Position numbers and translations under genes: made by a program. Below, piece after piece: positions 1 through 64,000 of a stretch of DNA of 64,000 nt. This stretch comes from a virus (Duplodnaviria; Heunggongvirae; Uroviricota; Caudoviricetes). Location of the stretch: the IMG/VR virus record IMGVR_UViG_647533160_000003. The stretch is one strand, 5' to 3'. How positions within the stretch are numbered: position 1 is the first letter of the stretch; the number at the start of each line of letters is the position of its first letter. The notes under the pieces were generated by a model. That model saw only the letters and a list, made by a program, of their open reading frames with translations. It had not been told where the DNA came from and searched no databases.

Positions 1-361
1 CATCATGAGTTGCACAATAAGTGGTTGCGTGATTAAGCCTCAATCCTCTGGTGTGCTTTTCTGCGATGCGGCTACACCGCTATACATCAGCCGTGATGAT
101 CTCATGACCGAAGAGACTGAAAGGGAAGTACTTTTTCACAATATGATAGGGGAGCGATTGTGTGGATGGGGCAGAAAAGTGCCATAATAAAAGCGGAATT
201 TTCTAACATAAAATTTGCATATTATTAGAGCACAAGGTAGATTTGAAGCATGGATGTCAAGTAAATCATACCTTGTTTTAATAAATCGACGCATACTCGT
301 AGCCTCTAAACCGACAAGGTCGCCGCTATGACATAAAGTTATTACCGGCTAAGGTGGAAAC

Positions 362-760
362 ATGCATACTGCACTTAACGCATCTCGTTCTATTCAGACG
401 ATAAGAGACTGTACCAAGATGATCGCATCGGTTCCGTTGCGGCATTGGAATGACTCGCTCCAAATTCGTGAAATGAACAAACCGGGTATGCTTAAGGATC
501 AGCGTTTCATCGTTAACCTTAAAAGTGACGTTGAAGAAGGCAAGTTTACCATCAAATTGTTTGCAGAAATGATGGTGCTCAACAATCGGTTACGTTTTCT
601 TGTTAAGCCAGAAAAACAGTTTCCCGATGTTGTGCGTTGTGAACAGGATGCTTTCTATGAGATTGAAAGCAAAATAGCTAAATTTATCAAAGATAAATAC
701 CGCGTAGATGTTAAAATAGCGAAACTGGATTCATCTACGGATATGCGGCTTGCGAACTAA
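362..760 (+). CDS. hypothetical protein
   Basis: 132-aa ORF; stop abuts ATG of next ORF (758-763); no recognisable motif. Confidence 0.45.
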   Translation: MHTALNASRSIQTIRDCTKMIASVPLRHWNDSLQIREMNKPGMLKDQRFIVNLKSDVEEGKFTIKLFAEMMVLNNRLRFLVKPEKQFPDVVRCEQDAFYEIESKIAKFIKDKYRVDVKIAKLDSSTDMRLAN

Positions 761-1537
761 ATGTCACCATCATTCATAGCAGAGTATTCAAAAGTTCTGT
801 CTGATTTCCCTGAATGTGAAGCAAGAGAGAAAATCAGAGTTGGCTACATGGTTAACTCTGATTTTTCTGTTTTACGGCTCACAGAATGGTCCTTGACGGG
901 ATCTAATTATGATTACTGTTTGACAGTATCATTTGTAGGCGACCCTGATGCAGATTGGCTTCAAGAACATGCAATGGATCTTGACGAGCAGGGGTATTCA
1001 GAAGCAGAGATAGTTCATAGTGTTCGTGAGTTAGTTGGTGATGAACAAGAAGATGATGACGGCATTCAGATTGCCAGGTTCGTCTACAAACGTTTCCAGT
1101 TTCGCTCACAAAAAGGCTCTCACCTTGGTGTCCAGATCAAAGGGGCATTTGTAACCCCTTCAAAGGAACAAAAGGGACTTGCTAGAAGAGTTTACAATTT
1201 CCTTCTCAATTGGCATGACCATGTGGTATGTGATGACCATCAGACGGTTTACGGTGCCAGAATTTGGGCGGTCGGTATGCTTCTGGTCGGGCGTGTCCAA
1301 ATCTATGACAATTTAAATAAAGAATTTATAGATGTCCTTGTTGAAGGTGGTATTGGGCAGAATGGCGTCAAACCGTGGGATGCGCTGCTATTGAACAGCG
1401 AGGCTCAGTTACGTCACTGGAACCCTATGGCTGTCAGCATAGACCCATCTAGTCAGATTCTCACCATCATCTCCAAAGAAGACCGCCACATTGAAGTGGG
1501 CGTTACAACATTTGATGCCAGGTCTACCAACCACTAA
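761..1537 (+). CDS. hypothetical protein
   Basis: 258-aa ORF with acidic stretch; followed by intrinsic terminator. Confidence 0.5.
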   Translation: MSPSFIAEYSKVLSDFPECEAREKIRVGYMVNSDFSVLRLTEWSLTGSNYDYCLTVSFVGDPDADWLQEHAMDLDEQGYSEAEIVHSVRELVGDEQEDDDGIQIARFVYKRFQFRSQKGSHLGVQIKGAFVTPSKEQKGLARRVYNFLLNWHDHVVCDDHQTVYGARIWAVGMLLVGRVQIYDNLNKEFIDVLVEGGIGQNGVKPWDALLLNSEAQLRHWNPMAVSIDPSSQILTIISKEDRHIEVGVTTFDARSTNH

Positions 1538-1544
1538 TTCCTAA

Positions 1545-1567
1545 ACCCGCTACGGCGGGTTTTTTGT
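1545..1567 (+). terminator. rho-independent terminator
   Basis: CCCGC-TACG-GCGGG hairpin followed by TTTTTTGTT. Confidence 0.6.
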
Positions 1568-1699
1568 TATTAAGTCCTTACCAAATCTATGTACCTATCA
1601 TTAAACCTTTACACCACAGCCGTAGGCATTTAGGCTATATCACATATAAGAAAACAAGTTGTTTCAGACGATAATTATATACGCAAAGGGAACTCTCCA

Positions 1700-2368
1700 A
1701 TGACCAAGATCTTTGTGGTTGGCGGCACAAAGGGCGGGCCTGGCAAATCCACCGTTGCCCAGCAAATTGCCGTTTGCCTGAAAGTCAAAAAGAAGAAGAA
1801 GGTTTATATCACCGATATAGATATTCAGCGCACGACAACGAGCTGGTGTGAAGACCGTCGACAGAACGAAGACCTTGAGCTGATTCCTTTTGCATACGTT
1901 CAGGATGACATCATTAAGCACCTAAAATCGCTTCAGGGTAGAGCTGAGTATGTAGTGGTAGATGCTGGTGGCTTCGACTCCGAAATTCAGCGACAAGCGA
2001 TGCTGATGGCTGACGTTATCATTATCCCGCTGCGTCCTAAGCGTCGTGATTTGAAATCTTTACGTGACATCGATCCTATTATCGACAATGTTCGCAATGT
2101 AAACGATAAAGTGAAGGTCCGCGCGGTCATGAACCAGTGCCCGGCTTTGCCATCACAAGTGTCTCGCATTCTGGCGGCTAAAGAGATTGTCGAGACGTTT
2201 GGCATCGAGTCTGCGCCTGTCAATCTATATAACCGCAACGTCTACGATGATGCGGAAGAGTCTGGTCGTTCTATCTTTGAAATGACCGGTAGCGAGCGCG
2301 ACAAAAAGGCGGAAGCCGAGTTTGAAGAATTTGTAGATTATCTGTTGAGTCTGGAGGAAGAAGAATAA
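1700..2368 (+). CDS. parA: ParA-family partition ATPase
   Basis: N-terminal deviant Walker A KIFVVGGTKGGPGKST; about 220 aa as in small type-Ib ParA; AAAACAAGTTGTTT box upstream. Confidence 0.85.
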   Translation: MTKIFVVGGTKGGPGKSTVAQQIAVCLKVKKKKKVYITDIDIQRTTTSWCEDRRQNEDLELIPFAYVQDDIIKHLKSLQGRAEYVVVDAGGFDSEIQRQAMLMADVIIIPLRPKRRDLKSLRDIDPIIDNVRNVNDKVKVRAVMNQCPALPSQVSRILAAKEIVETFGIESAPVNLYNRNVYDDAEESGRSIFEMTGSERDKKAEAEFEEFVDYLLSLEEEE

Positions 2369-2727
2369 TGTCCATGAAAATGGGTGACCTAGCAAAGCGC
2401 AAAGAGCCTGATGCACCGGCTAAGAACACAACTCCTTTGCGCCAACCAGTCAGACCACAGGGACGCCCGACTCGTGGCAAAGAGAAAATTAAAAGCCGCA
2501 CAATGTCACTGGAAGACGAATACTTCGAACTGCTGGAGATGATGAAGTTCATCCCTCGCTTCGAGAAATTCACCCGCTCTGATGTGATTCGTGCTGCTAT
2601 TTTCCATCTGGCAGAGAAGTCGCCGCAGGAAATCGAGGATATCGTGAAACTTAACGAGGCGATCACTGCTGCCGACGTCACGATGCGTACCGATGAAATC
2701 AAACGCGAGTTGATGAAGAAAGGTTAA
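2368..2727 (+). CDS. small partition partner protein (ParB/ParG-like), putative
   Basis: 119-aa ORF translationally coupled to parA by TAATG overlap; basic N-terminus; size fits type-Ib centromere-binding partners. Confidence 0.5.
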   Translation: MSMKMGDLAKRKEPDAPAKNTTPLRQPVRPQGRPTRGKEKIKSRTMSLEDEYFELLEMMKFIPRFEKFTRSDVIRAAIFHLAEKSPQEIEDIVKLNEAITAADVTMRTDEIKRELMKKG

Positions 2728-2732
2728 TTTTA

Positions 2733-3323
2733 TTGAGGTGCTGCTTGGCACCTCTTTCTATAGGTTCCCTAATGCTCTACAAATATATTGGAAGTGAAGA
2801 TTCGCAAAAAGTGTTACGTAACCTCAAACGGTTTGTAGAGGACGGCACTATCTCTGCTAGCGCACCTTCTTCATTCAACGACCCATCAGAGTTCAAAGTT
2901 TCGATAACGATGGGAGGTACAGAAGTGGAGCGCCGGAAACACTTTGAAGACAATGGATGTAAGGATTTTTCCTTTGAAGACTGGGATGCTGTAGCTCCTG
3001 AAGCTGCAAAATCGTTGGCTGTGGATTTGCGGAAAGAATCATTAGGGGCTTTTGGTGTGGTGTGCTTGTCACCAAACGAAGATAACATCTTGATGTGGTC
3101 ACATTACTCAGTGTCGCATAAAGGTTTCTGCATAGGCTTTGATGATGATTTTGTTACCTCTATTGAGGGGTATCACAGCTTTGATAATGTGAAATATATA
3201 CCTTCTGTTCCCGTGTTCGATGAAGTTACAGATGAGTTTAAGGTACTTTTTGATAAGCTCTTTTTCTACAAGCACGAATGCTGGAAATATGAGGAAGAAC
3301 AAAGGGTTATTACTAAAAAATAG
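2733..3323 (+). CDS. DUF2971-like protein (tentative), probably frameshifted
   Basis: N-terminal LYKYIGSED...FNDPSEF pattern; coding signal continues in another frame from the A6 run at 3317 to a stop at about 3490. Confidence 0.45.
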   Translation: MRCCLAPLSIGSLMLYKYIGSEDSQKVLRNLKRFVEDGTISASAPSSFNDPSEFKVSITMGGTEVERRKHFEDNGCKDFSFEDWDAVAPEAAKSLAVDLRKESLGAFGVVCLSPNEDNILMWSHYSVSHKGFCIGFDDDFVTSIEGYHSFDNVKYIPSVPVFDEVTDEFKVLFDKLFFYKHECWKYEEEQRVITKK

Positions 3324-3532
3324 GCGCTCAGGCATTTGATAAGAAATATATTAGAGAGATCATTCTTGGGTATAACGTTTCTCCTGAAGTAGAAGAATAT
3401 GCCCGGACACAGCTAGACACGAGCATCGAGGTTTACAAAATGAGTACACCTGATGATGGTTATCTTCTTGTCAAAGAAAAGCTGAAGTAGCTCCAGACTT
3501 TCCTCAAATGATTATGTTGGGCGCTTTTCTTA

Positions 3533-4729
3533 TTGAACTGGTTAGTGAGGCTAATAATGGATTTGTTCTCAACCAAAATAGCAAAAAACAAGCTGCACGA
3601 ATCTTTTAAACAGATTTATCAAGATAATACATATGCTCCAGTAAGAGAAGTGATACAGTCGTGGGGGCGTGGGTTACTGGAGCGTAGCGGTGAGCAGACT
3701 AAATTCGTTAAAGAGTTTCAGACAACCTTCAATTCCGCCTTATGGGAATTGTATCTGAACGAAATGTTTATTCGTCTCGATTATTCTGTCGACTACACAA
3801 AAGACAGTCCCGATTTCTGTGTTACTACACCGTCAGGCTACCAGTTTAACGTCGAAGCTGTGATATCAGATCGGCCACATAATCCACCTGCAGGTGCTCT
3901 TTTTAGCGAATCAAAATTCAAACATCAATCAACGCTAAAATTAATCGGAAAAATCAAAGACAAACATGATCTTTTTACAGGAGTTAATGGCAAAAAATTC
4001 CCGTACTCTACGATGTCTCATGTAGTTAATAAGCCGTTTGTTCTGGCGCTTGCACCCTTTGACTCCGATTTATCATTGTCTCAAAATAACACAATCATCA
4101 ATCGAGTGTTGTTTGGCATTGAGGAACCTACCACCAGAAATTTGGTGACTGGCAGCCAAACTAAAGTTACCTCAATCAAAAAGAATGAAGACGTTGAAAT
4201 TCCATTAGGTATATTTACTAACGACTCATATAAAGAAATAAGTGCGGTTATTTTCTCCACCACCGGCACTTTTGGAAAAGCCGTGGTTCAAAGCGGTATC
4301 GGTAGATATGTAAGGTCAACACGATATCGAGCCATTGATGTGAATGATTTCATCGCCAATGAAGGGATGAAAAACGAGGGAAAGCACACACAAAGGATAG
4401 GACCTGATCATTTCATCACTACATATCGGCATTTTTTAAATAACGAAGTCACTGGTGCGGATATTGTAGTTTGCCATTCCACTGCTCATGAAGAGACGCA
4501 CTTTGACGGCCTTCATATTTACTACAATCCTTTTGCGACAGTGCCACTGGACAGAAATATTTTCTTCCCCCCAGAGATAACTCATAATTTTTACGATATG
4601 GAAAAAGAACAGTCTGTTCAGAATCATCCTGATGGAGCGCTGGTATCTAGACAGGTTTTTGAACCAACTAGAGCACATTTTAGGTATATCATGAAACATT
4701 GGTTTCCAGGCTTTCTAAAAGATGTTTAA
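3533..4729 (+). CDS. hypothetical protein (accessory, lower GC)
   Basis: 398-aa ORF; no confident motif; likely start at Met 3557. Confidence 0.5.
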   Translation: MNWLVRLIMDLFSTKIAKNKLHESFKQIYQDNTYAPVREVIQSWGRGLLERSGEQTKFVKEFQTTFNSALWELYLNEMFIRLDYSVDYTKDSPDFCVTTPSGYQFNVEAVISDRPHNPPAGALFSESKFKHQSTLKLIGKIKDKHDLFTGVNGKKFPYSTMSHVVNKPFVLALAPFDSDLSLSQNNTIINRVLFGIEEPTTRNLVTGSQTKVTSIKKNEDVEIPLGIFTNDSYKEISAVIFSTTGTFGKAVVQSGIGRYVRSTRYRAIDVNDFIANEGMKNEGKHTQRIGPDHFITTYRHFLNNEVTGADIVVCHSTAHEETHFDGLHIYYNPFATVPLDRNIFFPPEITHNFYDMEKEQSVQNHPDGALVSRQVFEPTRAHFRYIMKHWFPGFLKDV

Positions 4730-4917
4730 GCATCCTGCTGGTTGAATTTGGAACCTGCTTCTGTATATAAATACTAAGTTACTTATTATTATTTATACGG
4801 AAGCAGGTCTTTTTCTATGCCAACTTCCCAGACACATTCCCTTCCGTTTCCACTTCCAAAAACTGCCACCAGTCGCTATCATCCGCTCATTGCAATAAGT
4901 AAGTAACTACCTATCAG

Positions 4918-5667
4918 GTGAGCCACATGAGCCAAATCTTTTTTGATACCATTGACAACGACCAGTACGACTTCATGACAGAGTGGAATACCGCTGTTAT
5001 GGACAAGTGGGTCGCTGAAAACATTGGTTTGTCGCGCTGCAAAGACGAGGCTGAACTCTTCGAGACGAAGTGGTTTGATTACCGCGATATGCATCCTCTC
5101 ATGGCCACCTGTCTGTTTACGGAGGCGTACAAACGTCAGTACTCAAATATCATGCTGACGCACGGTCGCGAACACTTTGAAACAGCTCCGTTCACCACCG
5201 GGTTAAAACGCCTGCCTTATCAGGAGTTGTCGACTGCCAATAAAACGTCGCTATGGAAAGCACGCCAGTTTGCTGATCGCTATTGCTGTTCATACGACTA
5301 CTTTATCTCCACGGTTCTTTCCGCAGCTGCACGGCGTCTGTGGGACAAGTTGCCGCGCCCACAGCATTTATGGCAGCCAGAACTGATTGAGATATTCGAA
5401 GAGAAATTATCCAGACGCGCAACAACCCGTCTGGATGACTCTCTGGTTAGCTTTAAGCATATGGGAGACATGCAGTTCAACCCGATTCAGGAAAGCTATT
5501 TTGAGTGGATTCTGGAGCGTTTGCGCATCATCCCCCGCAGCAAGCGCATACGCGCAATTTTCTCTGCTATCTGGCTAATGGAAATCGTTCCAGAGCGCCT
5601 TATTTCCGCCCACTTTCCAGAAGAACTGGAAGAAGCACGGCGGTTTATTGATCCCCTATCTAATTAA
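4918..5667 (+). CDS. hypothetical protein
   Basis: 249-aa ORF immediately upstream of helicase gene. Confidence 0.5.
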   Translation: MSHMSQIFFDTIDNDQYDFMTEWNTAVMDKWVAENIGLSRCKDEAELFETKWFDYRDMHPLMATCLFTEAYKRQYSNIMLTHGREHFETAPFTTGLKRLPYQELSTANKTSLWKARQFADRYCCSYDYFISTVLSAAARRLWDKLPRPQHLWQPELIEIFEEKLSRRATTRLDDSLVSFKHMGDMQFNPIQESYFEWILERLRIIPRSKRIRAIFSAIWLMEIVPERLISAHFPEELEEARRFIDPLSN

Positions 5668-5710
5668 CTAATACTAGAAAACAATTTGTTTAAAAAACAA
5701 AGGAAAGCAC

Positions 5711-7051
5711 ATGACCGAACTTTGCCATACAGGACGCGGGCTGTCCGAAGAGTTTGATGAAGATTTCCAGAACAGACTGACGGCATATTTTTGTCGTGAT
5801 CACGAGTTTCTTACTCGTGCGGGAGATCTGGTTGTGCCTAGCCAATTTGCCAATGCGGCCAATGCCATATTGGTTAATATGGTTTCGGGCTATTACCGTA
5901 TGTACAAGAGCGCGCCTTCTTCATCTGCGATTCTGGATATGCTTAAGCGCGCGAAACGCGATAAGACCATCCGTGAGGAACTCTTCCCGGATGTTGTTGC
6001 TGCGTTTAAGCGCATCCTTGCAGAAAAATTGTCTGATACCTCGTACATGGTTGACCAGGTATCCACATTCGCAAAAAGTGTAGCGTTTGATGATGCTCTG
6101 ATTAAAGCTGCTGAACTGAAAGAGAAGGGCGACTTTCAGGGGGCGATGGCAATCATGGCCAAGGTTCAGCAGATAGGCTCGAACGAAGCGACCGGAATCT
6201 ATGACTACTACACCTCCGCAAGTGAGCGATTGAAAGCGCGTGAATATGAGGCTTCAGAGGAGTATGTGCCAAACAGCATTACAACTGGACTCCCTCTGCT
6301 CGATAGGTTGCTGTACCAAAAAGGCTGGGCGAAGCGTGAAATGGTGCTCTTCATGGGGTTCGCTAAATCCGGCAAATCGACCGCAATGGGTGAGTTTTCC
6401 ATAAACGCAACGCTTGCTGGCTACAATGTTCTGTATCTCTCGCTGGAGGTTCACACCACCATTTTATCCGACCGTTTTGATGCAAGATTGTCGGAGACAG
6501 AAATGTCCAAGCTGGTGGAACGGCGCGATGAGGTTCATCGTAAGTTGGCAGAGTTGGGAGCCACGAAGGGGATTGGTAGTTTGTGGGTGGTTGAGCGTCC
6601 GTCAGGAAGTATGTCACCGGCAGATCTGGACCGTATGCTTAACAGCATGAAAGCCAACGGCATGGTGCCTGACATGGTTGTTGTCGACTACGCAGATTTG
6701 ATGCGTGCCAGTTATGACCTTCGTGATGATCGCGCCAACATTCGTAGTATCTACACCGATTTACGTGCTCTTTATGACAAGCATAACGTTGCTGGGATCA
6801 CGGCATCGCAGACAAACCGTGAAGGTGGCGCGTCAGAAGTTGCCACAATGATGCACGCTGCCGACAACATCGAAAAAGTACGTATTGCTGACCTGGTAAT
6901 AACGATCAACAAAACCGAAGAAGAAGAAGCGAAAGGAGAGGCTCGTCTCTACTTTGCTGGTTCACGTAACCAGCAGGGAGGGATCAGCATTCGCGTTAAA
7001 CAAAACCTCGAACAAATGCGCTTCATTGAGCGAATCTTAGACGTTACCTAA
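5711..7051 (+). CDS. DnaB-like replicative DNA helicase
   Basis: Walker A GFAKSGKST and Walker B-like VVVDYADLM in C-terminal RecA-like domain; AAAACAATTTGTTT box upstream. Confidence 0.75.
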   Translation: MTELCHTGRGLSEEFDEDFQNRLTAYFCRDHEFLTRAGDLVVPSQFANAANAILVNMVSGYYRMYKSAPSSSAILDMLKRAKRDKTIREELFPDVVAAFKRILAEKLSDTSYMVDQVSTFAKSVAFDDALIKAAELKEKGDFQGAMAIMAKVQQIGSNEATGIYDYYTSASERLKAREYEASEEYVPNSITTGLPLLDRLLYQKGWAKREMVLFMGFAKSGKSTAMGEFSINATLAGYNVLYLSLEVHTTILSDRFDARLSETEMSKLVERRDEVHRKLAELGATKGIGSLWVVERPSGSMSPADLDRMLNSMKANGMVPDMVVVDYADLMRASYDLRDDRANIRSIYTDLRALYDKHNVAGITASQTNREGGASEVATMMHAADNIEKVRIADLVITINKTEEEEAKGEARLYFAGSRNQQGGISIRVKQNLEQMRFIERILDVT

Positions 7052-7060
7052 AAAATAAGC

Positions 7061-8314
7061 GTGGAGAACGCCTCCACGCTTGATTCATTGGTGAAACAAC
7101 TTTTCTTTTGCCAAACCACAAAAGAAAAACACATGAGCCTTTATGTTATATCAACATTTAGGTTGGTCACAATATTGCCTGTTAAAAGTGGAATTATCGT
7201 GAGCGAGCTGAAAGAGCTAATTACCGAATTAGATTTTGAACAATGGTTGGACACTGAAGGTATCATTTATCGGCGCGGAGGCGTGAGTGCTCGCGGTCGT
7301 GAAGTGAATATCAAGGAGTGTCCGGTATGCGGCAGCTCCAACTGGAAGGTATATTTCAATCTGACCAGTGGTGTGGGTAAATGTTTCGCTGGCGACCATC
7401 CTGAAGAAATACAATTTAATAAGCTGGTGTTCCTCAAGCACTACAGCGGTAAATCACGGCGACAGTTCGAAGAATATGTGCAGAACGCCCTTCTTTCTCA
7501 GGGATGGACACCAAAGAAAGAAGAGATAGTGCTTGCAAGCACAGTCGAGTTAGAGGGACCAGTTGCCCTCCCTCGTCATTACGAACTGCCTATAGATGGC
7601 CGTCTTCCAGACTATCTGGTTGAACGAAACATATCGCCTGAAATGGCAAAGTATTTTGACCTACGATACTGCGTCGAAGGCAAACACGCCTATGTAGATC
7701 CGTATACAGATCAGGTAAAAGGACAGATATTCGATATGCGAATACTCATACCGGTTTACGATCTGGATGGGGTAATGAAGACATTTCAGGGACGAGACAT
7801 TACCGGTACAGCAGAACGTCGCTACCTCTTTCCTATGCAGCTTCCAGCTTCAGGTAAGTTTCTCTACAACGGCCATAATGCAGTCGGCAAACAGACGGTA
7901 GTTGTCTGTGAGGGGGCGTTCGATGTTATGGGGGTCAAACGAGCTATTTTTGACGAAGAAACATTACGTGATTACGTGGAACCAATAGGAACGTTCGGGA
8001 TGCATCTATCTGGCAACACCACTCAGGATGCAGAAGATCAGCTGGGCGCGTTCCTGACGCTCAAGGCGCGTGGATTACGTAATGTGATCATGATGTGGGA
8101 TAGTGAAAAGCAAGCTATACGCAACACTATGGCCGCAGCTAGGCGACTCACAAGTATTGGTCTTAATGTCAAAGTTGCGTGTTTGGGCGAGGAAGGACTC
8201 GACCCCGGCGATGCGACACCGGGGCAGATTATCAAAGCCTACTATTGCGCAAAACCTTATTCACGACAGCTTGAACTCTTAAGCAAGGTGAAAGGCATTG
8301 CAGCACTAGTTTGA
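7061..8314 (+). CDS. DNA primase (zinc-finger plus TOPRIM)
   Basis: CPVCGSS...KCFAGDH zinc ribbon and TOPRIM-like VVVCEGAFDVMG; true start may be internal (7133 or 7200). Confidence 0.75.
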   Translation: MENASTLDSLVKQLFFCQTTKEKHMSLYVISTFRLVTILPVKSGIIVSELKELITELDFEQWLDTEGIIYRRGGVSARGREVNIKECPVCGSSNWKVYFNLTSGVGKCFAGDHPEEIQFNKLVFLKHYSGKSRRQFEEYVQNALLSQGWTPKKEEIVLASTVELEGPVALPRHYELPIDGRLPDYLVERNISPEMAKYFDLRYCVEGKHAYVDPYTDQVKGQIFDMRILIPVYDLDGVMKTFQGRDITGTAERRYLFPMQLPASGKFLYNGHNAVGKQTVVVCEGAFDVMGVKRAIFDEETLRDYVEPIGTFGMHLSGNTTQDAEDQLGAFLTLKARGLRNVIMMWDSEKQAIRNTMAAARRLTSIGLNVKVACLGEEGLDPGDATPGQIIKAYYCAKPYSRQLELLSKVKGIAALV

Positions 8315-9451
8315 ACCAGTATTAGTCACATACACATTGACCGAAAATGATTTAACTTCTGTATTGAAGTTGTCAGTCATTACTGCGAGGTAGGCATTCT
8401 TGGTATCTCTGAATTGCTTCAGGATGATTTGAACGTTGTCGGTGCAAACAAACGAGGTAGCCAGATTGCCTCCTTTCTCTGAAAAATCCTTCAGGAAGGT
8501 GCAGTCAACTTTGCCATCATTAGCGGTGAAGGTAGCATCATCACCCTGCCAGGTAAATGTAGCGTTAACGCCCTTATCAATGGATTTAGCAATAAGTCGC
8601 TGGGTGGCGGATTTTGTTTTGGCTTTGGAAGCCGGCGCTCGATATTTGCCGCTTTCTTTCAGTTCTGCAATGTAATCGCAGCCTCTTTTTTCTCCTTTAT
8701 CGCAAGCAGTCTGATAAAGGTCGGCTGCTTTTTTATAGTCCTTTTTTACACCTTCCCCATTCTCATACATAATGCCAAGATTGGTTATGGCGTCGGCGTT
8801 TCCAAGTTCCGCTGCCTTTTTATACCACTTAACTGCTTCTGCATCATTGCGTTTAACGCCTAACCCATCATCGTATAGTATTCCTAATCCTATCATAGCT
8901 TCTGAACTGCCTTGGTCTGCCGCCTTTTTGTAATAAGTAAAAGCCTTTTTATAATTCTTTTTAACGCCTTTACCATATTGGTAATACGCCCCAAGAACTG
9001 AAGTTGCTTTAACATACCCGGCATCAGAGGCTAGTTTGAAGTATTTAATGGCGAGTGCATGATCTACTTTACCAAGCATCCCCTTTTGATAAATAGCACC
9101 AAGATTGTTGTAGGCTCTACCTTCACGAGCATCCCCCGCAAGTTTGTAGTACTCAACAGCTTTATTTAGGTCTTTATCTACACCCTCGCCAAATGTGTAC
9201 ATAACTCCAAGTGCATAATATGCTACTTTATCTCCCTTTTCTGCAGCTAGATCAATCCACTTCTTGGCCTCAACTACATCCTTATCAAAACCATTGACAC
9301 CATCAAAATAATTTGTACCTAACTCACTTTGTGCTGCGGTATCCCCTGCGGTAGCGGCTTCTATCAGCGTTTGTTTATTGTCTGCGTTAACGAATCCAGA
9401 GTTAAAAAGCAAAGTTAATGCCAGCAACGATGAAGATTTTATGTATTTCAT
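8306..9451 (-). CDS. secreted Sel1-repeat (TPR-like) protein
   Basis: Signal peptide MKYIKSSSLLALTLLFNSGFVNA; tandem Sel1-like repeats (A..Y.LG.MY..G.GV.KD...A..WYKKAA); opposite strand to backbone. Confidence 0.75.
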   Translation of the reverse strand: MKYIKSSSLLALTLLFNSGFVNADNKQTLIEAATAGDTAAQSELGTNYFDGVNGFDKDVVEAKKWIDLAAEKGDKVAYYALGVMYTFGEGVDKDLNKAVEYYKLAGDAREGRAYNNLGAIYQKGMLGKVDHALAIKYFKLASDAGYVKATSVLGAYYQYGKGVKKNYKKAFTYYKKAADQGSSEAMIGLGILYDDGLGVKRNDAEAVKWYKKAAELGNADAITNLGIMYENGEGVKKDYKKAADLYQTACDKGEKRGCDYIAELKESGKYRAPASKAKTKSATQRLIAKSIDKGVNATFTWQGDDATFTANDGKVDCTFLKDFSEKGGNLATSFVCTDNVQIILKQFRDTKNAYLAVMTDNFNTEVKSFSVNVYVTNTGSN

Positions 9452-9684
9452 GTTTTTTTGTTCTGTTGATATAGGATGAACAGTTTAGACGCGGCAAGCG
9501 TCCAGTGTGCGAAAAGGGTACTTAAATTTAGTTAATCTGTCAGCTTTGATAATTTAATTTATGAACTGTAAAGTTGATGTGATATTAATCACCGATGGAA
9601 ATAATGAGCTATGGAATTATTGTGGCACGGCTCGTGTTTTGGTTAACTAATACCTACGATAAATATAAATAAAGGGAAGTCAAA

Positions 9685-10098
9685 ATGAGCAAAAAGAAGT
9701 TGATTTTAACAGGTGCTTTATTGTCTTTGTTTGCATTAGTTGGGTGTAAGCCTACAGACGAGAAGGCTATTACTCTGGGCCAACAGGCAATTGCGGATGA
9801 TATGAAAGATCCCACGTCGGTGATGTTTAGGAAAGATAAGTTTGTCAGGACTGATCATGATGATGGGAGTGTGACAGGCTTTGTGTGTGGTGAATTAAAC
9901 GCCAAAAATGGCTTTGGTGCATACGTGGGCTATCACTCATATGTTGTTGAACTCGAAATGAAGCCAAAGGGCATGTTTTCAAAAGGGGTGGTATACAAAA
10001 TCCTATCGAAGTCGTTGGCACCTAATGATCCTCATGATTTACAGCGTTATAAGCAGGTCTACAGAAAGATGTGCAACAGTGAGGCTGTAGCTCATTAA
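9685..10098 (+). CDS. lipoprotein, function unknown
   Basis: Signal peptide with lipobox LFALVGC; 137 aa. Confidence 0.55.
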   Translation: MSKKKLILTGALLSLFALVGCKPTDEKAITLGQQAIADDMKDPTSVMFRKDKFVRTDHDDGSVTGFVCGELNAKNGFGAYVGYHSYVVELEMKPKGMFSKGVVYKILSKSLAPNDPHDLQRYKQVYRKMCNSEAVAH

Positions 10099-10223
10099 AG
10101 GTGAATGCTGGGCTGCGGATACGCCCGGCATCTTAGTATAAAGAACTATTGCACCTAAAATGATAAGTAGATACATACTTAAGTTTTTGTAAGAATACTT
10201 TCATCCGTTAGCTAGGAGTTGGT

Positions 10224-11006
10224 ATGAAAGAAGAAATTAAGAGATTAGCCTGCAACATCATTGATAAAACTGGTTTAGAAATCAGCGAGAGCAATCGGCT
10301 AGACATCATTGGAAAAGCCGTCAATACGGCAATGGATCATATCGCCACTCGTTTGGTCGAGATCCCGCTACCGGGGCTACCTTATCTGAAGGTTAAGTTG
10401 TGCGTATGGGGCGAACCTGCACATGCACGACGTTCTGCATTAGTTGTTTTTGTACGCAAAGAAAACTTACGAACTCTAAAAGTGCAGGTTGGGACGTGGT
10501 TTGATGGCAGAGTCATCTATACAGATACCATTATCTGTCCTCCAGGTGACGAACATATTGAAGCCGTTATTCGAGAATCAATTCGAGCTATGCGTAGTTT
10601 AGCTTTGCTGGAAGACAAGCAAAACTTTGAAGATTACTTGCTGTCGGTAAAAGCTGAACCAACATTGTCTCTGAAAGCCGATTTCGTCACCCCGACAAAT
10701 CTGTTGGAGGTTTTGATTAATAAAGGGGCTAATGATGCTGTAAATCTAATCAGGGAGAGCGAATATTCGACTCTTTGGGACATGTGCAAAAGCCAGTTGG
10801 ATCTTGTGCATATCATTGTTGATGCGGGTAAGGCGTGTGATGGCGTAATGGCGGAATTTGCTGGGAAGATGGTCAGGATTGCTAACGAATTACCGATGAT
10901 AGAGCAAGAGGCCAAATCATACGCCACCAATCATGTCACAGAGCTTCTTGCCCCCTATCGCTTAGAAAGCGATCAGCGCAAGATGATTAGCTGGGGAAGT
11001 TGGTAA
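10224..11006 (+). CDS. hypothetical protein
   Basis: 260-aa ORF, no motif recognised. Confidence 0.45.
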   Translation: MKEEIKRLACNIIDKTGLEISESNRLDIIGKAVNTAMDHIATRLVEIPLPGLPYLKVKLCVWGEPAHARRSALVVFVRKENLRTLKVQVGTWFDGRVIYTDTIICPPGDEHIEAVIRESIRAMRSLALLEDKQNFEDYLLSVKAEPTLSLKADFVTPTNLLEVLINKGANDAVNLIRESEYSTLWDMCKSQLDLVHIIVDAGKACDGVMAEFAGKMVRIANELPMIEQEAKSYATNHVTELLAPYRLESDQRKMISWGSW

Positions 11007-11073
11007 GCTCTCTGTGTGTCGTTTTTTACGCAAATAATGATAGGTAAGCACAAGATTATTTCTGGCGGTAATT

Positions 11074-11544
11074 GTGAAAGCTGATTTGTCAAAAATCCCT
11101 TCTATTTCAGGAAATAACGGTTATTCACTTCGTTGTGAGGAAGTAAAGATAAACGGTGAGTCGGCATATTGCAGCTACTCCGTTTGCCAGCACACCATTC
11201 TTGCCTTCAAAGAAAACCGTCTTCCTCGAACGTCTTTCCAGTCGTGCGCAACCGCTATTAAAGCAGGCAAATGCAAGGCGTTAAAAATGATGGTTGAAGA
11301 GATTCGTAAAGGAGAATCTCTGTATTACGAAGATATGACCGCACTCATTAAGGAGGTTGAAGAACGGAATAAACAAGCCAGAACTATAAAACGAAAACGT
11401 GACAGTGTAACGATTAATAGCATGGTTAAGAAGAGCGCCACATCACAAACAGCGATCACTGACGTGTATGCGGCGTTGATTGAAGAAACAACAAAAGAAA
11501 CACATGAGCAAATCGATCAACATATGGAGGCAAAACAACAATGA
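11074..11544 (+). CDS. hypothetical protein
   Basis: 156-aa ORF, Cys-rich N-terminus; ATGA overlap with ligase start. Confidence 0.45.
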   Translation: MKADLSKIPSISGNNGYSLRCEEVKINGESAYCSYSVCQHTILAFKENRLPRTSFQSCATAIKAGKCKALKMMVEEIRKGESLYYEDMTALIKEVEERNKQARTIKRKRDSVTINSMVKKSATSQTAITDVYAALIEETTKETHEQIDQHMEAKQQ

Positions 11545-12863
11545 AAAAGTTGATCGCACTTAAGCATAAGCTGGACGAAATGAAAGCTATGGGAACCAAT
11601 GCAAAAAAAGAGGCATTGGCCAACATGGATGACTTTGAACAAAGCATGGTTTCATTGATGCTCAACCCTTTCATCCGTTTTGGGGTAAAGAAATACAAAG
11701 TGGCAGAGCCGCTTAGTGAGTCCGTCCCAAGTGACGAAAAAGCCATTGATGTACTGAATAAGCTGGCCTCTCGCGAGCTGACGGGGAACGCAGCAATAGC
11801 TGCTGTTGAGTCTATCGTGGCGTCAATGTGCGCCGATGGGCAGGACGTCTTCCGTCGTTTCCTCTTAAAAGATCCGAAAGCTGGCGTTGGGATTAGCCTA
11901 TGCAACAAGGTTTTTGAAAATCCCATTCCGAAATTCGAGGTGCAGCTGGCGTCACCGTATAAAGAAAAAGGCGACAAATACCCCTTCAAGCCAAACCCTA
12001 AAGCAAAATGGCCGATGATTGGCAGCCTTAAGCTCGATGGTTTGCGAGTAATTTGCGAGGTTATTGTTGACGAAGAAGAGGTTAACTTCCTTTCTCGTAC
12101 TGGTAATCCAATCACGTCTCTCGATCACCTAAAGCCAGCCATGCTCGAATTAGGCAAACTTTCAGGCCACAAACACATCTTCTTCGATGGTGAAGGCACA
12201 GCCGGTTCATTTAACCAGTCCGTATCTGCATTGCGCAAAAAGAACGTGCAGGCAATTGGCGCTATTTATCATGTTTTCGACTTCTTCCTACCGGAATGGC
12301 GAGCACAGGCTAAATCCAAAGAGTATGCAAAGACAGGTATGAAGCTGAAAGAGCGCCTGGCTATGCTCGTGGCGTTGTTCAAAAACGATCGCAGTGAAGG
12401 CTACGCACAAGACATTCACCTGCATCCGTTCTACATCATCCATAGCCACGAAGACTTCATCGAACGCTTCATGAAACGCCTGGACGATAACGAAGAAGGG
12501 GAGATGGGCAAAGATCCGAACTCTGTTTACGAGTTTAAACGTACCCGCAGCTGGTGGAAGTTAAAAGACGAAGATTCAGAAGATGGTGAAATTATCGATT
12601 TTGAGCCGGGCGACCCGGACTCTGGTTTTGCCAACACGCTTGGGAAAATTGTTATTCGTCTTGAAAACGGCGTCATCGTTCGTGCGAGCGGCATTAAGCA
12701 TAAATATCTGGACGAGATCTGGAACAACAAAGAGAAGTACCGTGGTCGTATTGTCGAGGTTCATTGTCACGAGAAAACACCTGATGGCAGCTTACGCCAC
12801 CCACGACTGAAATGGCCGCGTTGCTTACGCGATACCGAAGATCGAATCGGAGATAAAGAATGA
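11541..12863 (+). CDS. ATP-dependent DNA ligase
   Basis: Adenylation motif I KLDGLR (IGSLKLDGLRVICEV); 440 aa. Confidence 0.8.
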   Translation: MKKLIALKHKLDEMKAMGTNAKKEALANMDDFEQSMVSLMLNPFIRFGVKKYKVAEPLSESVPSDEKAIDVLNKLASRELTGNAAIAAVESIVASMCADGQDVFRRFLLKDPKAGVGISLCNKVFENPIPKFEVQLASPYKEKGDKYPFKPNPKAKWPMIGSLKLDGLRVICEVIVDEEEVNFLSRTGNPITSLDHLKPAMLELGKLSGHKHIFFDGEGTAGSFNQSVSALRKKNVQAIGAIYHVFDFFLPEWRAQAKSKEYAKTGMKLKERLAMLVALFKNDRSEGYAQDIHLHPFYIIHSHEDFIERFMKRLDDNEEGEMGKDPNSVYEFKRTRSWWKLKDEDSEDGEIIDFEPGDPDSGFANTLGKIVIRLENGVIVRASGIKHKYLDEIWNNKEKYRGRIVEVHCHEKTPDGSLRHPRLKWPRCLRDTEDRIGDKE

Positions 12864-13075
12864 TCGTATTAAGTAAACGGGAGAAAGAAACGCTTCATGA
12901 AATAAGTAAGTGGCCGGAGTTCCCTGAGTACTGGAAGCCTAAAACGCGAGCTAAGTTAGAGCGTTTAGGGTTGGTTGCAAACGTTTCTGAAACGTGGCGC
13001 TCGGCCAACTACCAGTTAACTGATAAAGGGAAATTATTGCTACAGCAATTAGTAGAATCAGGAGCCTTTAAATGA
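12860..13075 (+). CDS. hypothetical protein
   Basis: 71-aa ORF overlapping ligase stop. Confidence 0.4.
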   Translation: MIVLSKREKETLHEISKWPEFPEYWKPKTRAKLERLGLVANVSETWRSANYQLTDKGKLLLQQLVESGAFK

Positions 13076-13220
13076 TTCCATACATCCCATTGGCTTTTAT
13101 GGCTGGCTTCCTTATCGGCTTCGGCATCTGTCATGATTTGATTAAGCAGGAACTTAAAACCAAAACACTGTGCATCGGAAAGCGCGTGTATCGAGTAGTT
13201 CATGAAACAAAGGTGAAAAA

Positions 13221-13511
13221 ATGAGCATGTTAACTTCTTGGGAATGGTGGTTGGTCACCTATTTCTTAGCGGCCGGAGTCGCATTCGCCTTTTACGTAGG
13301 TCAGTTAGTCGTAAAACTGTTGCTGATTAAATTTGCTAGTCATAAACGTATCGATGATGGTCTGTGGCGTCTTGGCACCCTGGTGGAAACTCGCTACGGG
13401 CAACTTAAGGAGAACGAAACCATTACTATCCAAGCGAAACAATTCACTGCCACCATCACAAGAACACCTAGTCGTAGAGTGGCCTTGATCAAAAAAGTCA
13501 CAACCGAATAA
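13221..13511 (+). CDS. hypothetical membrane protein
   Basis: N-terminal hydrophobic helix WWLVTYFLAAGVAFAFYVGQLVV. Confidence 0.45.
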   Translation: MSMLTSWEWWLVTYFLAAGVAFAFYVGQLVVKLLLIKFASHKRIDDGLWRLGTLVETRYGQLKENETITIQAKQFTATITRTPSRRVALIKKVTTE

Positions 13512-14288
13512 AAATACAATAATAAGTATTTACTTACCTATCTTTTATGTATAAGATGACTTTGTTTTCGTTGAGACGCGACTGTTTGAACTTAAATACA
13601 AGTGCAAACGAAGAAGTCTATCTGGCAGTAGCCTAATAAGCCAAACACCAGCGAGGTCAGTTTCCAGCCTCGTTACCGAAATGGGACACACTGAGCGAGT
13701 GTGATTGCAGAACGCAGGAGGGAACATGAGAGTTCCCTCCGATGAAGTAACAGAATGGGCGGTCAGTATATTTTCAACTCATATACGACTCCCGGATTCT
13801 TAGCCAATGACCGCCCATCCTGTTACGTCATTTTGTTCAATTATGTCGTTTATACTGGGTTAAAAAGCGGCGACGTAGCCCGGCTGGTATGGTTAGCCAG
13901 CACACAACGTTGAGGCCATTATATTTTTATCAATTCTAAGGTTCTATTCACAGAGATACCGGCGAGCGTTGATATGTAACATGTTGGGCAAACATTCAAT
14001 CGGAGTAGTGGCCTCAACGTTGTGAAGACAGGATTGTTGTATAGGTTTAACCACTGTTGCCATTAGTGCCTGTTTTCACAACAAATGATTCCATACATCA
14101 CATTGTATAAATTACAAAGTAGGTGCTGTCCTCAGAAACATCATCTACTTAAAGATTTTGCCTTCTATTGAGCGAAGTCGAAAACGTCTGGCACTAACGG
14201 AAAGTGCCAGTAGCGGTGTGTTTCCTGGCAGAAACTAACACCGCCGCGATTGGCACTGTTGAGTAATAAATACTGGCAGTGCTGAATT

Positions 14289-14363
14289 GATGGTGTAGCT
14301 CAGCGGTAGAGCAGTTGGCTGTTAACCAACTGGTCGGTGGTTCGAATCCACCCACCATCGCCA
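14289..14363 (+). tRNA. tRNA-Asn (anticodon GTT)
   Basis: Cloverleaf by eye: acceptor GATGGTG/CACCATC, T-arm GGTGG-TTCGAAT-CCACC, anticodon loop CTGTTAA, 3' CCA. Confidence 0.8.
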
Positions 14364-14368
14364 ATTTA

Positions 14369-14455
14369 GGGGAGTTAGTCCGTAGAGGTAGCGGGACAGA
14401 CTGTAAATCTACTGTCATTGCGACTCGGGTGGTTCGACTCCATCACTCCCCACCA
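14369..14455 (+). tRNA. tRNA-Tyr-like (anticodon GTA), class II, atypical anticodon stem
   Basis: Acceptor GGGGAGT/ACTCCCC, loop CTGTAAA, long variable arm, CCA; outer two anticodon-stem pairs are A-C mismatches. Confidence 0.55.
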
Positions 14456-14459
14456 AATT

Positions 14460-14535
14460 GCCGGTTTAGCTCAGTTGGTAGAGCGCCTGCCTTGTAAGCA
14501 GGATGTCAGCGGTTCGAGTCCGTTAACCGGCACCA
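14460..14535 (+). tRNA. tRNA-Thr (anticodon TGT)
   Basis: Acceptor GCCGGTT/AACCGGC, D-arm GCTC-AGTTGGTAG-AGC, anticodon stem CCTGC/GCAGG with loop CTTGTAA, CCA. Confidence 0.85.
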
Positions 14536-14759
14536 ATACAACGATAAGATCATTACGGTTAATCGTCGTTCATGTGCACAATGACTGGTCGAAAGGTAGT
14601 GATCTTACCGTTGTGGTGGATTCGCAGACTGATGCGATAGCTTTCTTGGATGTTAGGGAAATGCGGCCGCAAATCTTCCCTTTCGCGAGCGGTGATCGTC
14701 CGTAGTCCTAATTGGCTGCACCGTATGCCGGAGATTCAGTACCGGCCACCACAACGGCC

Positions 14760-14846
14760 GGAGAGTAGGGAGCATGGTGCTCAAGCGGTCTTGAAAATCG
14801 TCCCATTGTGCAAACGATGATGGTTCGATTCCATTACTCTCCGCCA
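14760..14846 (+). tRNA. tRNA-Ser (anticodon TGA), class II
   Basis: Acceptor GGAGAGT/ACTCTCC, anticodon loop CTTGAAA with G-U-containing stem, long variable arm, T-loop TTCGATT, CCA. Confidence 0.65.
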
Positions 14847-15001
14847 GACACAGCGTTGAGCGGTTTGGCCTTTTAATCAACTCGATTAAGACTCCGCTAA
14901 CATAAACCAGACCGCTCAACGCTGTGATTGACAATTACGGCAGACGTTCTTAACCATAGCTTGCTAACATCCTAGCAACACTTTTTTTCAGCGCAATATT
15001 C

Positions 15002-15024
15002 AAAGGGGCTTCGGCCCCTTTTCT
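15002..15024. terminator. bidirectional intrinsic terminator
   Basis: GGGGC-TTCG-GCCCC hairpin flanked by A-run and T-run, between tRNA cluster and convergent minus-strand operon. Confidence 0.6.
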
Positions 15025-16236
15025 TCAAAAAAGTTTTATAAATTCATAATTCTGGTCAATTAAGGATTCAATACACACCATGCAAAAATCTACATCGTTA
15101 AAATCAGGTGTGTAATATTCATCCTCATAACATTCATTTAGACCTTCAATCAATTTTTCTTTAAAAACTCCCCACGTTTCAATATGAACCATTTCCATAT
15201 AAGGCGCATGTGTATGTACTTGCAATACATCCCAGGTGTCTATAACCTCGATCCGCGGCTTGCAATTAATTTTTTCTAAATATGCCCTCCCAGAATTGTA
15301 AATTTTCGACATTGATGCCCCAAAACCTGATGGTTGGTAATGAGTGTAAATGTCATAAATTTTTTGTCCTATTCTAGGGAGTTGAGAAGCATTGGATATT
15401 TGTGGCGAATGAAAGTATCGCTCTATGGAAGAAAACGCAGAAACATTAACTAGAGTAATCGTATATGGTGCTAAAGTTCTCTCGTTCAAATTTCTACATA
15501 AAATAGCAAACCCATGGCTATTAGTCTTTTCACCGTCTGAGGACATTTTTGCCATGCTGGCTTTAATAACATTCAATTTCGAATGTAAACGAGAAGTGGA
15601 AGTCGGTTGATTATACATTTCATCATCATACAAACATATATGAAACCCGCCAAGATGACGAAATGAGAACTTGAGTGCTTCTTCCGCAATAACTAATTTA
15701 TTAATATCTAAAGGAGTAAGTGATACGTTACCTTGTAAATCATAGCAAGGTTCTAAACATAGAAAGTTTTTCTTCTGCCACACGATCATATTAAAAATAA
15801 AGTGTCTAACCAAAGGTGGCCAGTCAGGTGATATAAGTACATTGGTAATATCTCCATCAGACAAGTATGACAAGTAACTTTTTAGTTCCGCAGCATATGC
15901 CACTAGCTCAGTTCCAGCTTCCCTTGTTGGTGTTGAAAAATTTTTTAACTCAATAAGAACTAAGGATTCATTCTCTGTTGAATAAGCAACGACATCAGGT
16001 CTTAATATCTCAGATTTTGTTGCTGAGATATTCTCATCATCTGTCATTAAATGTAACAATGTTATGTTCTTTAAACAAAACTGATAACTCTCCTTAATTT
16101 TTTTCTCTTCGGGTCTTTTCGGATTAAATTCATTTAATTTATCAATATTGATGATTGAATTATATAATCCATCTTGATCAGATAATTTGTCAATTATCCA
16201 ATTTTGCATTTCCTTTTCGCTTAAAAATATTGACAC
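15025..16236 (-). CDS. PD-(D/E)xK nuclease-like protein, second gene of candidate two-gene defense operon
   Basis: 403 aa; RPDVVAYSTENESLVLIELK is a PD-x14-ExK match; GTG start preceded by GGGAG RBS; very AT-rich. Confidence 0.6.
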   Translation of the reverse strand: MSIFLSEKEMQNWIIDKLSDQDGLYNSIINIDKLNEFNPKRPEEKKIKESYQFCLKNITLLHLMTDDENISATKSEILRPDVVAYSTENESLVLIELKNFSTPTREAGTELVAYAAELKSYLSYLSDGDITNVLISPDWPPLVRHFIFNMIVWQKKNFLCLEPCYDLQGNVSLTPLDINKLVIAEEALKFSFRHLGGFHICLYDDEMYNQPTSTSRLHSKLNVIKASMAKMSSDGEKTNSHGFAILCRNLNERTLAPYTITLVNVSAFSSIERYFHSPQISNASQLPRIGQKIYDIYTHYQPSGFGASMSKIYNSGRAYLEKINCKPRIEVIDTWDVLQVHTHAPYMEMVHIETWGVFKEKLIEGLNECYEDEYYTPDFNDVDFCMVCIESLIDQNYEFIKLF

Positions 16237-16262
16237 TAATTAGGCTCCCGTTAAACCAAAAA

Positions 16263-17084
16263 TTAAAAATCTTGCTTTACTTTATCCATGGTCAGAATTT
16301 TGCTAATAATTGAAGATTCAAATCCATCTAAACCTGAGAGAAAGTTAATTAGCTTTTGGATATGTTGTTCTTTAGGTATAAGTATATATTTTATATCATT
16401 GAACTCAAAATCAATGCCAAACTTTGAAAATTTTGAGCTAATTTTTGCTTTGTCATCAGAAGTGATAACACGCTCCAAACTCAGACTAGGCCATAAATCA
16501 CCAATAAAAGGAGCTGGCACATAACGCCACTCTTTCTCGTCTGCATATATATAATTCTCTATTGTTTTATTATCTTTTCGCTCTAGCTTGCCTCTGTAAT
16601 TTTTCATATAACGCAGTAAATTATATAGATCAGAATATTCTGCTTTCAATTTCTCAAACTCTATTCTGTTTTTGGTATCTAAATTTCCTCTAGCCTTCCA
16701 AAGCGGCACCAACTTATTTTTAATAAGTCGAATTCTGGCATTGTATTTAGAAAATATTTCACTACTCTTATTCATATATAGAACTGGGTGTAGACCTTTC
16801 TTTTCCGCCCAAGACTTAGTTAGCCCAAGACCGAATTCTCCATATTTTCCGCTATGATCTCTGATTTGTGATAGTTTTATGTCACAAAACGATACCATTG
16901 GTACTGCAAACCTCCTGCGTCCCCCGACTCCTCTTATTTCCTCGCGAGCAAGAAATGGTTTAAAATATTTCTCAGCCAATATGCTATAGAAAGCATCTTC
17001 GTTTTTTGTAAAATGAAACAACGTGGTTGGATGAAGACTATAAACAGATTCAACATTCGCATCAGGATTTTCAAGGATAGTCAT
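16263..17084 (-). CDS. hypothetical protein (LFHFT N-terminal motif), first gene of candidate two-gene defense operon
   Basis: About 273 aa from Met 17084 (AGGTG RBS 5 nt upstream; ORF open to 17129); 26-nt gap to downstream gene; AT-rich. Confidence 0.55.
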   Translation of the reverse strand: MTILENPDANVESVYSLHPTTLFHFTKNEDAFYSILAEKYFKPFLAREEIRGVGGRRRFAVPMVSFCDIKLSQIRDHSGKYGEFGLGLTKSWAEKKGLHPVLYMNKSSEIFSKYNARIRLIKNKLVPLWKARGNLDTKNRIEFEKLKAEYSDLYNLLRYMKNYRGKLERKDNKTIENYIYADEKEWRYVPAPFIGDLWPSLSLERVITSDDKAKISSKFSKFGIDFEFNDIKYILIPKEQHIQKLINFLSGLDGFESSIISKILTMDKVKQDF

Positions 17085-17373
17085 TTTACACCTTGTGGAA
17101 AGCCAGTTTAGTTCTGTAAATAGTATCACACGACAGGCGGCTATTCTTCTATCAATAAATGATAGGTAAGCACTTACTTTTTACGCACGTTAACTGTATA
17201 GTTCTTTCGGATACTCACTTGAAAGGACTCAATATGGGAAATAAATGTAAACATGCGCGTCGCGCATCTCGTCAGGTGCAGAAGTCAAATCCATACATTC
17301 ACGAGCACTACCACCTCAGCTCTTTCACTAACCGCTACACGTTCCCCAGCGAAGCGCATAACGAGGCAAAGCA

Positions 17374-17619
17374 ATGACGATCACTATCTATGGACGAGAT
17401 AACTGCTCATACTGCAAACGTGCGGTCGAGCTGGCGAAGCAGCTTCACGGTCACGGTTTTGGCGATTACGAATACATCGATATTGTGTCTGCTGGGATAG
17501 ACAAAGAGAAATTGAGCGCCCTGGTTGGCAAGCCGGTGGAGACCATACCGCAGGTGTTCGTAAATGGCGAATCTATCGGTGGCTATACGGAATTCGCCGC
17601 TCTGGTGAGTACATTATAA
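17374..17619 (+). CDS. glutaredoxin (NrdH/NrdC-like)
   Basis: 81 aa with CSYC redox motif near N-terminus and TIPQVFVNG motif. Confidence 0.75.
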   Translation: MTITIYGRDNCSYCKRAVELAKQLHGHGFGDYEYIDIVSAGIDKEKLSALVGKPVETIPQVFVNGESIGGYTEFAALVSTL

Positions 17620-17624
17620 TTAAG

Positions 17625-17645
17625 AGCCGCTTAGGCGGCTTTTTA
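17625..17645 (+). terminator. rho-independent terminator
   Basis: AGCCGC-TTAG-GCGGCT hairpin followed by TTTTT. Confidence 0.6.
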
Positions 17646-17786
17646 CATGAAAGTGTGCGCTCAAATCAACTATATCTATGAAAAGGACAGTTATAAATAT
17701 TAAAAATATCTAAAATCCCTTCCGATATATGAATTATCAGATTAAAATTTCACACAATGTGCTTTTAATGAGTTATTATTTCACCT

Positions 17787-18411
17787 NNNNNNNNNNNNNN
17801 NNNNNNNNNNNNNNNNNNNNNNNNNNNNNNNNNNNNNNNNNNNNNNNNNNNNNNNNNNNNNNNNNNNNNNNNNNNNNNNNNNNNNNNNNNNNNNNNNNNN
17901 NNNNNNNNNNNNNNNNNNNNNNNNNNNNNNNNNNNNNNNNNNNNNNNNNNNNNNNNNNNNNNNNNNNNNNNNNNNNNNNNNNNNNNNNNNNNNNNNNNNN
18001 NNNNNNNNNNNNNNNNNNNNNNNNNNNNNNNNNNNNNNNNNNNNNNNNNNNNNNNNNNNNNNNNNNNNNNNNNNNNNNNNNNNNNNNNNNNNNNNNNNNN
18101 NNNNNNNNNNNNNNNNNNNNNNNNNNNNNNNNNNNNNNNNNNNNNNNNNNNNNNNNNNNNNNNNNNNNNNNNNNNNNNNNNNNNNNNNNNNNNNNNNNNN
18201 NNNNNNNNNNNNNNNNNNNNNNNNNNNNNNNNNNNNNNNNNNNNNNNNNNNNNNNNNNNNNNNNNNNNNNNNNNNNNNNNNNNNNNNNNNNNNNNNNNNN
18301 NNNNNNNNNNNNNNNNNNNNNNNNNNNNNNNNNNNNNNNNNNNNNNNNNNNNNNNNNNNNNNNNNNNNNNNNNNNNNNNNNNNNNNNNNNNNNNNNNNNN
18401 NNNNNNNNNNN
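17787..18411. other. assembly gap (625 N)
   Basis: Uninterrupted run of n. Confidence 0.99.
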
Positions 18412-19241
18412 GAAATGTTTCTACCACGGTGATAATCCATTCCATAAACCGAATCAATTCCTGAGTTCACTATCTTCATCTGAATTTCAAAAAAATCATT
18501 ATTTAAATCAAAGTAAACAATAGGGACCTCATATCTTCTGCTAGAAAAATCCATTGGTGATAGATAGTTAAGACCATTTGCACTGACCTTCACTTGAATT
18601 CCAGCCTGTATACCTGAATTCGACGTTGGAGCAGAAATAAGTAATTGAGAAAGTGGGTCTCGTTTGTCTATCCACACAATGTCCCGTTGAGTATCATTAG
18701 GTTGATATTTAGTAGGATAGTTAATTTTCGTATAGTTGAGTCCAGTCCCAACAGCTTTATAATTAGACAAACTATCTGTGAAAGGGGTATATCTCTTTGC
18801 TAATAATGCCCAGTTTTCATTTTGTTTCGCGTTTTTTTCACATTCTTCAACAATGAGTGCTTCCGCAATTTTACCTAATATTCTCATAGTTGTTTTATGG
18901 GGATCTAGTTCGATAATGATGTTTGACTTGATCACTCCTTCTTCATTAATACCAACAAGACCTAACTCTTTATCCATGAGTTCAAATAAATTTTCCCCAT
19001 GCTCAATTGCTAACAAAGCTGAAGGTCGTGATAATAATGAAGAGTTATTCCAATCTCCGAGGGAGATATCCAGACCTAAATCAATACCTTTAGTCGTCAC
19101 TACTAGCTGAGGTTTGGGAGGCGTAGCCCCTAATAACTCAGATAGCGTGTTGACTTCCGGTGTCTCTTTTATCATTTTTCTTATCCTGTTGCAGCGATCG
19201 CATGACAATACTATAAAACCAGCCATTTTCAAGTAAATCAA
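18412..19241 (-). CDS. hypothetical protein, N-terminal 276 codons only (interrupted by gap)
   Basis: Minus-strand ORF starting at 19241 and running into the N-run; AT-rich; no motif recognised. Confidence 0.5.
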
Positions 19242-19449
19242 TTACCTTTTAGGTGATGAAGATAAAAGTGAAGCCAACCCCTCCGTTCGAAAAGATAGAT
19301 TCAAAAAAATCGCCCCCCAATGATTCCATACCTACTATGTATGGAATCATTACTGAAAATGAGTTACTTTTACTCTTGATCCTATAAGAATCTATGCCTA
19401 ATATACTGTTTACTTATACAGTGCATCGGCGTAACTCGGTGATTGTCAT

Positions 19450-20553
19450 ATGAAAAATAGCTTTGACAGAGCACGCGCTGCGGAGAACACCTCAAAAGAG
19501 GCGATTGAGTATCTCGAAAGAGCATCTCAAATGCAGGCCGTTATGATCTCCCAGGTCAGCAATGACATGAGATTCTCGGACGCATTCATGTTATTCACTC
19601 GCTTATCTCTGCTGATAACAAGACGTCGGCCAGAGATCGCTGTTCATTGTATTTTGATACATGTTTTGCCGCACATTGCCGATGTAAAAGTAAGTGATAT
19701 TAATAGGTTCATGGTGAACCAACTGGTCAACCCACTAATACTGGATGGCAAAATTGTTATGGGTCGCCGCGTTTTCTCTCTGATGAAGCAGTTCCTCAGC
19801 TGGTGCGCCTTCCAGGGGATGATCGACGTGTCACCGTTAAACGATATGTCACTTAACAAAGTTGCCGGTGGCGCAAAGCCCACACCTCGCGAGCGGAAGC
19901 TGACCGACGCAGAGGTATGGGTGTTCTGGAATATATGGGACTACTTCAATGTGTGTGCTGGTACAAAATGGGCGGCCAGGCTATGTCTTGTATCCGCAAG
20001 ACGACCTGACGAAGTACTGCGGGCTAAAAAAAGTGAGTTCAATCTTAAGCGTGGGGTTTGGAATCAAGGCAAGAGGAACAAATCTGCCCGTGAGCATTCT
20101 CTGCCTTTAAGCTCATTAATGCGCACATGTATTGAAGAGTTGTTCGAATATGGTAAAGACAGCCAGTGGCTCGTGCCTTCGAATAAAAAAATCGGGAAAG
20201 ACCTTCCTATGTCTAAAGTGGCAATAGCCCAGGCATTACGTCGTATTCTGGAACGACCAGAACTGATGGAGCTTGAGCCATTTACACCCCGAGATTTGCG
20301 CCGTACTGCGCGTAGTTACTTCCCAGCATTAGGCATAAGCCAGGAGGTATCACGTAAAATCATGAACCACAGTCTTGAGGGGATAGATCGGGTCTACGAC
20401 CGGCACGATTATATGGACGAGATGCGAGACGCCTTAGAAAGTTTCTCGACGTACATCGCATCAATCGTAGAGCAACCGGATTTAGACGAAATTGACCACA
20501 AATTTAAGGGAGATCGTCTATCAACAGAGCTTATTCGTGTAAATTTTTCATAG
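19450..20553 (+). CDS. tyrosine recombinase/integrase, apparently lacking N-terminal arm-binding domain
   Basis: Catalytic-domain residues in order: R (FNVCAGTKWAARLCLVSARRPDE), H-x-x-R (RDLRRTARSY), NHS, C-terminal DRVYDRHDY; 367 aa. Confidence 0.7.
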   Translation: MKNSFDRARAAENTSKEAIEYLERASQMQAVMISQVSNDMRFSDAFMLFTRLSLLITRRRPEIAVHCILIHVLPHIADVKVSDINRFMVNQLVNPLILDGKIVMGRRVFSLMKQFLSWCAFQGMIDVSPLNDMSLNKVAGGAKPTPRERKLTDAEVWVFWNIWDYFNVCAGTKWAARLCLVSARRPDEVLRAKKSEFNLKRGVWNQGKRNKSAREHSLPLSSLMRTCIEELFEYGKDSQWLVPSNKKIGKDLPMSKVAIAQALRRILERPELMELEPFTPRDLRRTARSYFPALGISQEVSRKIMNHSLEGIDRVYDRHDYMDEMRDALESFSTYIASIVEQPDLDEIDHKFKGDRLSTELIRVNFS

Positions 20554-20940
20554 AGACTTTATGGCCTCAACAACCTTTTGTGATGCGCCTTTCTCTTTAC
20601 CGAATCGCTCGTTATATGCAGCAAGAACCTGTTTTTCGTCCTCGTTAAGAGGAGCAGTGCCTTCTTTGTATAAAAATGCTGCGAGTTCGGGTTGGCGTTC
20701 TTCCAGCACCATCATCATAAGACGACTTGGCTCAATACCCAGTGCCAGCGCCAGCGGACGAACCTTATCGATAGGCAAAGGAATTTTGCCGCTTTTAATT
20801 AAAGAAAGGTTGTTGGCGTTTTTATACCCAATTGTTTTGGCTATCTGGGCCTGGCTCATAGGTGAGGATTCAATCAACCCTGCGATAAAAGCAGCGTAGC
20901 GACTTTCTATAAATTCAATCTTGTTATCAGACATGGTCAC
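20548..20940 (-). CDS. HTH (XRE/Cro-CI-like) DNA-binding regulator
   Basis: Helix-turn-helix MSQAQIAKTIGYKNANNLSLIKSGK; convergent with integrase; palindrome motif copies in the next 170 bp. Confidence 0.6.
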   Translation of the reverse strand: MTMSDNKIEFIESRYAAFIAGLIESSPMSQAQIAKTIGYKNANNLSLIKSGKIPLPIDKVRPLALALGIEPSRLMMMVLEERQPELAAFLYKEGTAPLNEDEKQVLAAYNERFGKEKGASQKVVEAIKSL

Positions 20941-21185
20941 AACCTTTGCGCGTTCAATTCTCTCTGGTAAGTGCTTACCGATATTACATCAAAGGTTAGG
21001 GTTGTAAAGCTATTATCATTTTTTTCGATAGGCACTTAAAAGACCGGTTAAAGGCCATTGCACGGAGAAAAATTAGCCCAAAATAGGTAAGAAAAGTAAC
21101 TTGCATATGATATGAATGTATTCAGTATTGATACAAATTTTAGTAGTATTCCTTACCATAGTATAAGTTAGAATGGATTGATTGA

Positions 21186-21398
21186 ATGAACACCACTATT
21201 TCCAGCCTAATCGCTCTTGAGATCGGACACGTACAAAAATTAGCTGTTGAGTGTGTAACAGACATCCTTACCGATCTACCGAATGAGCAGATTCAGGTTG
21301 GTGTGAATGACACCACTGGCTTTATATTCGAACTTAACAACAAACGCTTCACGCTTCTCAATACCGGCTCCGGGTCTTTAGCCGTCAGAATCTGTTAA
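21186..21398 (+). CDS. hypothetical protein
   Basis: 70-aa ORF. Confidence 0.35.
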   Translation: MNTTISSLIALEIGHVQKLAVECVTDILTDLPNEQIQVGVNDTTGFIFELNNKRFTLLNTGSGSLAVRIC

Positions 21399-21496
21399 CC
21401 CCTCTTCTCCCTGCGCGAATGGCTTAGTTCCCTGTTCGCGCAGTGCTACATTAAACACACTAGTAAATAATTTGTTTTCATAACAAAGGATTAGCC

Positions 21497-23605
21497 ATGT
21501 CTAAAAAACGTTCCATCAAAGAGGTTCAGGACTTCCGTGACAGTGTAAAACGAGTAGTCGCTCTCCTTTCAGGTAAAAACATCCCTGTTGCAGAACGAGG
21601 GGACGACGCTTATGTACGCTATAACGATGATGGAGAGCCAATTCTCGTAAACATCCCATCAATCCCGGATAACGCAACACCGGCATTGATGAATGCTGTG
21701 CGCGGATTTCTCGATCATGAGGTTGCTCACATTTTGTTTACCGATATTCGTGTGTCCAACAAAATGAGAGAAAAAGGACGCGTTCCTTCCTGGTCGCTAT
21801 GGAATGCCTTAGAAGACGTGTTCATCGAGCGAAAAATGGGTCAGGTCTTTAACGGAACAAGACGTAATCTGATGGCAACTCAGCGCCTTATAATCGAAAA
21901 AGTCTTTAAACCAAAGGCTTCAGAGGCTATTGCTTATTGTGGCAAAGATCAGCGCGCGCTTTTTCTAAACTTCTTTCTCTGTCCGGTTGTAAGAGCCTGG
22001 GATGGCCAAGCACCGTTCGTAGATTTCATGGATGAATACTGGCCTGTCATTGAGAAACCAATTTCATTATTAAAAGAACATGGTATCGATGTGGCCGTGC
22101 GTAACATGTCCTGCACCGAGGATTGTGTAAAGGTGGCTGCGACCATAGCTAAGATCCTCAAAGACACTGAAAGTGAAAGCAAAGGTAAGGAGTCAGCTCC
22201 GGGAAAAACTCCCGATCCTTCAGACGCTGACCAAGCGGATTCCTCTGGAGAAAGTAATGAAGACAATGAAGATCACAAGACACATGAGATGCTAGATAAC
22301 CACATATCTATAGATGATGACTCACAAGGTAAGTACATACATGATAATAACGATAGTGATGATTCAGATAATTCTGAATCATCAGAAACAATATTCGATG
22401 ATACAAAAAATGATAAAGAGGTATTAGATTCTGATACTTCCAATAGCGCGACGACAGAAGCAACTACCTCGGATCACGAAAAAAGAAAAACGGCAGAAGA
22501 CGGCTCTTCAGACATTCCCACTCCGTCCAAAATGAGTCTGGAAGAGGCTTTAGAGGAGCTTGATAGCATGGAAGATGAAGTCGGAGGCATGACAGAAGAT
22601 GCACTATCCGAAACGATTAAAAGCGAGTTAACAGAAAGCTCGAAAAGCGAATACAGGCCATACAATCGCTCATACGACTTCATCGGTTCGATTGATCAGG
22701 CAGAAGCCCATATCAAACGGCTTATTAAAACATTCTCCGATATTGATTTAGGTGGATATCCAATCAGCCGTTATCGCATCGTTCCTGAAGGCAACCAACT
22801 CTTCGACAAATATATTGAAAAGCATCTTTCGTCAGGTGTTTCGTCGACGCTGGCAAAAGACCTGGAGCGTGCAATTGCAAGCAGAAACAGAGTTCAGTTT
22901 ATACCGGGCCAGCGTCGGGGGCGCATTCATGGTTCTAGTATCTACAGATTAGCAATGAATGATGATCGCGTGTTTCGTAAAAAAGAAGAATCTAAGGCCG
23001 TTAACGCCTGTGTTCAACAAGTGATTGATTTATCAGGTTCAATGAGCGGCGAAACGATTAAACTGGCTCTTGCAAGTGCATATACCATCGCCGATGCGCT
23101 TGATCGAATAAATGTTCCCAACATTATCACCGGCTTCACAACATTTGGTAGTCATATGGCAGCAGGAGAGCTTAAGGCAATCAAGTATGAGTTCTCTCGC
23201 TTTGAATCTTTAATGCTACCTATCATCAAAAATTGGAATGAAAAGGCCAATTCTCGCGAAGTTCGCTCACGTATGGGGTGCGTAGGCTACACATTCCCAC
23301 TTCTTAATAACGTGGATGGTGAAAGCATAGCCAGCCTTGCATCGTTATTTTCTGGTCGCATGGAGGACAAGAAGATCATGCTTGTTCTAAGCGATGGCGC
23401 GCCGTGGGCTGTTGGGAGAGGTTTTGACGCTCATTTGCGTTCGGTTGCGAAGCAAATTGAAACGCAGACTGACATTGATTTGATGGCAATTGGCATCATG
23501 ACTGACGCACCGGAGAGATTTTACGCAAACCATGCCCTGGTAACGAGCGTTGATAGTCTTGGTTCATCTGTAGTTACTGAACTATCTCGTATCATTTTGA
23601 AGTGA
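21497..23605 (+). CDS. vWA-domain protein (CobT-like), with long acidic linker
   Basis: MIDAS motif VIDLSGSMSG in C-terminal third; central D/E/S-rich low-complexity region. Confidence 0.65.
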   Translation: MSKKRSIKEVQDFRDSVKRVVALLSGKNIPVAERGDDAYVRYNDDGEPILVNIPSIPDNATPALMNAVRGFLDHEVAHILFTDIRVSNKMREKGRVPSWSLWNALEDVFIERKMGQVFNGTRRNLMATQRLIIEKVFKPKASEAIAYCGKDQRALFLNFFLCPVVRAWDGQAPFVDFMDEYWPVIEKPISLLKEHGIDVAVRNMSCTEDCVKVAATIAKILKDTESESKGKESAPGKTPDPSDADQADSSGESNEDNEDHKTHEMLDNHISIDDDSQGKYIHDNNDSDDSDNSESSETIFDDTKNDKEVLDSDTSNSATTEATTSDHEKRKTAEDGSSDIPTPSKMSLEEALEELDSMEDEVGGMTEDALSETIKSELTESSKSEYRPYNRSYDFIGSIDQAEAHIKRLIKTFSDIDLGGYPISRYRIVPEGNQLFDKYIEKHLSSGVSSTLAKDLERAIASRNRVQFIPGQRRGRIHGSSIYRLAMNDDRVFRKKEESKAVNACVQQVIDLSGSMSGETIKLALASAYTIADALDRINVPNIITGFTTFGSHMAAGELKAIKYEFSRFESLMLPIIKNWNEKANSREVRSRMGCVGYTFPLLNNVDGESIASLASLFSGRMEDKKIMLVLSDGAPWAVGRGFDAHLRSVAKQIETQTDIDLMAIGIMTDAPERFYANHALVTSVDSLGSSVVTELSRIILK

Positions 23606-23700
23606 TTAGAATAGCCTTAATGATAAGTAATCACTTACGATATTTGATGGTATATTTATATAAGAAGTTGAAAGCTCATTAGAAAACAAAGGAAAAACGC

Positions 23701-24936
23701 ATGACTACTACTGCACTGCAAAATGAAAAAAATCCTTCTGATTACCTTGTTTGCAAGTGGTGCGGAAAATCATTTCACTATTTTAAGTCCCATGTAGCCA
23801 ATGGTAATTGCGAGGGCATTCCTGAGTCAGTAAAAGATGCCGATCCTGACACCGTACTGAAAATGTACACAACGCAGTTTCCAGATGAGCCAACGCTATC
23901 GAAAAAGGCACTTGATGCAATTCAAGCTAAACGTGCCGAGCAAAAAAGCGAAATGGCCAAATCATCTGGCGTGACCAATAGCCCAGGCTATACAGGCACA
24001 GTTGAGTACAAGACAGATCTGGTCGCAGCTCACGAACTGCTAAATGTAACGGTGAAAGAACTCGGAACAAAACGTGGGACGCCGCTCATGGTTAGCGTCA
24101 ACGTCAATACGCCGTTTCCAGAGTTCGTTCCAGAAGTGAAGAAGGGATACGTATATGGCGACTTCGAACTAATCAAAGACATTTTCATGATGCTTGAACT
24201 TGGCATACCAGGCTATTTGTGGGGTCATGCAGGAACAGGCAAATCTTCATTGCCTACACAACTATGTGCTTTGCTCAATCGTCCGTTAATCCGTGCCCAA
24301 CATACAGCATCAATGGAAGAGGCTCATGTTACGGGACAAATTCTGGCGCGTGATGGCTCTACGTATTTCGAGCCTGGCTTGCTTGCGCTCGCAATGAAGC
24401 ATGGCTGGGTTTACCTCGCGGATGAATACGACTTTGCGTTTCCACAGATTCTTGGCGTGTATCAGCCAGTGCTGGAAGGTGAAGCGTTGGTCATCAAAGA
24501 GGCGACTCAAGAATGGCGTCGCATTACTCCGCATGAACGGTTTGCTTTCATTGGCACTGGCAACACGAACGGATCTGGTGATGAAACCGGCTTGTACCAG
24601 GGTACAAACATCCAGAACGCCGCTAACTTTTCGCGTTTTGGCATCGTTTCGAATGTGAAATACATGAGCAAAGAGGCAGAGATCAACATGTTGATAAATG
24701 CTGGCATCGTGGATGAATACGCTGAAAAGATGGTTAAGTTTGCCGGTATCGTTCGCGATGGATACGAAGAACACCTGATCAGTCAGCCGATTGGCCCTCG
24801 TGAACTTTTGTTGTCGGCCAAGATTGGAATGATGCGAGGCGACTTTGTGACAGGTATTGAGCGTTCTTTCATTAACAAACTCCCTTCAGCTTCTGCGCAA
24901 GCGGCACGTGAAGTTGTTCAAAAAATATTTGGTTAA
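23701..24936 (+). CDS. AAA+ ATPase (CobS/MoxR-like)
   Basis: Walker A GHAGTGKSS, Walker B VYLADEYD; paired with upstream vWA protein. Confidence 0.7.
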   Translation: MTTTALQNEKNPSDYLVCKWCGKSFHYFKSHVANGNCEGIPESVKDADPDTVLKMYTTQFPDEPTLSKKALDAIQAKRAEQKSEMAKSSGVTNSPGYTGTVEYKTDLVAAHELLNVTVKELGTKRGTPLMVSVNVNTPFPEFVPEVKKGYVYGDFELIKDIFMMLELGIPGYLWGHAGTGKSSLPTQLCALLNRPLIRAQHTASMEEAHVTGQILARDGSTYFEPGLLALAMKHGWVYLADEYDFAFPQILGVYQPVLEGEALVIKEATQEWRRITPHERFAFIGTGNTNGSGDETGLYQGTNIQNAANFSRFGIVSNVKYMSKEAEINMLINAGIVDEYAEKMVKFAGIVRDGYEEHLISQPIGPRELLLSAKIGMMRGDFVTGIERSFINKLPSASAQAAREVVQKIFG

Positions 24937-24938
24937 TC

Positions 24939-25142
24939 GTGCGTAAAGGATGTTTCGGCTCTCTTATCGCTGCTTCTGAAACTGGCAAGGCTTGTCTGGT
25001 GTGTCCAGACAAGCCCGATTGTCACCAATCAGCAAAAGAAGTTGCGATTTCGATGTATGGGAAGTTCGTAGGCTTCCCCAATGACAAAATCAAAAAAACC
25101 AGAAAGGTAAAAACACATGAAGGCTCTGATGGTTCGAACTGA
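24939..25142 (+). CDS. small Cys-rich hypothetical protein
   Basis: 67-aa ORF between AAA+ gene and polymerase, overlaps polymerase start. Confidence 0.3.
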   Translation: MRKGCFGSLIAASETGKACLVCPDKPDCHQSAKEVAISMYGKFVGFPNDKIKKTRKVKTHEGSDGSN

Positions 25143-28100
25143 CTTCTCTCTTGGGGAGTCGGCTCTAAAAGCAGAAAACGCGGTGAAGATTGCCAGAGAA
25201 GCTGGCTACACCGCTGTAATTTCGGCAGATAGCATGAATATTGCGAGTGTTATTCCACTACAACGTGCCGCTGGTGACGACATGGCGGTTATTTGTGGTG
25301 TGAAACTAAACATTGTTGATGATCCCACATACGAGCACCGGGCTAAACTTGCTAAAGAGTCTATGGGATGTATGGAATCATTAGAGCGTGGGCGGAACTA
25401 CTCCTTTACCGCTCTAATTAAAAATGAGCAGGGATATCGAGACATCTGCGAACTAATGACGGCGGCCAACACACGAGAACAGTTCTACTTTGTACCGCGT
25501 CTCTCGCTCGAACAGTTGGTTTCTACATATGCCAAAGGCAACATCATCCTGCTCACTGCCGACATCGGTAGCGTGTACCAACGCAACGATTTTGCAAAAA
25601 TCATAAGCTCACTGATTACAGCGGGTGGAAAAAACAACTTCTATAGTGTGGTTTATCCGCACCCTACCCCATTCTACGACCAGATTAACGTCCGGGCGAT
25701 GAAAGTCGCCAGCGCACTGAAAATAGAGCCAGTAGCGTTCTATCCCGCTTATTACGAATCGATCGACGATGCAGACATTAAAGACATTGCGCACATGGTT
25801 ACGAACAACATCAAAATCGACCAGCCGCATCGTCTGCGTATCCCCCACCAGCGAGATAACGCCGTCAATGGTCGCCGCCATCTCCTTGAGGCGCTGAAAG
25901 CCTTCTCCGTTCGCATGGATGTGCCGGTAACAGCCGCAATGGCCTCAACAACGCAGGATACCATTATCGATGCCTGCACATGGCGCTGGCATGAATTGCC
26001 ACCAGCACTGCCAAAGATGGCAGACGACGAGCCTGCAACGCTGATGAAACTGGCCGTTGCTGGGCTGCGTAAACGTCTTACCACAAAAGAGTTTGGCTAC
26101 ACACCACCGGCTTCTGAGAACAGGGTTTATGTTGAGCGACTTAAGTACGAAATGGACACGCTTACTCGCCTGGGATTTTGTGGTTACTTCCTGATGGTAC
26201 GCGATCTGATGAATCACAGCCGTGAAACTGGCATTCCTGTCGGGCCTGGTCGTGGTTCCTCCGCTGGCTCTTTGGTGGCATGGTGCATAGGCATAACCAA
26301 CGTCGACCCTATCCGTCACGGTCTTCTGTTTGAACGTTTCATCAACCCTGAGCGTCTCGACTTGCCAGATGCGGACTTGGACTTCAGCCAGGCACGTCGC
26401 CATGAGGTGATCGAGTATCTGAATGAACGCTACGGCGAAGATTACGTTGCAGGCATTCCGAACTTCACCTACCTGGGCGCGGCCTCTGCACTACGTGACA
26501 CCGCTCGTATTTATGGTGTGGAGTCCGCAGATATGGCGGTATCAAAAGAACTGAAGAACGTCGAGGATGATAGCCTTCCATTGGAAGAGCTGCGCGAACA
26601 ACTGGCAAGCCTCGACAAATACGCGACAAAATATCCTGATGCATTCAATGCAGCCTGCAAGTTACAAAGCCTTATGCGTGGCTATGGTAGACATGCGGCA
26701 GGGATGATCGTAGCAGGTGTTCCTCTGACAGAACGAACACCGGTTGAACGACGTGGTGACGCGCGTTGTATCGCATTTGACAAGCGTTACTGCGAGGCTA
26801 TGGGCCTAATTAAGCTGGACGTACTTGGCCTGGCGACTCTCGATTTGCTCGATAGTGCAAAACGCTACATTAAAGAGAACACAGGTGAGGATATCAATCT
26901 TGATGCCATTTCTCTTGAAGATCGCAAGGTGCTGGATGGTTTTGCTGCTGGGTACACTCAAGGTGTTTTCCAGCTTGAATCAGGCCCAATGCGCAAGCTG
27001 CTTAAAGATTTAGGTGGTGGAATTGAGCCAATGAGCTTTAAAACGGTCGTTGCTACGACTGCGCTCTTCCGGCCGGGGCCAATTCAGTCAGGCATGTTGG
27101 ATGATTATGTTTCTGTCGCCAAAGGCTTTATGACGCCGGAATCATTACACCCCGTTCTTGATGAACTTACCGCAGAAACAAATGGCGTGATTCTCTATCA
27201 GGAACAGACGATGAACGCGACTCGATTGCTTGCCGGCTTCACAATGGCTGAAGCTGACGGCGTTCGTAAAGCGATCGGCAAAAAAGACATGGAGAAAATG
27301 AAGAGCATGGGTGAGAAGTTCATCGTTCAGGCTCAAGCTGGCTGGATCGACGTTGAGCTGGAAGATGGCACTACACAGCGCATTCACCGTGCGGAACATT
27401 TTAAATGCGAAGACGGAACTCTGAAAACTGTCGAAGAGGCACTTGAGTTCGGTGCAAAACTACCTATAAACGCAGTACGCGTTACAGCGTCACATCCAGG
27501 GCTATCAGAGATGAAAGCGAAGGAGATCTGGACCGCATTCGAAAAGAATGGTGCCTACCAGTTCAACAAATCACACTCTGTTGCTTACTCCTTAATCAGT
27601 TATCAATCTATGTGGTTGAAAACTCATTATCCCGCAGAGTTTTTCGCTGCTGCTCTCACTATTCTTGGCGAAGATAAACACCAGGGGCTGGTTAAAGATG
27701 CGCTGACCTATGGTATTCGCGTATTGCCACCAGACGTTAACGTGTCATCTAACCGAATCGAGATCCGCACGCTTGAAGATGGCAGCCAGGTGCTGTATGC
27801 GCCCTTCTCTGCTGTGAAGGGGTGTTCTGAGAATGGCTGCCAGGCCATCATGAGAGCGCGAGAAAAGGTTGGCGGCAAATTCGAGTCACTTGCGCAATTC
27901 GAAGAAGCTGTCGAGAAACGTGCCTGTAATAGTCGAGTGCGCGAATCGCTGCAAAAAGTAGGGGCGTTTGCATCCATCGAGCCAGGTAGTCTGCCAGCAA
28001 CTGATCCAGAGCGCCTCCGCGACCAGGCTGAATTGATGGGAAACCTTGTCATAGATGCAGTTAAAGCCTCACGTCCGTTTGAGATGAACCCCAAACGTTC

Positions 28101-28635
28101 GGCTGAGATTAACGTGCTCATGACACGGATGGCGGCTGAAATGGGCTTAGGTGATGAACTAATCCGCCCCAGCATTGGTATTAAGCCGAAAATCATGATC
28201 ATTCTGGACAATGCGAACGGCAATGATGCTCGAACCGGTTACTTTATGGAGAACGGATACGACGATTTTAAGGCCAAGCTATTGACGGCTGGAGATTTAC
28301 GCATGGGCGATCTCTATGTCACAGGCGTTTGCAAGAAGGTTAAAGACAAAGAAAAAGACTACACCAAAGACGAGATCGGCCAGTTCACCGACTTTATGCG
28401 TGAAGAGATCAATCTGGTGCGTCCGACCTATGTGCTGACGTGTGGCAGCCGGGCAACGTCGCTCTTCAACAACAAGATCAAACCATCCGACCTGGTTGGA
28501 CGCAAAGAGTATCTGCCGGAGCTGGATGTGACTGTTTTCTACGGATTTAACCCGAATATTTTGTACTTTCGCCCAGAGGAAGGCGAAAAGCTGGAAGCAA
28601 TTCTGGCAGAGGTAGCGGAGACTATTAGCAAATGA
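25117..28635 (+). CDS. dnaE: DNA polymerase III alpha subunit (DnaE-like, PHP domain)
   Basis: 1172 aa; N-terminal PHP region; core motifs GLIKLDVLGLATLD and FNKSHSVAYS. Confidence 0.85.
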   Translation: MKALMVRTDFSLGESALKAENAVKIAREAGYTAVISADSMNIASVIPLQRAAGDDMAVICGVKLNIVDDPTYEHRAKLAKESMGCMESLERGRNYSFTALIKNEQGYRDICELMTAANTREQFYFVPRLSLEQLVSTYAKGNIILLTADIGSVYQRNDFAKIISSLITAGGKNNFYSVVYPHPTPFYDQINVRAMKVASALKIEPVAFYPAYYESIDDADIKDIAHMVTNNIKIDQPHRLRIPHQRDNAVNGRRHLLEALKAFSVRMDVPVTAAMASTTQDTIIDACTWRWHELPPALPKMADDEPATLMKLAVAGLRKRLTTKEFGYTPPASENRVYVERLKYEMDTLTRLGFCGYFLMVRDLMNHSRETGIPVGPGRGSSAGSLVAWCIGITNVDPIRHGLLFERFINPERLDLPDADLDFSQARRHEVIEYLNERYGEDYVAGIPNFTYLGAASALRDTARIYGVESADMAVSKELKNVEDDSLPLEELREQLASLDKYATKYPDAFNAACKLQSLMRGYGRHAAGMIVAGVPLTERTPVERRGDARCIAFDKRYCEAMGLIKLDVLGLATLDLLDSAKRYIKENTGEDINLDAISLEDRKVLDGFAAGYTQGVFQLESGPMRKLLKDLGGGIEPMSFKTVVATTALFRPGPIQSGMLDDYVSVAKGFMTPESLHPVLDELTAETNGVILYQEQTMNATRLLAGFTMAEADGVRKAIGKKDMEKMKSMGEKFIVQAQAGWIDVELEDGTTQRIHRAEHFKCEDGTLKTVEEALEFGAKLPINAVRVTASHPGLSEMKAKEIWTAFEKNGAYQFNKSHSVAYSLISYQSMWLKTHYPAEFFAAALTILGEDKHQGLVKDALTYGIRVLPPDVNVSSNRIEIRTLEDGSQVLYAPFSAVKGCSENGCQAIMRAREKVGGKFESLAQFEEAVEKRACNSRVRESLQKVGAFASIEPGSLPATDPERLRDQAELMGNLVIDAVKASRPFEMNPKRSAEINVLMTRMAAEMGLGDELIRPSIGIKPKIMIILDNANGNDARTGYFMENGYDDFKAKLLTAGDLRMGDLYVTGVCKKVKDKEKDYTKDEIGQFTDFMREEINLVRPTYVLTCGSRATSLFNNKIKPSDLVGRKEYLPELDVTVFYGFNPNILYFRPEEGEKLEAILAEVAETISK

Positions 28636-28773
28636 ATAAAGAAAACACCATAAAGGAGGCCAAAGAGTTTATGAAAGTAAACAAGATTGGCGATGTGAGA
28701 TAGTACAGGCTGAAACGCCAGACCAGAGTCACTCTATCCAACATCTTGGGTAAGAAAGTCGCATAAATAAAAA

Positions 28774-28797
28774 ACCCGCCAATCGCGGGTTTCATTT
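28774..28797. terminator. bidirectional intrinsic terminator
   Basis: ACCCGC-CAATC-GCGGGT hairpin flanked by A-run and T-rich tract. Confidence 0.6.
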
Positions 28798-28853
28798 ATT
28801 AATTGCAGATTCCGTGTAGTGATAGTTATTAATTATCTTCCGCCAATAAGACA

Positions 28854-29444
28854 TCAACTTAACTCTTTTATCTGCTTCCAAGTTTCAATACCTATTTCAG
28901 TTAAAGCATTAAAGTAATCGTTTTTTATTTCCGCATACTTGGAATCATCAAAGTTCAGATTACCATTATTTTTTTCTTCGACGCATTCCATGAAAAATTT
29001 AAGTGCATCATTACATTTATTAAAAATAGTTTGCTGATGAGTTTTTTTAGGATTAAGCAATACAATTATCTGATTGCATTGAATCATTACAATTTTCGCC
29101 AGTTCGTCCCCAGCTTGTTGATATGTCGGGATTGCCTGCGGATTTATCGGTCGTTTTAATAAGTTGTAATTCATATCGAGATTCGCATAAAACTCACTAC
29201 TTCTTGACCTTAGCTCTTGAAGCCAACGAAGTCTTTCTGCGGTAATTATAGTTGCTTTTAATTTTTTATCTTCAATAGCAGCAGCAGAATTAATTTGTTC
29301 GTTTGTGCCTCGATATAACAAATATGCACCAATAGCAGCGCCTGCAATAGCTGATATTGAAGATATTACAGCAATCCAAATAGCAGAATGGTCAGGTTTC
29401 GTGTTCTCTGCTATTTGCTTTAATAAATTATAAATATCAAACAT
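28854..29444 (-). CDS. single-pass membrane protein, function unknown (AT-rich moron)
   Basis: 196 aa; one TM helix IWIAVISSISAIAGAAIGAYLLY; minus strand, very AT-rich. Confidence 0.55.
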   Translation of the reverse strand: MFDIYNLLKQIAENTKPDHSAIWIAVISSISAIAGAAIGAYLLYRGTNEQINSAAAIEDKKLKATIITAERLRWLQELRSRSSEFYANLDMNYNLLKRPINPQAIPTYQQAGDELAKIVMIQCNQIIVLLNPKKTHQQTIFNKCNDALKFFMECVEEKNNGNLNFDDSKYAEIKNDYFNALTEIGIETWKQIKELS

Positions 29445-29688
29445 GAGGATAATATTTCCTTTTAATTTGAATAATTAATGATAAATGCTGTGCGGAAACA
29501 TGAAGATTCTATCCTTTTCAAAACCCATATTTCTTTCGATTAAATCCACGAACACAATAGGAGAAACTCCTGCAATTAACAAGCCCTAAGAAATGGTTGT
29601 TCGAGCAGATAGCATAACGGTCTATCTTGGATTAGCGTTAATTTAAGCTCTATAATCAATACATCATGATAAGTGAGAATCTATCAAA

Positions 29689-30120
29689 ATGAGCACCAAT
29701 ATATACGAAAAAATCATGTCCGATCTCGAGTTTGACCGAGACAATCTGGAAGAAGTCTGGCGTAGACAACCCCGCCTGTTGATGGAATATGGCTCAAAAC
29801 TCGCCCATGCAGAAAGAAGTGTCGCAGAAGCAAAACTTAACCTTGAAGCTGTTGAAGCAAAGCTATACGACACAGAGCGTAAGAACTTGAGTATGAATGG
29901 CATTAAGTTCAACGAATCTGTACTGGACGCTAAGGTTAAAACAAACCCACAGTATCTGTCTAAACGGCAGAAGTTGGATGAAGCACGGCACATCGCAGAC
30001 ATATACAAACATGCTGTCGCCGCCTTTTCGCATCGCCGAGACATGATCGTTCAGGCGTCAAAGATGGCCATCGTTGAATTAGAGCGATTAGGCTCTGAAC
30101 GCTTTATTACTCCCCGTTGA
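29689..30120 (+). CDS. hypothetical protein
   Basis: 143-aa charged ORF. Confidence 0.5.
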   Translation: MSTNIYEKIMSDLEFDRDNLEEVWRRQPRLLMEYGSKLAHAERSVAEAKLNLEAVEAKLYDTERKNLSMNGIKFNESVLDAKVKTNPQYLSKRQKLDEARHIADIYKHAVAAFSHRRDMIVQASKMAIVELERLGSERFITPR

Positions 30121-30237
30121 TTTTTGATAGATAATAAGTAAGTACTGATCTATCATTTAACAGCTCGAAAGAGCCACGAATGAACGAAAGCCCAACGCGC
30201 ATAGCGCCATCGGCCAAATCACAACAAGGAGAAACAC

Positions 30238-31266
30238 ATGTCTAAGACATTACTTGATTTGCTTAACAAAACTCGTGAAGACATTGCCGCCAAACGTGGT
30301 AACAACGTTGATCTGACTCGCTTAAAAGACGGCGTCAACTATATCCGCATCTTCCCGAATAAAGACGACCCAAACGGTAAGTTCTTCCAGACTTTCGGTA
30401 TGCACTACGTTAAGTATCAGAACGAGGAAGGTAAAGAAGCAACCAACGCTTATATTTGTGAGCAACATACTCACGGTCGCGCTTGTCAGCTATGCGAAAT
30501 GGTGATGGAAGGTCGCGCTCGTCACAAGGGTAACAAAGCAATGGAAGAACGCATCGGTCAAATGCGTGCCACGCCTCGCTACCTGGTCAACGGCATTCTT
30601 TCAGCTCGTGAGGATTTCGCCGATGCAGAGAAATGCCAGTTAATCGAACTGCCTTCCACTGTATTCGATGATATCTGCAAAGCAATCACCGAAGACATCG
30701 CTGATGATATCGGTAATCCACTGAGCAAAGAGGAAGGCTACGCATTCCTGATTAAACGTACTGGTTCTGGTCGCGATACCAAATATGACGTCTCGCCTAA
30801 GCGTAAAGTCTACAAAGGCGATATCGAAGATAAATTCTGGAATACCCAGCATGACCTGATCGCATACGCAAATCAGGCTGATGAAACTCGTCTTCTCTCG
30901 ACAGTTCGCACTATGGGTCGTCTGATTGGCATCGCAGCACCAACTGCCTCTGCATCTGCACCAGCAATTTCCTCTACCGCGAAAACATCGACCGCGGCAC
31001 TGCCTGGATTTGGCTCTGTCACTGGTCATACGGAGGGTGCGACTGCTGTAGCAACCGCTCACACCCCAGCTTCTGAACCAACCAGTCTGGTTGATGAAGA
31101 AATCCTCCGAGCCGTTGAAACTGAATTTAAACCAGAGGCAAGTTCCGCTGCCGTTGCCGTATCAGTCAAAGAGTCTGAAGCAGTCGCAGCGACATCTGTA
31201 GCAGCCGCATCTGCGACGGAAGATGAAGGTCTGGATGATCTACTGAGAGAGCTTGACTCTCTGTAA
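30238..31266 (+). CDS. putative ssDNA-binding protein
   Basis: Cys/His cluster (CEQHTHGRACQLC), Ala/Ser-rich linker, acidic C-terminal tail EDEGLDDLLRELDSL. Confidence 0.4.
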   Translation: MSKTLLDLLNKTREDIAAKRGNNVDLTRLKDGVNYIRIFPNKDDPNGKFFQTFGMHYVKYQNEEGKEATNAYICEQHTHGRACQLCEMVMEGRARHKGNKAMEERIGQMRATPRYLVNGILSAREDFADAEKCQLIELPSTVFDDICKAITEDIADDIGNPLSKEEGYAFLIKRTGSGRDTKYDVSPKRKVYKGDIEDKFWNTQHDLIAYANQADETRLLSTVRTMGRLIGIAAPTASASAPAISSTAKTSTAALPGFGSVTGHTEGATAVATAHTPASEPTSLVDEEILRAVETEFKPEASSAAVAVSVKESEAVAATSVAAASATEDEGLDDLLRELDSL

Positions 31267-31283
31267 TCCCATTACGTGACCAG

Positions 31284-31313
31284 TAAGGCGTCTACGGACG
31301 CCTTACTTTTTTG
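31284..31313 (+). terminator. rho-independent terminator
   Basis: GTAAGGCGTC-TACG-GACGCCTTAC hairpin plus TTTTTT. Confidence 0.7.
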
Positions 31314-31327
31314 GAAGGAATGCACCG

Positions 31328-32272
31328 GTGAATTATCTCTTCGTAGATGGCAATAGCCTAGGTTATTACCACCAACAATCTGACAAATTGCACAACGGCG
31401 AAATGGAAGTTCAGGCTGCTTTCGGCTTTGTTAAGAACGTCCGTCGTTATGCCTCCATCCTCCATGCCCGACCTATGATTCTTTGGGATGGATTTAGTGA
31501 CAAGCGTCGCGACTTTTACCCGGACTACAAAGCAAATCGCGACGACGATCCTGATATGAAAAAGATGAAGGAAGGCTTTGCTGTCCAGAAGCCATACATC
31601 CTCAAAATGATGACCGCGCTTGGTGTTAACCAAATCATTGCAAAAGATGCAGAAGCGGATGATCTGGCCGGGCTGCTGGTATCCCGCATGGCACCGCAGC
31701 CAACCGTTGAACACATCTATCTGTTAACAGGCGATAGCGACTGGCTTCAGTTAGTTCGTGAAAACGTAAGCTGGGTAAGCCTGCGTGAAGACGCCAAAAA
31801 CAAGCAGGTTAATTTTGAGCAATTTGCGGAGCTGACAGGATTCGCCACGCCTCGCGCATTTTTGGAAGCAAAAGCATTACAAGGCGATAACTCGGACAAC
31901 ATTAGCGGTGTTGGTGGCATTGGCGCTGGCGGTGCGAAAGAGCTGCTGCATGAATGGGGAAGCGTCGCAACGATGGTGCGCGGCATTAACGACGGCTCAA
32001 TAGTGGTTGACAAAGGACGCCATAAAACCGCCTTCAACAAACTAGCGAAGAATGCCTTCAACGAGAAAACAGGCTGTCGAATGCTCGAAGCGTTCAAGAG
32101 AAACATCACGCTAATGAACCTGATTGAGACGAAGTTTCCGCCTACCGAAATCGAAACAATCAAAGGCAATCGTGACGTGAAAGCATTCGAGCAACTGTGC
32201 TACGAGCTGAATTTCCGTTCGTTCCTTGAAGACCTTGAAGTGTTTGTTCTTCCATTCGAAAGGTATTGCTAA
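31328..32272 (+). CDS. 5'-3' exonuclease / flap endonuclease
   Basis: FVDGNSLGYY N-terminal motif, LLTGDSDWLQL, H3TH-like GDNSDNISGVGGIGAGGAKELL; GTG start. Confidence 0.75.
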   Translation: MNYLFVDGNSLGYYHQQSDKLHNGEMEVQAAFGFVKNVRRYASILHARPMILWDGFSDKRRDFYPDYKANRDDDPDMKKMKEGFAVQKPYILKMMTALGVNQIIAKDAEADDLAGLLVSRMAPQPTVEHIYLLTGDSDWLQLVRENVSWVSLREDAKNKQVNFEQFAELTGFATPRAFLEAKALQGDNSDNISGVGGIGAGGAKELLHEWGSVATMVRGINDGSIVVDKGRHKTAFNKLAKNAFNEKTGCRMLEAFKRNITLMNLIETKFPPTEIETIKGNRDVKAFEQLCYELNFRSFLEDLEVFVLPFERYC

Positions 32273-32538
32273 TGCTTAAATCAATTATTAATGGCGCTAC
32301 AACCACCCCTGCCCAACTGGCAAAGGAGATTGTCTTTTATCACGGTGAGTACGCTGTCATCGCGCTGCCGTCAATTCTAGGCGCTGCCGGAATGAAAGCG
32401 ACAGATCGCGAGTTTGGATTAGTCAGCGAGCAGGTCGTAAAAATCCTCGCTCGTGTATCCAGACTCCTTAACCACGATGCGATTGTATTCGACGAATCCG
32501 CCGCTTTAAAACGAATCAACGAAACAAAAGGAGCCTGA
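32266..32538 (+). CDS. hypothetical protein
   Basis: 90-aa ORF between exonuclease and RecA genes. Confidence 0.4.
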   Translation: MLMLKSIINGATTTPAQLAKEIVFYHGEYAVIALPSILGAAGMKATDREFGLVSEQVVKILARVSRLLNHDAIVFDESAALKRINETKGA

Positions 32539-32540
32539 TC

Positions 32541-33614
32541 ATGGCAAAAGGAAAATCCGCACTGGCACTTGCTCTGAAAAAGAAAATCGGTAGCAACGAC
32601 GAAATACAGAAAGTAACTCATTGGATTGACACAGGCTTTCCTCCGTTAAACAAAGCGATTTCCGGTCGTTACGATGGCGGTTTCCCATGTGGTCGTATCG
32701 TAGAAGTATTCGGGCCGCCAAGCGCGGGGAAAACCTTTTTGGCAACGGCAGCAATGATCTCCGCTCAGAAACAAGATGGTCTGGCGGTATTCCTCGATCA
32801 TGAGAACAGTTTTGACGTTGGCCTGGCTGTCGCCAATGGTCTGAACGCAGATGAAGATGACGGCCAGTGGGTATACAAGCAGCCAGATACCTTCGAAGAC
32901 TCTGTGGAGTTGATCGGCACAATACTTAAATTGGTACGTGATGAAGAGCTTATCCCTGAATCAGCACCTATCTGTATCGTGGCGGACTCACTTGCGTCTA
33001 TGGTTCCGAACTCCAAAGCCGAGAAGTTCGAAAAGATGGCTGAAGGCACTGCCAAAGACAAAGATCAGCTAAACATGAATGACAATACGGCGCTGGCTCG
33101 TGCGACGAGTGCGAACTTCCCCACTCTGGCTTTGTGGGCACGCAAATACAACGCCTGCATCATCTTCTTGAATCAGGTTCGCACAAAAATCGGTGTAATG
33201 TTTGGCGACCCTACGACGTCACCAGGTGGCGATTCGCCGAAGTTTTACGCTTCTGTGCGCATCCGTCTCGGTGCATCGGTGATGAAGGATGGTAAAGAGA
33301 AGATCGGTCAGGACGTAGGCGCAGAGTGCATCAAAAACAAAGTTGCACCACCTTATGGCAAGTGCACCTGGAAATTCTACTTCGATCCTACTCGTGGCCT
33401 CGACGTTATCGAATCGCTCGTCGAGTACATGCTGGATGAAGGATACCTGCCAAAGAACGCAAGCGGTCGAGTAGAAATTGGCGACAAGAAATACACCAAA
33501 TCACAGATCGTCGAGATGTATCGGGAGAAGCCACTAGCTGAAATAATTGCGGCTTTGCAGGCAATCGACGACCGGAGAGCAAAAGACACCCCCACCGAGT
33601 CAGTAGAAGAGTAA
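32541..33614 (+). CDS. recA: RecA-family recombinase
   Basis: Walker A GPPSAGKT in RecA-like core; 357 aa. Confidence 0.8.
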   Translation: MAKGKSALALALKKKIGSNDEIQKVTHWIDTGFPPLNKAISGRYDGGFPCGRIVEVFGPPSAGKTFLATAAMISAQKQDGLAVFLDHENSFDVGLAVANGLNADEDDGQWVYKQPDTFEDSVELIGTILKLVRDEELIPESAPICIVADSLASMVPNSKAEKFEKMAEGTAKDKDQLNMNDNTALARATSANFPTLALWARKYNACIIFLNQVRTKIGVMFGDPTTSPGGDSPKFYASVRIRLGASVMKDGKEKIGQDVGAECIKNKVAPPYGKCTWKFYFDPTRGLDVIESLVEYMLDEGYLPKNASGRVEIGDKKYTKSQIVEMYREKPLAEIIAALQAIDDRRAKDTPTESVEE

Positions 33615-33618
33615 ACAC

Positions 33619-33644
33619 AAGGCGTCCACAGGACGCCTTTTTTA
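33619..33644 (+). terminator. rho-independent terminator
   Basis: AAGGCGTCC-ACA-GGACGCCTT hairpin plus TTTTTTA. Confidence 0.7.
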
Positions 33645-33706
33645 TCTCTTGAAAATATATAAGTACTTACTTATTATTTTCGCATAACAACCACATAGGA
33701 AAACAC

Positions 33707-33907
33707 ATGATCAAAATCTATCTATTGGCAGTAACCACAGGCCTTTCAGTGGCTCTCATCTACGGTTTACTGGTTCCGTCGCTGATTTCTACCAAGAGTG
33801 ATTTAGCCGTCATGTTTGGAATTATCGTTGGTTTTGGTGCTCCTGTAATCGGTCTTATTGCTGGTCGTAAATTTATTAACTCATTAATCAAAGCAAAGGG
33901 GAAATAA
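33707..33907 (+). CDS. small membrane protein
   Basis: 66 aa, two hydrophobic helices. Confidence 0.45.
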   Translation: MIKIYLLAVTTGLSVALIYGLLVPSLISTKSDLAVMFGIIVGFGAPVIGLIAGRKFINSLIKAKGK

Positions 33908-33910
33908 GTA

Positions 33911-34741
33911 ATGAAGAAAGGTTTACTTGCAGTTGCTCTGGCGGCTATTTGCACAATGGGTCTTACTGGCTGTGATCGCGTGGAGCCTGGATACGTTGGC
34001 ATCAAAGTAAACAAATTAGGTGAAGACAAAGGGATTGGTGAAGTAGTTGGCGTTGGTCGCCAATGGACAGGTCTTAACACCGAACTTTACGTATTTCCGA
34101 CCTTCAAACAAATGAAGACCTACGACGAGCCGTTCACATTCCAGATGAGTGACGGTACTGCTATTGGTCACAAAATTGGCGTTGCGTATCTGGTTAATCG
34201 TGACAAGGTAACGACGGTGTTCCAGACCTATCGCAAAGGCGTAGACGATATCACCGAATCAGATCTGCGTCAGAAAATTGCCGACTCTCTAAACCGTTTG
34301 GCCAGCCGTATGACCACTGACTCATTTATCGACGGTGGTAAGGCACAATTGCTGGACAACGCACTGAAAGATATTCAGAAAGAGATGTCTCCGGTTGGTA
34401 TTGAGGTACTGAGCCTGTCATGGGTTGGAAAGCCTGATTACCCAAAAACCGTCATTGAATCGATCAACGCCAAAGTAACGGCTAACCAGCGTACTCTGCA
34501 ACGTCAGCAGGAAGTTGAACAACGTAAAGCTGAGGCGAATATGCTACGTGAACAGGCTAATGGTGAAGCTGATGCTATCCGTGCTCGTGCGCAAGCAGAA
34601 GCAGACGCCATTCGTCTGCGCGGTGAAGCTCTGCGTCAAAACCCGAACGTTATGGAACTGGAAGCCATCAATAAATGGAATGGCCAGTTACCGCAGTACA
34701 TGACTCAAGGGGCTAACACTCCTTTCATTACAGTGAAATAA
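33911..34741 (+). CDS. SPFH/band-7 (prohibitin-like) lipoprotein
   Basis: Lipobox LTGC; SPFH-like core; Ala/Glu/Arg-rich coiled-coil C-terminus. Confidence 0.65.
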   Translation: MKKGLLAVALAAICTMGLTGCDRVEPGYVGIKVNKLGEDKGIGEVVGVGRQWTGLNTELYVFPTFKQMKTYDEPFTFQMSDGTAIGHKIGVAYLVNRDKVTTVFQTYRKGVDDITESDLRQKIADSLNRLASRMTTDSFIDGGKAQLLDNALKDIQKEMSPVGIEVLSLSWVGKPDYPKTVIESINAKVTANQRTLQRQQEVEQRKAEANMLREQANGEADAIRARAQAEADAIRLRGEALRQNPNVMELEAINKWNGQLPQYMTQGANTPFITVK

Positions 34742-34757
34742 CTCCCCTAAAAAGTTC

Positions 34758-34783
34758 AGGCGTCCAGTTGGACGCCTTTTTTA
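34758..34783 (+). terminator. rho-independent terminator
   Basis: AGGCGTCC-AGTT-GGACGCCT hairpin plus TTTTTTA. Confidence 0.7.
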
Positions 34784-34832
34784 TCGCAATTATCTTATTA
34801 AGAAAACAATTTGTTTGAAAGGATAAGAAAAC

Positions 34833-35258
34833 ATGACAGCTATTAAGAAACTCTACGATGCTGCAAACGTGGCTCTGGATGTTATTGATGATGAAGTAGC
34901 AAAAGGCTTTCCTGAACCTGATTGGGCGCATCAGCTACGAAACGCTATCGCAGAAATGACCCCACCAGATCCAACCCCCGACGAGACAGACTGGCAGCGA
35001 TTCATCCGTATGTACGCTCAGGAAATAGGTCCAACGCCAACGGCAGAGCAGGCAATGCTGCTGAAATACTTCAAAGAGGCGGGAGAGGATTTACCAATTG
35101 ATGACTCAGCATATTGGTTCCACTGCGCATGGCGTAAGTATGACGTGATATTCACACAAGGCATGGGAAGCAAAGATATGGTTGTGTGGCATCTACTCCA
35201 TATAGACACAGCCGTTGACAGAGTTATTGAACAGTTTTTCCCTAAACAAGAAGATTGA
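34833..35258 (+). CDS. hypothetical protein
   Basis: 141-aa ORF preceded by AAAACAATTTGTTT box. Confidence 0.5.
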   Translation: MTAIKKLYDAANVALDVIDDEVAKGFPEPDWAHQLRNAIAEMTPPDPTPDETDWQRFIRMYAQEIGPTPTAEQAMLLKYFKEAGEDLPIDDSAYWFHCAWRKYDVIFTQGMGSKDMVVWHLLHIDTAVDRVIEQFFPKQED

Positions 35259-35313
35259 TCGCCTATTCATAACTAACAAAATAAGTAAACACTAACCACA
35301 AAAGGAAAAACAC

Positions 35314-35589
35314 ATGAGAGTTTTAGTTCGAATCGTTACCAGCACTGTCTATGACGTGTTTCCGCTTTTTATGGTCAAAGCCGATGGCCTTAACGACGAA
35401 GAAACTGACGCGCTGATCCAGCGTATTCTCGTTGAATATACAGGTCATGACGCTGATTCAGTGATGATTGATGATGATGGTGTTTGTTGGCATAACGGCA
35501 ACTGTTGGTACGTAGAAGAGACTCAACAAATCAGTGATGAAGATGCCGCACATCTTGAGCGTATTTTAAGCATCAGCACTTTTGAGTGA
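35314..35589 (+). CDS. hypothetical protein
   Basis: 91-aa ORF with conserved AAAGGAAAAACACATG start context. Confidence 0.45.
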   Translation: MRVLVRIVTSTVYDVFPLFMVKADGLNDEETDALIQRILVEYTGHDADSVMIDDDGVCWHNGNCWYVEETQQISDEDAAHLERILSISTFE

Positions 35590-35804
35590 GTTTACAGTAA
35601 AATTTATATAAGTTAGTATCTACCTATCATGAAGATTTTTATTGAATACTTGTTACTCATCGTGTCAATAGCTTTTGTCATCGACTGCATTTTCACTGGT
35701 GTCATTCGTAAAGTCTTTTCCCCGGTGAACGACGTAGTCATAAACGCTTTGGCTATCGTGCTCGTATTTAATTCAGCATTTGATGTAATCAAAGAGGTGG
35801 CAGC

Positions 35805-36140
35805 ATGAAGGCCATCCCATTCGCGCTGTTGTTCCTTTCTTCGATCGTTGTGGCCGACACCACTGTTTATCAGTGTGAAATGTCTGTAGCCGACGTTAAG
35901 AATGGCGCTCTTACCGACGTCATAAAAGCACCATATGGCGCGATGGTCGTAGACAGCGGCGACCAGTTCTATGTTGTGCGAGACGATCGAGTATTGTCAT
36001 CCCCATATCTCACAAACCGTAATGGCAAATTAACCGGCGTCGGAGAAGACCACTTCGTATACAACAAATACAAGGGCTTCTATGGCGTTCACGCTTCTCA
36101 GCAAAGCTACCTTTTCGATGACTGCAAGGAGGTTGGATAA
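35805..36140 (+). CDS. secreted hypothetical protein
   Basis: Signal peptide MKAIPFALLFLSSIVVA; 111 aa. Confidence 0.5.
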   Translation: MKAIPFALLFLSSIVVADTTVYQCEMSVADVKNGALTDVIKAPYGAMVVDSGDQFYVVRDDRVLSSPYLTNRNGKLTGVGEDHFVYNKYKGFYGVHASQQSYLFDDCKEVG

Positions 36141-36352
36141 TGGCATTAACACTGGCAGGTCTGGAAATCGAGAAAACAAGCGGATACTGGCGTGCTAAGG
36201 GTTTCAAGCAGCCTGGCATTCTTGAGCGTCTGGAACGTGAAGATGGGTATATCGTCCACCAGCGGCGTGAATGGCGTATGTACGATCCAGAAACAGGAAA
36301 ACTGACTACAAAAGCCGGAACACTTTGGGGTCTGTTGAAGAAAATACACTAA
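36140..36352 (+). CDS. hypothetical protein
   Basis: 70-aa ORF, ATGG overlap with upstream stop. Confidence 0.4.
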   Translation: MALTLAGLEIEKTSGYWRAKGFKQPGILERLEREDGYIVHQRREWRMYDPETGKLTTKAGTLWGLLKKIH

Positions 36353-36399
36353 ATGCAAACTGACTGCGGCACGTGCCGCAGTCATATTTCATAGTCGTC

Positions 36400-36933
36400 A
36401 CCGCTGACAGCATACACAATCAACTGCCGCTGATAGCATATCGAGAGTCTATCTCACCGCTCACAGCATACTTTACTCGATTTTTTACCGCTGACAGCAT
36501 ACTTAAGACATTGCATGAATAATATGTCCCGGTATGGGTATAACCAGAACAAAATTACCGCTGGCAGCATACGAAGGTCTGACATATACCATTAATTACC
36601 GCTGATAGCATATCCAAACAAAAATTCCTCAATAAAACACCGCTGACAGCATACGTTCTATCAGAGAGCAGCAGGCAATAAATGCCTTTCACTACAAGCA
36701 ATCAGCGCAATGGCAATAGAATGTTAGTGAGCGCAAACCTTTATGGAATGCACTCTTCGAGGTTAGTAACCACTGGGGAGGTATGACAGAGCATTGAGTG
36801 GTGATAGATGATTAACCGCTCACAGCATACGTTTATCTCACTATACCGCTGGTAGCATATCTTTTAACCGTTCACAGCATACTTTTCAGGAAAATAGCCG
36901 CTGATAGCATACATTTCACCGCTGACAGCATAT
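36400..36933. repeat. iteron array downstream of rep (incA-like): 12 copies of CCGCTGACAGCATAC
   Basis: 15-bp direct repeats starting at 36401, 36427, 36457, 36488, 36558, 36599, 36640, 36816, 36846, 36868, 36898, 36919. Confidence 0.8.
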
Positions 36934-38027
36934 CAAAGCAGTTTGAGACTATTGGAAAGGATCTCAATCATCTTGATATTTTCAGGCGTCAAATTCTGCG
37001 AAAGTTCAGTTATCTTGTTGATAATGTTCTGTTTAGCATCAATTTCCCCGGCTTTCTCATCTGGTTTTTTGGGTTCGATGTCTTCAGGTTTTGGCGGTGC
37101 GACTTTGAGTTTTGGATTGCGGCTGTGAATCTGGATATAGATCGACCGCCCCCGCTTAATCTCGCTATATTCGAGATAGCCCAAATCTTGGAGAGCTTTT
37201 AAGCCGTTACGTATAGTCTGATTCTGCGAGCTGACATTCCTGCTACTCAAATTGAGTCGCGCACGCAATCGAGCAAGCGATACCGGCGCAGGCTTGGTTG
37301 GAAGACTTTCGATGAAGGTGTACAGAGCCTGTGCTGTTTCTTTGCGTGGTAGCTTATTGATAACCTTTAACTGCAAAAGAACCTTATGGTCAAAGCGATA
37401 TAGTTCGGCCAGCTTCGGTTCTGCATAGAACACCACCGTATCTTTCTGCTCGTTGTAGTCCACGCTATTGATGAGGTGCACCATCAGAAGCGAGATCTTG
37501 TTAGAGCCGTCGACGTTCTTTTCTTCATACGTTCTCTGGAAAGACAGAGTTGTACGCATGATCTTCAAAAGACTGTTTGTAAGCCGGTCGCGGAGTGTTT
37601 TGCGGATCTGTGACGATGGATAGCCACAAAACTTCGCAAATTTCGTGATGCTTAACTCGACACGACCGTTAGGTTCGCCGTATTCTGCCAGCGAACGCAC
37701 AACGCCCACCCACGTTTTGAAATCATGATCCATGTCGAGACGAGGACCGGTTATCTTGATATCGGAATAGCCTTCAGAACGGGCTACTTCGAGCTGAACA
37801 AGCTCCTTTGAAGCATCGATCTCATTTGGCTTGTTACGCTTGCTGTATTTTGTCCCCTTGAGCGTGGGCACGAACAACCCCAGCCGCATCAACGCAATTG
37901 GTTGGACTGTATTGTTGCTATTAGGGACAAGTTCCCCTGTGTACAATTCAAGGGAACCTTCTTCAAAGTTGTCGAGATTATCTTCTACTTCTTTGTTATT
38001 TTTACCTTTTTTATTTTTTGTGGACAT
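36933..38027 (-). CDS. plasmid replication initiator (Rep), iteron-flanked
   Basis: 364 aa from Met 38027 (MSTKNKKGK); ORF open to 38147 but that extension runs through iterons; Rep call is positional only. Confidence 0.65.
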   Translation of the reverse strand: MSTKNKKGKNNKEVEDNLDNFEEGSLELYTGELVPNSNNTVQPIALMRLGLFVPTLKGTKYSKRNKPNEIDASKELVQLEVARSEGYSDIKITGPRLDMDHDFKTWVGVVRSLAEYGEPNGRVELSITKFAKFCGYPSSQIRKTLRDRLTNSLLKIMRTTLSFQRTYEEKNVDGSNKISLLMVHLINSVDYNEQKDTVVFYAEPKLAELYRFDHKVLLQLKVINKLPRKETAQALYTFIESLPTKPAPVSLARLRARLNLSSRNVSSQNQTIRNGLKALQDLGYLEYSEIKRGRSIYIQIHSRNPKLKVAPPKPEDIEPKKPDEKAGEIDAKQNIINKITELSQNLTPENIKMIEILSNSLKLL

Positions 38028-38048
38028 GTGGACACCTTTGTCATTCAA

Positions 38049-38149
38049 CCGCTGACAGCATACTTGATTTGCCGCTGGCAGCATACCAAAAACAGTTGGC
38101 AGCATACGGCGAACCGTTGACAGACTATCAATTACCGCTGGCAGCATAC
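38049..38149. repeat. iteron array upstream of rep (incC-like): about 5 copies
   Basis: Same CCGCTGRCAGCATAC family starting at 38049, 38072, 38093, 38114, 38135. Confidence 0.75.
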
Positions 38150-38189
38150 ATGAACATGGCTTCAGACCAGTCGTGGCGCGGCTTACAGC

Positions 38190-38265
38190 GATCGGGGATC
38201 TTATTTGATCTATACAAGGATCTATCTATGGATCTCTTTATTAGGATCTATCCTGTGGATATGTG
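38190..38265. promoter_or_regulatory. origin-like region: five clustered GATC sites plus DnaA-box-like TGTGGATAT
   Basis: GATC at 38197, 38207, 38219, 38231, 38245 within GGATCTAT-type repeats; TGTGGATAT at 38254-38262. Confidence 0.55.
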
Positions 38266-38348
38266 AATAATTAAAACAGGCATTTACTACCTTCGGCGCA
38301 CCTGGTGAGTTATCGTTGCCTCGGCTAACAATCACAGAAAAATGACAT

Positions 38349-38993
38349 ATGGATCTAAAACGCACGCGCTGGGTTCGTCGTCTTGAAAACGGCTCCTACA
38401 CTATCGAATCAAATTCCAACCTGAATAAGCAGAAGTTGCTTTGTGACATCTGCGGTATAGCGGCGAAGTGCCCGATCTACGAAACCAGAATTAAACTTGA
38501 TAAGGCTGGTGTGAACTTTCATTTAAACAGTTGCATCAGGTACGTTCCATTGCTCGCATTTCGTAAACCGATCATCGGATTGGATGCACCCTACTTCAAC
38601 ACACTCCGTTCAGGTGTGACGTGGCGAGATCGTTTATCACCAGACAAGCTGATTTGCCTTGTATCCGCAGACACAGGGAAAATCATCCGTTTTGGGAAAG
38701 TAGACAAGATTTACTCAGGCCCAGTAGACGAAATGTTGCGGAAACACAGCCGGTTTAATCATCTCTGTATGGGGGGTGAGAAAATCGAGAAGGTAGAAGA
38801 AGTGATCCGCAAATCCTACGGACACTTCCTGACCAAAGATAGCCTGCTCACCGCAATCTACATCAGACATGTAAAACGTGAGTTCGACCTCGAATACCAC
38901 AGTGAAGAAGAGCTTAACCTTGTTGATCCACGTCCAAAAGCTGGCGTCATAAGCATAAACGCAGCGCGTAAAAAGCCCACTGACGCGCTGTAA
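38349..38993 (+). CDS. hypothetical protein
   Basis: 214-aa ORF. Confidence 0.5.
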   Translation: MDLKRTRWVRRLENGSYTIESNSNLNKQKLLCDICGIAAKCPIYETRIKLDKAGVNFHLNSCIRYVPLLAFRKPIIGLDAPYFNTLRSGVTWRDRLSPDKLICLVSADTGKIIRFGKVDKIYSGPVDEMLRKHSRFNHLCMGGEKIEKVEEVIRKSYGHFLTKDSLLTAIYIRHVKREFDLEYHSEEELNLVDPRPKAGVISINAARKKPTDAL

Positions 38994-39247
38994 CCCTCCA
39001 GATCGTATATTGGCGTAGATAGAATCTACGCCTCCTCAAAATAGCTCTCATAGCGTTCTACAGTGATTCTGTCTTATTTTTAGTCATACAGACAAGCAAA
39101 CTTGCGCCACAATAAATAGGTATATACTTACTTATAAATTTTGTATATTAAGGTGCTAGTTTCATTCCTAACATACCGTTATGCATAGTTGTTTACCTTC
39201 TCATTGCTCTTAGAATTTGTATCAAAATAACCACAAAGGAAAAACAC

Positions 39248-40333
39248 ATGACTTTGCCATACGGCGTCATTTCTGACTGCCACTACCACAAATGGGATGC
39301 GTTCTCCACGACGAACGCTGAGGGGCTTAACTCCAGACTTGAAATACAGTTGGAGGCAACGAAAGAAGCAGCCATCGCCATGAAGAAGGCCGGTTGTAAG
39401 TACATGTTGGTTGCCGGTGATACATTTCACGTCCGAGGAACTGTGTCCCCTTCTGTTTTGCATTACGTAACTGAAACGTACAAGTGGATTATCAACGAGC
39501 TTGATCTGACAGTAGTAATGCTGGCCGGTAATCACGATCTTGAAACCAACGATTCAGTATATAGCGCCAACGCAGCAGCATCGCTGAGTTCTATCGGCGT
39601 GGTAATCGTATGTGGCAAACGCCCACACTCAATAAAAATTGGTGATGTGACTGTCCACCTGATTAGCTGGCGTAACAATCATGCGGAGCTTATCAGCGAT
39701 CTGAAAGCATTACGTAAGAGCGTAGAAGGTGATAATCATGACGTTGTTATCCATACATCCATTAACAAAGCCATACCAACAATGCCTGACGTCGGTATCG
39801 ATGCGCAGGAGTTAAAGGATATCGGCTTTCGTCTCGTGCTTAGTGGGCATTACCACAACCACAAAGAGGTCATTCCTGGAGTTATCAGTGTCGGTGCACT
39901 GACTCACCAAAATTGGGGAGATGTTGGATCTCTGGCTGGCTACATGATCGTAAACCCGGACGGCAGTTTCAGTCACTACGAAACCAGTGCGCCTAAATTC
40001 ATTAACCTGGAAGATGATGTTGCTGATGACCAAATTCGCGGCAACTACGTGCGTTTCCGCGCCGTAATTGAGAACGATGAAGAAGGCATTAAGTACCAGA
40101 ACATCCTCAAAACAATGGGTGCAAAAGGTGTCGTGTGCAACTTCATCCGTAAGTCATCAATGATGGAAGGGACAGCCAGCACAACTGAAACCAGCAAAAT
40201 CGATAGCCTGGGAGAGTCGGTATCTGCTTATTGCAAGATTGTCCACGATACTGACGGCGGATTTGATTTGAGCAAGTTGGATATTTTGTGTCAGGAAATC
40301 CTCACCGAAGCGGAGAGTTCGGAGGCTGTGTGA
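39248..40333 (+). CDS. SbcD/Mre11-like nuclease (calcineurin-like phosphoesterase)
   Basis: Metallophosphatase motifs GDTFH and AGNHD; 361 aa. Confidence 0.75.
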   Translation: MTLPYGVISDCHYHKWDAFSTTNAEGLNSRLEIQLEATKEAAIAMKKAGCKYMLVAGDTFHVRGTVSPSVLHYVTETYKWIINELDLTVVMLAGNHDLETNDSVYSANAAASLSSIGVVIVCGKRPHSIKIGDVTVHLISWRNNHAELISDLKALRKSVEGDNHDVVIHTSINKAIPTMPDVGIDAQELKDIGFRLVLSGHYHNHKEVIPGVISVGALTHQNWGDVGSLAGYMIVNPDGSFSHYETSAPKFINLEDDVADDQIRGNYVRFRAVIENDEEGIKYQNILKTMGAKGVVCNFIRKSSMMEGTASTTETSKIDSLGESVSAYCKIVHDTDGGFDLSKLDILCQEILTEAESSEAV

Positions 40334-40562
40334 AGCAAAGTCGTTATGGGAGCTTTCGAGACTTTGCCATCACGATGAAAAGACTTGAACGAGGCCAGAC
40401 GGTGATGTTTCACAAGCCCTACCCGCCACAAGGAAATCCCGTAGCGTTTTATCTTGGAAGGTTAACAAGAAAAGGCGTATTGAGGCGCAGATCCTTCCCG
40501 GCGCATACGGAGTTCAGATTGAAAGAAGGCCAAAAGCTAACACACGGTATCAGAGGTGTTAT

Positions 40563-42479
40563 ATGAAGTTTTTAAAGCTCCAGGTTGAGAATTTTATGGC
40601 TATCGCCAGCGCGGAGGTCGAGTTAGATCAGCGTGGTTTAGTGCTCATTCAGGGTGTTAATAGTGATGATAGTTCCGCATCAAGTAATGGCTCTGGAAAG
40701 TCAACTCTAATGAATAGCCTGATGTGGTGTCTTTATGGCGAAACAGCTCATGGTGTGAAGGGTGACGATGTGTTGTCTACCGACCATGAAAAGAACTGTC
40801 GTGTTGCAGTAACCATCGAGGATGAAGGCAAGAGATACGCAATCATTCGTCACCGTAAACACAAAGAGTTCAAAAATCGTCTTATCGTTCGTGGTGAAGA
40901 TGGCGATATGACGAAAGGCAAAGATGCGCTGACGCAGGAGTTCGTCGAGCGTCTGATCGGTGCATCTAAAGAGGTTTTCATGGCTTCCATCTATGCGAGC
41001 CAAGAAGCTATGCCAGATTTACCTGGAATGTCCGACAAAAACCTCAAAACCATCGTAGAAGAAGCCGCTGGCGTTGACAGACTGACACGCGCCTATGCTA
41101 TTGCTCGTGAGCGAGCTAATGCAGCTGCCGCACGTATGGATGTGGTTAAAACCAAATTGGAGTCGACAATCTCGACCATTGAGGCAACACAGTCAGAAAT
41201 TGAGTCCGCGAAAGCCTCCTCTGAATCATGGGAACAAGAGCGTTCTAAACGTTATGACGATGCCCTAGCTGGGCTGGCAAGTGCCGAAGTTGAGTTAACG
41301 GAAGTTGAACTTGAGATCCGCACTCTTCCCGAACAGATCCGTGATACCGAGAAGGCAATCGAAAGTGAGCGCAAAAAGTTAGCCTCAAAAGAAGAACATG
41401 ACGCTAAGTTGCTCAAAGTGCGTGGTGCGATAACTGATATTCGGGCAAGCATCAAAGCTACAGAAAATAGTCAGGCTGATGCAATGAGCCGCGCGCGCAA
41501 TTTTAAGACCAAAGCAGAAGAGGTTGGTACTAAAGTAGGATCACCATGCCCTACTTGTGGCAAAGCCTACTGCGAAGAAGATCTATCAACGGTGAAGGAG
41601 AATTTCATTGAACAAGCACGTCAGGAAATTGGTCAGGCGAAGACACTTGCAGAGGCAATGGCTAAACACAAAACGAATCTTGAGAAAGCGTTAAGCATTG
41701 AGTCTGCCCTTGTTAAAACGACACCTGATGTAACGGCTATCATCGCTCGGATTGAAGAGCTTACGAAACAACTCTCATCTTTGCGTCATCGTGAGAAGGA
41801 GGTTGTTGCTATTGAGTCTCTTGTTACTCGTGCTCGTACTGAGGTCGATCGTATATCAAAAGAGATTAATCCGTTTATTGCTCTTATCGCCAGACACGAA
41901 GATAACCTGGCATCCAGTAAGTCTACCTTCAAGTCCTTAAAAGACGAGTTAAAGGCTATTCAGGAACAAACGTTGCTATTGGAAAAAGCTCGTCAGGTCT
42001 ACTCTCCTGCAGGGGTGCGTTCTCATATTTTGACGTCTGTTACGCCTTTCCTGAATACACGCACAGCCGAGTATCTCAATACGTTGTCTGACGGGAATAT
42101 TACTGCTGAGTGGTCGACGATGGATGTCACTAAAAAAGGTGAGTATCGCGACAAATTCAACATTAGTGTGCAGAAGAAAGGTTCAAGTAAGTCGTTCCAG
42201 ACCCTCTCTGGTGGTGAGAAGCGGAAGGTTCGCATTGCGTGTTCTTTGGCATTGCAAGATCTGGTCAGTAACCGGGCGAGTAAAAACATCGATTTGTTTA
42301 TCGGCGACGAAATTGACGATGCACTCGATACAGCCGGTCTTGAACGCCTCATGGGTATTCTGGAGTCCAAAGCTCGCGAACGGGGCACTGTGCTGATTAT
42401 CTCCCATAAAGAGATGAAGTCATGGTTCCGCGAAACTATTACTCTGGAAGTTAAAGAGGGGCGCAGCTATGTCGTTTAA
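40563..42479 (+). CDS. SbcC/Rad50-like ATPase
   Basis: Walker A NGSGKST, coiled-coil, CPTCG zinc-hook-like motif, signature LSGGEKRKV, Walker B LFIGDEIDDALD. Confidence 0.85.
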   Translation: MKFLKLQVENFMAIASAEVELDQRGLVLIQGVNSDDSSASSNGSGKSTLMNSLMWCLYGETAHGVKGDDVLSTDHEKNCRVAVTIEDEGKRYAIIRHRKHKEFKNRLIVRGEDGDMTKGKDALTQEFVERLIGASKEVFMASIYASQEAMPDLPGMSDKNLKTIVEEAAGVDRLTRAYAIARERANAAAARMDVVKTKLESTISTIEATQSEIESAKASSESWEQERSKRYDDALAGLASAEVELTEVELEIRTLPEQIRDTEKAIESERKKLASKEEHDAKLLKVRGAITDIRASIKATENSQADAMSRARNFKTKAEEVGTKVGSPCPTCGKAYCEEDLSTVKENFIEQARQEIGQAKTLAEAMAKHKTNLEKALSIESALVKTTPDVTAIIARIEELTKQLSSLRHREKEVVAIESLVTRARTEVDRISKEINPFIALIARHEDNLASSKSTFKSLKDELKAIQEQTLLLEKARQVYSPAGVRSHILTSVTPFLNTRTAEYLNTLSDGNITAEWSTMDVTKKGEYRDKFNISVQKKGSSKSFQTLSGGEKRKVRIACSLALQDLVSNRASKNIDLFIGDEIDDALDTAGLERLMGILESKARERGTVLIISHKEMKSWFRETITLEVKEGRSYVV

Positions 42480-43212
42480 ATTAAGCCGCTCGCAGTTTTT
42501 GCAGGTGTTTGCGGTGATGCAGTCGATAAAACTGATCAATGGGCATACTTCCAATGGTGCGGCTCCACGTATTCTGTGGGGCAGCAATAATATTGACAAA
42601 GCACAATTCGCCCCGTTGCTTGGTCTAATATCCGAGACACCATTGATGCAAAGTTTGGAATCACTGCCGTCTGGATGTATTGCGCCGATCTTGATTAATC
42701 CTTTTGTTGAGGGAGGATATCTTCCCAACGTCGGACCTGGGTTTATCGCAACCCATGAAACTGAAGATCTTAACATTGATAGCGAAGGGTTCTTTGGGGC
42801 AATGGATGCGCATCTCTGTATGGCTTTCACGAACCTTATTCGACTTGCCAATAAGCGAGCGGATAGTTTGGCATCGCCAGGTGATGCTTTTACTGGTTTC
42901 CTTATCCAAAGGAGAGATAAAAAGTACAGTGCGGATAAACTACAGTTTATTGGTAAGTATGGGGAAATGGTAGAAATCGAACTTCAGCTCCCTCATGTTT
43001 TAGCAAACGATAGTGCAGACAGTCGGAGGCTGTTGGGCATCATGCGTCATTTCATAGCAAGTGGCGTTAAACATGCCGTAGATAAACGTGTCACGCAGGA
43101 AAATGAGTGTTCAGACTTTGCAAACTATCCCCAACCAACGTTGCAAACGGCAATAGTAGCCAATTCGTTGGAGGCGAGATTATTGGAAAACCCTATATGG
43201 GGAACATGGTAA
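42469..43212 (+). CDS. hypothetical protein
   Basis: 247-aa ORF overlapping sbcC-like stop. Confidence 0.5.
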   Translation: MSFKLSRSQFLQVFAVMQSIKLINGHTSNGAAPRILWGSNNIDKAQFAPLLGLISETPLMQSLESLPSGCIAPILINPFVEGGYLPNVGPGFIATHETEDLNIDSEGFFGAMDAHLCMAFTNLIRLANKRADSLASPGDAFTGFLIQRRDKKYSADKLQFIGKYGEMVEIELQLPHVLANDSADSRRLLGIMRHFIASGVKHAVDKRVTQENECSDFANYPQPTLQTAIVANSLEARLLENPIWGTW

Positions 43213-43221
43213 GGAGACTAT

Positions 43222-43791
43222 ATGAGTAAAAAAATCAGCGTAGTTGGTGTTGATCCCTCAATGAGCAACTTTGGGCTTGCTGTGGGCACTTTAGACCTTG
43301 AAACGGACGAACTTGAGATTCACGGCCTTACTCTTGTTGAGACTAAAGCGGGGAGTAACAAAAAGACAGTTCGTGTGAACAGCGACGATCTGCGCCGTGC
43401 CAGTGAAATATGGCGTGTTGCGAAGCCAATCATTGATAAGGCAAATATGGTTTTTTGTGAGCTACCGGTTGGGAGCCAAAACTCTCGTTCGCAGACGTCT
43501 TACGGTATTTGTATCGGTGTACTTGCGTGTGTGGATAAGCCATTGATCCAGGTTACTCCAAACGAAATTAAGCATTTTGTCGGCAATAAACTTACTACAT
43601 CGAAAGAAGAGATTATCCAGTGGGCTACGAAAAAACACCCTAAAGCACCGTGGCTGCGTCGTAAGCAATCTGGACAGGATGTTCTCGTGAACAAAAACGA
43701 ACATTTGGCTGATGCGGTGGCTGCCATCCATACCGGTATGCAAACGGATCAGTTCCGCCAGGTGCGCGATGTTCTTAAGTCTCTCATTTGA
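43222..43791 (+). CDS. RuvC-like Holliday junction resolvase
   Basis: VVGVDPSMSNFGLAV (RuvC motif I-like) and C-terminal HLADAVAAIHTG. Confidence 0.6.
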   Translation: MSKKISVVGVDPSMSNFGLAVGTLDLETDELEIHGLTLVETKAGSNKKTVRVNSDDLRRASEIWRVAKPIIDKANMVFCELPVGSQNSRSQTSYGICIGVLACVDKPLIQVTPNEIKHFVGNKLTTSKEEIIQWATKKHPKAPWLRRKQSGQDVLVNKNEHLADAVAAIHTGMQTDQFRQVRDVLKSLI

Positions 43792-43864
43792 TTTTATTGA
43801 TAGGTAAGTGCTTATCTATTAACATGGGCCACTATATTTAGTGGCCCTCTTTATTTGGTGATAC

Positions 43865-46180
43865 ATGATAAGCATCGTAAAACGTAACGGCCAAACAGAG
43901 CCGTTATCCGAAGAAAAATACAACCGCGTCGTAATGTATGGCGTAGAAGGCATTCGTGGCGTAAGCGCATCCGCTGTAGCAATGGGAGCTGCGGCCAGCA
44001 TTTTTGATGGGATGACCACCAGCCAGTTGCATGAGGCTTTGGTTAAATCTGCCGCTGATTTGATCTCACCAGAAGCACCAAATTACTCACAGGTGGCTGC
44101 CCGCCTGAACATTTTTAAAATCCGCAAAGATGCCTTCGGTCGTTACGACTATCCGAACTTCTACCAACACATTGTCAAGAACGTTAACAAGGGCGTTTAT
44201 GACAAGGATTTGCTGACACATTATTCGTTTGAAGAGATCGAAGAACTCGGCAATTACATTAAGCCGAAACGTGACGATCTTTTTGGCTATGCAGCTACGG
44301 TACAGTTGCAAAGCAAATACCTCGTTCAAAACCGTGTTACTGGAGAGATTCACGAAGGTCCGCAACATATCTATATGCTGGTTGGCATGTGTCTGTTCCA
44401 GAATTGGGAAGACGACTGCGCGGGCAAAACACGTATGGAGATGGTTAAAGGTTTCTATGACATTACAAGTACGTTCAAACTGTCTCTGCCCACACCAATC
44501 ATGGCCGGCGTCCGTACTCCAACCCGTCAGTTCTCCAGTTGTGTGCTGATTGAGTCTGGCGATAGTCTGAAAGGTATTAGTGCAGCTTCAGCCGCAATTA
44601 TCGACTACGTTTCACGTCGTGCTGGAATTGGTATTGGTTTTGGCCGTATCCGTGCGCTGGGCAGCGAGATCCGCAATGGTGAAGCCACCCATACCGGAGT
44701 TATTCCATTCCTGAAGCATTTCCAGACGGCTGTTAAATCTTGCTCGCAAGGTGGTGTTCGTGGTGGCGCAGCAACAGCGTTTTACCCGATCTGGCATCTT
44801 GAAGTTGAAAGTCTGCTGGTGGTGAAAAATAACCGTGGTATTGATGAAAACCGCGTTCGCCATCTTGATTACGGCGTCATGAGTAACCGTCTAATGTACC
44901 GTCGACTCGTCAGAAGCGAGAACATCACTCTGTTCAGCCCGCATGATGTGCCTGATATGTACGAAGCCTTCTTCACAGACCAGGAGCTGTTTGAAAAGCT
45001 GTACCATAAATACGAAGCCGATGATTCAATTCGCAAGAAGTCAGTACCTGCCATTGAGCTGTTCTCATCTCTGATGCAGGAACGAGCGTCCACGGGCCGA
45101 ATTTATATTGCGAACGTCGATCATATTAATGAGCATGGCGCTTTCATTCCTGCTCTTGCACCTGTCCGCCAGTCAAACCTGTGCATGGAGATCACTCTAC
45201 CCACTCGTCCACTGGCATTTACCGACGACCCGAACGGTGAGATCGCGCTATGCACTTTATCCGCTTTTAACCTCGGAGCCATCCGTTCACTGGAGTCTCT
45301 TAAAGAGGTGGCGTTCTATGCCGTTGCTGCACTGGATTCGTTACTGGATTATCAAGACTATCCGATGGAGGCAGCCGAAGTGCCTGCCAAAGCTCGTCGT
45401 AGCTTGGGAATTGGTGTAACCAACTTTGCTTATTACCTGGCAAAGAATGGCGTTCGTTATTCTGATACCGCTGGCAATAAACTGGTGCATGAAACGTTCG
45501 AAGCTATCCAGTATTACCTTCTTGATGCCAGCTGCCGACTTGCTGAAGCAAAAGGTGAGTGTGACTGGTTTGAGCAGACCAAGTACGCAATTGGTCAGTT
45601 GCCGATCGACCATTACCGTTCTTCATTAGACGAAAGTGGCGAAACCAACTTTGAGTTAAAGATGCCGTGGGAAGAACTGCGTGAACGTATTGCAAAATAC
45701 GGCCTTCGCAACTCCACACTGACGGCACAAATGCCATGCGAGACTTCCAGCCAGATCACTAATTCCACCAACGGCATCGAACCGCCTCGTGGCCCGGTGT
45801 CGGTGAAATCTTCTAAGGACGGCATCGTTAAGATGGTCGTGCCTGAGTTTGAAAAACTGAAGGAACAGTATGAATACCTGTGGGATATGCCGGACAACCG
45901 CGGCTATCTGACAAAGGTGGCGATCATCCAGAAGTTCTTTGACCAGGCTATTTCAGCCAATACCAACTATGACCCTTCTCGCTTTGAAGGCGATAAAGTC
46001 CCAATGATGACGCTACTGTCAGATTTGCTTCTCGCCTACAAGATGGGAGTTAAAACGCTTTACTACCACAACACCAGAGATGGGGCAGGAAAGCGTGATG
46101 ACGACGAACCGCAGAATCCACTGACGCAAGCTGTAGCCGTCGAGCCAGAAGATGAGTGCGACGGAGCCTGCAAAATCTGA
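43865..46180 (+). CDS. nrdA: ribonucleotide reductase large subunit (class Ia)
   Basis: N-terminal ATP-cone, active-site NLCMEI, C-terminal Cys pair; 771 aa. Confidence 0.9.
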   Translation: MISIVKRNGQTEPLSEEKYNRVVMYGVEGIRGVSASAVAMGAAASIFDGMTTSQLHEALVKSAADLISPEAPNYSQVAARLNIFKIRKDAFGRYDYPNFYQHIVKNVNKGVYDKDLLTHYSFEEIEELGNYIKPKRDDLFGYAATVQLQSKYLVQNRVTGEIHEGPQHIYMLVGMCLFQNWEDDCAGKTRMEMVKGFYDITSTFKLSLPTPIMAGVRTPTRQFSSCVLIESGDSLKGISAASAAIIDYVSRRAGIGIGFGRIRALGSEIRNGEATHTGVIPFLKHFQTAVKSCSQGGVRGGAATAFYPIWHLEVESLLVVKNNRGIDENRVRHLDYGVMSNRLMYRRLVRSENITLFSPHDVPDMYEAFFTDQELFEKLYHKYEADDSIRKKSVPAIELFSSLMQERASTGRIYIANVDHINEHGAFIPALAPVRQSNLCMEITLPTRPLAFTDDPNGEIALCTLSAFNLGAIRSLESLKEVAFYAVAALDSLLDYQDYPMEAAEVPAKARRSLGIGVTNFAYYLAKNGVRYSDTAGNKLVHETFEAIQYYLLDASCRLAEAKGECDWFEQTKYAIGQLPIDHYRSSLDESGETNFELKMPWEELRERIAKYGLRNSTLTAQMPCETSSQITNSTNGIEPPRGPVSVKSSKDGIVKMVVPEFEKLKEQYEYLWDMPDNRGYLTKVAIIQKFFDQAISANTNYDPSRFEGDKVPMMTLLSDLLLAYKMGVKTLYYHNTRDGAGKRDDDEPQNPLTQAVAVEPEDECDGACKI

Positions 46181-46285
46181 CATATGGTGGGGTATAACCC
46201 CACCTTCTCTTTGATTTGTAAGCCTTGTTTAAACAAATAAGATAACAACTTGTTTAAACACATCAAAAAGCAAAAGGAAAAACAC

Positions 46286-47428
46286 ATGTCATATTCAACG
46301 TTCCGTTTGGGTGCTAATGATGCAACCAAAGAGCCTATGTTCCTCGGACAATCTGTCAACGTGGCACGTTACGATCAGCAAAAATACCGTGATTTTGAAA
46401 AGTTGATTGAACGTCAATTGTCTTTCTTCTGGCGGCCGGAAGAAGTTGATATTTCGAGCGATCGTATCGACTTCAACACGAAGCTGCGGGACCACGAACG
46501 TCACATTTTTCTGAGCAATCTCCGTTATCAAACGTTACTCGACTCAGTTCAGGGACGTAGCCCAAATGCAACGCTGCTGCCGCTTATCTCTATTCCTGAA
46601 CTGGAAACGTGGGTTGAAACATGGTCTTTCTCTGAGACTATCCATAGCCGCAGCTACACCCACATTATTCGTGGCATGGTGGACGATCCGAGCATTGTTT
46701 TTGACGGTATTGTTACGGATGAAGAAATCATCAACCGAGCGATCAGTATCTCTGCTGAATATGACAGGCTTTATGGGATGACCTGCGAGCGCCAGTCGTT
46801 AGGTGAGAAAGAGTTTGAACGTCTGTACGTAAATGAATATGGCTGGGAGCCATACCCTTTGCATCGTCAGCTTTTCCGCACGTTGGTGTCCATTAATGCG
46901 CTTGAGGCGATCCGTTTCTATGTAAGTTTTGCATGTACGTTTGCCTTTGGCGAACGGAAGTTGCTTGAGGGTAACACCAAAATTATGCGCTTTATTGCCC
47001 GTGATGAAGCTCTGCATTGCGAAGGAACTGAACGCATGATCCGCTTCATGCGTACCGGTCGCGAAGGTTTATTGTGGAAAGAGATTGCTGCTGATGAAGA
47101 AAACGTCATTTACGACACCATGAAATCAGTCGCCGAACAAGAAATGAACTGGGCAGACTATCTCTTCAAAGACGGTTCGATGATTGGTTTAAACGCGGAT
47201 ATTCTGAAGACCTATGTAAAATACCGAACCAATCTGGCTATGAATCGTCTTGGCCTGAAGGCTTTATTTCCAGAAGTTACCACTGATCCGCTGGTCTGGA
47301 TGAACAAGTGGTTGTTAACCGACACACTGCAAATTGCACCACAAGAGGCAGAGCAAAGCACATATCTGGTAGGTCAGATCGATTCTACCGTGGATAAGGC
47401 TTCTCTAAGCCAGTTTGCAGACCTGTAA
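46286..47428 (+). CDS. nrdB: ribonucleotide reductase small subunit (class Ia)
   Basis: Close to E. coli NrdB over most of its length ([43 protein letters not shown]); start at Met 46286, ORF-track start 46250 is an upstream extension. Confidence 0.9.
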
Positions 47429-47505
47429 ACCGATACAAAGCATTATGTGGCCTGGCAACGCTGGGCCACAATGGATCACAAGAATTAAGAAGGAACAAAA
47501 CTAGC

Positions 47506-48375
47506 ATGAACTTTACCAAACTGACTGACCACCTGAAACTTGCCACCGATCGACTCATTGGATTTAAGCCAGAACCATATGAGTTGCATGAAGGCCATGG
47601 TGTAGCCACTGAAAGTATTTACAAGATGGTCGATCAGTTTCATGAACTCTTCCAGCATCCGAGACGCGTTATGCCGACACCAGAGCTGCTTCGTCTCCGT
47701 GCAAGCCTGATTCATGAAGAAGCTGTAGTGGAAGGTATTCCAGCCGCAATGAATGGGGATATTGAGCAACTGCTGGATGCCATGGCCGACTTTTTATACG
47801 TTGGTGTTGGTACGATGGTCGCCATCAAAGGTGGTATTTCTACCGGCATGACCTATTACACGCAGGAACAGAGCATTGATCGCTTTATGCAGACAATTTT
47901 TGTGCCTGGTAACACTGTTTTCGATGATATGGCAATGCCATTTCAGGAAGCTCGTGAGGCGTCATGTATGCTCGAAGAGCTGGCAGATAAACTTGAGAAC
48001 AAGACTGTTAAGGATTCTGAGCTGATTCAGGAACTGCGCCGTGTCATGAACAAAATCTATGTGGCGTGCATGATGACCTATCGACTGGCTGATTTCCTCG
48101 GCATCAATGTAGTCGAGCTGGTTGGCGAAATTCATCGGTCTAACATGACAAAATTATGGCCTGCTGATGTCGAGGAACGTCGCCAGGCTGTGGCCAACTG
48201 CAAATACGACTCTTCAGACCTGGGATTTCGCCATGCTGATGGTACCGATAAGATGATCGGTTTTCGAATTTCCGATGGAAAGATTCTGAAGTCTCCAACC
48301 TATAGTGATGTCGATTTATCCTCCTTTGTTGAGCAAGCTAAAGCCTCAGCAATGTACGGAATGATCAAAAAATAA
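47506..48375 (+). CDS. hypothetical protein; possible MazG-like NTP pyrophosphohydrolase
   Basis: EEAVVE and D-x-x-D acidic motifs in predicted helical region; weak. Confidence 0.4.
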   Translation: MNFTKLTDHLKLATDRLIGFKPEPYELHEGHGVATESIYKMVDQFHELFQHPRRVMPTPELLRLRASLIHEEAVVEGIPAAMNGDIEQLLDAMADFLYVGVGTMVAIKGGISTGMTYYTQEQSIDRFMQTIFVPGNTVFDDMAMPFQEAREASCMLEELADKLENKTVKDSELIQELRRVMNKIYVACMMTYRLADFLGINVVELVGEIHRSNMTKLWPADVEERRQAVANCKYDSSDLGFRHADGTDKMIGFRISDGKILKSPTYSDVDLSSFVEQAKASAMYGMIKK

Positions 48376-48444
48376 TTGTAGGTAGTTATCTATCTATGTA
48401 TATTATGTTGGCGCGTTAAATTCCTGAAGCAACTATTCGTTTTT

Positions 48445-48470
48445 GGTGGCCATAGGCCACCATTTTTTTA
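48445..48470 (+). terminator. rho-independent terminator
   Basis: TGGTGGCC-ATA-GGCCACCA hairpin plus TTTTTTT. Confidence 0.7.
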
Positions 48471-48546
48471 TCTATCTGGCCTTGTTCCCACAATAAATGT
48501 AAACTCACTTAATGAATAAGTGATTACTTATCTTTGTGAGGTTTTT

Positions 48547-49650
48547 GTGTCACTCCTTTTGAATCGTGAGCATACGAACGGTCAGGTAACAAACGCATCG
48601 TATGCAAAAGTTATTGAGACGGTGCTTAAAAGCGGCGTGCAGGCTGATGATCGCACAGGCACTGGTACTTTAAGCACCTGCTACGTTCCCTCTTACTACA
48701 TGCTTACTGGTGGGACTGTGCCGCTTATTTCTGGAAAGGCGGTAAATCTTAAGCCACTGCTTGTCGAACTTGAGTGGTATCTGAAAGGCACGGGCAACAT
48801 CCAATTTCTCAAGGATAACGGCGTTAAGATTTGGGATGCATGGGCCGATGAGAATGGCGATTTGGGGCCGGTTTACGGTAAGCAGTGGCGTCGATGGGAA
48901 GATACCCGCATCGTGAGCCATAGTGAATATCTGAGCAAGATCGCTACTTTCCGTGAACGCGGGTACAAAGTCGAGGGATACCTGGGTATCAGTGAAGATC
49001 GCGTAGTGCTGTCCCGTGAAATCGATCAGCTACAGCGTATTGTCGATACACTGCGCACGAACCCTACCGATCGTCGCATCATGCTTAACGCATGGAACGT
49101 AGGCGAGCTTGAGGATATGAAACTGCCACCTTGCCACTTTGTCTTCTCTTTGTGGAGTCGTGAGCTGGATTTTGAAACCCGTTTAACGATGGCAACTGAC
49201 ATTGGTCTTCAACACAGTCGCCTCGGTTACGAGTCTATCTACACCAAGATGCTATACGATCTGGAGATGGACGGCAGTGTTACTGAAGCTGAACTGGATG
49301 AACTTGGAATCCCCAAACGCATCCTCAACTCCTGCCTCGTACAGCGTAGCGTAGACACTTTTGTTGGTATGCCATTCAATATTGCTGGCTATGGCATTCT
49401 CACTCATTTTCTCGCGAAGATTACGGGTCACATGGCCGGTGCATTTGTGCATTTTGGCTTTGACGTGCATTTGTACAACAACCACATGGAAGGTGTGTGT
49501 GAGCTAATGAAACGACAGGCTCCAGAGCATTCAGATCCGGTCGTTATTTTCCCTCATGAATGGTCAGAGTTGGATGATTTCAAATGGGACGAAGTTTTAA
49601 TTCTTGGCTATGACCCTCTACCGTGGATCAAGGTTCCAGTGGCGGTGTGA
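48547..49650 (+). CDS. thyA: thymidylate synthase (ThyA) with two insertions
   Basis: DRTGTGTLS, WADENGDLGPVYGKQWR, RRIMLNAWNVGELEDMKLPPCH, GMPFNIAGY match E. coli ThyA; start set at GTG 48547 after GAGG RBS (ORF open from 48520). Confidence 0.8.
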   Translation: MSLLLNREHTNGQVTNASYAKVIETVLKSGVQADDRTGTGTLSTCYVPSYYMLTGGTVPLISGKAVNLKPLLVELEWYLKGTGNIQFLKDNGVKIWDAWADENGDLGPVYGKQWRRWEDTRIVSHSEYLSKIATFRERGYKVEGYLGISEDRVVLSREIDQLQRIVDTLRTNPTDRRIMLNAWNVGELEDMKLPPCHFVFSLWSRELDFETRLTMATDIGLQHSRLGYESIYTKMLYDLEMDGSVTEAELDELGIPKRILNSCLVQRSVDTFVGMPFNIAGYGILTHFLAKITGHMAGAFVHFGFDVHLYNNHMEGVCELMKRQAPEHSDPVVIFPHEWSELDDFKWDEVLILGYDPLPWIKVPVAV

Positions 49651-50065
49651 TATGGCAAGAGGTATGTATGTCTTATGCGAAATTGAAGGTGTGCTGGCAA
49701 ATGCCAGCCATCGTAAATCAGTATCTGACGCGGATGCAGGCCAGCTCATTGCCGGTGATGAACTCATTTTCCCCACCAGCCGTATGTTGCGTGGTTTTGC
49801 TCGCTCAGGGGCTGAAGTGGTGCTTATCAGTAGCCGCTCTGAAACTCTTGAAGCGCCAACTAAACGATGGCTGAAAGATTTTGGCGTTGATTATGACTGG
49901 CTTCATCTCGTACCGAATGGCACCAGTTATGAGAAGCATATTAAGCGCACATTAGCGGAGCATAAAGGCGATCTGCTTATCGCTGCGCTGGTGCACGATC
50001 CTCGACTCCGTGCCGCTTTAGCCGACTCTCACCATCGACCGGTCATCTATGAGGTGAGCAAATGA
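49651..50065 (+). CDS. hypothetical protein
   Basis: 138 aa from ATG 49651, immediately after thyA stop. Confidence 0.4.
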
Positions 50066-50538
50066 AGATGATCGCTGCTGTTGGCCGTAACTATGAGATC
50101 GGCATAGCGAATGAACTCCCCTGGCGTTGTTCTACCGATCTGAAGCTATTTAAGAGACTCACCAAAAACGCCACTGTCGTTATGGGGCGTAAAACGATGG
50201 AAAGTCTCAAACGCCCTCTTCCAGAGCGTCATAACCTCGTTTTGACGCGCTCTCATGGCTTTGTACCAAATGGATTCTACCCTGCTGGTATGGATGATGT
50301 GTTGCGATTACCAGAGCCTGTGTGGGTGATTGGCGGGGAACAAATTTACTCGCTATTCATGCCGCATGTTGAAGAGATTTGGCTCTCCCACATCGGCGTT
50401 GATGTACCAAACGCCGATGCATTCTTCCCGGCAAGCATGATGCGTAACTTAGGCTTTGTGCCTGTTGAAACAGCTTATACCCAACGAGCCAGCGAGGAAG
50501 AGCCTGGCTTTTCGCAGATCGTATACAGAAGGTCGTAA
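50062..50538 (+). CDS. folA: dihydrofolate reductase
   Basis: MIAAVGRNYEIGIANELPW, VVMGRKTMESL, VWVIGGEQIY match DHFR. Confidence 0.8.
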   Translation: MKMIAAVGRNYEIGIANELPWRCSTDLKLFKRLTKNATVVMGRKTMESLKRPLPERHNLVLTRSHGFVPNGFYPAGMDDVLRLPEPVWVIGGEQIYSLFMPHVEEIWLSHIGVDVPNADAFFPASMMRNLGFVPVETAYTQRASEEEPGFSQIVYRRS

Positions 50539-51182
50539 TGGATTACCGGATTGGGATCACTGGTGCTCAGGGCAGTGGGAAAACAACCCTGGCTAAATAT
50601 ATCGACAAACATTACGGAATCCCTTACGTGGATGCTGGTGTCGGAAGTTTGATGAGCCGCCTCGGTGTTCGAGTAGGTGATTCTATGCCTCTATATGAGC
50701 GGCTTCAGATTCAAATGGAAATAGCAAAGCATATAGAGCTACTTACGCGTGGTGTTGAAGGCTTTGTTATCGATCGCACACCTGCTGATGTTATGGCCTA
50801 CACGTTGGATTTGGTCGGCCATACAAATGAAGATCGGTGTATTGAGTTAGCCCTCGATATCGAAAAGTTTTGCCACAAAACTGCTATTTCAAACTTTAAC
50901 GCCATTGCTGGCTTACGCCCGGGAGTCGCTCTCTCAGAGCGAGATTACTTGCGATCACAACGAGCATCATTAGACCGTCTGTATGTCGCTCGTATTGATG
51001 CGTTGATGTGCGGGGAACTGACAAAAATTCACCTGCATCCGCAAAGGGGAGATCTGCAAACCTTCGTCGTTTCCAACCGGTATCGCACGGTTGAAGCAAG
51101 AGCCAGATCAGTGATGAGAATGCTAGATAACGCTGTAGAAAAGATAGAAAACCGGTTCTGTGGCCGAGTGACCGTTCATTAG
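50538..51182 (+). CDS. P-loop NTPase, putative nucleotide kinase
   Basis: N-terminal Walker A GITGAQGSGKTT; 214 aa; sits in dNTP-metabolism module. Confidence 0.5.
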   Translation: MDYRIGITGAQGSGKTTLAKYIDKHYGIPYVDAGVGSLMSRLGVRVGDSMPLYERLQIQMEIAKHIELLTRGVEGFVIDRTPADVMAYTLDLVGHTNEDRCIELALDIEKFCHKTAISNFNAIAGLRPGVALSERDYLRSQRASLDRLYVARIDALMCGELTKIHLHPQRGDLQTFVVSNRYRTVEARARSVMRMLDNAVEKIENRFCGRVTVH

Positions 51183-51243
51183 AAATTGTTCGCCTCTTCG
51201 ACATTGCGACAATAAAACTCTCAAAATGGGTTAAGGATAAAAA

Positions 51244-51663
51244 ATGTTTAGTGAAATGTTGCTTGAAGATGAACTGGATCGGAAAACAACAGAGGCTTTG
51301 ATTCGTGTAGCGGACGAACATTCCCGGTCGCTTATGAGCGATCGAGAGGCTCGTCTGGCTATTCGTGCCATATTCGAAACTGCGCAGGGGCTTGTTGGCG
51401 CACAAGTAGGTGAAGCCATTAGCATCGCCATGTCTCAGTTCAGTGAAGGCAGTAAAAAGCCTCTGTTTCCTATGCATTTGATGCTGGCTGGTGGCACGGT
51501 GCTTTATATCTCTGTTTGTCTGGATAGCAACCAAATCAATATTCTCAACACTGCGTCAGGTAAGTGGAAAGATCCGATTTTCTGTGAAACCAGTGAAGAA
51601 ACTTTGAAAAAAGCGGCTCAATTTGTACGTAGCGCACTACTTAAGGGCGCTAAGAAGTTGTAA
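51244..51663 (+). CDS. hypothetical protein
   Basis: 139-aa ORF. Confidence 0.45.
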   Translation: MFSEMLLEDELDRKTTEALIRVADEHSRSLMSDREARLAIRAIFETAQGLVGAQVGEAISIAMSQFSEGSKKPLFPMHLMLAGGTVLYISVCLDSNQINILNTASGKWKDPIFCETSEETLKKAAQFVRSALLKGAKKL

Positions 51664-51672
51664 GGAGTTCTG

Positions 51673-52230
51673 ATGACAACGATTGTTGCAGGCATCGATA
51701 TCGAGTCTACGGGACTGGATTTCCTTGCTGGTCATAAAATTATTGAAATCGCAATTACCCGCTATGAACTGGAGACACAGAGACATATTGATAGTCTGGA
51801 GATGCGTTTTAACCCTCGCAGAAACATAGATCCGAAAGCTCAAGCCGTTCATGGCATTTCATTGGAACAGCTCGCAGCTGAACCTTTGTTGTCAAATCAT
51901 GCCAGCGAAATTGGCGCTTATATGGGGGCATGTAGTGCGTGGATTGCTCATAACGGCGAAGCGTTTGATATACCATTTATTCGACACGAGTTTTCAGGGT
52001 ATGGAGTAAGACTGCCAGAAGTTCCTGTTATAGATACTATGTTATCGGGATTGTGGGCCACAGAAGACGGTAAACGTCCCCGCCTTGAAGAGTTGGCCTT
52101 CTCTCTTGGCTTTATATACGATCATGCCAAAGCACATAGTGCCTTATATGACACAAACTTAATGATGCAATGCTTCTTTAAGGCACGTAATAAGTACGGA
52201 TTTTTTAAATTACCCTCTGAAATTGTGTAA
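51673..52230 (+). CDS. DnaQ-like 3'-5' exonuclease (DEDDh)
   Basis: Exo I GIDIESTG, Exo II AHNGEAFDIPF, Exo III HSALYD. Confidence 0.75.
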   Translation: MTTIVAGIDIESTGLDFLAGHKIIEIAITRYELETQRHIDSLEMRFNPRRNIDPKAQAVHGISLEQLAAEPLLSNHASEIGAYMGACSAWIAHNGEAFDIPFIRHEFSGYGVRLPEVPVIDTMLSGLWATEDGKRPRLEELAFSLGFIYDHAKAHSALYDTNLMMQCFFKARNKYGFFKLPSEIV

Positions 52231-52235
52231 AACAA

Positions 52236-52273
52236 AAGCCTACTTTAAAAAGTTTAAAGTAGGCTTTCTTTTA
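52236..52273 (+). terminator. rho-independent terminator
   Basis: AGCCTACTTT...AAAGTAGGCT hairpin followed by TTCTTTT. Confidence 0.55.
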
Positions 52274-52388
52274 AACAACAGTCGCCTTTCAATCATTTCC
52301 TGCCTGTATTTAATACTTTTCCGCCTGATAGGTTTAGTCAAAATGTAGCCATCGAAACGCAAATGTAACCAAACAGAAGGAGACTTAC

Positions 52389-53198
52389 ATGAGTTCGGTT
52401 GAAAATGTAATGACAAATGATGATCTGGACGAGCTGACAGCCATGTTGCAATCACTTGATGAACCAGTAAAAAAAGCTGCACAGGTTGAAAATACTGATG
52501 ATATTGACGATCTGCTGCTCGGCCTCGATGCTGGCGTAGCCATGAGTTCTGATGATGTTGCCGAAGAACTGTTCAATGAAGAAAAAGCAGGTGATTTCAG
52601 CTCTGCTTTAAATGAGTTGGAGTTAGCGCATGAGCCTATAAACGTAATTAACGCTGAAAGTGTTGAAGCTGCCGAAAACGAGCCAGAACAATTGGGATTT
52701 ATTGAGGTTGAAGAGTGTGTTGAGGTTAATGATGAATTAAAAGTTCAACAGTCAAATGATAGCAATACAAATAAAAAAGCTCGTGCTGCAAGAGGTCCTC
52801 GTTTTACTTTAAGTGATAAAGATGATTCGTTTTTCAATAAAGCAGGCTTAGAAAAAGATATTTTCTTAGACGCTTACGAAAACGCGCCTGTCAAAGCGAA
52901 GGATAAGATATTAAACCTTCTTAATTGGTTTAGCGGAGGTCCAGATATTAGTGTTTACACGGTAATTTCCATGAGACACCTTCTCACAGAAAAGAAGGCT
53001 ACAAGTAATAGTATTAAGATTGCTTTAATGAGCAATCCAGAAAAACCGTATCCGCTTAACACTGCGTCAACTCAGGCTGGGCAAATGATGGCTGTATTTC
53101 CAGCTACAGGAATTGCCGTTAGAGACGGTGGAAATCTAACATTGAACGAAGAATCACCGATCGTTAAGAAGTTTGTCGCGGAGTACACTATTGGATGA
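52389..53198 (+). CDS. acidic hypothetical protein
   Basis: 269 aa; D/E-rich N-terminal half. Confidence 0.45.
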   Translation: MSSVENVMTNDDLDELTAMLQSLDEPVKKAAQVENTDDIDDLLLGLDAGVAMSSDDVAEELFNEEKAGDFSSALNELELAHEPINVINAESVEAAENEPEQLGFIEVEECVEVNDELKVQQSNDSNTNKKARAARGPRFTLSDKDDSFFNKAGLEKDIFLDAYENAPVKAKDKILNLLNWFSGGPDISVYTVISMRHLLTEKKATSNSIKIALMSNPEKPYPLNTASTQAGQMMAVFPATGIAVRDGGNLTLNEESPIVKKFVAEYTIG

Positions 53199-53380
53199 CG
53201 TTCCCCTACTGAAAATAAAGCCCATAGAGAGCTTTATAGTGCTGGGTAAGCTAACCCATACCCAGCACCACAAAAACGCGCCAGAGAGCTTCTTGTTCGC
53301 ATTTCTGGCGCGTTTTATTTGATTGCCATACATGAAATCAAATGCAAAAATAGGTAATCACTTACCTATCGAGAAAGAAG

Positions 53381-53974
53381 ATGATTGCAGCCGAAAAAAT
53401 CAAACAGCGAAAGCGCGACAACTCTCTTCGTGACCTCTGGAGAACACCTGATTGGCTGTTTTCTGCCATTCAACGTTATCTTGGAGTGACATTTGATGTT
53501 GACGTTGCCTGCAACAAGGACAATGCAAAGCTGCCTAATTTCATAGGCGTTGAGCGCGATGCTTTGAAATCTGAATGGGGGCAGCCAGGTACAATTGCCT
53601 TCCTCAATCCACCCTACTCCAAAATCTCCCCCTGGATTGATGCGGCTATACGTGAGCAGGCTCGCGGAGTTACAACAGTGATGCTAATTCCTCAATCCCT
53701 CGATACAAAGTGGTATGAGCGTGCAACAGAGTATGCGAATGAGACGATTATTCTATCTGGTGGCCGCGTAGCGTTTGTCGAGCCTGACGTCAATTTGGGT
53801 CAGGTAGAAGTAAACATCAACCCCGGTGGCAGTATGCTCGTTGTTTTTCGAGGATTCTGTCAGGACGCCGGGCACTCTATAAGTAAGATCCCTTTGGACG
53901 TGATGAAAAGTCTGGGAGGGTATGATCCTGCGAATGTGATCAGGAAAAAAAGACCATCAAAGAAGGCTGCTTAG
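53381..53974 (+). CDS. DNA N6-adenine methyltransferase (phage Dam-like), orphan
   Basis: Catalytic NPPY motif (AFLNPPYSKISPW); 197 aa; no adjacent endonuclease ORF. Confidence 0.65.
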   Translation: MIAAEKIKQRKRDNSLRDLWRTPDWLFSAIQRYLGVTFDVDVACNKDNAKLPNFIGVERDALKSEWGQPGTIAFLNPPYSKISPWIDAAIREQARGVTTVMLIPQSLDTKWYERATEYANETIILSGGRVAFVEPDVNLGQVEVNINPGGSMLVVFRGFCQDAGHSISKIPLDVMKSLGGYDPANVIRKKRPSKKAA

Positions 53975-54135
53975 TTTGTTCTGGCGTCTGTAATTAGCCT
54001 GCTTCTGTATATATAAATAACTACATATTAATTATTAATATACGGAAGCAGGCTGTTTTGTATCAGAGACTCTAGACCTGAACATCACTACAGAATCCAC
54101 TAGACCCCCTTCCCAGACGCTTTAAAATCGATTTT

Positions 54136-54390
54136 ATGAACCACTTTAAGGAAACTAACATGTCATACCCGACTAATGTCGTTGCGCTCGTAGAGAGCGA
54201 TTTTCTGGCCCAGGCTCGTGAAATGATGAAAGATCGCGAGCAGGCTTTCAACTTGTACGAATGGGCAATTAAGTGCTTGCATCTTGGGGAGCATCGCGAA
54301 CTTGTTGAACAGCTTTTAGGTGAGTTGATCAACGAGGTGTTTGCCTTGAATGTTCAACTACATGGTCGAGAAAATAATCAATCGCAATGA
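54136..54390 (+). CDS. hypothetical protein
   Basis: 84-aa ORF. Confidence 0.4.
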   Translation: MNHFKETNMSYPTNVVALVESDFLAQAREMMKDREQAFNLYEWAIKCLHLGEHRELVEQLLGELINEVFALNVQLHGRENNQSQ

Positions 54391-54973
54391 TAGATAAGTA
54401 CAAACTATTCATAAGATGAATTGTAAGTGCTAAGATCTGATAGTTTCCAGTCGTAGACTGGAGACTCGACCTGATGGGTGGGGGTAAGCGTCACTGGCGT
54501 CAGGTTTAAAAAAGCTCACTACCAGCGTAGAACTGGTGCCGTTTAGGTGTCGGGGAAGGGGGAACCAAAGTGAGCAGAGACAAGGGTCACTTTATGATTG
54601 TCGAGTCTGGGGTGTTTCGAGAGGTTGAATCCAGTACTCCCCTTCATAAAGTGTGGGAAGATCTCGGTTCTGGGGTGCTGTCATCCATAACTTCCCAAGT
54701 CTAAGCTGGCAGTAGACTTAGACCATAGCTTTTCAGGTTATGAAACGACCAGGTTGGTGAGGAATTTTATACTCACCTCCCTGGGAGAGTATTACCTGAA
54801 AAGACAACCTCTCACTTCGTTCGAGGTGAACTTCACTCACTTCGTTCGTTCAGTTCAGGTTTATAAAAACCTGTTCTGGGAAGTAATTTGTTTATTTTAA
54901 TAATTATTAACACGCACGCGTGTGCGCACGCGCGAGGAAAAAAATCGGCGCGGCGCTTGATTCAGGAGTTTAT

Positions 54974-55567
54974 ATGACGACGAAGACACCAGCCCGATCG
55001 CAAGCAAAAACTCGCAAAAAAGACAAAAACAAAAATTCTCCCCGCACCAATCCCACAACGCCTGTCGTAGAGTTCAATCCCCAGCTTAAAACCGTGAAAA
55101 TCTTCAGTGATGGCTCTTGCCTTAAAAATCCGGGTGGCCCGGGCGGTTACGGTATAGTTCTCCAGTATCGTGGTGAGGAACGCGAGTTCTCAGATGGTTT
55201 TCATAGCACCACCAATAACCGCATGGAGATGATGGGGGCACTTATCGGGCTGGAGCGTTTGAAATATCCATGCAACGTTATTTTGCACTCTGATAGCCAG
55301 TATCTGAAAAACGGCATGACACAGTGGATGAAATGGTGGAAACGCAATGGATGGATGACTTCTGACAAAAAACCGGTAAAGAATGTTGATTTGTGGAAGC
55401 GTCTGGATGAGGCCGCAAGTCGACATAATGTTCGCTGGAAGTGGGTTAAAGGTCACGCCGGGCATCGTGAAAATGAAATATGTGATCGACTCGCGAAGAT
55501 CGCAGCTTTTTCCGCAGCAGATATGCCTCACAAGAAAGATATTGGTTTTATTTATAACAAGCAGTAA
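54974..55567 (+). CDS. rnhA: ribonuclease HI
   Basis: [56 protein letters not shown] match E. coli RnhA; start at ATG 54974 after AGGAG. Confidence 0.85.
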
Positions 55568-55712
55568 GTAAGTATTTACCTATTATATTAAATCATGTAT
55601 CTTATCGGCGTCAGGATGACAATGTGTCGGTAAGACACAGTTCCAGGATGGAACGAGAAAGGCGGCTGGCAATCGCCAGCCGCAACTCTTTCTGACACTG
55701 GATGGAGTCCAC

Positions 55713-56207
55713 ATGGCACGTCAAACCTATTTCACTTCTGCAACTAAACGTCCTCGTTCACTACTTCAAATTTTGGCCGAATTATTTAGCGGTCGTGTTC
55801 TGTCACGTCTTGATGAACTGGAGACTACCGTTCGGTTGCTGAATGAACGTTTAGATAAGCAAGCGTCAGTTGTTGCGAACGTGGGGGCGATTGTTACCTC
55901 TGGTTCTTCACACCAAGCGAAAAATGCACGGCCTTTAGTGAAGGAGAAAAACAACAAGGACAGTTCGAATGGAAAATTTTCAAAGAAAGAGGCTGAAACC
56001 AATGGCCTACGTTCTCATTATAGTTTCACTGGCGACGGTAGCCGTTCCAGCCGGCCAGAGCCTTTTGATGCCGGATTCATCCATCACCACACCTCCGTCG
56101 ACGACAATTACCACCACTCCAGTAGAGCGACCTGTCACTCTGGATGGGATGACGGTGGATGCGATACCTCAAGTTCATCCAGTTACTCAGGATCATGCTG
56201 TGACTAA
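55713..56207 (+). CDS. hypothetical protein (frame ambiguous at 3' end)
   Basis: 164-aa ORF; an overlapping alternative frame (about 56002-56220) encodes a TM helix and ends in an ATGA overlap with the next gene. Confidence 0.3.
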   Translation: MARQTYFTSATKRPRSLLQILAELFSGRVLSRLDELETTVRLLNERLDKQASVVANVGAIVTSGSSHQAKNARPLVKEKNNKDSSNGKFSKKEAETNGLRSHYSFTGDGSRSSRPEPFDAGFIHHHTSVDDNYHHSSRATCHSGWDDGGCDTSSSSSYSGSCCD

Positions 56208-56216
56208 GGCGGTTGT

Positions 56217-56405
56217 ATGAACTGGTTTTCAAATCATTTGGGAAAAATATGGTTGGCAACTCTGGCTCTCATGGCCGCCGGTTGGGTATCGAACATTATA
56301 AAACTTGTTTGCTCTGGCGATCTCCAGTTTCAGGCTGGTATGACCTTGGCTCGTGTAGTTGGGATTTTTATTTTTCCAGTCGGTTCGGTACTTGGTTATT
56401 TCTGA
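56217..56405 (+). CDS. small membrane protein
   Basis: 62 aa, two hydrophobic helices. Confidence 0.4.
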   Translation: MNWFSNHLGKIWLATLALMAAGWVSNIIKLVCSGDLQFQAGMTLARVVGIFIFPVGSVLGYF

Positions 56406-56498
56406 CGGTTGTTAGTGCATATGCATTGACCGTCTTTGCGTAAGCAATTTATGTAACCAGAAAACAATTTGTTTTGACAAATAGCAAAAGGAAAACAC

Positions 56499-56924
56499 AT
56501 GTTAGGTTTCTTCAAAAAGAAAACTCGTAAAGCTGTTATCGAAGTCAAAAAAATGGAGAACCGTGATGCGGTTGAAGCCACCGTGTGGGGCGGGTACATG
56601 ATCTCCTATGCCAACGGTACATGCGATGCAAAAGAAATTTCCATTCTTGAGAAAACAATTGCAGCTCTGCCTGCATTTTCTCCTTTTGCTGGTGAGATTG
56701 CCCAGATGAGCGCCAATATCCGCGCTCAATATGAAGCCTCACCGCGCCGTGCTAATGCCCAGGCTTTACGTGAGCTGGCGGATGTGGCCGGGACTGATGA
56801 TGCAGTAGATGTACTGTGTCTGTGCCTTGATATTGCCGACCAAGACGGCATTGATGAACCAGAAGAGCAGGCGCTGAAAAAGATCGCCCAGGCGCTTCAG
56901 TTGTCACTGGATGCTTATCTCTAA
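56499..56924 (+). CDS. hypothetical protein, possibly TerB-like
   Basis: 141 aa; conserved start context and AAAACAATTTGTTT box upstream; TerB guess is weak. Confidence 0.45.
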   Translation: MLGFFKKKTRKAVIEVKKMENRDAVEATVWGGYMISYANGTCDAKEISILEKTIAALPAFSPFAGEIAQMSANIRAQYEASPRRANAQALRELADVAGTDDAVDVLCLCLDIADQDGIDEPEEQALKKIAQALQLSLDAYL

Positions 56925-57082
56925 TGCTTGAGAGATTCCGGCTTGTGACCGTCATTGCTCTTCTGGTGATGGCGGTGTTGGTGGATTTTACGGGAAAGAT
57001 GATGTCCATCATTTCTGATGGCGTCCTCATTGGTCTGGCGATCTACTTCGCTTATCCGCTAGTCCGTAAAGCAACGTGTTAA
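56924..57082 (+). CDS. small membrane protein
   Basis: 52-aa hydrophobic ORF coupled by TAATG overlap; followed by terminator. Confidence 0.3.
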   Translation: MLERFRLVTVIALLVMAVLVDFTGKMMSIISDGVLIGLAIYFAYPLVRKATC

Positions 57083-57084
57083 TG

Positions 57085-57112
57085 ACAAGGGCCATTTGGC
57101 CCTTGTGTTTCG
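57085..57112 (+). terminator. rho-independent terminator
   Basis: ACAAGGGCC-ATTT-GGCCCTTGT hairpin plus T-rich tail. Confidence 0.65.
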
Positions 57113-57221
57113 TTGACCGAAATAGAGAGTTTGCACCTTTACGTTTAGCTTTCTCCCCTTTTATGCCACATCACAATAAAGCCAATAAGAAAACAACTTG
57201 TTTAAGCATTAGGAAAAACAC

Positions 57222-57785
57222 ATGTGCAAGAAATGCAAAGCGATAGCTGATGAACAAAACGCCTTATTCGAAGAAATGGATGCTAATGAATTGGTCAAAA
57301 TGTTAGCCATTCTTCGGGGAATAGAAGACGTTTCCATATTTGAGAGAGTGGTTACAGCACTTAATTTTGAGTCCACCTTTGAAGAGCCAACTCAGGTTGT
57401 AGCTTTAGCACATCATTTCGGTGTTCATTACCTTGCTGAAAAAGAGAGAGCTGATAAGTTGCAAGCGACTTTGGATATGGTGAGCGAGACTCAACGAACT
57501 CATGACGGTAACAATAGTGAGACGATTATTGCCAGCAAAGATCGTGAAATTGCCGGACTTAAGTCTTCTCTAACGATGTTGATGTCTGCAATCAATCTTA
57601 TGTCTTCTAAAGCGGGATATAAAATGCCATCACTAAACAGTGACGATCCAATGGCCGTTCGCCAGCTTTTAGGTGCAATGGCCGACCAGCTCGACGACAC
57701 AAAGAGTCGCCTTGAAGACATGATGCGGGAGCTCACGCATCGCCATGACTTGAATAAGCAGCCGCACAAAACGCAATACGCATAA
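57222..57785 (+). CDS. hypothetical coiled-coil protein
   Basis: 187-aa ORF with AAAACAACTTGTTT box upstream. Confidence 0.5.
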   Translation: MCKKCKAIADEQNALFEEMDANELVKMLAILRGIEDVSIFERVVTALNFESTFEEPTQVVALAHHFGVHYLAEKERADKLQATLDMVSETQRTHDGNNSETIIASKDREIAGLKSSLTMLMSAINLMSSKAGYKMPSLNSDDPMAVRQLLGAMADQLDDTKSRLEDMMRELTHRHDLNKQPHKTQYA

Positions 57786-57808
57786 TTCTAATACCGCACA
57801 AGTCGACA

Positions 57809-57831
57809 GGGGGCGAAAGCCCCCATTTTTA
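57809..57831 (+). terminator. rho-independent terminator
   Basis: GGGGGC-GAAA-GCCCCC hairpin plus ATTTTT. Confidence 0.7.
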
Positions 57832-57932
57832 CACCTTAAATCTGCTGTAACGCCTATGAATGCAGCTTTTATGCCTTTTCAAGTTTGTAATAATTACACC
57901 AATAAGAAAACAATTTGTTTAATGGTGTGATT

Positions 57933-59618
57933 ATGAATACAGCCCTTTCCATCATCCACGATGCCAGCTCAAACACGGCTATCGACTATCGTCAGGAAAT
58001 GAATGTCATCAACGAAATCGTGGCTGAGTGCGAGAAAGAGATCGCCTTCATGTATCAGGTACACGACTTCGTTTATGGCGACGAACGCCACAACATGATT
58101 AATCGCCTGCTGAGACTAAACCATCGACCAGATGAAGATCGCTCCCGTTTGAATCGAATCTGGCTGGATAAAGTCGATCTGGAATGGGTGAAACAGAATA
58201 TTTGGGCCGAGTACTGGAGGAAGGTCACGGACATGACTAACGTTTTGCTGATCATGCCAGCTTCCCGTCGAGATGAGTGGCGCGAGCAGTTTATAGAGGG
58301 CAAACAGGAAGTCATCAAAACTGACAGAACCGGCTACCAGATGAGGGTTAAAGAGTTCGTTGGTGTACCGGAGTTCAAAGCAGAAACGGTCATACCCACG
58401 ATGCTTAATTTGCTGAATGACAGGCACAAATATCTCTCTGAGCGCGTGTATGGCTTGTTTAAGGCGCTGAGTCCTGCGCACAAGACAAATAAGACAAACG
58501 GTTTCAGCGAGCGGCTGATAATCGCTGACTGCATTTCTGATTTCTGGCGGGACAGCGTTAGCGTGAACTATCGCAAAGAGGACTACATCGACGATCTGCG
58601 TGTCTTGCTTCATTTCTTCGCGCACAAAGAATTTATTACCATCAACCGCACTGCTGAGGTGCTATCAGCTGCGTATCGGGCAAACGACTGCCAGACTGGT
58701 GACTGGATGAACGTCGATGGAAATCTGATGCGCGTGAAGATGTTCAAGAACGGCAACGTTCACTTTGAAATACATCCTGACGTGGCCTGGAAGTTGAATG
58801 AGGTGCTGGCTTACAGTATGCCTGCTGCAATCCCCGCGCCATGCCGAACTGCGCCAAAAACACGGGCACCAAAGCAGTTCGGTTTAATCCAGAAGACGAT
58901 CTCCGTGCCGGTTCGCACTGCGCTTCGTGACGGGCGATTGAGCAAAGACAAAGGCGTATGGTACTTCTCTGATTCAGCTCTCCAGAAGTCGCAGGTGGAA
59001 GAGCTTGAGCGCACACTGAGCTTCATTGGCGGCGTGCAGGAGAAAAAGCACTGGCAGTTCCCGTATGACATCGGCCATACGCTAAATACGATTGTGGCTA
59101 CCGGTTTAATACCGGATACAAAATCACACCAGTTCTACCCTACCCCACGCTTGATTGCTGAGTACGTTGCCAGAGCCACTGAATTGAAGCCTGGTGAGAA
59201 GCTGCTGGAGCCTCAAGCCGGACGTGGGGATCTTCTGGCCTATATTAACGCCGATCTGGAAGATGTTACCTGCATAGAAATCGCACCTCTCTTCGCTGAT
59301 ATCCTGCGTGGAAAAGGGTATACGAACACGATTTGCTGTGACTTCATAAAGTGGTCTGAGGACAACGCAGGTTATCAGTTCGACAAAATCGTTATGAACC
59401 CGCCGTACTCGCTTGGTCGTCATAGAGAGCACACGCTGGCTGCGCTGGGGCATCTGAAAGTCGGCGGGCGTCTTGTAGCAGTATTGCCGGGCACTGCGCC
59501 AATACTGGACTGGATGACGATGGATAATTACGTTTATGCCAGAGGGAAGTCGTTTACCAACGAGTTTGAAGACACAGGGATCACAGTCAGCGTATACGTT
59601 TTCAAACGCGTTAAATGA
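57933..59618 (+). CDS. two-domain protein: unknown N-terminal domain fused to C-terminal DNA methyltransferase domain
   Basis: C-terminal SAM motif LEPQAGRGDL and catalytic NPPYS; about 400-aa N-terminal region without recognisable motif; start at ATG 57933. Confidence 0.6.
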   Translation: MNTALSIIHDASSNTAIDYRQEMNVINEIVAECEKEIAFMYQVHDFVYGDERHNMINRLLRLNHRPDEDRSRLNRIWLDKVDLEWVKQNIWAEYWRKVTDMTNVLLIMPASRRDEWREQFIEGKQEVIKTDRTGYQMRVKEFVGVPEFKAETVIPTMLNLLNDRHKYLSERVYGLFKALSPAHKTNKTNGFSERLIIADCISDFWRDSVSVNYRKEDYIDDLRVLLHFFAHKEFITINRTAEVLSAAYRANDCQTGDWMNVDGNLMRVKMFKNGNVHFEIHPDVAWKLNEVLAYSMPAAIPAPCRTAPKTRAPKQFGLIQKTISVPVRTALRDGRLSKDKGVWYFSDSALQKSQVEELERTLSFIGGVQEKKHWQFPYDIGHTLNTIVATGLIPDTKSHQFYPTPRLIAEYVARATELKPGEKLLEPQAGRGDLLAYINADLEDVTCIEIAPLFADILRGKGYTNTICCDFIKWSEDNAGYQFDKIVMNPPYSLGRHREHTLAALGHLKVGGRLVAVLPGTAPILDWMTMDNYVYARGKSFTNEFEDTGITVSVYVFKRVK

Positions 59619-59679
59619 TAGGTAAGCACTTACTTGATTTGTGTAAGAATGTAGTAACTAAACGATAAGAGAAAAACAC

Positions 59680-60036
59680 ATGAGCAACCTCCAGTTAGAG
59701 CATTTTAATGTCACAGGCCATTCCGATTTTCCTTTCAAGTTTACATTGAAAGGTTATGCGGAGGATGCGGTAGGCCAGATCATTATTGATAAAGACATCG
59801 TTAAGTTTGAGGGGAATTTTGATGAATCCGCGAAAACATTCATAGACTTTGTTGCCAAACGTTGGAGCGAGCAATGGAAAGACCTTGAAAAGCGCGCCAA
59901 TGAGTTTGACCGGTTCATGGGCGCAATGGATACAGCAAAAGAGGCATTGGCTATGGCGCTCCCTGAACAAAATGACGAAGGCAGGTATGCCAGAAAGCGT
60001 GCGAGTTGCCTGAAAGTCCAGAAAGGCTCACCCTAA
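59680..60036 (+). CDS. hypothetical protein
   Basis: 118-aa ORF with conserved start context; last gene carrying element-type signals. Confidence 0.45.
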   Translation: MSNLQLEHFNVTGHSDFPFKFTLKGYAEDAVGQIIIDKDIVKFEGNFDESAKTFIDFVAKRWSEQWKDLEKRANEFDRFMGAMDTAKEALAMALPEQNDEGRYARKRASCLKVQKGSP

Positions 60037-60890
60037 ATCTGATTTATACAACAAAGCCTCAAAGTGGTCTGGGATGCTTCTTTCGCCACGCCATCCACAT
60101 TCTGTATTCTGTCCTTATGTTTCCTTCAGAGGTTACTTTATTATACTTTGTGGTCGGTGGAGAGGCTAAAACGCTTTCGAGCGTTTCACCAGCATCGAAT
60201 CGCGCGTACAGCTTGTAATCGGCGGCATTCGGGTTTGTCGGCTCACTTTTACCATGACTCATTTTTATCATCCTTTGCGATAAGGTCTTAACCCTGCCAG
60301 ACACCGGCTGCTGACGTCATAAACGAATTTTACGTCAAGTGGTAAAGCACCTTAGGGAATCGACACTTCAGAGATTTCAAATCTTAATACATAGTGAAGA
60401 TCTTACTCAATACTCGCCTGAACGGAATTATTCTTCATCACCGACAGGGGCTGCTGTGCAGTCGAAGATATTGCGCAAAAAGGACTATGGCGCTGGACTG
60501 CTGTTCGTTAACAGGAAGTGTTGATAGATTGTCGGCAGGAAGGGCTGGTAGATTAGCGGATATCTGATAGAGAACAAATACGCCGCACTATGAAGCTGGT
60601 AGCGTCAAAAAACATTGAAACTAAGGAGTCGAGCACTTCGAAAGCATTGTGTAAAGCCACGATACGAATAGATAAAAAAAGGGGAACACACTGAGACCTA
60701 AAACAGCGCACGGAGAACTATATCTTAATAGGGAAAAATAAAATTTATGAAGGGTATGCGTTGAAAACTCTTGCTATTATGTGTGTCGCATTGTTTTTTA
60801 TATTAAATGCATAAAATTTCATGTGGCATTAGAAACCTTGTACTGTTATACTTAACTATTAACAACTATTTTATTGCTATTTATTCAATA

Positions 60891-61400
60891 ATGGATACAG
60901 CGATGAACAATGTGTCTCTTTTGGAAAAGATACTTAGCTATCAAAAAAATAAAGATCAGACTTATCCTGTTCAGGAACATTTGCTAATGCTGTTATGTGT
61001 CCGGGTTAGCAATAAAATTCAAGATGTTATATCAGATGGATTTGGCAAGTACAGAATAAACAACACTATGTTTATGGTATTGTCTTTATTATATATGACA
61101 GATGATTATTGCTTATCTCCTTCTGAAATTAGTAAGGTGTTGCAGGTTACTAAACCAAACATAACGCGAATCACAGATATCTTAGAAAAGAAAGGGGTTA
61201 TTAAACGCGTTGATAATAAACACGATCGACGAGGCAAAAACTTATGCTTAACTCCGGATGGTGTTTTGTTTACGCAAAAAATGATACGTGTGAAAAATAT
61301 AATTATGAAGAAAATTTGGGAAGAGCTATCTGATGATGAACTGAAGATATTCGAGAGTGTAAGCAAAAAAATACTGAATAGTATCGATTATAAATCATGA
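60891..61400 (+). CDS. MarR-family transcriptional regulator
   Basis: Winged-helix region LSPSEISKVLQVTKPNITRITDILEKKGVIKRVDNKHDRRGKNLCLT; start at Met 60891 (ORF open from 60807); AT-rich upstream region. Confidence 0.6.
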   Translation: MDTAMNNVSLLEKILSYQKNKDQTYPVQEHLLMLLCVRVSNKIQDVISDGFGKYRINNTMFMVLSLLYMTDDYCLSPSEISKVLQVTKPNITRITDILEKKGVIKRVDNKHDRRGKNLCLTPDGVLFTQKMIRVKNIIMKKIWEELSDDELKIFESVSKKILNSIDYKS

Positions 61401-61930
61401 ACTCCGTCAAATGATTATTTGAAAACACTTGCACACCATAATGTTATTAATACGATGTACTATCAATTTCAAAGTTATCTAAGGTGAAGTCGCTTATTAA
61501 GCGATGAGTACATGCAATATATGTACTGATAGAGCATCCATTATCTAAAAGTTGCTATATAGATATGAGGTGGGCGTTATTTCTCTAAGTTATGATTCAT
61601 GAATCAGATTATTTTTTTTCGTCAATCAATGAACCATAGGAAATGAAAGAAATTTCATTCTCCATGGTTTATCTCATGTGTTGAAATGCCCCTCTCTTAT
61701 TATATGAAAAAACATTATCAACAACATTGTATTTAATTCGAGATAACGATTTAACAACATTTATTTGACAGGTATTGAATCTCGATTAATTCATGTGTTG
61801 TTACACTTTTTTGTTTGTGATAGCATCCGCGCCCCTGTTGGGGGCATAGACACTCCAATCCAAATATTTCTGGAAGCAAATGCTTTTACTCGCAGTTGCA
61901 AATGTTCGTTAACTCGTTCATCAAGAAATT

Positions 61931-64000
61931 ATGTCAATGTTACGTTTAAATAAAACCTATAAACAACAACGTTTCCGCTATTCTGCCTTGGCTAGATGTA
62001 TGGCATGGGCAAACATCTCTGTTCAGGTTCTTTTCCCATTAGCTGTCACTTTTACACCGACAATGACAGCGCGGGCGCATAATGCGGCTCTGCCTCGTCT
62101 AAGTGCGGAAAATACTGCTGTTGCTACTGACAATAATGCAGAAAAAAATATCGCGTCGGTTGCCGCGAATGCCGGTAAATTTTTAAGCAGTCAGCCGGAT
62201 AGCGATGCGACTCGCAACTTTGTTACCGGAATGGCTACTGCTAAGGCCACCCAGGAAATCCAGGAGTGGCTCGGGAAATATGGCACCGCGCGCGTCAAAC
62301 TGAATGCCGATAAAGATTTCTCGCTGAAGGATTCTTCGCTGGAAATGCTTTATCCGATATATGACACGCCGACAAATATGCTGTTCACTCAGGGGGCAAT
62401 ACATCGCACTGACGATCGCACTCAGTCAAATATTGGTTTCGGCTGGCGCCATTTCTCAGGTAATGACTGGATGGCGGGGGTGAATACCTTCATTGACCAT
62501 GATTTATCCCGTAGTCATACCCGCATTGGTATTGGTACGGAATACTGGCGTGATTATCTTAAACTGAGCGCCAATGGTTATATCCGGGCTTCTGGCTGGA
62601 AAAAATCGCCGGATGTTGAGGATTATCAGGAACGTCCGGCGAATGGCTGGGATATCCGTGCTGAGGGCTATTTACCGGCCTGGCCACAGCTTGGCGCAAG
62701 CCTGATGTATGAACAGTATTACGGCGATGAGGTAGGACTGTTTGGTAAAGATAAACGCCAGAAAAACCCACATGCTATTTCAGCTGGGGTGAACTACACG
62801 CCTGTACCTCTTCTGACCCTGAGCGCAGAGCATAAGCAGGGCAAGAGCGGTCAGAATGACACCCGTTTGGGCCTGGAAATTAACTACCGGATTGGCGAAC
62901 CTCTGGAAAAACAACTCGATACAGACAGCATTCGCGAGCGCCGTGTGCTGACAGGCAGCCGCTATGACCTGGTTGAGCGTAATAACAACATCGTTCTTGA
63001 ATACCGCAAATCTGAAGTGATCCGTATTGCTCTGCCTGAGCGTATTGAAGGTAAGAGCGGGCAGACGGTATCCCTGGGGCTTGTGGTCAGTAAAGCAACC
63101 CACGGTCTAAAAAATGTGCAGTGGGAGGCGTCGTCTTTGCTGGCTGCGGGCGGTAAAATTACCGGGCAGGGCAACCAGTGGCAAGTGACGCTCCCGGCTT
63201 ATCAGGCAGGCAAAGACAATTATTACGCGATCTCTGCGGTAGCATATGATAACAAAGGCAATGCCTCGAAGCGTGTACAGACACAGGTGGTCATTACCGG
63301 TGCGAGTATGAGTGCCGATCGTTCTGCGCTAACGCTTGACGGACAGGACAGTATCCAGATGCTTGCTAATGGTAGCTCGCAAAAAACGCTGGCGCTGTCT
63401 CTGCGCGATGCCGAGGGACAACCTATCACGGGTATGAAAGATCAGATCAAGACTGAGCTGACGTTTAAACCTGCCGGAAACATCGTAACGCGGGCTCTTA
63501 GGTCTGCTAAATCACAGACACAGCCAACATTGGGTGAGTTCACCGAAACTGAAGCAGGGGTGTATCAGTCAGTCTTCACTACTGGTACGCAATCAGGTGA
63601 AGCAACCATTACTGTGAGCATTGATGGTATGAGCAAAACCGTTACTGCCGATTTGCGTGCCACAATGATGGATGTGACAAAGTCCACTCTGAGTGTGAGT
63701 GAGCTTTCAGATGATGTGGCTGCTGATGGTCAGCAATCCTACACGCTGACGCTTACAGCGGTAGATACCGATGGCAACCCGGTGGAGGGAGAAGCCAGCC
63801 GTTTGCGCTTTGTTCCACAGGACAACAGCGGTGTTACCATTGGCACTATTTCGGAGATAAAGCCGGGGGTCTATAGCGCCACGGTTTCTTCGACCCGTGC
63901 CGGAAACGTTGTTGTGCGTGCCTTCAGCGAGCAGTATCAGCTGGGCACGTTACAACAAACGCTGAAGTTTGTTGCCGGGCCGCTTGATGCAGCACATTCG
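61931..64000 (+). CDS. fdeC: inverse-autotransporter adhesin FdeC/EaeH (intimin/invasin family), 5' partial
   Basis: Translation from 61931 (MSMLRLNKTYKQQRFRYSALARCMAWANISVQVLFPLAVTF...) matches E. coli FdeC as recalled; beta-barrel then Big-like repeats; runs off window end. Confidence 0.8.
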   Translation, partial: MSMLRLNKTYKQQRFRYSALARCMAWANISVQVLFPLAVTFTPTMTARAHNAALPRLSAENTAVATDNNAEKNIASVAANAGKFLSSQPDSDATRNFVTGMATAKATQEIQEWLGKYGTARVKLNADKDFSLKDSSLEMLYPIYDTPTNMLFTQGAIHRTDDRTQSNIGFGWRHFSGNDWMAGVNTFIDHDLSRSHTRIGIGTEYWRDYLKLSANGYIRASGWKKSPDVEDYQERPANGWDIRAEGYLPAWPQLGASLMYEQYYGDEVGLFGKDKRQKNPHAISAGVNYTPVPLLTLSAEHKQGKSGQNDTRLGLEINYRIGEPLEKQLDTDSIRERRVLTGSRYDLVERNNNIVLEYRKSEVIRIALPERIEGKSGQTVSLGLVVSKATHGLKNVQWEASSLLAAGGKITGQGNQWQVTLPAYQAGKDNYYAISAVAYDNKGNASKRVQTQVVITGASMSADRSALTLDGQDSIQMLANGSSQKTLALSLRDAEGQPITGMKDQIKTELTFKPAGNIVTRALRSAKSQTQPTLGEFTETEAGVYQSVFTTGTQSGEATITVSIDGMSKTVTADLRATMMDVTKSTLSVSELSDDVAADGQQSYTLTLTAVDTDGNPVEGEASRLRFVPQDNSGVTIGTISEIKPGVYSATVSSTRAGNVVVRAFSEQYQLGTLQQTLKFVAGPLDAAHS

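Follow-up and report, generated by a model that had tools for sequence, protein, structure and literature searches.

The dispersed repressor-operator regulon is a well-known kind of system. In the enterobacterial plasmid prophage P1, which is ~100 kb in size, a single repressor, C1, is served by many scattered operators, which are asymmetric 17-mers (ATTGCTCTAATAAATTT). The stoperators of the Cluster A mycobacteriophages, exemplified by those of L5 gp71, number 20-30 sites genome-wide, are located mostly in short gaps and mostly away from promoters, and are thought to block elongation and thereby silence the prophage; they are 13-14 bp in length, lack dyad symmetry, are bound non-cooperatively and are oriented with transcription (PMC6550527). 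A global regulon based on short palindromic operators is also governed by KorA in the IncP plasmids RK2/RP4 (PMC2665229).

Here we describe a dispersed palindrome in a 64,000-nt stretch of DNA (the window), which comprises ~60 kb of an SSU5-like phage-plasmid together with accessory cargo. The system works like the P1 C1, L5 gp71 and RK2 KorA/KorB regulons and is a member of none of those families. The SSU5-like example is newly described, and the searchable literature yielded no account of the motif or of how SSU5-like elements control lysogeny. As in P1, one repressor would be associated with many dispersed operators and not with a single immunity region, and the original prediction, which likened the palindrome to the operators of P1-type repressors, stands as far as this scattered arrangement is concerned. 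The likeness does not extend to the site or its putative reader, in that the P1 operators are asymmetric, while the site described here is a 20-22 bp perfect dyad and the candidate repressor is a 128-aa Xre-type helix-turn-helix (HTH) protein, which is not of the ParB family and, judging by its family matches, not of the C1 type. Unlike in P1, copies are furthermore found inside the late structural operon. In number and placement the sites match the stoperators, with 28 copies in the complete genome of Escherichia phage Cyrano, 26 of which are intergenic and some of which occupy gaps of 26-55 nt. They differ from stoperators in that the host is Gram-negative, the repressor belongs to another family and the block to elongation is a proposal only; as the sites are symmetric, their orientation cannot matter, unlike that of the stoperators. 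Dispersed palindromic operators, and dimeric repressors which coordinate many operons, are shared with KorA/KorB, although the operator sequences are unrelated.

Between positions 40000 and 60000, the window shares 98% identity with phage-plasmids of E. coli, among them Escherichia phage Cyrano (OV696614, pLF82) and the plasmid NZ_CP100547, and 78% identity with Salmonella phage SSU5. By the Cyrano annotation, nearly all genes of the element part are carried on the + strand, and the gene order runs from lysis and partition to replication, immunity, recombination and nucleotide metabolism, ending at ~59950. A MarR-family gene and an FdeC-like adhesin are encoded at 60.8-64 kb. The adhesin is found in the same place on the circular SSU5-like plasmid CP056250.1, with the DUF4942 gene and the MinD-like gene on either side, and the 60.8-64 kb region is therefore accessory plasmid cargo. 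The motif is absent from 60800-64000, as originally predicted, but this region had been mistaken for chromosomal DNA. More than 800 plasmid records match the window, and SSU5-like phage-plasmids are common in Enterobacterales; Y. pestis pMT1 belongs among them, as does S. Typhi pHCM2. Antibiotic-resistance genes are often borne by phage-plasmids in general (PMC9600943).

Sequence, symmetry and distribution of the palindrome

The motif is a 20-22 bp dyad, (A/G)ATA(A/G)GTAAGT-ACTTAC(C/T)TAT(C/T), where the hyphen marks the centre between positions 11 and 12, and the copy that was flagged initially, upstream of a methylase gene, has perfect 8-bp arms (ATAGGTAA/TTACCTAT). Within the window, the consensus GATAGGTAAGnnCTTACCTATC has three matches at ≤3 mismatches (0.00 in shuffled sequences) and 17 matches at ≤6 mismatches (2.2 in shuffled sequences), while six matches to the strict core TARGTA-N6-TACYTA, all six of them intergenic, compare with an expectation of 0.023. 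The dispersed intergenic palindrome that had been proposed is thus real. A palindromic PWM was refined on the window and applied with a cut-off of at least 13 bits. It yielded 22 matches, 18 of which are intergenic by a crude ORF model. The copies at 17161 and 48511 were scored as coding because this model over-extends ORF starts, and true coding DNA holds only two of the 22 matches, at 22291 and 22324, both of which are weak. Seventeen of the 18 sites listed in the original prediction reach the cut-off, whereas 21083-21104 contains only the left half-site ATAGGTAAG. Three further sites, at 4766, 54012 and 54389, are absent from that list.

Table 1. Positions of the palindrome copies, half-sites and immunity-region features in the window
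Feature	Position	Strand	Sequence	Score (bits)	Remarks
Weak copy	4766..4787		TATAAATACTAAGTTACTTATT	13.8	Intergenic; not in earlier list; equivalent copy in SSU5
Copy	4894..4915		AATAAGTAAGTAACTACCTATC	25.9	Centre 13 nt from next start codon
Copy	10162..10183		GATAAGTAGATACATACTTAAG	18.8	
Copy	11039..11060		GATAGGTAAGCACAAGATTATT	14.9	Only left half good
Copy	13521..13542		AATAAGTATTTACTTACCTATC	26.4	Precedes conserved non-coding block and tRNA cluster
Copy	17161..17182		GATAGGTAAGCACTTACTTTTT	26.6	Spacing to conserved TATAGT varies by ≤5 nt among orthologues
Xre-type HTH protein	20548..20940	-			Candidate binder/prophage repressor; probable start ATG 20934, 128 aa
Immunity-region copy	20962..20983		GGTAAGTGCTTACC (core, 20966-20979)		Core over predicted transcription start of HTH gene
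Predicted sigma-70 promoter of HTH gene	20981..21008	-	TTTACA-16 nt-TAATAT		Both hexamers conserved in four genera
Compressed motif-like element	21025..21043		TCGATAGGCACTTAAAAGA		Immunity region; TTCGATAGGCA portion kept in relatives
Lone left half-site	21083..21091		ATAGGTAAG		Not conserved in relatives
Lone right half-site	21152..21161		CTTACCATAG		Directly after TAGTAT, read as -10 of 70-aa gene
70-aa gene	21186..21398	+			Divergent from HTH gene; cro-like position; phrog_2627
Copy	23622..23643		GATAAGTAATCACTTACGATAT	14.7	Same place in 4/4 relatives
Copy	30133..30154		AATAAGTAAGTACTGATCTATC	25.4	Upstream of gp32-like SSB gene
Copy	33654..33675		AATATATAAGTACTTACTTATT	26.2	Terminator-like hairpin immediately before
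Copy	35607..35628		TATAAGTTAGTATCTACCTATC	21.4	Touches next ATG
Copy	39115..39136		AATAGGTATATACTTACTTATA	24.7	Upstream of SbcD-like gene
Copy	43799..43820		GATAGGTAAGTGCTTATCTATT	27.9	Upstream of nrdA
Weak copy	48373..48394		TAATTGTAGGTAGTTATCTATC	14.5	
Copy	48511..48532		AATGAATAAGTGATTACTTATC	20.3	Upstream of thymidylate synthase gene
Flagged copy	53349..53370		AATAGGTAATCACTTACCTATC	27.3	Methylase ATG 10 nt on; kept in 12/12 relatives
Copy	54012..54033		TATAAATAACTACATATTAATT	18.0	Not in earlier list
Copy	54389..54410		GATAGATAAGTACAAACTATTC	17.8	Not in earlier list
Copy	55563..55584		AGTAAGTAAGTATTTACCTATT	23.3	Overlaps RNase H stop codon
Copy	59617..59638		GATAGGTAAGCACTTACTTGAT	23.5	Overlaps DUF4942 gene stop codon

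The 26 intergenic matches of Cyrano, in which intergenic DNA makes up 13% of the genome, compare with 0.3 expected in Markov-1 sequence of intergenic composition. As correctly noted at the outset, most copies follow a stop codon and precede the next gene, and several lie in the short gaps mentioned above or abut start or stop codons. Seven copies are located in or beside the late structural and lysis genes of Cyrano, and all seven are found in the same places in SSU5. Within Cyrano, copies occupy the 26-nt terminase-portal gap and the 3' part of the portal gene itself; others follow the major capsid gene and precede a tail gene, separate tail gene M from L and J from the tail-fibre gene, or lie ahead of the holin gene and of a ParB-like gene. 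The copies of the late structural operon lie beyond what could be seen in the window when the palindrome was originally described. The accessory regions hold no copies, and none adjoins the lysogen-expressed minus-strand modules (toxin-antitoxin pairs, RepA and MinD-like).

The base frequencies of the left half of the motif mirror those of the right half, and a palindrome in transcribed intergenic gaps could represent an RNA or DNA hairpin, acting as a processing site, mRNA stabiliser, terminator or REP-like element. Folding energies reach -7.1 and -7.8 kcal/mol in the two best copies, but eight of ten copies fold no better than shuffled sequences. Watson-Crick pairing is observed at only 60% of the arm positions and compensatory changes are absent; G:T (32) is about as frequent as A:C (26) on the transcribed strand of the arms, and as such G:T is not favoured, while all four combinations occur at similar frequency at positions 5/18. 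No Rfam family overlaps any copy of the motif, and the sequences provide at most two G-C pairs and no consistent T-run, with none flagged by a scan. The hairpin or terminator reading is largely refuted by these observations and we regard it as extremely improbable. As the sequence of each half is conserved, and not the ability of the halves to pair, the motif fits the site of a dimeric, double-stranded-DNA-binding protein rather than an RNA element. Two known classes of protein-binding site were considered and rejected. The motif is not a LexA box, the sole CTGT-N8-ACAG in the window being located at 19406-19421. Core sites of a tyrosine recombinase were discarded because ~28 dispersed copies would scramble the genome; furthermore, SSU5 keeps the sites without the recombinase.

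An exact search for the 16-base motif among 2.9 million IMG/VR viral contigs identified 44 loci, of which 41 are SSU5-like and align to Cyrano at 71-84% identity. Among loci retrieved by way of the neighbouring CobT-like gene, the motif is present in those of Y. pestis pMT1, Buttiauxella, Kluyvera, two Xenorhabdus species and Morganella, while it was not found at the unrelated CobT locus of Desulfosarcina. The orthologous positions of the copies are held from E. coli to Yersinia, Kluyvera, Buttiauxella, Xenorhabdus and Morganella, and the motif columns share 76% identity against 64% for the ±40-nt flanks, with the higher value in the motif at 17 of the 18 sites (Wilcoxon p=1.5e-4). Frequent occurrence in coding DNA or in unrelated genomes would have spoken against the original prediction; the copies are instead intergenic (26/28 in Cyrano) and SSU5-like (41/44 in the viral contigs). 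The palindrome is a genuine, symmetric and intergenic motif that is specific to the family and under purifying selection, and it provides a simple signature for spotting members of the SSU5-like family in assemblies.

The occurrence of a near-identical motif in elements of Escherichia, Klebsiella, Salmonella, Yersinia, Xenorhabdus and Morganella, and its retention in SSU5, in which the HTH gene is absent, would also be accommodated by a host transcription factor that is conserved in Enterobacterales and recognises the motif. Each arm, ATAGGTA/TACCTAT, fits the NarL/NarP heptamer TACYYMT, and the GTAAG/CTTAC core resembles the UvrY/GacA boxes. However, the exact matches in viral contigs fall almost entirely within the SSU5-like family, the orientation and spacing of the arms appear unlike those of the NarL (7-2-7) and GacA (N6) arrangements, and a general host regulon would not explain the absence of copies from accessory and lysogeny-expressed modules. 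Recognition by a host factor is as such very unlikely.

The candidate repressor and the immunity region

The Xre-type HTH protein of the immunity region is the sole classical sequence-specific DNA-binding protein that could be identified in the core genome; its family matches are phrog_8 'transcriptional regulator' and, weakly, Pfam HTH_19. The fold is Xre-type with five helices, and the nearest structures, with weak E-values, are those of dimeric palindrome binders, namely C-proteins, HigA, ClgR and a Salmonella phage repressor; a sequence search against solved structures gave no match. The invariant residues (Q28, I31, A32, G36, Y37, N41, N42, S44, K47, S48, G49 and K50) cluster in the helix-turn-helix. 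Homologues are confined to SSU5-like contigs, mostly of ~100-116 kb, and the gene is syntenic in every plasmid-type relative, with a tyrosine recombinase on one side and the divergent 70-aa gene on the other. The 70-aa gene is likewise syntenic in all relatives and is absent from SSU5. The Cyrano ortholog of the HTH protein, CYRAN_45, shares 100% identity with it. This protein is listed as a putative repressor, and its lysogen RNA-seq value of 96 is ~10-fold above the background of 9.8 (PMC9928086).

Two further proteins were considered as binders and discarded. The UmuD-like protein, annotated as 'LexA-like S24', has no HTH. The FljA-like 'transcriptional regulator' of Cyrano is encoded in an accessory module and matches Pfam Flag1_repress, the 'repressor of phase-1 flagellin' family, which acts on mRNA.

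The intergenic region between the HTH and 70-aa genes contains one full and one compressed palindrome along with two half-sites. The predicted transcription start of the HTH gene falls in the middle of the core of the full palindrome, and four genera have kept this palindrome as well as both promoter hexamers; the core is unchanged in E. coli, Yersinia, Kluyvera and Buttiauxella save for one C/T change. The immunity region looks like an ordinary divergent CI/Cro-type switch and shares with the lambdoid CI/Cro and other Xre-type switches a divergent gene pair, copies and half-sites located between the two genes and an operator over the predicted promoter of the repressor. Operators are confined to the immunity region in the lambdoid switch, whereas ~95% of the copies lie elsewhere in the SSU5-like element, and the candidate repressor, unlike its lambdoid counterparts, lacks an S24 peptidase domain.

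In Xenorhabdus and Morganella the recognition helix changes from KNANN to SAHNN, and position 9 of the half-site shifts from A towards T. The association was pronounced in a first sample (p=1.3e-5), but with 80 more loci amounted to only 70% vs 44% A, and this apparent co-variation, which represents one evolutionary event, is only suggestive. The palindrome over its promoter, synteny, restriction to the family and transcription in lysogens make the HTH protein the best candidate, as originally proposed, and it is most probably the binder of the motif; the proposal sits less well with SSU5, which lacks the gene and keeps the sites.

Other proteins of the element could read the motif, which we consider rather unlikely. 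These are the 70-aa protein, as a Cro-like lytic repressor with the same operators, the 119-aa protein encoded after ParA, for which the copies would be centromere-like sites, and the proteins with a ParB_N domain. The 70-aa gene and the HTH gene have a motif-bearing intergenic region in common, but the former is missing from SSU5 and no DNA-binding domain is recognisable in its product. All phage records found, that of SSU5 among them, encode the ParA-linked 119-aa protein at 91-100% conservation, and this protein is expressed in lysogens. A partition-type binder would furthermore suit the two copies just downstream of the par operon and the copy 27 nt upstream of the ParB-like gene, and dispersed centromere-like sites are known for SopB of N15. 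However, the region upstream of the parA operon is without the motif (best score 2.6 bits), and no plasmid centromere is known to comprise as many as ~28 dispersed sites. The ParB-like proteins match the ParB_N domain only and are expressed at background in lysogens (5.0 and 9.5); unlike KorB, which is a ParB-family protein, they match no Pfam HTH family and are silent in the prophage state.

Promoter geometry, lysogen expression and the sites of SSU5

A conserved TTGCCA-17-AAAAAT was read as the promoter of the methylase gene, with the flagged copy spanning about -9 to +13, while at other sites the motif lies upstream of possible -10 elements. The palindrome could alternatively be a cis-element of the lytic cycle, forming the site of a phage activator or part of a phage-specific promoter, which marks the starts of transcription units and is needed for lytic growth. 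Copies are located ahead of nearly every gene block, both early and late, and several are followed at 24-37 nt by a TGnTAnnnT-like extended -10, with the -35 hexamer absent. The retention of every site at full strength in the repressor-less SSU5 would also be in keeping with a lytic element, as would the depth of conservation. Immunity operators usually diverge fast, whereas the motif is almost unchanged between Escherichia and Xenorhabdus, across which the HTH protein is down to 36-39% identity.

The arrangement of the flanking sequences nevertheless makes a lytic-cycle element unlikely. Downstream -10-like hexamers are not enriched over a mirror-image control (34 vs 39 hexamers; 14 vs 16 sites), and no fixed-distance signal was found in the motif flanks. 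The distance from motif to hexamer ranges from ~19 to 37 nt and differs by 5 nt between orthologues, so that the fixed, one-direction -10 spacing of activator-dependent phage promoters (T4 MotA-box, P1 Lpa) is not seen here. TGnTAnnnT was rejected as a fixed promoter element, as it is equally frequent in the mirror-image control. Furthermore, a promoter and leader cannot be fitted where copies end 0-10 nt ahead of a start codon or overlap the preceding stop codon within 26-55-nt gaps. One copy coincides with the predicted transcription start of the repressor gene, which lies on the opposite strand, and directional promoter elements are seldom perfect dyads. The lack of a fixed promoter geometry fits a repressor rather than an activator, and the variable placement of the copies fits repression based on occupancy.

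In the Cyrano lysogen, the genes of the parA operon are expressed at 55-89 and the following gene at only 6, and the gap between them holds two copies, which is suggestive of a block to elongation. When all gaps were compared, lysogen expression did not depend significantly on the presence of the motif (Mann-Whitney p=0.12, Fisher p=0.32). In the same comparison, only two of the 13 strongly lysogen-expressed genes have the motif upstream, one of these being the repressor gene itself, and both CYRAN_34 and CYRAN_81 are expressed although a copy is located upstream. The lysogen RNA-seq is thus compatible with repression and roadblocks, but not decisive.

The sites and the HTH gene co-occur in every plasmid-type relative examined, while SSU5 has the sites only. 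By tblastn the HTH gene is present in Cyrano-type and Klebsiella-type phages and was not found in SSU5, in the annotation of which the recombinase, HTH and 70-aa genes are all missing between tRNA-Asn and the CobT-like gene. SSU5 keeps 19 matches in 50 kb, as well as the seven late-region matches, with scores of up to 30.5 bits. This phage was isolated as a plaque-forming phage, and the module is present in the closest plasmid relatives of the SSU5 segment, which are ~93% identical to it. The deletion may be recent; otherwise, the sites would also have to function in the absence of the HTH protein. The pattern fits SSU5 being a recent repressor-deletion derivative, which would support a role of the module in lysogeny, and it equally allows a repressor-independent function of the sites. 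The palindrome may in this regard be something other than, or more than, an immunity operator, namely a family-wide cis-element that is independent of the repressor, for example a boundary or roadblock code read by a putative phage protein, or alternatively a symmetric 'stoperator' read by the Xre protein; we regard this as doubtful, though deserving of some weight. A boundary or roadblock code, if true, would partition the single-direction genome into transcription units.

Proposed silencing of SSU5-like phage-plasmids

The reading we favour, and consider moderately probable, is that a dimeric DNA-binding protein encoded by the element uses the motif as its operator, and that this protein is most probably the 128-aa Xre-type HTH repressor. 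Since the palindrome is located in ~20 gaps and is conserved across the family, it is most likely the site through which the repressor of the element silences the virus genes. In this inferred scheme, the HTH protein would bind the motif, its binding would repress transcription and copies within operons would block elongation. In the plasmid-prophage state, the repressor would occupy ~20 sites of the window, or ~28 of a complete genome, situated in the gaps between the rightward-transcribed phage genes. The copy over the promoter of the repressor gene would provide negative autoregulation. Promoter occlusion would be expected where a copy overlaps a promoter, as predicted for that of the repressor itself and apparently for that of the methylase, while copies in promoter-less gaps would act as roadblocks to read-through transcription, like the mycobacteriophage 'stoperators'. 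Where the gap is too short for a promoter, such as the one between the terminase and portal genes, the copy could only be a roadblock.

Together, the operator and its candidate repressor allow the genes that are silent in the plasmid state to be predicted. The prediction of most use is binding of the palindrome by the HTH protein, together with immunity of lysogens to SSU5. Should the Xre repressor be the reader, silencing by symmetric 'stoperators' would be a first for a Gram-negative phage-plasmid, with a near-invariant specificity common to Y. pestis pMT1, S. Typhi pHCM2-type and ESBL-carrying E. coli phage-plasmids. Family-wide cross-immunity would then be implied, and the near-invariance of the motif across the family leads to the testable prediction that its members are cross-immune, including lysogens challenged with the biocontrol phage SSU5.

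Accessory inserts

A strain-specific insert of low GC content (32%), which is missing from Escherichia phage Cyrano/pLF82 (a relative of ~98% identity), occupies positions 14365-19296 and probably represents a defence island. In addition to an AbiGi-like gene, this region harbors large minus-strand ORFs lacking annotation, while its sole copy of the palindromic motif, at 17161, has orthologues in Kluyvera and Buttiauxella. The stretch containing the Sel1-repeat protein gene likewise shows no alignment to Cyrano. The region 59950-64000 is accessory cargo and includes, together with a regulator gene, the beginning of an FdeC-like inverse-autotransporter adhesin gene; plasmid CP056250.1 carries an FdeC-like adhesin at the equivalent position.

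Coordinates of features in the window and of the deletion site in Salmonella phage SSU5
Feature	Coordinates	Strand	Context
Sel1-repeat protein gene	8306-9451	-	inserted on the opposite strand, adjoining the primase gene
tRNA cluster	14289-14846		four genes: Asn, Tyr, Thr, Ser
AbiGi-like gene	16263-17129	-	within insert 14365-19296
LexA-box-like sequence TACTGTTTACTTATACAGT	19404-19422		upstream of the recombinase gene (distance, 28 nt)
Tyrosine-recombinase gene	19450-20553	+	
Terminator-like hairpin, GGGCCACTATATTTAGTGGCCC then TCTTTATTT	43826-43856		follows motif copy 43799 and precedes nrdA (start 43865)
MarR-family regulator	60807-61400		within cargo 59950-64000
SSU5 site of the missing block	11776-12761 of SSU5 30001-80000		counterpart: window 14289-21497

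Non-coding elements beside the motif copies

The motif copy at 13521 is separated from the tRNA cluster by a strongly conserved non-coding block (13545-14288), which could constitute a leader or an uncharacterised small RNA. Similarly, the leader of ~85 nt (30155-30237) extending from motif copy 30133 to the start of the T4 gp32-like SSB gene is near-invariant in 80%-identical relatives and may serve as an operator for translational autoregulation, similar to that of gene 32 in T4. The hairpin preceding nrdA may function as an attenuator, and a comparable order of motif then hairpin is found after the capsid, M and J genes of Cyrano. Furthermore, several low-scoring motif variants (window 4766 and 54012; Cyrano 108356; SSU5 57745) begin with TATAAATA, the T4 late promoter consensus. 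This shared start may be due to chance, although the element has numerous T4-like proteins for replication and recombination.

The recombinase-repressor region

The LexA-box-like sequence, immediately preceded by a TAATAT hexamer, is retained upstream of the recombinase gene in Cyrano, the Yersinia pestis plasmid pMT1 and Kluyvera. The recombinase gene is convergent with that of the putative Xre-type HTH repressor (20548-20940, minus strand), which it overlaps by 6 nt at the repressor 3′ end. In published RNA-seq data, expression inside macrophages is increased ~26-fold for the recombinase and ~90-fold for the 70-aa gene (21186-21398, plus strand) divergent from the repressor gene. As the repressor lacks an S24 domain, SOS-driven convergent transcription could provide the route by which DNA damage induces the element. 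The recombinase, HTH repressor and 70-aa genes form a block that is missing in SSU5 between tRNA-Asn and the CobT-like gene, and SSU5 looks like a natural derivative of a phage-plasmid that arose by repressor deletion.

Follow-up and report, generated by a model that had tools for sequence, protein, structure and literature searches.

Several described systems resemble, in part, the RNA gene presented here. Among them are ROOL and GOLLD, large "ornate" RNAs of temperate phage elements which, like the present RNA, are several hundred nucleotides long, consist of many helices backed by covariation, form a transcription unit of their own and have no known function. However, the present RNA matches their Rfam models neither in sequence nor in structure, belongs to phage-plasmids of Enterobacteriaceae rather than to phages of Lactobacillales or of the rumen, and is located 40 kb from tRNA genes. 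The ColE1 system of RNA II, RNA I, Rop and host RNase H offers another parallel, namely a structured transcript that measures ~500 nt, has stem-loops at its 5' end and is made in the plasmid state; moreover, the present RNA adjoins a gene for RNase HI and one for a small helical protein. The locus differs from ColE1 in the absence of an antisense promoter, an origin signature, a Rop fold match and any dependence on the adjacent rnhA. The immunity RNAs of P1/P7 (c4), N15 (CB) and P4 (CI) are likewise non-coding RNAs of phage-plasmids made during lysogeny, but they are antisense RNAs of ~80 nt, cut from longer transcripts, that control an antirepressor, whereas the present RNA has ~450 nt, its own promoter, no ant gene next to it in the window (the whole stretch of 64,000 nucleotides analysed here) and no match to the Rfam C4 model. 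The likeness to CsrB/RsmZ and 6S RNA concerns the mode of action that may be proposed, i.e., titration of a protein by repeated hairpin motifs; the present RNA, however, lacks both arrayed GGA loops and the rod with a central bubble that is typical of 6S, and it gives no match to these families in Rfam. Protein-coding "morons" share with the locus an autonomous promoter and gene between phage genes, expression from the prophage and absence from more distant relatives in which the flanking genes are retained, the difference being that the product here is RNA.

The window is an SSU5/pHCM2-like phage-plasmid. An earlier note, made from the letters of this DNA, had proposed a candidate structured ncRNA at 54391-54973, upstream of rnhA, in a region without any ORF of at least 60 aa. 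The results support the presence, at 54443-54887 on the + strand, of an unannotated gene for a highly folded ncRNA of ~450 nt. The Rfam 15 scan (4227 families, including ROOL, GOLLD, OLE, HEARO, raiA, tmRNA, RNase P, group I/II introns, C4, RNAI, 6S and CsrB) returned, at gathering scores, only three tRNAs in the window (14289-14532), and a permissive scan of 54000-55200 gave a best E-value of 0.09, with eukaryotic/viral families far under their thresholds. The RNA therefore falls outside known families, and the evidence supports its being new. ARAGORN found no tRNA or tmRNA gene in 54300-55050; together with the Rfam scan, this shows that tmRNA and group I intron had been set aside correctly. 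Literature searches for ncRNAs in SSU5 or pHCM2 elements found none. Of the checks that had been suggested, the covariance scan matched no known family, and the others support the ncRNA reading: a discrete transcript is seen in published RNA-seq data, and comparative folding revealed strong covariation and a conserved structure among relatives.

Genomic context and expression of the RNA gene

Directly upstream of the RNA gene lies ORF76 (54160-54390, + strand), which encodes a small three-helix protein (phrog_5343). Its start is probably the ATG at 54160 rather than 54136; the PHROG match begins at residue 9 of the 84-aa frame, and the SSU5 homologue has 231 nt. ORF76 precedes the RNA in all 91 distinct contexts and is its sole constant neighbour. 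The AlphaFold model of the protein (pLDDT 80, three helices) has no recognisable RNA-binding fold, and its best match in the PDB by Foldseek, a comparison that discriminates small helical folds poorly, had E = 6.7. ORF76 is not favoured as a Rop-like partner, as the model lacks a significant PDB match. On the other side of the element, and outside it, rnhA (54974-55567, + strand) encodes an RNase HI of 197 aa (Pfam RNase_H, E = 1e-44); its start is likely the ATG at 54974, with the frame open from a GTG at 54920. In 13 of the 91 distinct contexts, rnhA is missing downstream of the RNA and other genes are found there instead. The constant downstream gene expected of an rnhA leader or riboswitch is thus not found, and the persistence of the RNA in these contexts indicates that it is not a leader of rnhA. 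The position upstream of rnhA reported in the earlier note is incidental: the RNA carries a promoter of its own and persists in lineages that lack rnhA. In Cronobacter JZ38, a canonical intrinsic terminator on the + strand follows the element and precedes an unrelated gene. Relatives from Moellerella and Pectobacterium keep Dam and ORF76, and no recognisable RNA homologue was found after the ORF76 homologues on their plasmids. These comparisons show that the RNA gene is accessory.

The promoter of the RNA comprises a -35 hexamer, TTCATA (54408-54413), located 17 nt upstream of the -10, and an extended -10 element conserved in relatives (54428-54436), which consists of TG (54428-29), c and TAAGAT (54431-36). 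The distance between the -35 and -10 elements is exactly 17 nt in 60 of 60 distinct upstream sequences, although the sequence of the spacer varies, and TG..TA...T is unchanged across 21 representatives within an otherwise variable spacer. In the Klebsiella clade, the corresponding elements are TTTACG, a 17-nt spacer and TAGAAT. As judged from sequence, this is the RNA's own conserved promoter of sigma-70 type. Transcription is predicted to start near 54443, a position which leads straight into hairpin P1, whose sequence is specific to each subclade.

Published RNA-seq data, under accession GSE154648, are available for Cyrano, a phage-plasmid 97% identical to the one studied, in strain LF82; the locus falls within 78,400-79,100 of the Cyrano record OV696614. 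Across five conditions, the interval corresponding to 54570-54704 of the window reached log2 fpkm values of 6.8-10.3, against 3.1-5.8 for ORF76 and 2.6-5.0 for rnhA, so that the signal of the RNA region was 11-40 times that of both neighbours in a data summary which gives no strandedness. Expression in lysogens was strong, with a peak inside macrophages, while ORF76 was barely expressed and rnhA remained at background level. The RNA is expressed in the plasmid (lysogenic) state, in which its neighbours are silent. The locus has both a conserved promoter of its own and a discrete transcript, the ends of which are predicted.

The conserved core and its fold

The conserved part of the RNA (54443-54887, + strand, ~445 nt) contains helices P1-P10 and a 3' tail. 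Its nucleotide identity between genomes is 84-91%, while the flanking ORF76 and rnhA reach 70-79% in those same pairs; at the level of sequence comparison, the core is shown to be under purifying selection as non-coding sequence. The GC content is raised, as the earlier note had claimed, to 0.44-0.54 over 54450-54800 against 0.31-0.37 in the flanking spacers. Single-sequence folding yielded a minimum free energy of -209 kcal/mol (z = -6.7). The z-score holds on both strands, and therefore folding energy alone leaves the strand undecided. The consensus fold obtained with RNAalifold was more stable on the + strand (-95.5 kcal/mol) than on the - strand (-66.6 kcal/mol). A model of 14 helices and 95 pairs was paired in 98.4% of 8621 cells (91 distinct sequences), and compensatory, i.e., two-sided, changes were observed in 27 of the 95 pairs, a number reached by none of 500 shuffles. 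Register-shifted controls were 28-50% paired, with at most nine two-sided pairs, so that compensatory pairing exceeds the controls. Most of the compensatory changes stem from one deep split between two clades and therefore represent fewer independent events than the cell counts suggest; several pairs vary inside the main clade too. The structure model contains 841 G-U cells and 12 A-C cells, and this excess fixes the + strand. The same structure read on the opposite strand was 88.8% paired. A minus-strand RNA was rejected in view of its weaker consensus fold and of the A-C mismatches that appear where the + strand has G-U.

The 5'-terminal hairpin P1 (54443-54465) starts at the predicted +1 and forms in every subclade despite a different sequence in each, the stems being GUUUCCAGUC/GACUGGAGAC, GCUGGCAGA/UCUGCCAGC, GCUUCCGGA/UCCGGAAGC and GUCAUUU/GAAUGGC. 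It is followed by P2 (54469-54505; ACCUGAUG-GGUG / CACU-CGUCAGGU), a hairpin with the invariant segment GAUGGGUGG, in which all 12 pairs are 100% paired and four are two-sided; here the changes include some within the main clade (A-U 62 / G-C 29, C-G 58 / U-A 24 and A-U 69 / G-C 21). In the P3 domain (54514-54575), the helix GCUCAC/GUGAGC, with two-sided changes in three of six pairs, closes a pair of small hairpins together with GGGGAAGGGGGAACCAAAG, a G-rich run that is invariant. P4 (54588-54653; CACUUUAUGA/UCAUAAAGUG) is a long hairpin, 99.7% paired with two compensatory pairs, and its inner hairpin P4a (54617-54628) carries the loop GAGG. P5 (54654-54697; UGGGAAG/CUUCCCA; 100% paired, three of seven pairs compensatory) encloses P5a, an inner hairpin, and an internal loop that is invariant (GAUCUYGRUUCUGGG), and the hairpin P6 (54699-54723) has 10 pairs, 100% paired and five of them compensatory.

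P7i (54724-54742; CAUAGCU/GGUUAUG) is 99.7% paired with one compensatory pair; it excludes, and is excluded by, a long stem that could form between 54729-54741 and 54791-54803. This stem is 90% paired and shows no covariation in the alignment used, and it is possibly an alternative conformer. The P7b/P7c hairpin (54749-54784; 11 pairs, 98.9% paired, two compensatory) holds the GGTGAG...CTCACC element noticed earlier: GGTGAG (54756-54761) and CTCACC (54772-54777) form P7c, which covaries in relatives (G-C to A-U, U-A to C-G). The duplication reported at about 54820-54850 is an exact direct repeat of the 13-mer CTCACTTCGTTCG at 54811-54823 and 54836-54848, for which Tandem Repeats Finder reported no array. 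Its second copy supplies a second UCACUUCGUUC to the loop of P9 (54827-54857; UGAACU/AGUUCA; six pairs, three compensatory, 100% paired), a hairpin which in the divergent clade reads GAAACC[UCACAUUCGUUC]GGUUUC. The sequence of P10 (54858-54871; GGUUU/AAACC) varies from subclade to subclade; the hairpin is 79% paired in this alignment and has two compensatory pairs. The core ends with the conserved tail UUCUGGGAAGUAA (54874-54886), which contains the last copy of UUCUGGG. TCTGGG of this tail is invariant in 21 representatives, and conservation ends past ~54887. All the elements described in the earlier note were located where it had placed them or a few bases off.

The P8 module and the 3' region

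The hairpin P8 (54808-54826, + strand), CCUC[UCACUUCGUUC]GAGG, is invariant except for the middle base of its 11-nt apical loop; the 22-nt stretch ACAACCTCTCACTnCGTTCGAGG, in which n is any of the four bases, is invariant in both clades. The apical loop recurs in many unrelated phages and microbes, and the 19-mer of P8 is also present in many unrelated genomes and phages. The module sits elsewhere on unrelated stems, in two cases with a terminator directly after it in the same orientation. Its reuse on unrelated stems in unrelated phage transcripts suggests a widely conserved partner. It is tentatively possible, at odds below even, that the RNA represents a new class of large ornate lysogen RNA in which this apical module, undescribed until now, recruits or titrates a widely conserved cellular factor; the module would be a stem with the loop UC-N-C-UNC-G-N'-UC at its tip, which numerous further phages, as well as genomes of bacteria and archaea, would carry on stems of unrelated sequence. 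Rfam returned no family at 28 loci bearing the P8 motif, and the motif sequence was not found in the literature searched. About 25 genome matches of the motif were discarded as RNA motifs because they belong to a protein-coding family of Bacilli. T-loop and anticodon-loop registers for P8, considered by eye, were dropped because the outer stems covary in the CCUC/GAGG register only.

Beyond the core lies an A+T-rich, U-rich spacer (54887-54909, + strand), which is variable, unalignable between subclades and one possible location of the RNA 3' end. It is followed by the alternating purine-pyrimidine (CA/CG) tract that the earlier note had put at 54911-54934 with potential for Z-DNA or cruciform formation. 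The tract exists, as the 25-nt unbroken CG/CA alternation ACACGCACGCGTGTGCGCACGCGCG at 54910-54934, a length that agrees with a Z-DNA/cruciform sequence. No alternation in the window is longer, the next having 16 nt, and 200 shuffles gave a mean of 16.2 and a maximum of 21 nt. It does not, however, belong to the conserved RNA, as it lies ~25 nt past the conserved end and is variable in length (6-29 nt in relatives, and almost missing in the divergent clade). The variants that lack rnhA are truncated in the tract or just beyond it. Just before the rnhA ribosome-binding site, at 54924-54956 on the + strand, comes a GC-rich hairpin in which the tract probably participates; its loop is A7, and UUGAUU comes after it. 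Minimum free energy folds placed a GC hairpin here in five of five main-clade representatives. It falls under the U-run criterion of the terminator scan, which detected no strong intrinsic terminator after the core in the window, and is a candidate for a weak terminator or attenuator. The 3' end of the RNA would be located either in the U-rich spacer or at this hairpin, which gives a transcript of ~445-515 nt.

Proposed role, alternative readings and distribution

The best explanation, to which we assign a probability of roughly 0.6, is a self-contained + strand gene for a large structured ncRNA that most likely serves as a trans-acting scaffold or decoy. The sigma-70 promoter (TTCATA, 17-nt spacer, TGcTAAGAT) would start the RNA near 54443, and the transcript would fold, as far as ~54887, into a row of some ten units (P1-P10), each a hairpin or a hairpin domain. 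The gene would resemble a non-coding "moron" in that it forms an independently transcribed unit, placed between ORF76 and the gene that comes next in the replication/nucleotide-metabolism module. The RNA may act in trans by binding protein, as its most constrained parts are repeated invariant single-stranded or apical motifs: the two UCACUnCGUUC loops of P8 and P9, two to three copies of UUCUGGG, and the runs GAUGGGUGG and GGGGAAGGGGG. These parts do not constitute one long antisense stretch. The same short repeats could equally well serve as seeds for base pairing, and a trans-acting base-pairing regulator, i.e., a long sRNA or an sRNA sponge with targets in the phage-plasmid or the host and with UUCUGGG, the G-rich run or the P8/P9 loops as seeds, has to be considered, although it is rather unlikely. 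The expression in lysogens resembles that of known prophage sRNAs and anti-sRNAs, invariant short single-stranded motifs are present, and two of them have complements near ORF76: UCUGGGAAG (54876-54884) complements CUUCCCAGA just upstream of this gene (~54110-54118), and GGGGAAGGGGG complements 54105-54114. However, main-clade relatives have CCCCTCTTCAGA or CCCCTCTCCAGA at the ORF76-upstream sites while the RNA motif is invariant, and for this lack of covariation the pairing between the G-rich/UCUGGG motifs and the C-rich CCCAGA repeats that precede ORF76 was rejected. The complement also falls in a predicted promoter spacer and may therefore be untranscribed, and a conserved structure of ~450 nt far exceeds the needs of seed pairing. 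A long cis-acting 5' leader or attenuator of rnhA or of another downstream gene, with regulated termination at the GC hairpin, is unlikely. Such a leader would suit the position on the same strand directly upstream of rnhA, the absence of a strong terminator in between, the GC hairpin ahead of the ribosome-binding site in all main-clade representatives and the 11-40-fold fall of the RNA-seq signal from the element to rnhA. Against it stand the 13 of 91 contexts without rnhA, with differing downstream genes, and the end of the core ~85 nt before the ribosome-binding site, the sequence between being variable, or absent in the divergent clade. Moreover, the full terminator of JZ38 precedes the next gene, and an apparent separate promoter (TTGATC, TATATGAT; by eye) is found before the downstream gene in the L294-type relatives.

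The RNA as a replication-origin primer, comparable to ColE1 RNA II or a T4 R-loop origin, appears quite improbable. It would hybridise to the A+T-rich/alternating region and be processed by the RNase HI encoded next door, a reading to which the length of ~500 nt, the 5' stem-loops, the G-rich runs and the direct succession of A+T-rich segment, purine-pyrimidine tract and RNase HI gene would conform, and expression in the plasmid state would suit a plasmid origin. Nevertheless, the A+T-rich/alternating segment is the least conserved part of the locus, the cumulative GC skew climbs steadily across the region without an inflection, and the RNA is kept in the 13 contexts lacking rnhA. No promoter-like site, as required for an RNA I promoter, was found on the minus strand in 54450-54900, no RNAI- or RNAII-type family matched in Rfam, ORF76 has no Rop-like fold match, and the replicon clusters rep_cluster_763 and rep_cluster_973 assigned by PLSDB/MOB-suite to two related plasmids imply a typed replicon elsewhere on those plasmids. 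A constraint acting on DNA, whether through hairpins of single strands, a site for packaging or recombination, or regulation by Z-DNA or a cruciform, is very improbable. Equal folding z-scores of both strands, the statistical significance of the alternating tract and the deletion endpoints of the rnhA-less variants at this tract agree with it, as does the loop of P8, which on the opposite strand would amount to tandem G-A mismatches and a GNA triloop; such a combination is a very stable DNA mini-hairpin. But the asymmetry between G-U and A-C cells is impossible to obtain from constraints on double-stranded DNA, a conserved promoter and a discrete transcript exist, and the tract itself is the variable part. 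Coding potential carries the least weight. The claim that no ORF of at least 60 aa lies within 54391-54973 holds, the longest having 44 aa (54570-54704, + strand), 48 aa (54754-54900, + strand) and 53 aa (54897-55058, - strand). The 44-aa ORF is the equivalent of CYRAN_81, annotated as a CDS in Cyrano (OV696614) and counted in one study as a transcribed protein "moron". That the region encodes this protein or another micro-ORF is scarcely tenable: the ORF is frameshifted in four of 21 representatives (L034, L055, L068 and L069), has neither start nor stop in the divergent clade, is intact in 57 of 91 sequences but in none of the seven divergent ones, and shows no third-position bias (24/20/19 variable sites per codon position), and it was accordingly rejected as a gene. 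None of 13 ORFs of at least 10 aa is intact in any of the seven sequences of the divergent clade. There are indels of 1, 2 and 7 nt, substitutions lack codon periodicity, and no reading frame is conserved.

The trans-acting scaffold or decoy RNA preferred here is carried by phage-plasmids of E. coli, Klebsiella, Salmonella, Enterobacter, Citrobacter, Cronobacter and Shigella. The phage-plasmid family with the RNA is present in 232 of 5426 complete E. coli genomes and accounts for 687 PLSDB plasmids, with Salmonella plasmids of the pHCM2 group among the carriers. An identical plasmid encodes the resistance gene dfrA51, and some members of the family carry resistance genes. A metagenome pattern scan for a third, deeper clade returned the same two clades only. 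In RefSeq the RNA is left unannotated, and in Cyrano it is mislabelled as the protein CYRAN_81.

Summarizing, large structured RNAs without a known function are, to our knowledge, rare, and the known examples stem almost entirely from organisms that are hard to work with. The present RNA is found in tractable hosts, and its clear promoter, well-supported fold and strong expression in lysogens make experiments easier. Moreover, the P8 module could mark a wider RNA-protein recognition system.

Conservation and fold of the RNA

The gap between ORF76, a gene for a small three-helix protein, and rnhA lacks any ORF of 60 aa or more (54391-54973), and the GC content of its body is higher than that of neighbouring spacers (0.44-0.54 vs 0.31-0.37), both as described in the earlier note. 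The segment 54465-54942 is 84-91% identical in genome pairs whose ORF76 and rnhA DNA is only 70-79% identical, while the 74 nt directly upstream of 54465 reach only about 41-56%. Viral contigs, plasmids and metagenomes yielded 91 distinct versions of the element, which form two groups: a main clade with 85-100% identity, and a divergent clade at ~60% identity composed of Cronobacter sp. JZ38 and six viral or metagenomic contigs. CYRAN_81, a 44-aa ORF called here in Escherichia phage Cyrano, was rejected as a gene: frameshifts interrupt it in several main-clade lineages, and its start and stop are absent in the divergent clade. Its substitutions by codon position (24/20/19) lack codon periodicity, and each of the 13 ORFs of at least 10 aa in the window's copy of the element is broken in every divergent-clade sequence. 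The constraint acts on nucleic acid rather than on protein.

Folding of the whole region gave z = -6.7 on either strand. In RNAalifold predictions from 21 representatives, the + strand yielded -95.5 kcal/mol with 99 pairs, 27 of them compensatory, and the - strand -66.6 kcal/mol with 84 pairs and 18 compensatory. A curated model of 14 helices and 95 pairs, scored over all 91 sequences, contained standard pairs in 98.4% of cells (28-50% in shifted registers) and two-sided changes in 27 pairs (at most 9 in shifted registers), values that none of 500 shuffles matched. Since several pairs vary inside the main clade, for example 29-66 (A-U 62, G-C 29), 30-65 (C-G 58, U-A 24), 80-145 (U-A 39, C-G 35, U-G 17) and 273-295 (C-G 70, U-A 17), the covariation evidence does not reduce to one deep split. 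The helices include 841 G-U cells and only 12 A-C cells, and the curated structure placed on the opposite strand is only 88.8% paired. The element encodes a structured RNA on the + strand; the promoter and the G-U asymmetry are the basis of this strand call, and the strandedness of the RNA-seq libraries is not stated (PMC9928086). The compensatory changes in 27 of 95 pairs, the conserved fold and an RNA-seq signal above both flanking genes bear out the earlier proposal of a structured ncRNA.

All helices lie on the + strand. The 5'-terminal hairpin P1 (54443-65) is followed by P2 (54469-505) with an A-rich linker after it, the P3 domain (54514-75) with the invariant GGGGAAGGGGGAACCAAAG, P4 (54588-653, with P4a inside) and P5 (54654-97, with P5a inside), which has an invariant internal loop, GAUCUYGRUUCUGGG. 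An invariant GAUC in this loop lies within the palindrome AGAUCU (54656-54661). Further helices are P6 (54699-723), P7i (54724-42), P7b/c (54749-84), which is the GGTGAG/CTCACC hairpin seen previously, P8 (54808-26), P9 (54827-57) and P10 (54858-71), and the tail UUCUGGGAAGUAA occupies 54874-86. The tandem duplication noticed before proved to be an exact 13-nt direct repeat, CTCACTTCGTTCG, at 54811-23 and 54836-48. A long stem, 54729-41/54791-803, is a possible alternative to P7i, being 90% paired with no covariation in this alignment.

Promoter, 3' end and expression in lysogens

Within the otherwise variable spacer 3' of the ORF76 stop, promoter elements are conserved: every lineage has a -35-like hexamer (TTCATA, TTTAAA, TTTACC and similar; 54408-13 in the window) and a spacer of exactly 17 nt, and the extended -10 TGnTAnnAT is kept (54428-36 in the window). 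The Klebsiella clade has TTTACG, the 17-nt spacer and TAGAAT. The predicted transcription start near 54443 leads straight into P1, whose sequence differs in each subclade with the hairpin retained. By these sequence signals the RNA has its own promoter. A GATC (Dam) site at 54434-54437 overlaps the -10 in the window's subclade only, and the phage Dam methylase gene lies ~1 kb upstream. A palindrome at 54391-54410 (about 2408-2425 in the related locus L073) overlaps the ORF76 stop and abuts the -35; several lineages have it as a perfect 14-bp GGTAAGTACTTACC, the divergent clade as AAATAGC/GCTATTT, and it could be a terminator or an operator. Upstream of ORF76 (54072-54120), C(C/T)AGA(C/A) motifs repeat at ~20-nt spacing beside a conserved CCCCTTCCCAGA box within the predicted ORF76 promoter. 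Repeats and box are conserved in both clades, and the repeats may form an operator array. Complementarity links the box to the UCUGGGAAG of the RNA, but the two do not covary.

Conservation of the RNA stops near 54887. A variable U-rich, A+T-rich spacer (54887-909) is followed by an alternating purine-pyrimidine tract of 25 nt (54910-54934), which exceeds all other such runs in the window and the maximum of 200 shuffles. The tract pointed out in the earlier note is thus real and the longest, but lies outside the conserved RNA: it ranges from 6 to 29 nt in relatives, is nearly absent in the divergent clade and behaves like a microsatellite. Its potential for Z-DNA or a cruciform is plausible. 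Main-clade variants without rnhA (viral contigs L278, L291 and L292) diverge in or just after the tract and A-run (54910-54960), and this truncation indicates that the tract marks a recombination or module boundary. A GC hairpin with an A7 loop (54924-56) arises from the 3' part of the tract; UUGAUU and then the rnhA ribosome-binding site come after it, and other main-clade lineages form equivalent GC hairpins. The window's hairpin misses the U-run rule of the terminator scan and may act as a weak terminator or attenuator, the U-rich spacer being the other place where the RNA could end. The first ~40 rnhA codons (54974-55100) encode a basic, low-complexity extension with strong C-over-G skew (GC skew -0.41), and such a C-rich start would suit Rho utilisation on read-through RNA that is not translated.

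A study of Cyrano in strain LF82 lists CYRAN_81 as a "moron" transcribed 12-fold over local background (PMC9928086). This ORF corresponds to 54570-54704, where Cyrano is 97% identical. Its expression in the two replicates per condition, as log2(fpkm+5) (S1 Table), was 6.8 and 6.9 in BLB (LB stationary phase), 9.3 and 9.0 in B1, 6.9 and 6.9 in B6, 9.0 and 8.2 in MB1 (macrophages, 1 h) and 10.35 and 10.3 in MB6 (macrophages, 6 h), with the upstream ORF at 3.1-5.8 and rnhA at 2.6-5.0 in the same conditions (PMC9928086). Therefore, transcription begins after ORF76 and mostly does not reach rnhA; in lysogens the element forms a discrete transcription unit. In the same data CYRAN_43 (OV696614 40268-40822), a 555-nt 'hypothetical protein' adjoining integrase and repressor, reaches log2 11.5-14.9, ~700x local background (PMC9928086).

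Carriers, gene neighbourhood and the P8 module

The window is an SSU5/pHCM2-type phage-plasmid. In PLSDB, 685-687 plasmids of about 105-115 kb match the 583-bp query; their hosts are Klebsiella, Escherichia, Enterobacter, Salmonella, Citrobacter, Cronobacter and Shigella. Another 12 matches are phage records, among them Salmonella phage SSU5 and Cyrano. Among complete E. coli genomes, 232 of 5426 carry the RNA core, nearly always on a plasmid, and RefSeq has no annotation beneath it there. Elsewhere in the window, three tRNA genes cluster at 14289-14532, the middle one (14369-14452, 84 nt) scoring only 32.9 bits with an insertion in the variable region, and the markedly low GC of 16001-20000 (0.32 vs about 0.45 elsewhere) suggests a foreign insertion.

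The element is embedded in a long series of co-directional genes for nucleotide metabolism and replication (nrdAB, thyA, dfrA51, 3'-5' exonuclease, Dam, small ORF, gap, rnhA). ORF76 is upstream in 91/91 distinct contexts and Dam in 90/91, and rnhA is downstream in only 78/91; in Cronobacter JZ38 more hairpins, a textbook intrinsic terminator (+ strand) and an unrelated gene come after the element. The element is independent of rnhA. In Moellerella and Pectobacterium, more distant relatives retain exonuclease or hypothetical genes, Dam and ORF76 with no recognisable RNA, so the element looks like an Enterobacteriaceae-lineage-specific insertion. SSU5_090 (locus L001, 4363-5127) is annotated as a 254-aa RNase H, compared with the window's rnhA at 54974-55567; its start, ~150 nt upstream of the conserved ATG, falls within helices P8-P10 in a frame not open in the window, and the extension is probably a start-site misannotation.

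P8 (54808-54826) and also P9 (54827-54857) consist of a stem capped by an 11-nt loop, UC-N-C-UNC-G-N'-UC, in which N pairs with N' and the middle base is free. The exact 19-mer CCTCTCACTnCGTTCGAGG has at least 120 matches in a genome collection with one genome per species (L084-L203), where ~17 are expected by chance under uniform base composition, and at least 120 in viral contigs, with 52 additional loci among the matches listed (L358-L409). About 25 of the genome matches listed were discounted as an RNA motif, being a Bacilli coding family; the others listed are intergenic, often multi-copy in a single MAG (Bacteroidota, Acidobacteria), and some are archaeal loci next to tRNA genes. In phages, complementary arms of unrelated sequence lengthen the lower stems (UAAC..GUUA, CCC..GGG, ACAA..UUGU and longer stems), two cases have an immediate intrinsic terminator after the hairpin, oriented as in this RNA, and a ~45 kb phage family carries two tandem copies, the second with C-G in place of P8's A-U. 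A generic pattern (4-bp stem plus TC.CT.CG.TC, positions 3 and 9 paired) occurs 238 times in 1.5 Mb of module loci and never in shuffles. No Rfam family covers the module sites examined, and no paper containing the sequence was found. Judged from this recurrence, P8 is a portable module.

Mode of action

The element is very probably a stand-alone structured ncRNA gene. The strongest constraint falls on repeated displayed motifs, namely the P8 and P9 loops, UUCUGGG copies and G-rich runs; together with the portable P8, this points tentatively to an RNA that would act in trans as a protein-binding scaffold or decoy. The combined statement, an ncRNA gene working in this mode, was given a confidence of 0.6.

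A regulator acting by base pairing is rather unlikely. A cis-acting leader is unlikely, given that rnhA follows in only part of the contexts. An origin primer is suggested by likeness to ColE1 RNA II, a structured RNA of ~500 nt beside RNase HI and a small helical protein, but it is quite improbable: there is no GC-skew inflection, no antisense promoter was found, rnhA is dispensable as neighbour, and no Rop-like structural match to ORF76 was found. An element acting as DNA is very improbable, and a micro-protein is hardly credible after the loss of every ORF of at least 10 aa in the divergent clade.

Among known RNAs, no tRNA or tmRNA was detected at the element, so the earlier dismissal of tmRNA holds, and the Rfam scan proposed at that time returned no Rfam 15 family at gathering score or at E up to 10. 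The phage-plasmid immunity RNAs c4, CB and CI are small antisense RNAs, and none matches this RNA. ROOL and GOLLD, ornate phage-associated RNAs, are the closest analogues by context and size, but have no homology to it, and the literature search found no paper describing this RNA.

Summarizing, the presented results establish an autonomous, structured, lysogeny-expressed RNA, and the element that encodes it looks like an autonomous unit of the lysogenic state, in effect a non-coding moron.
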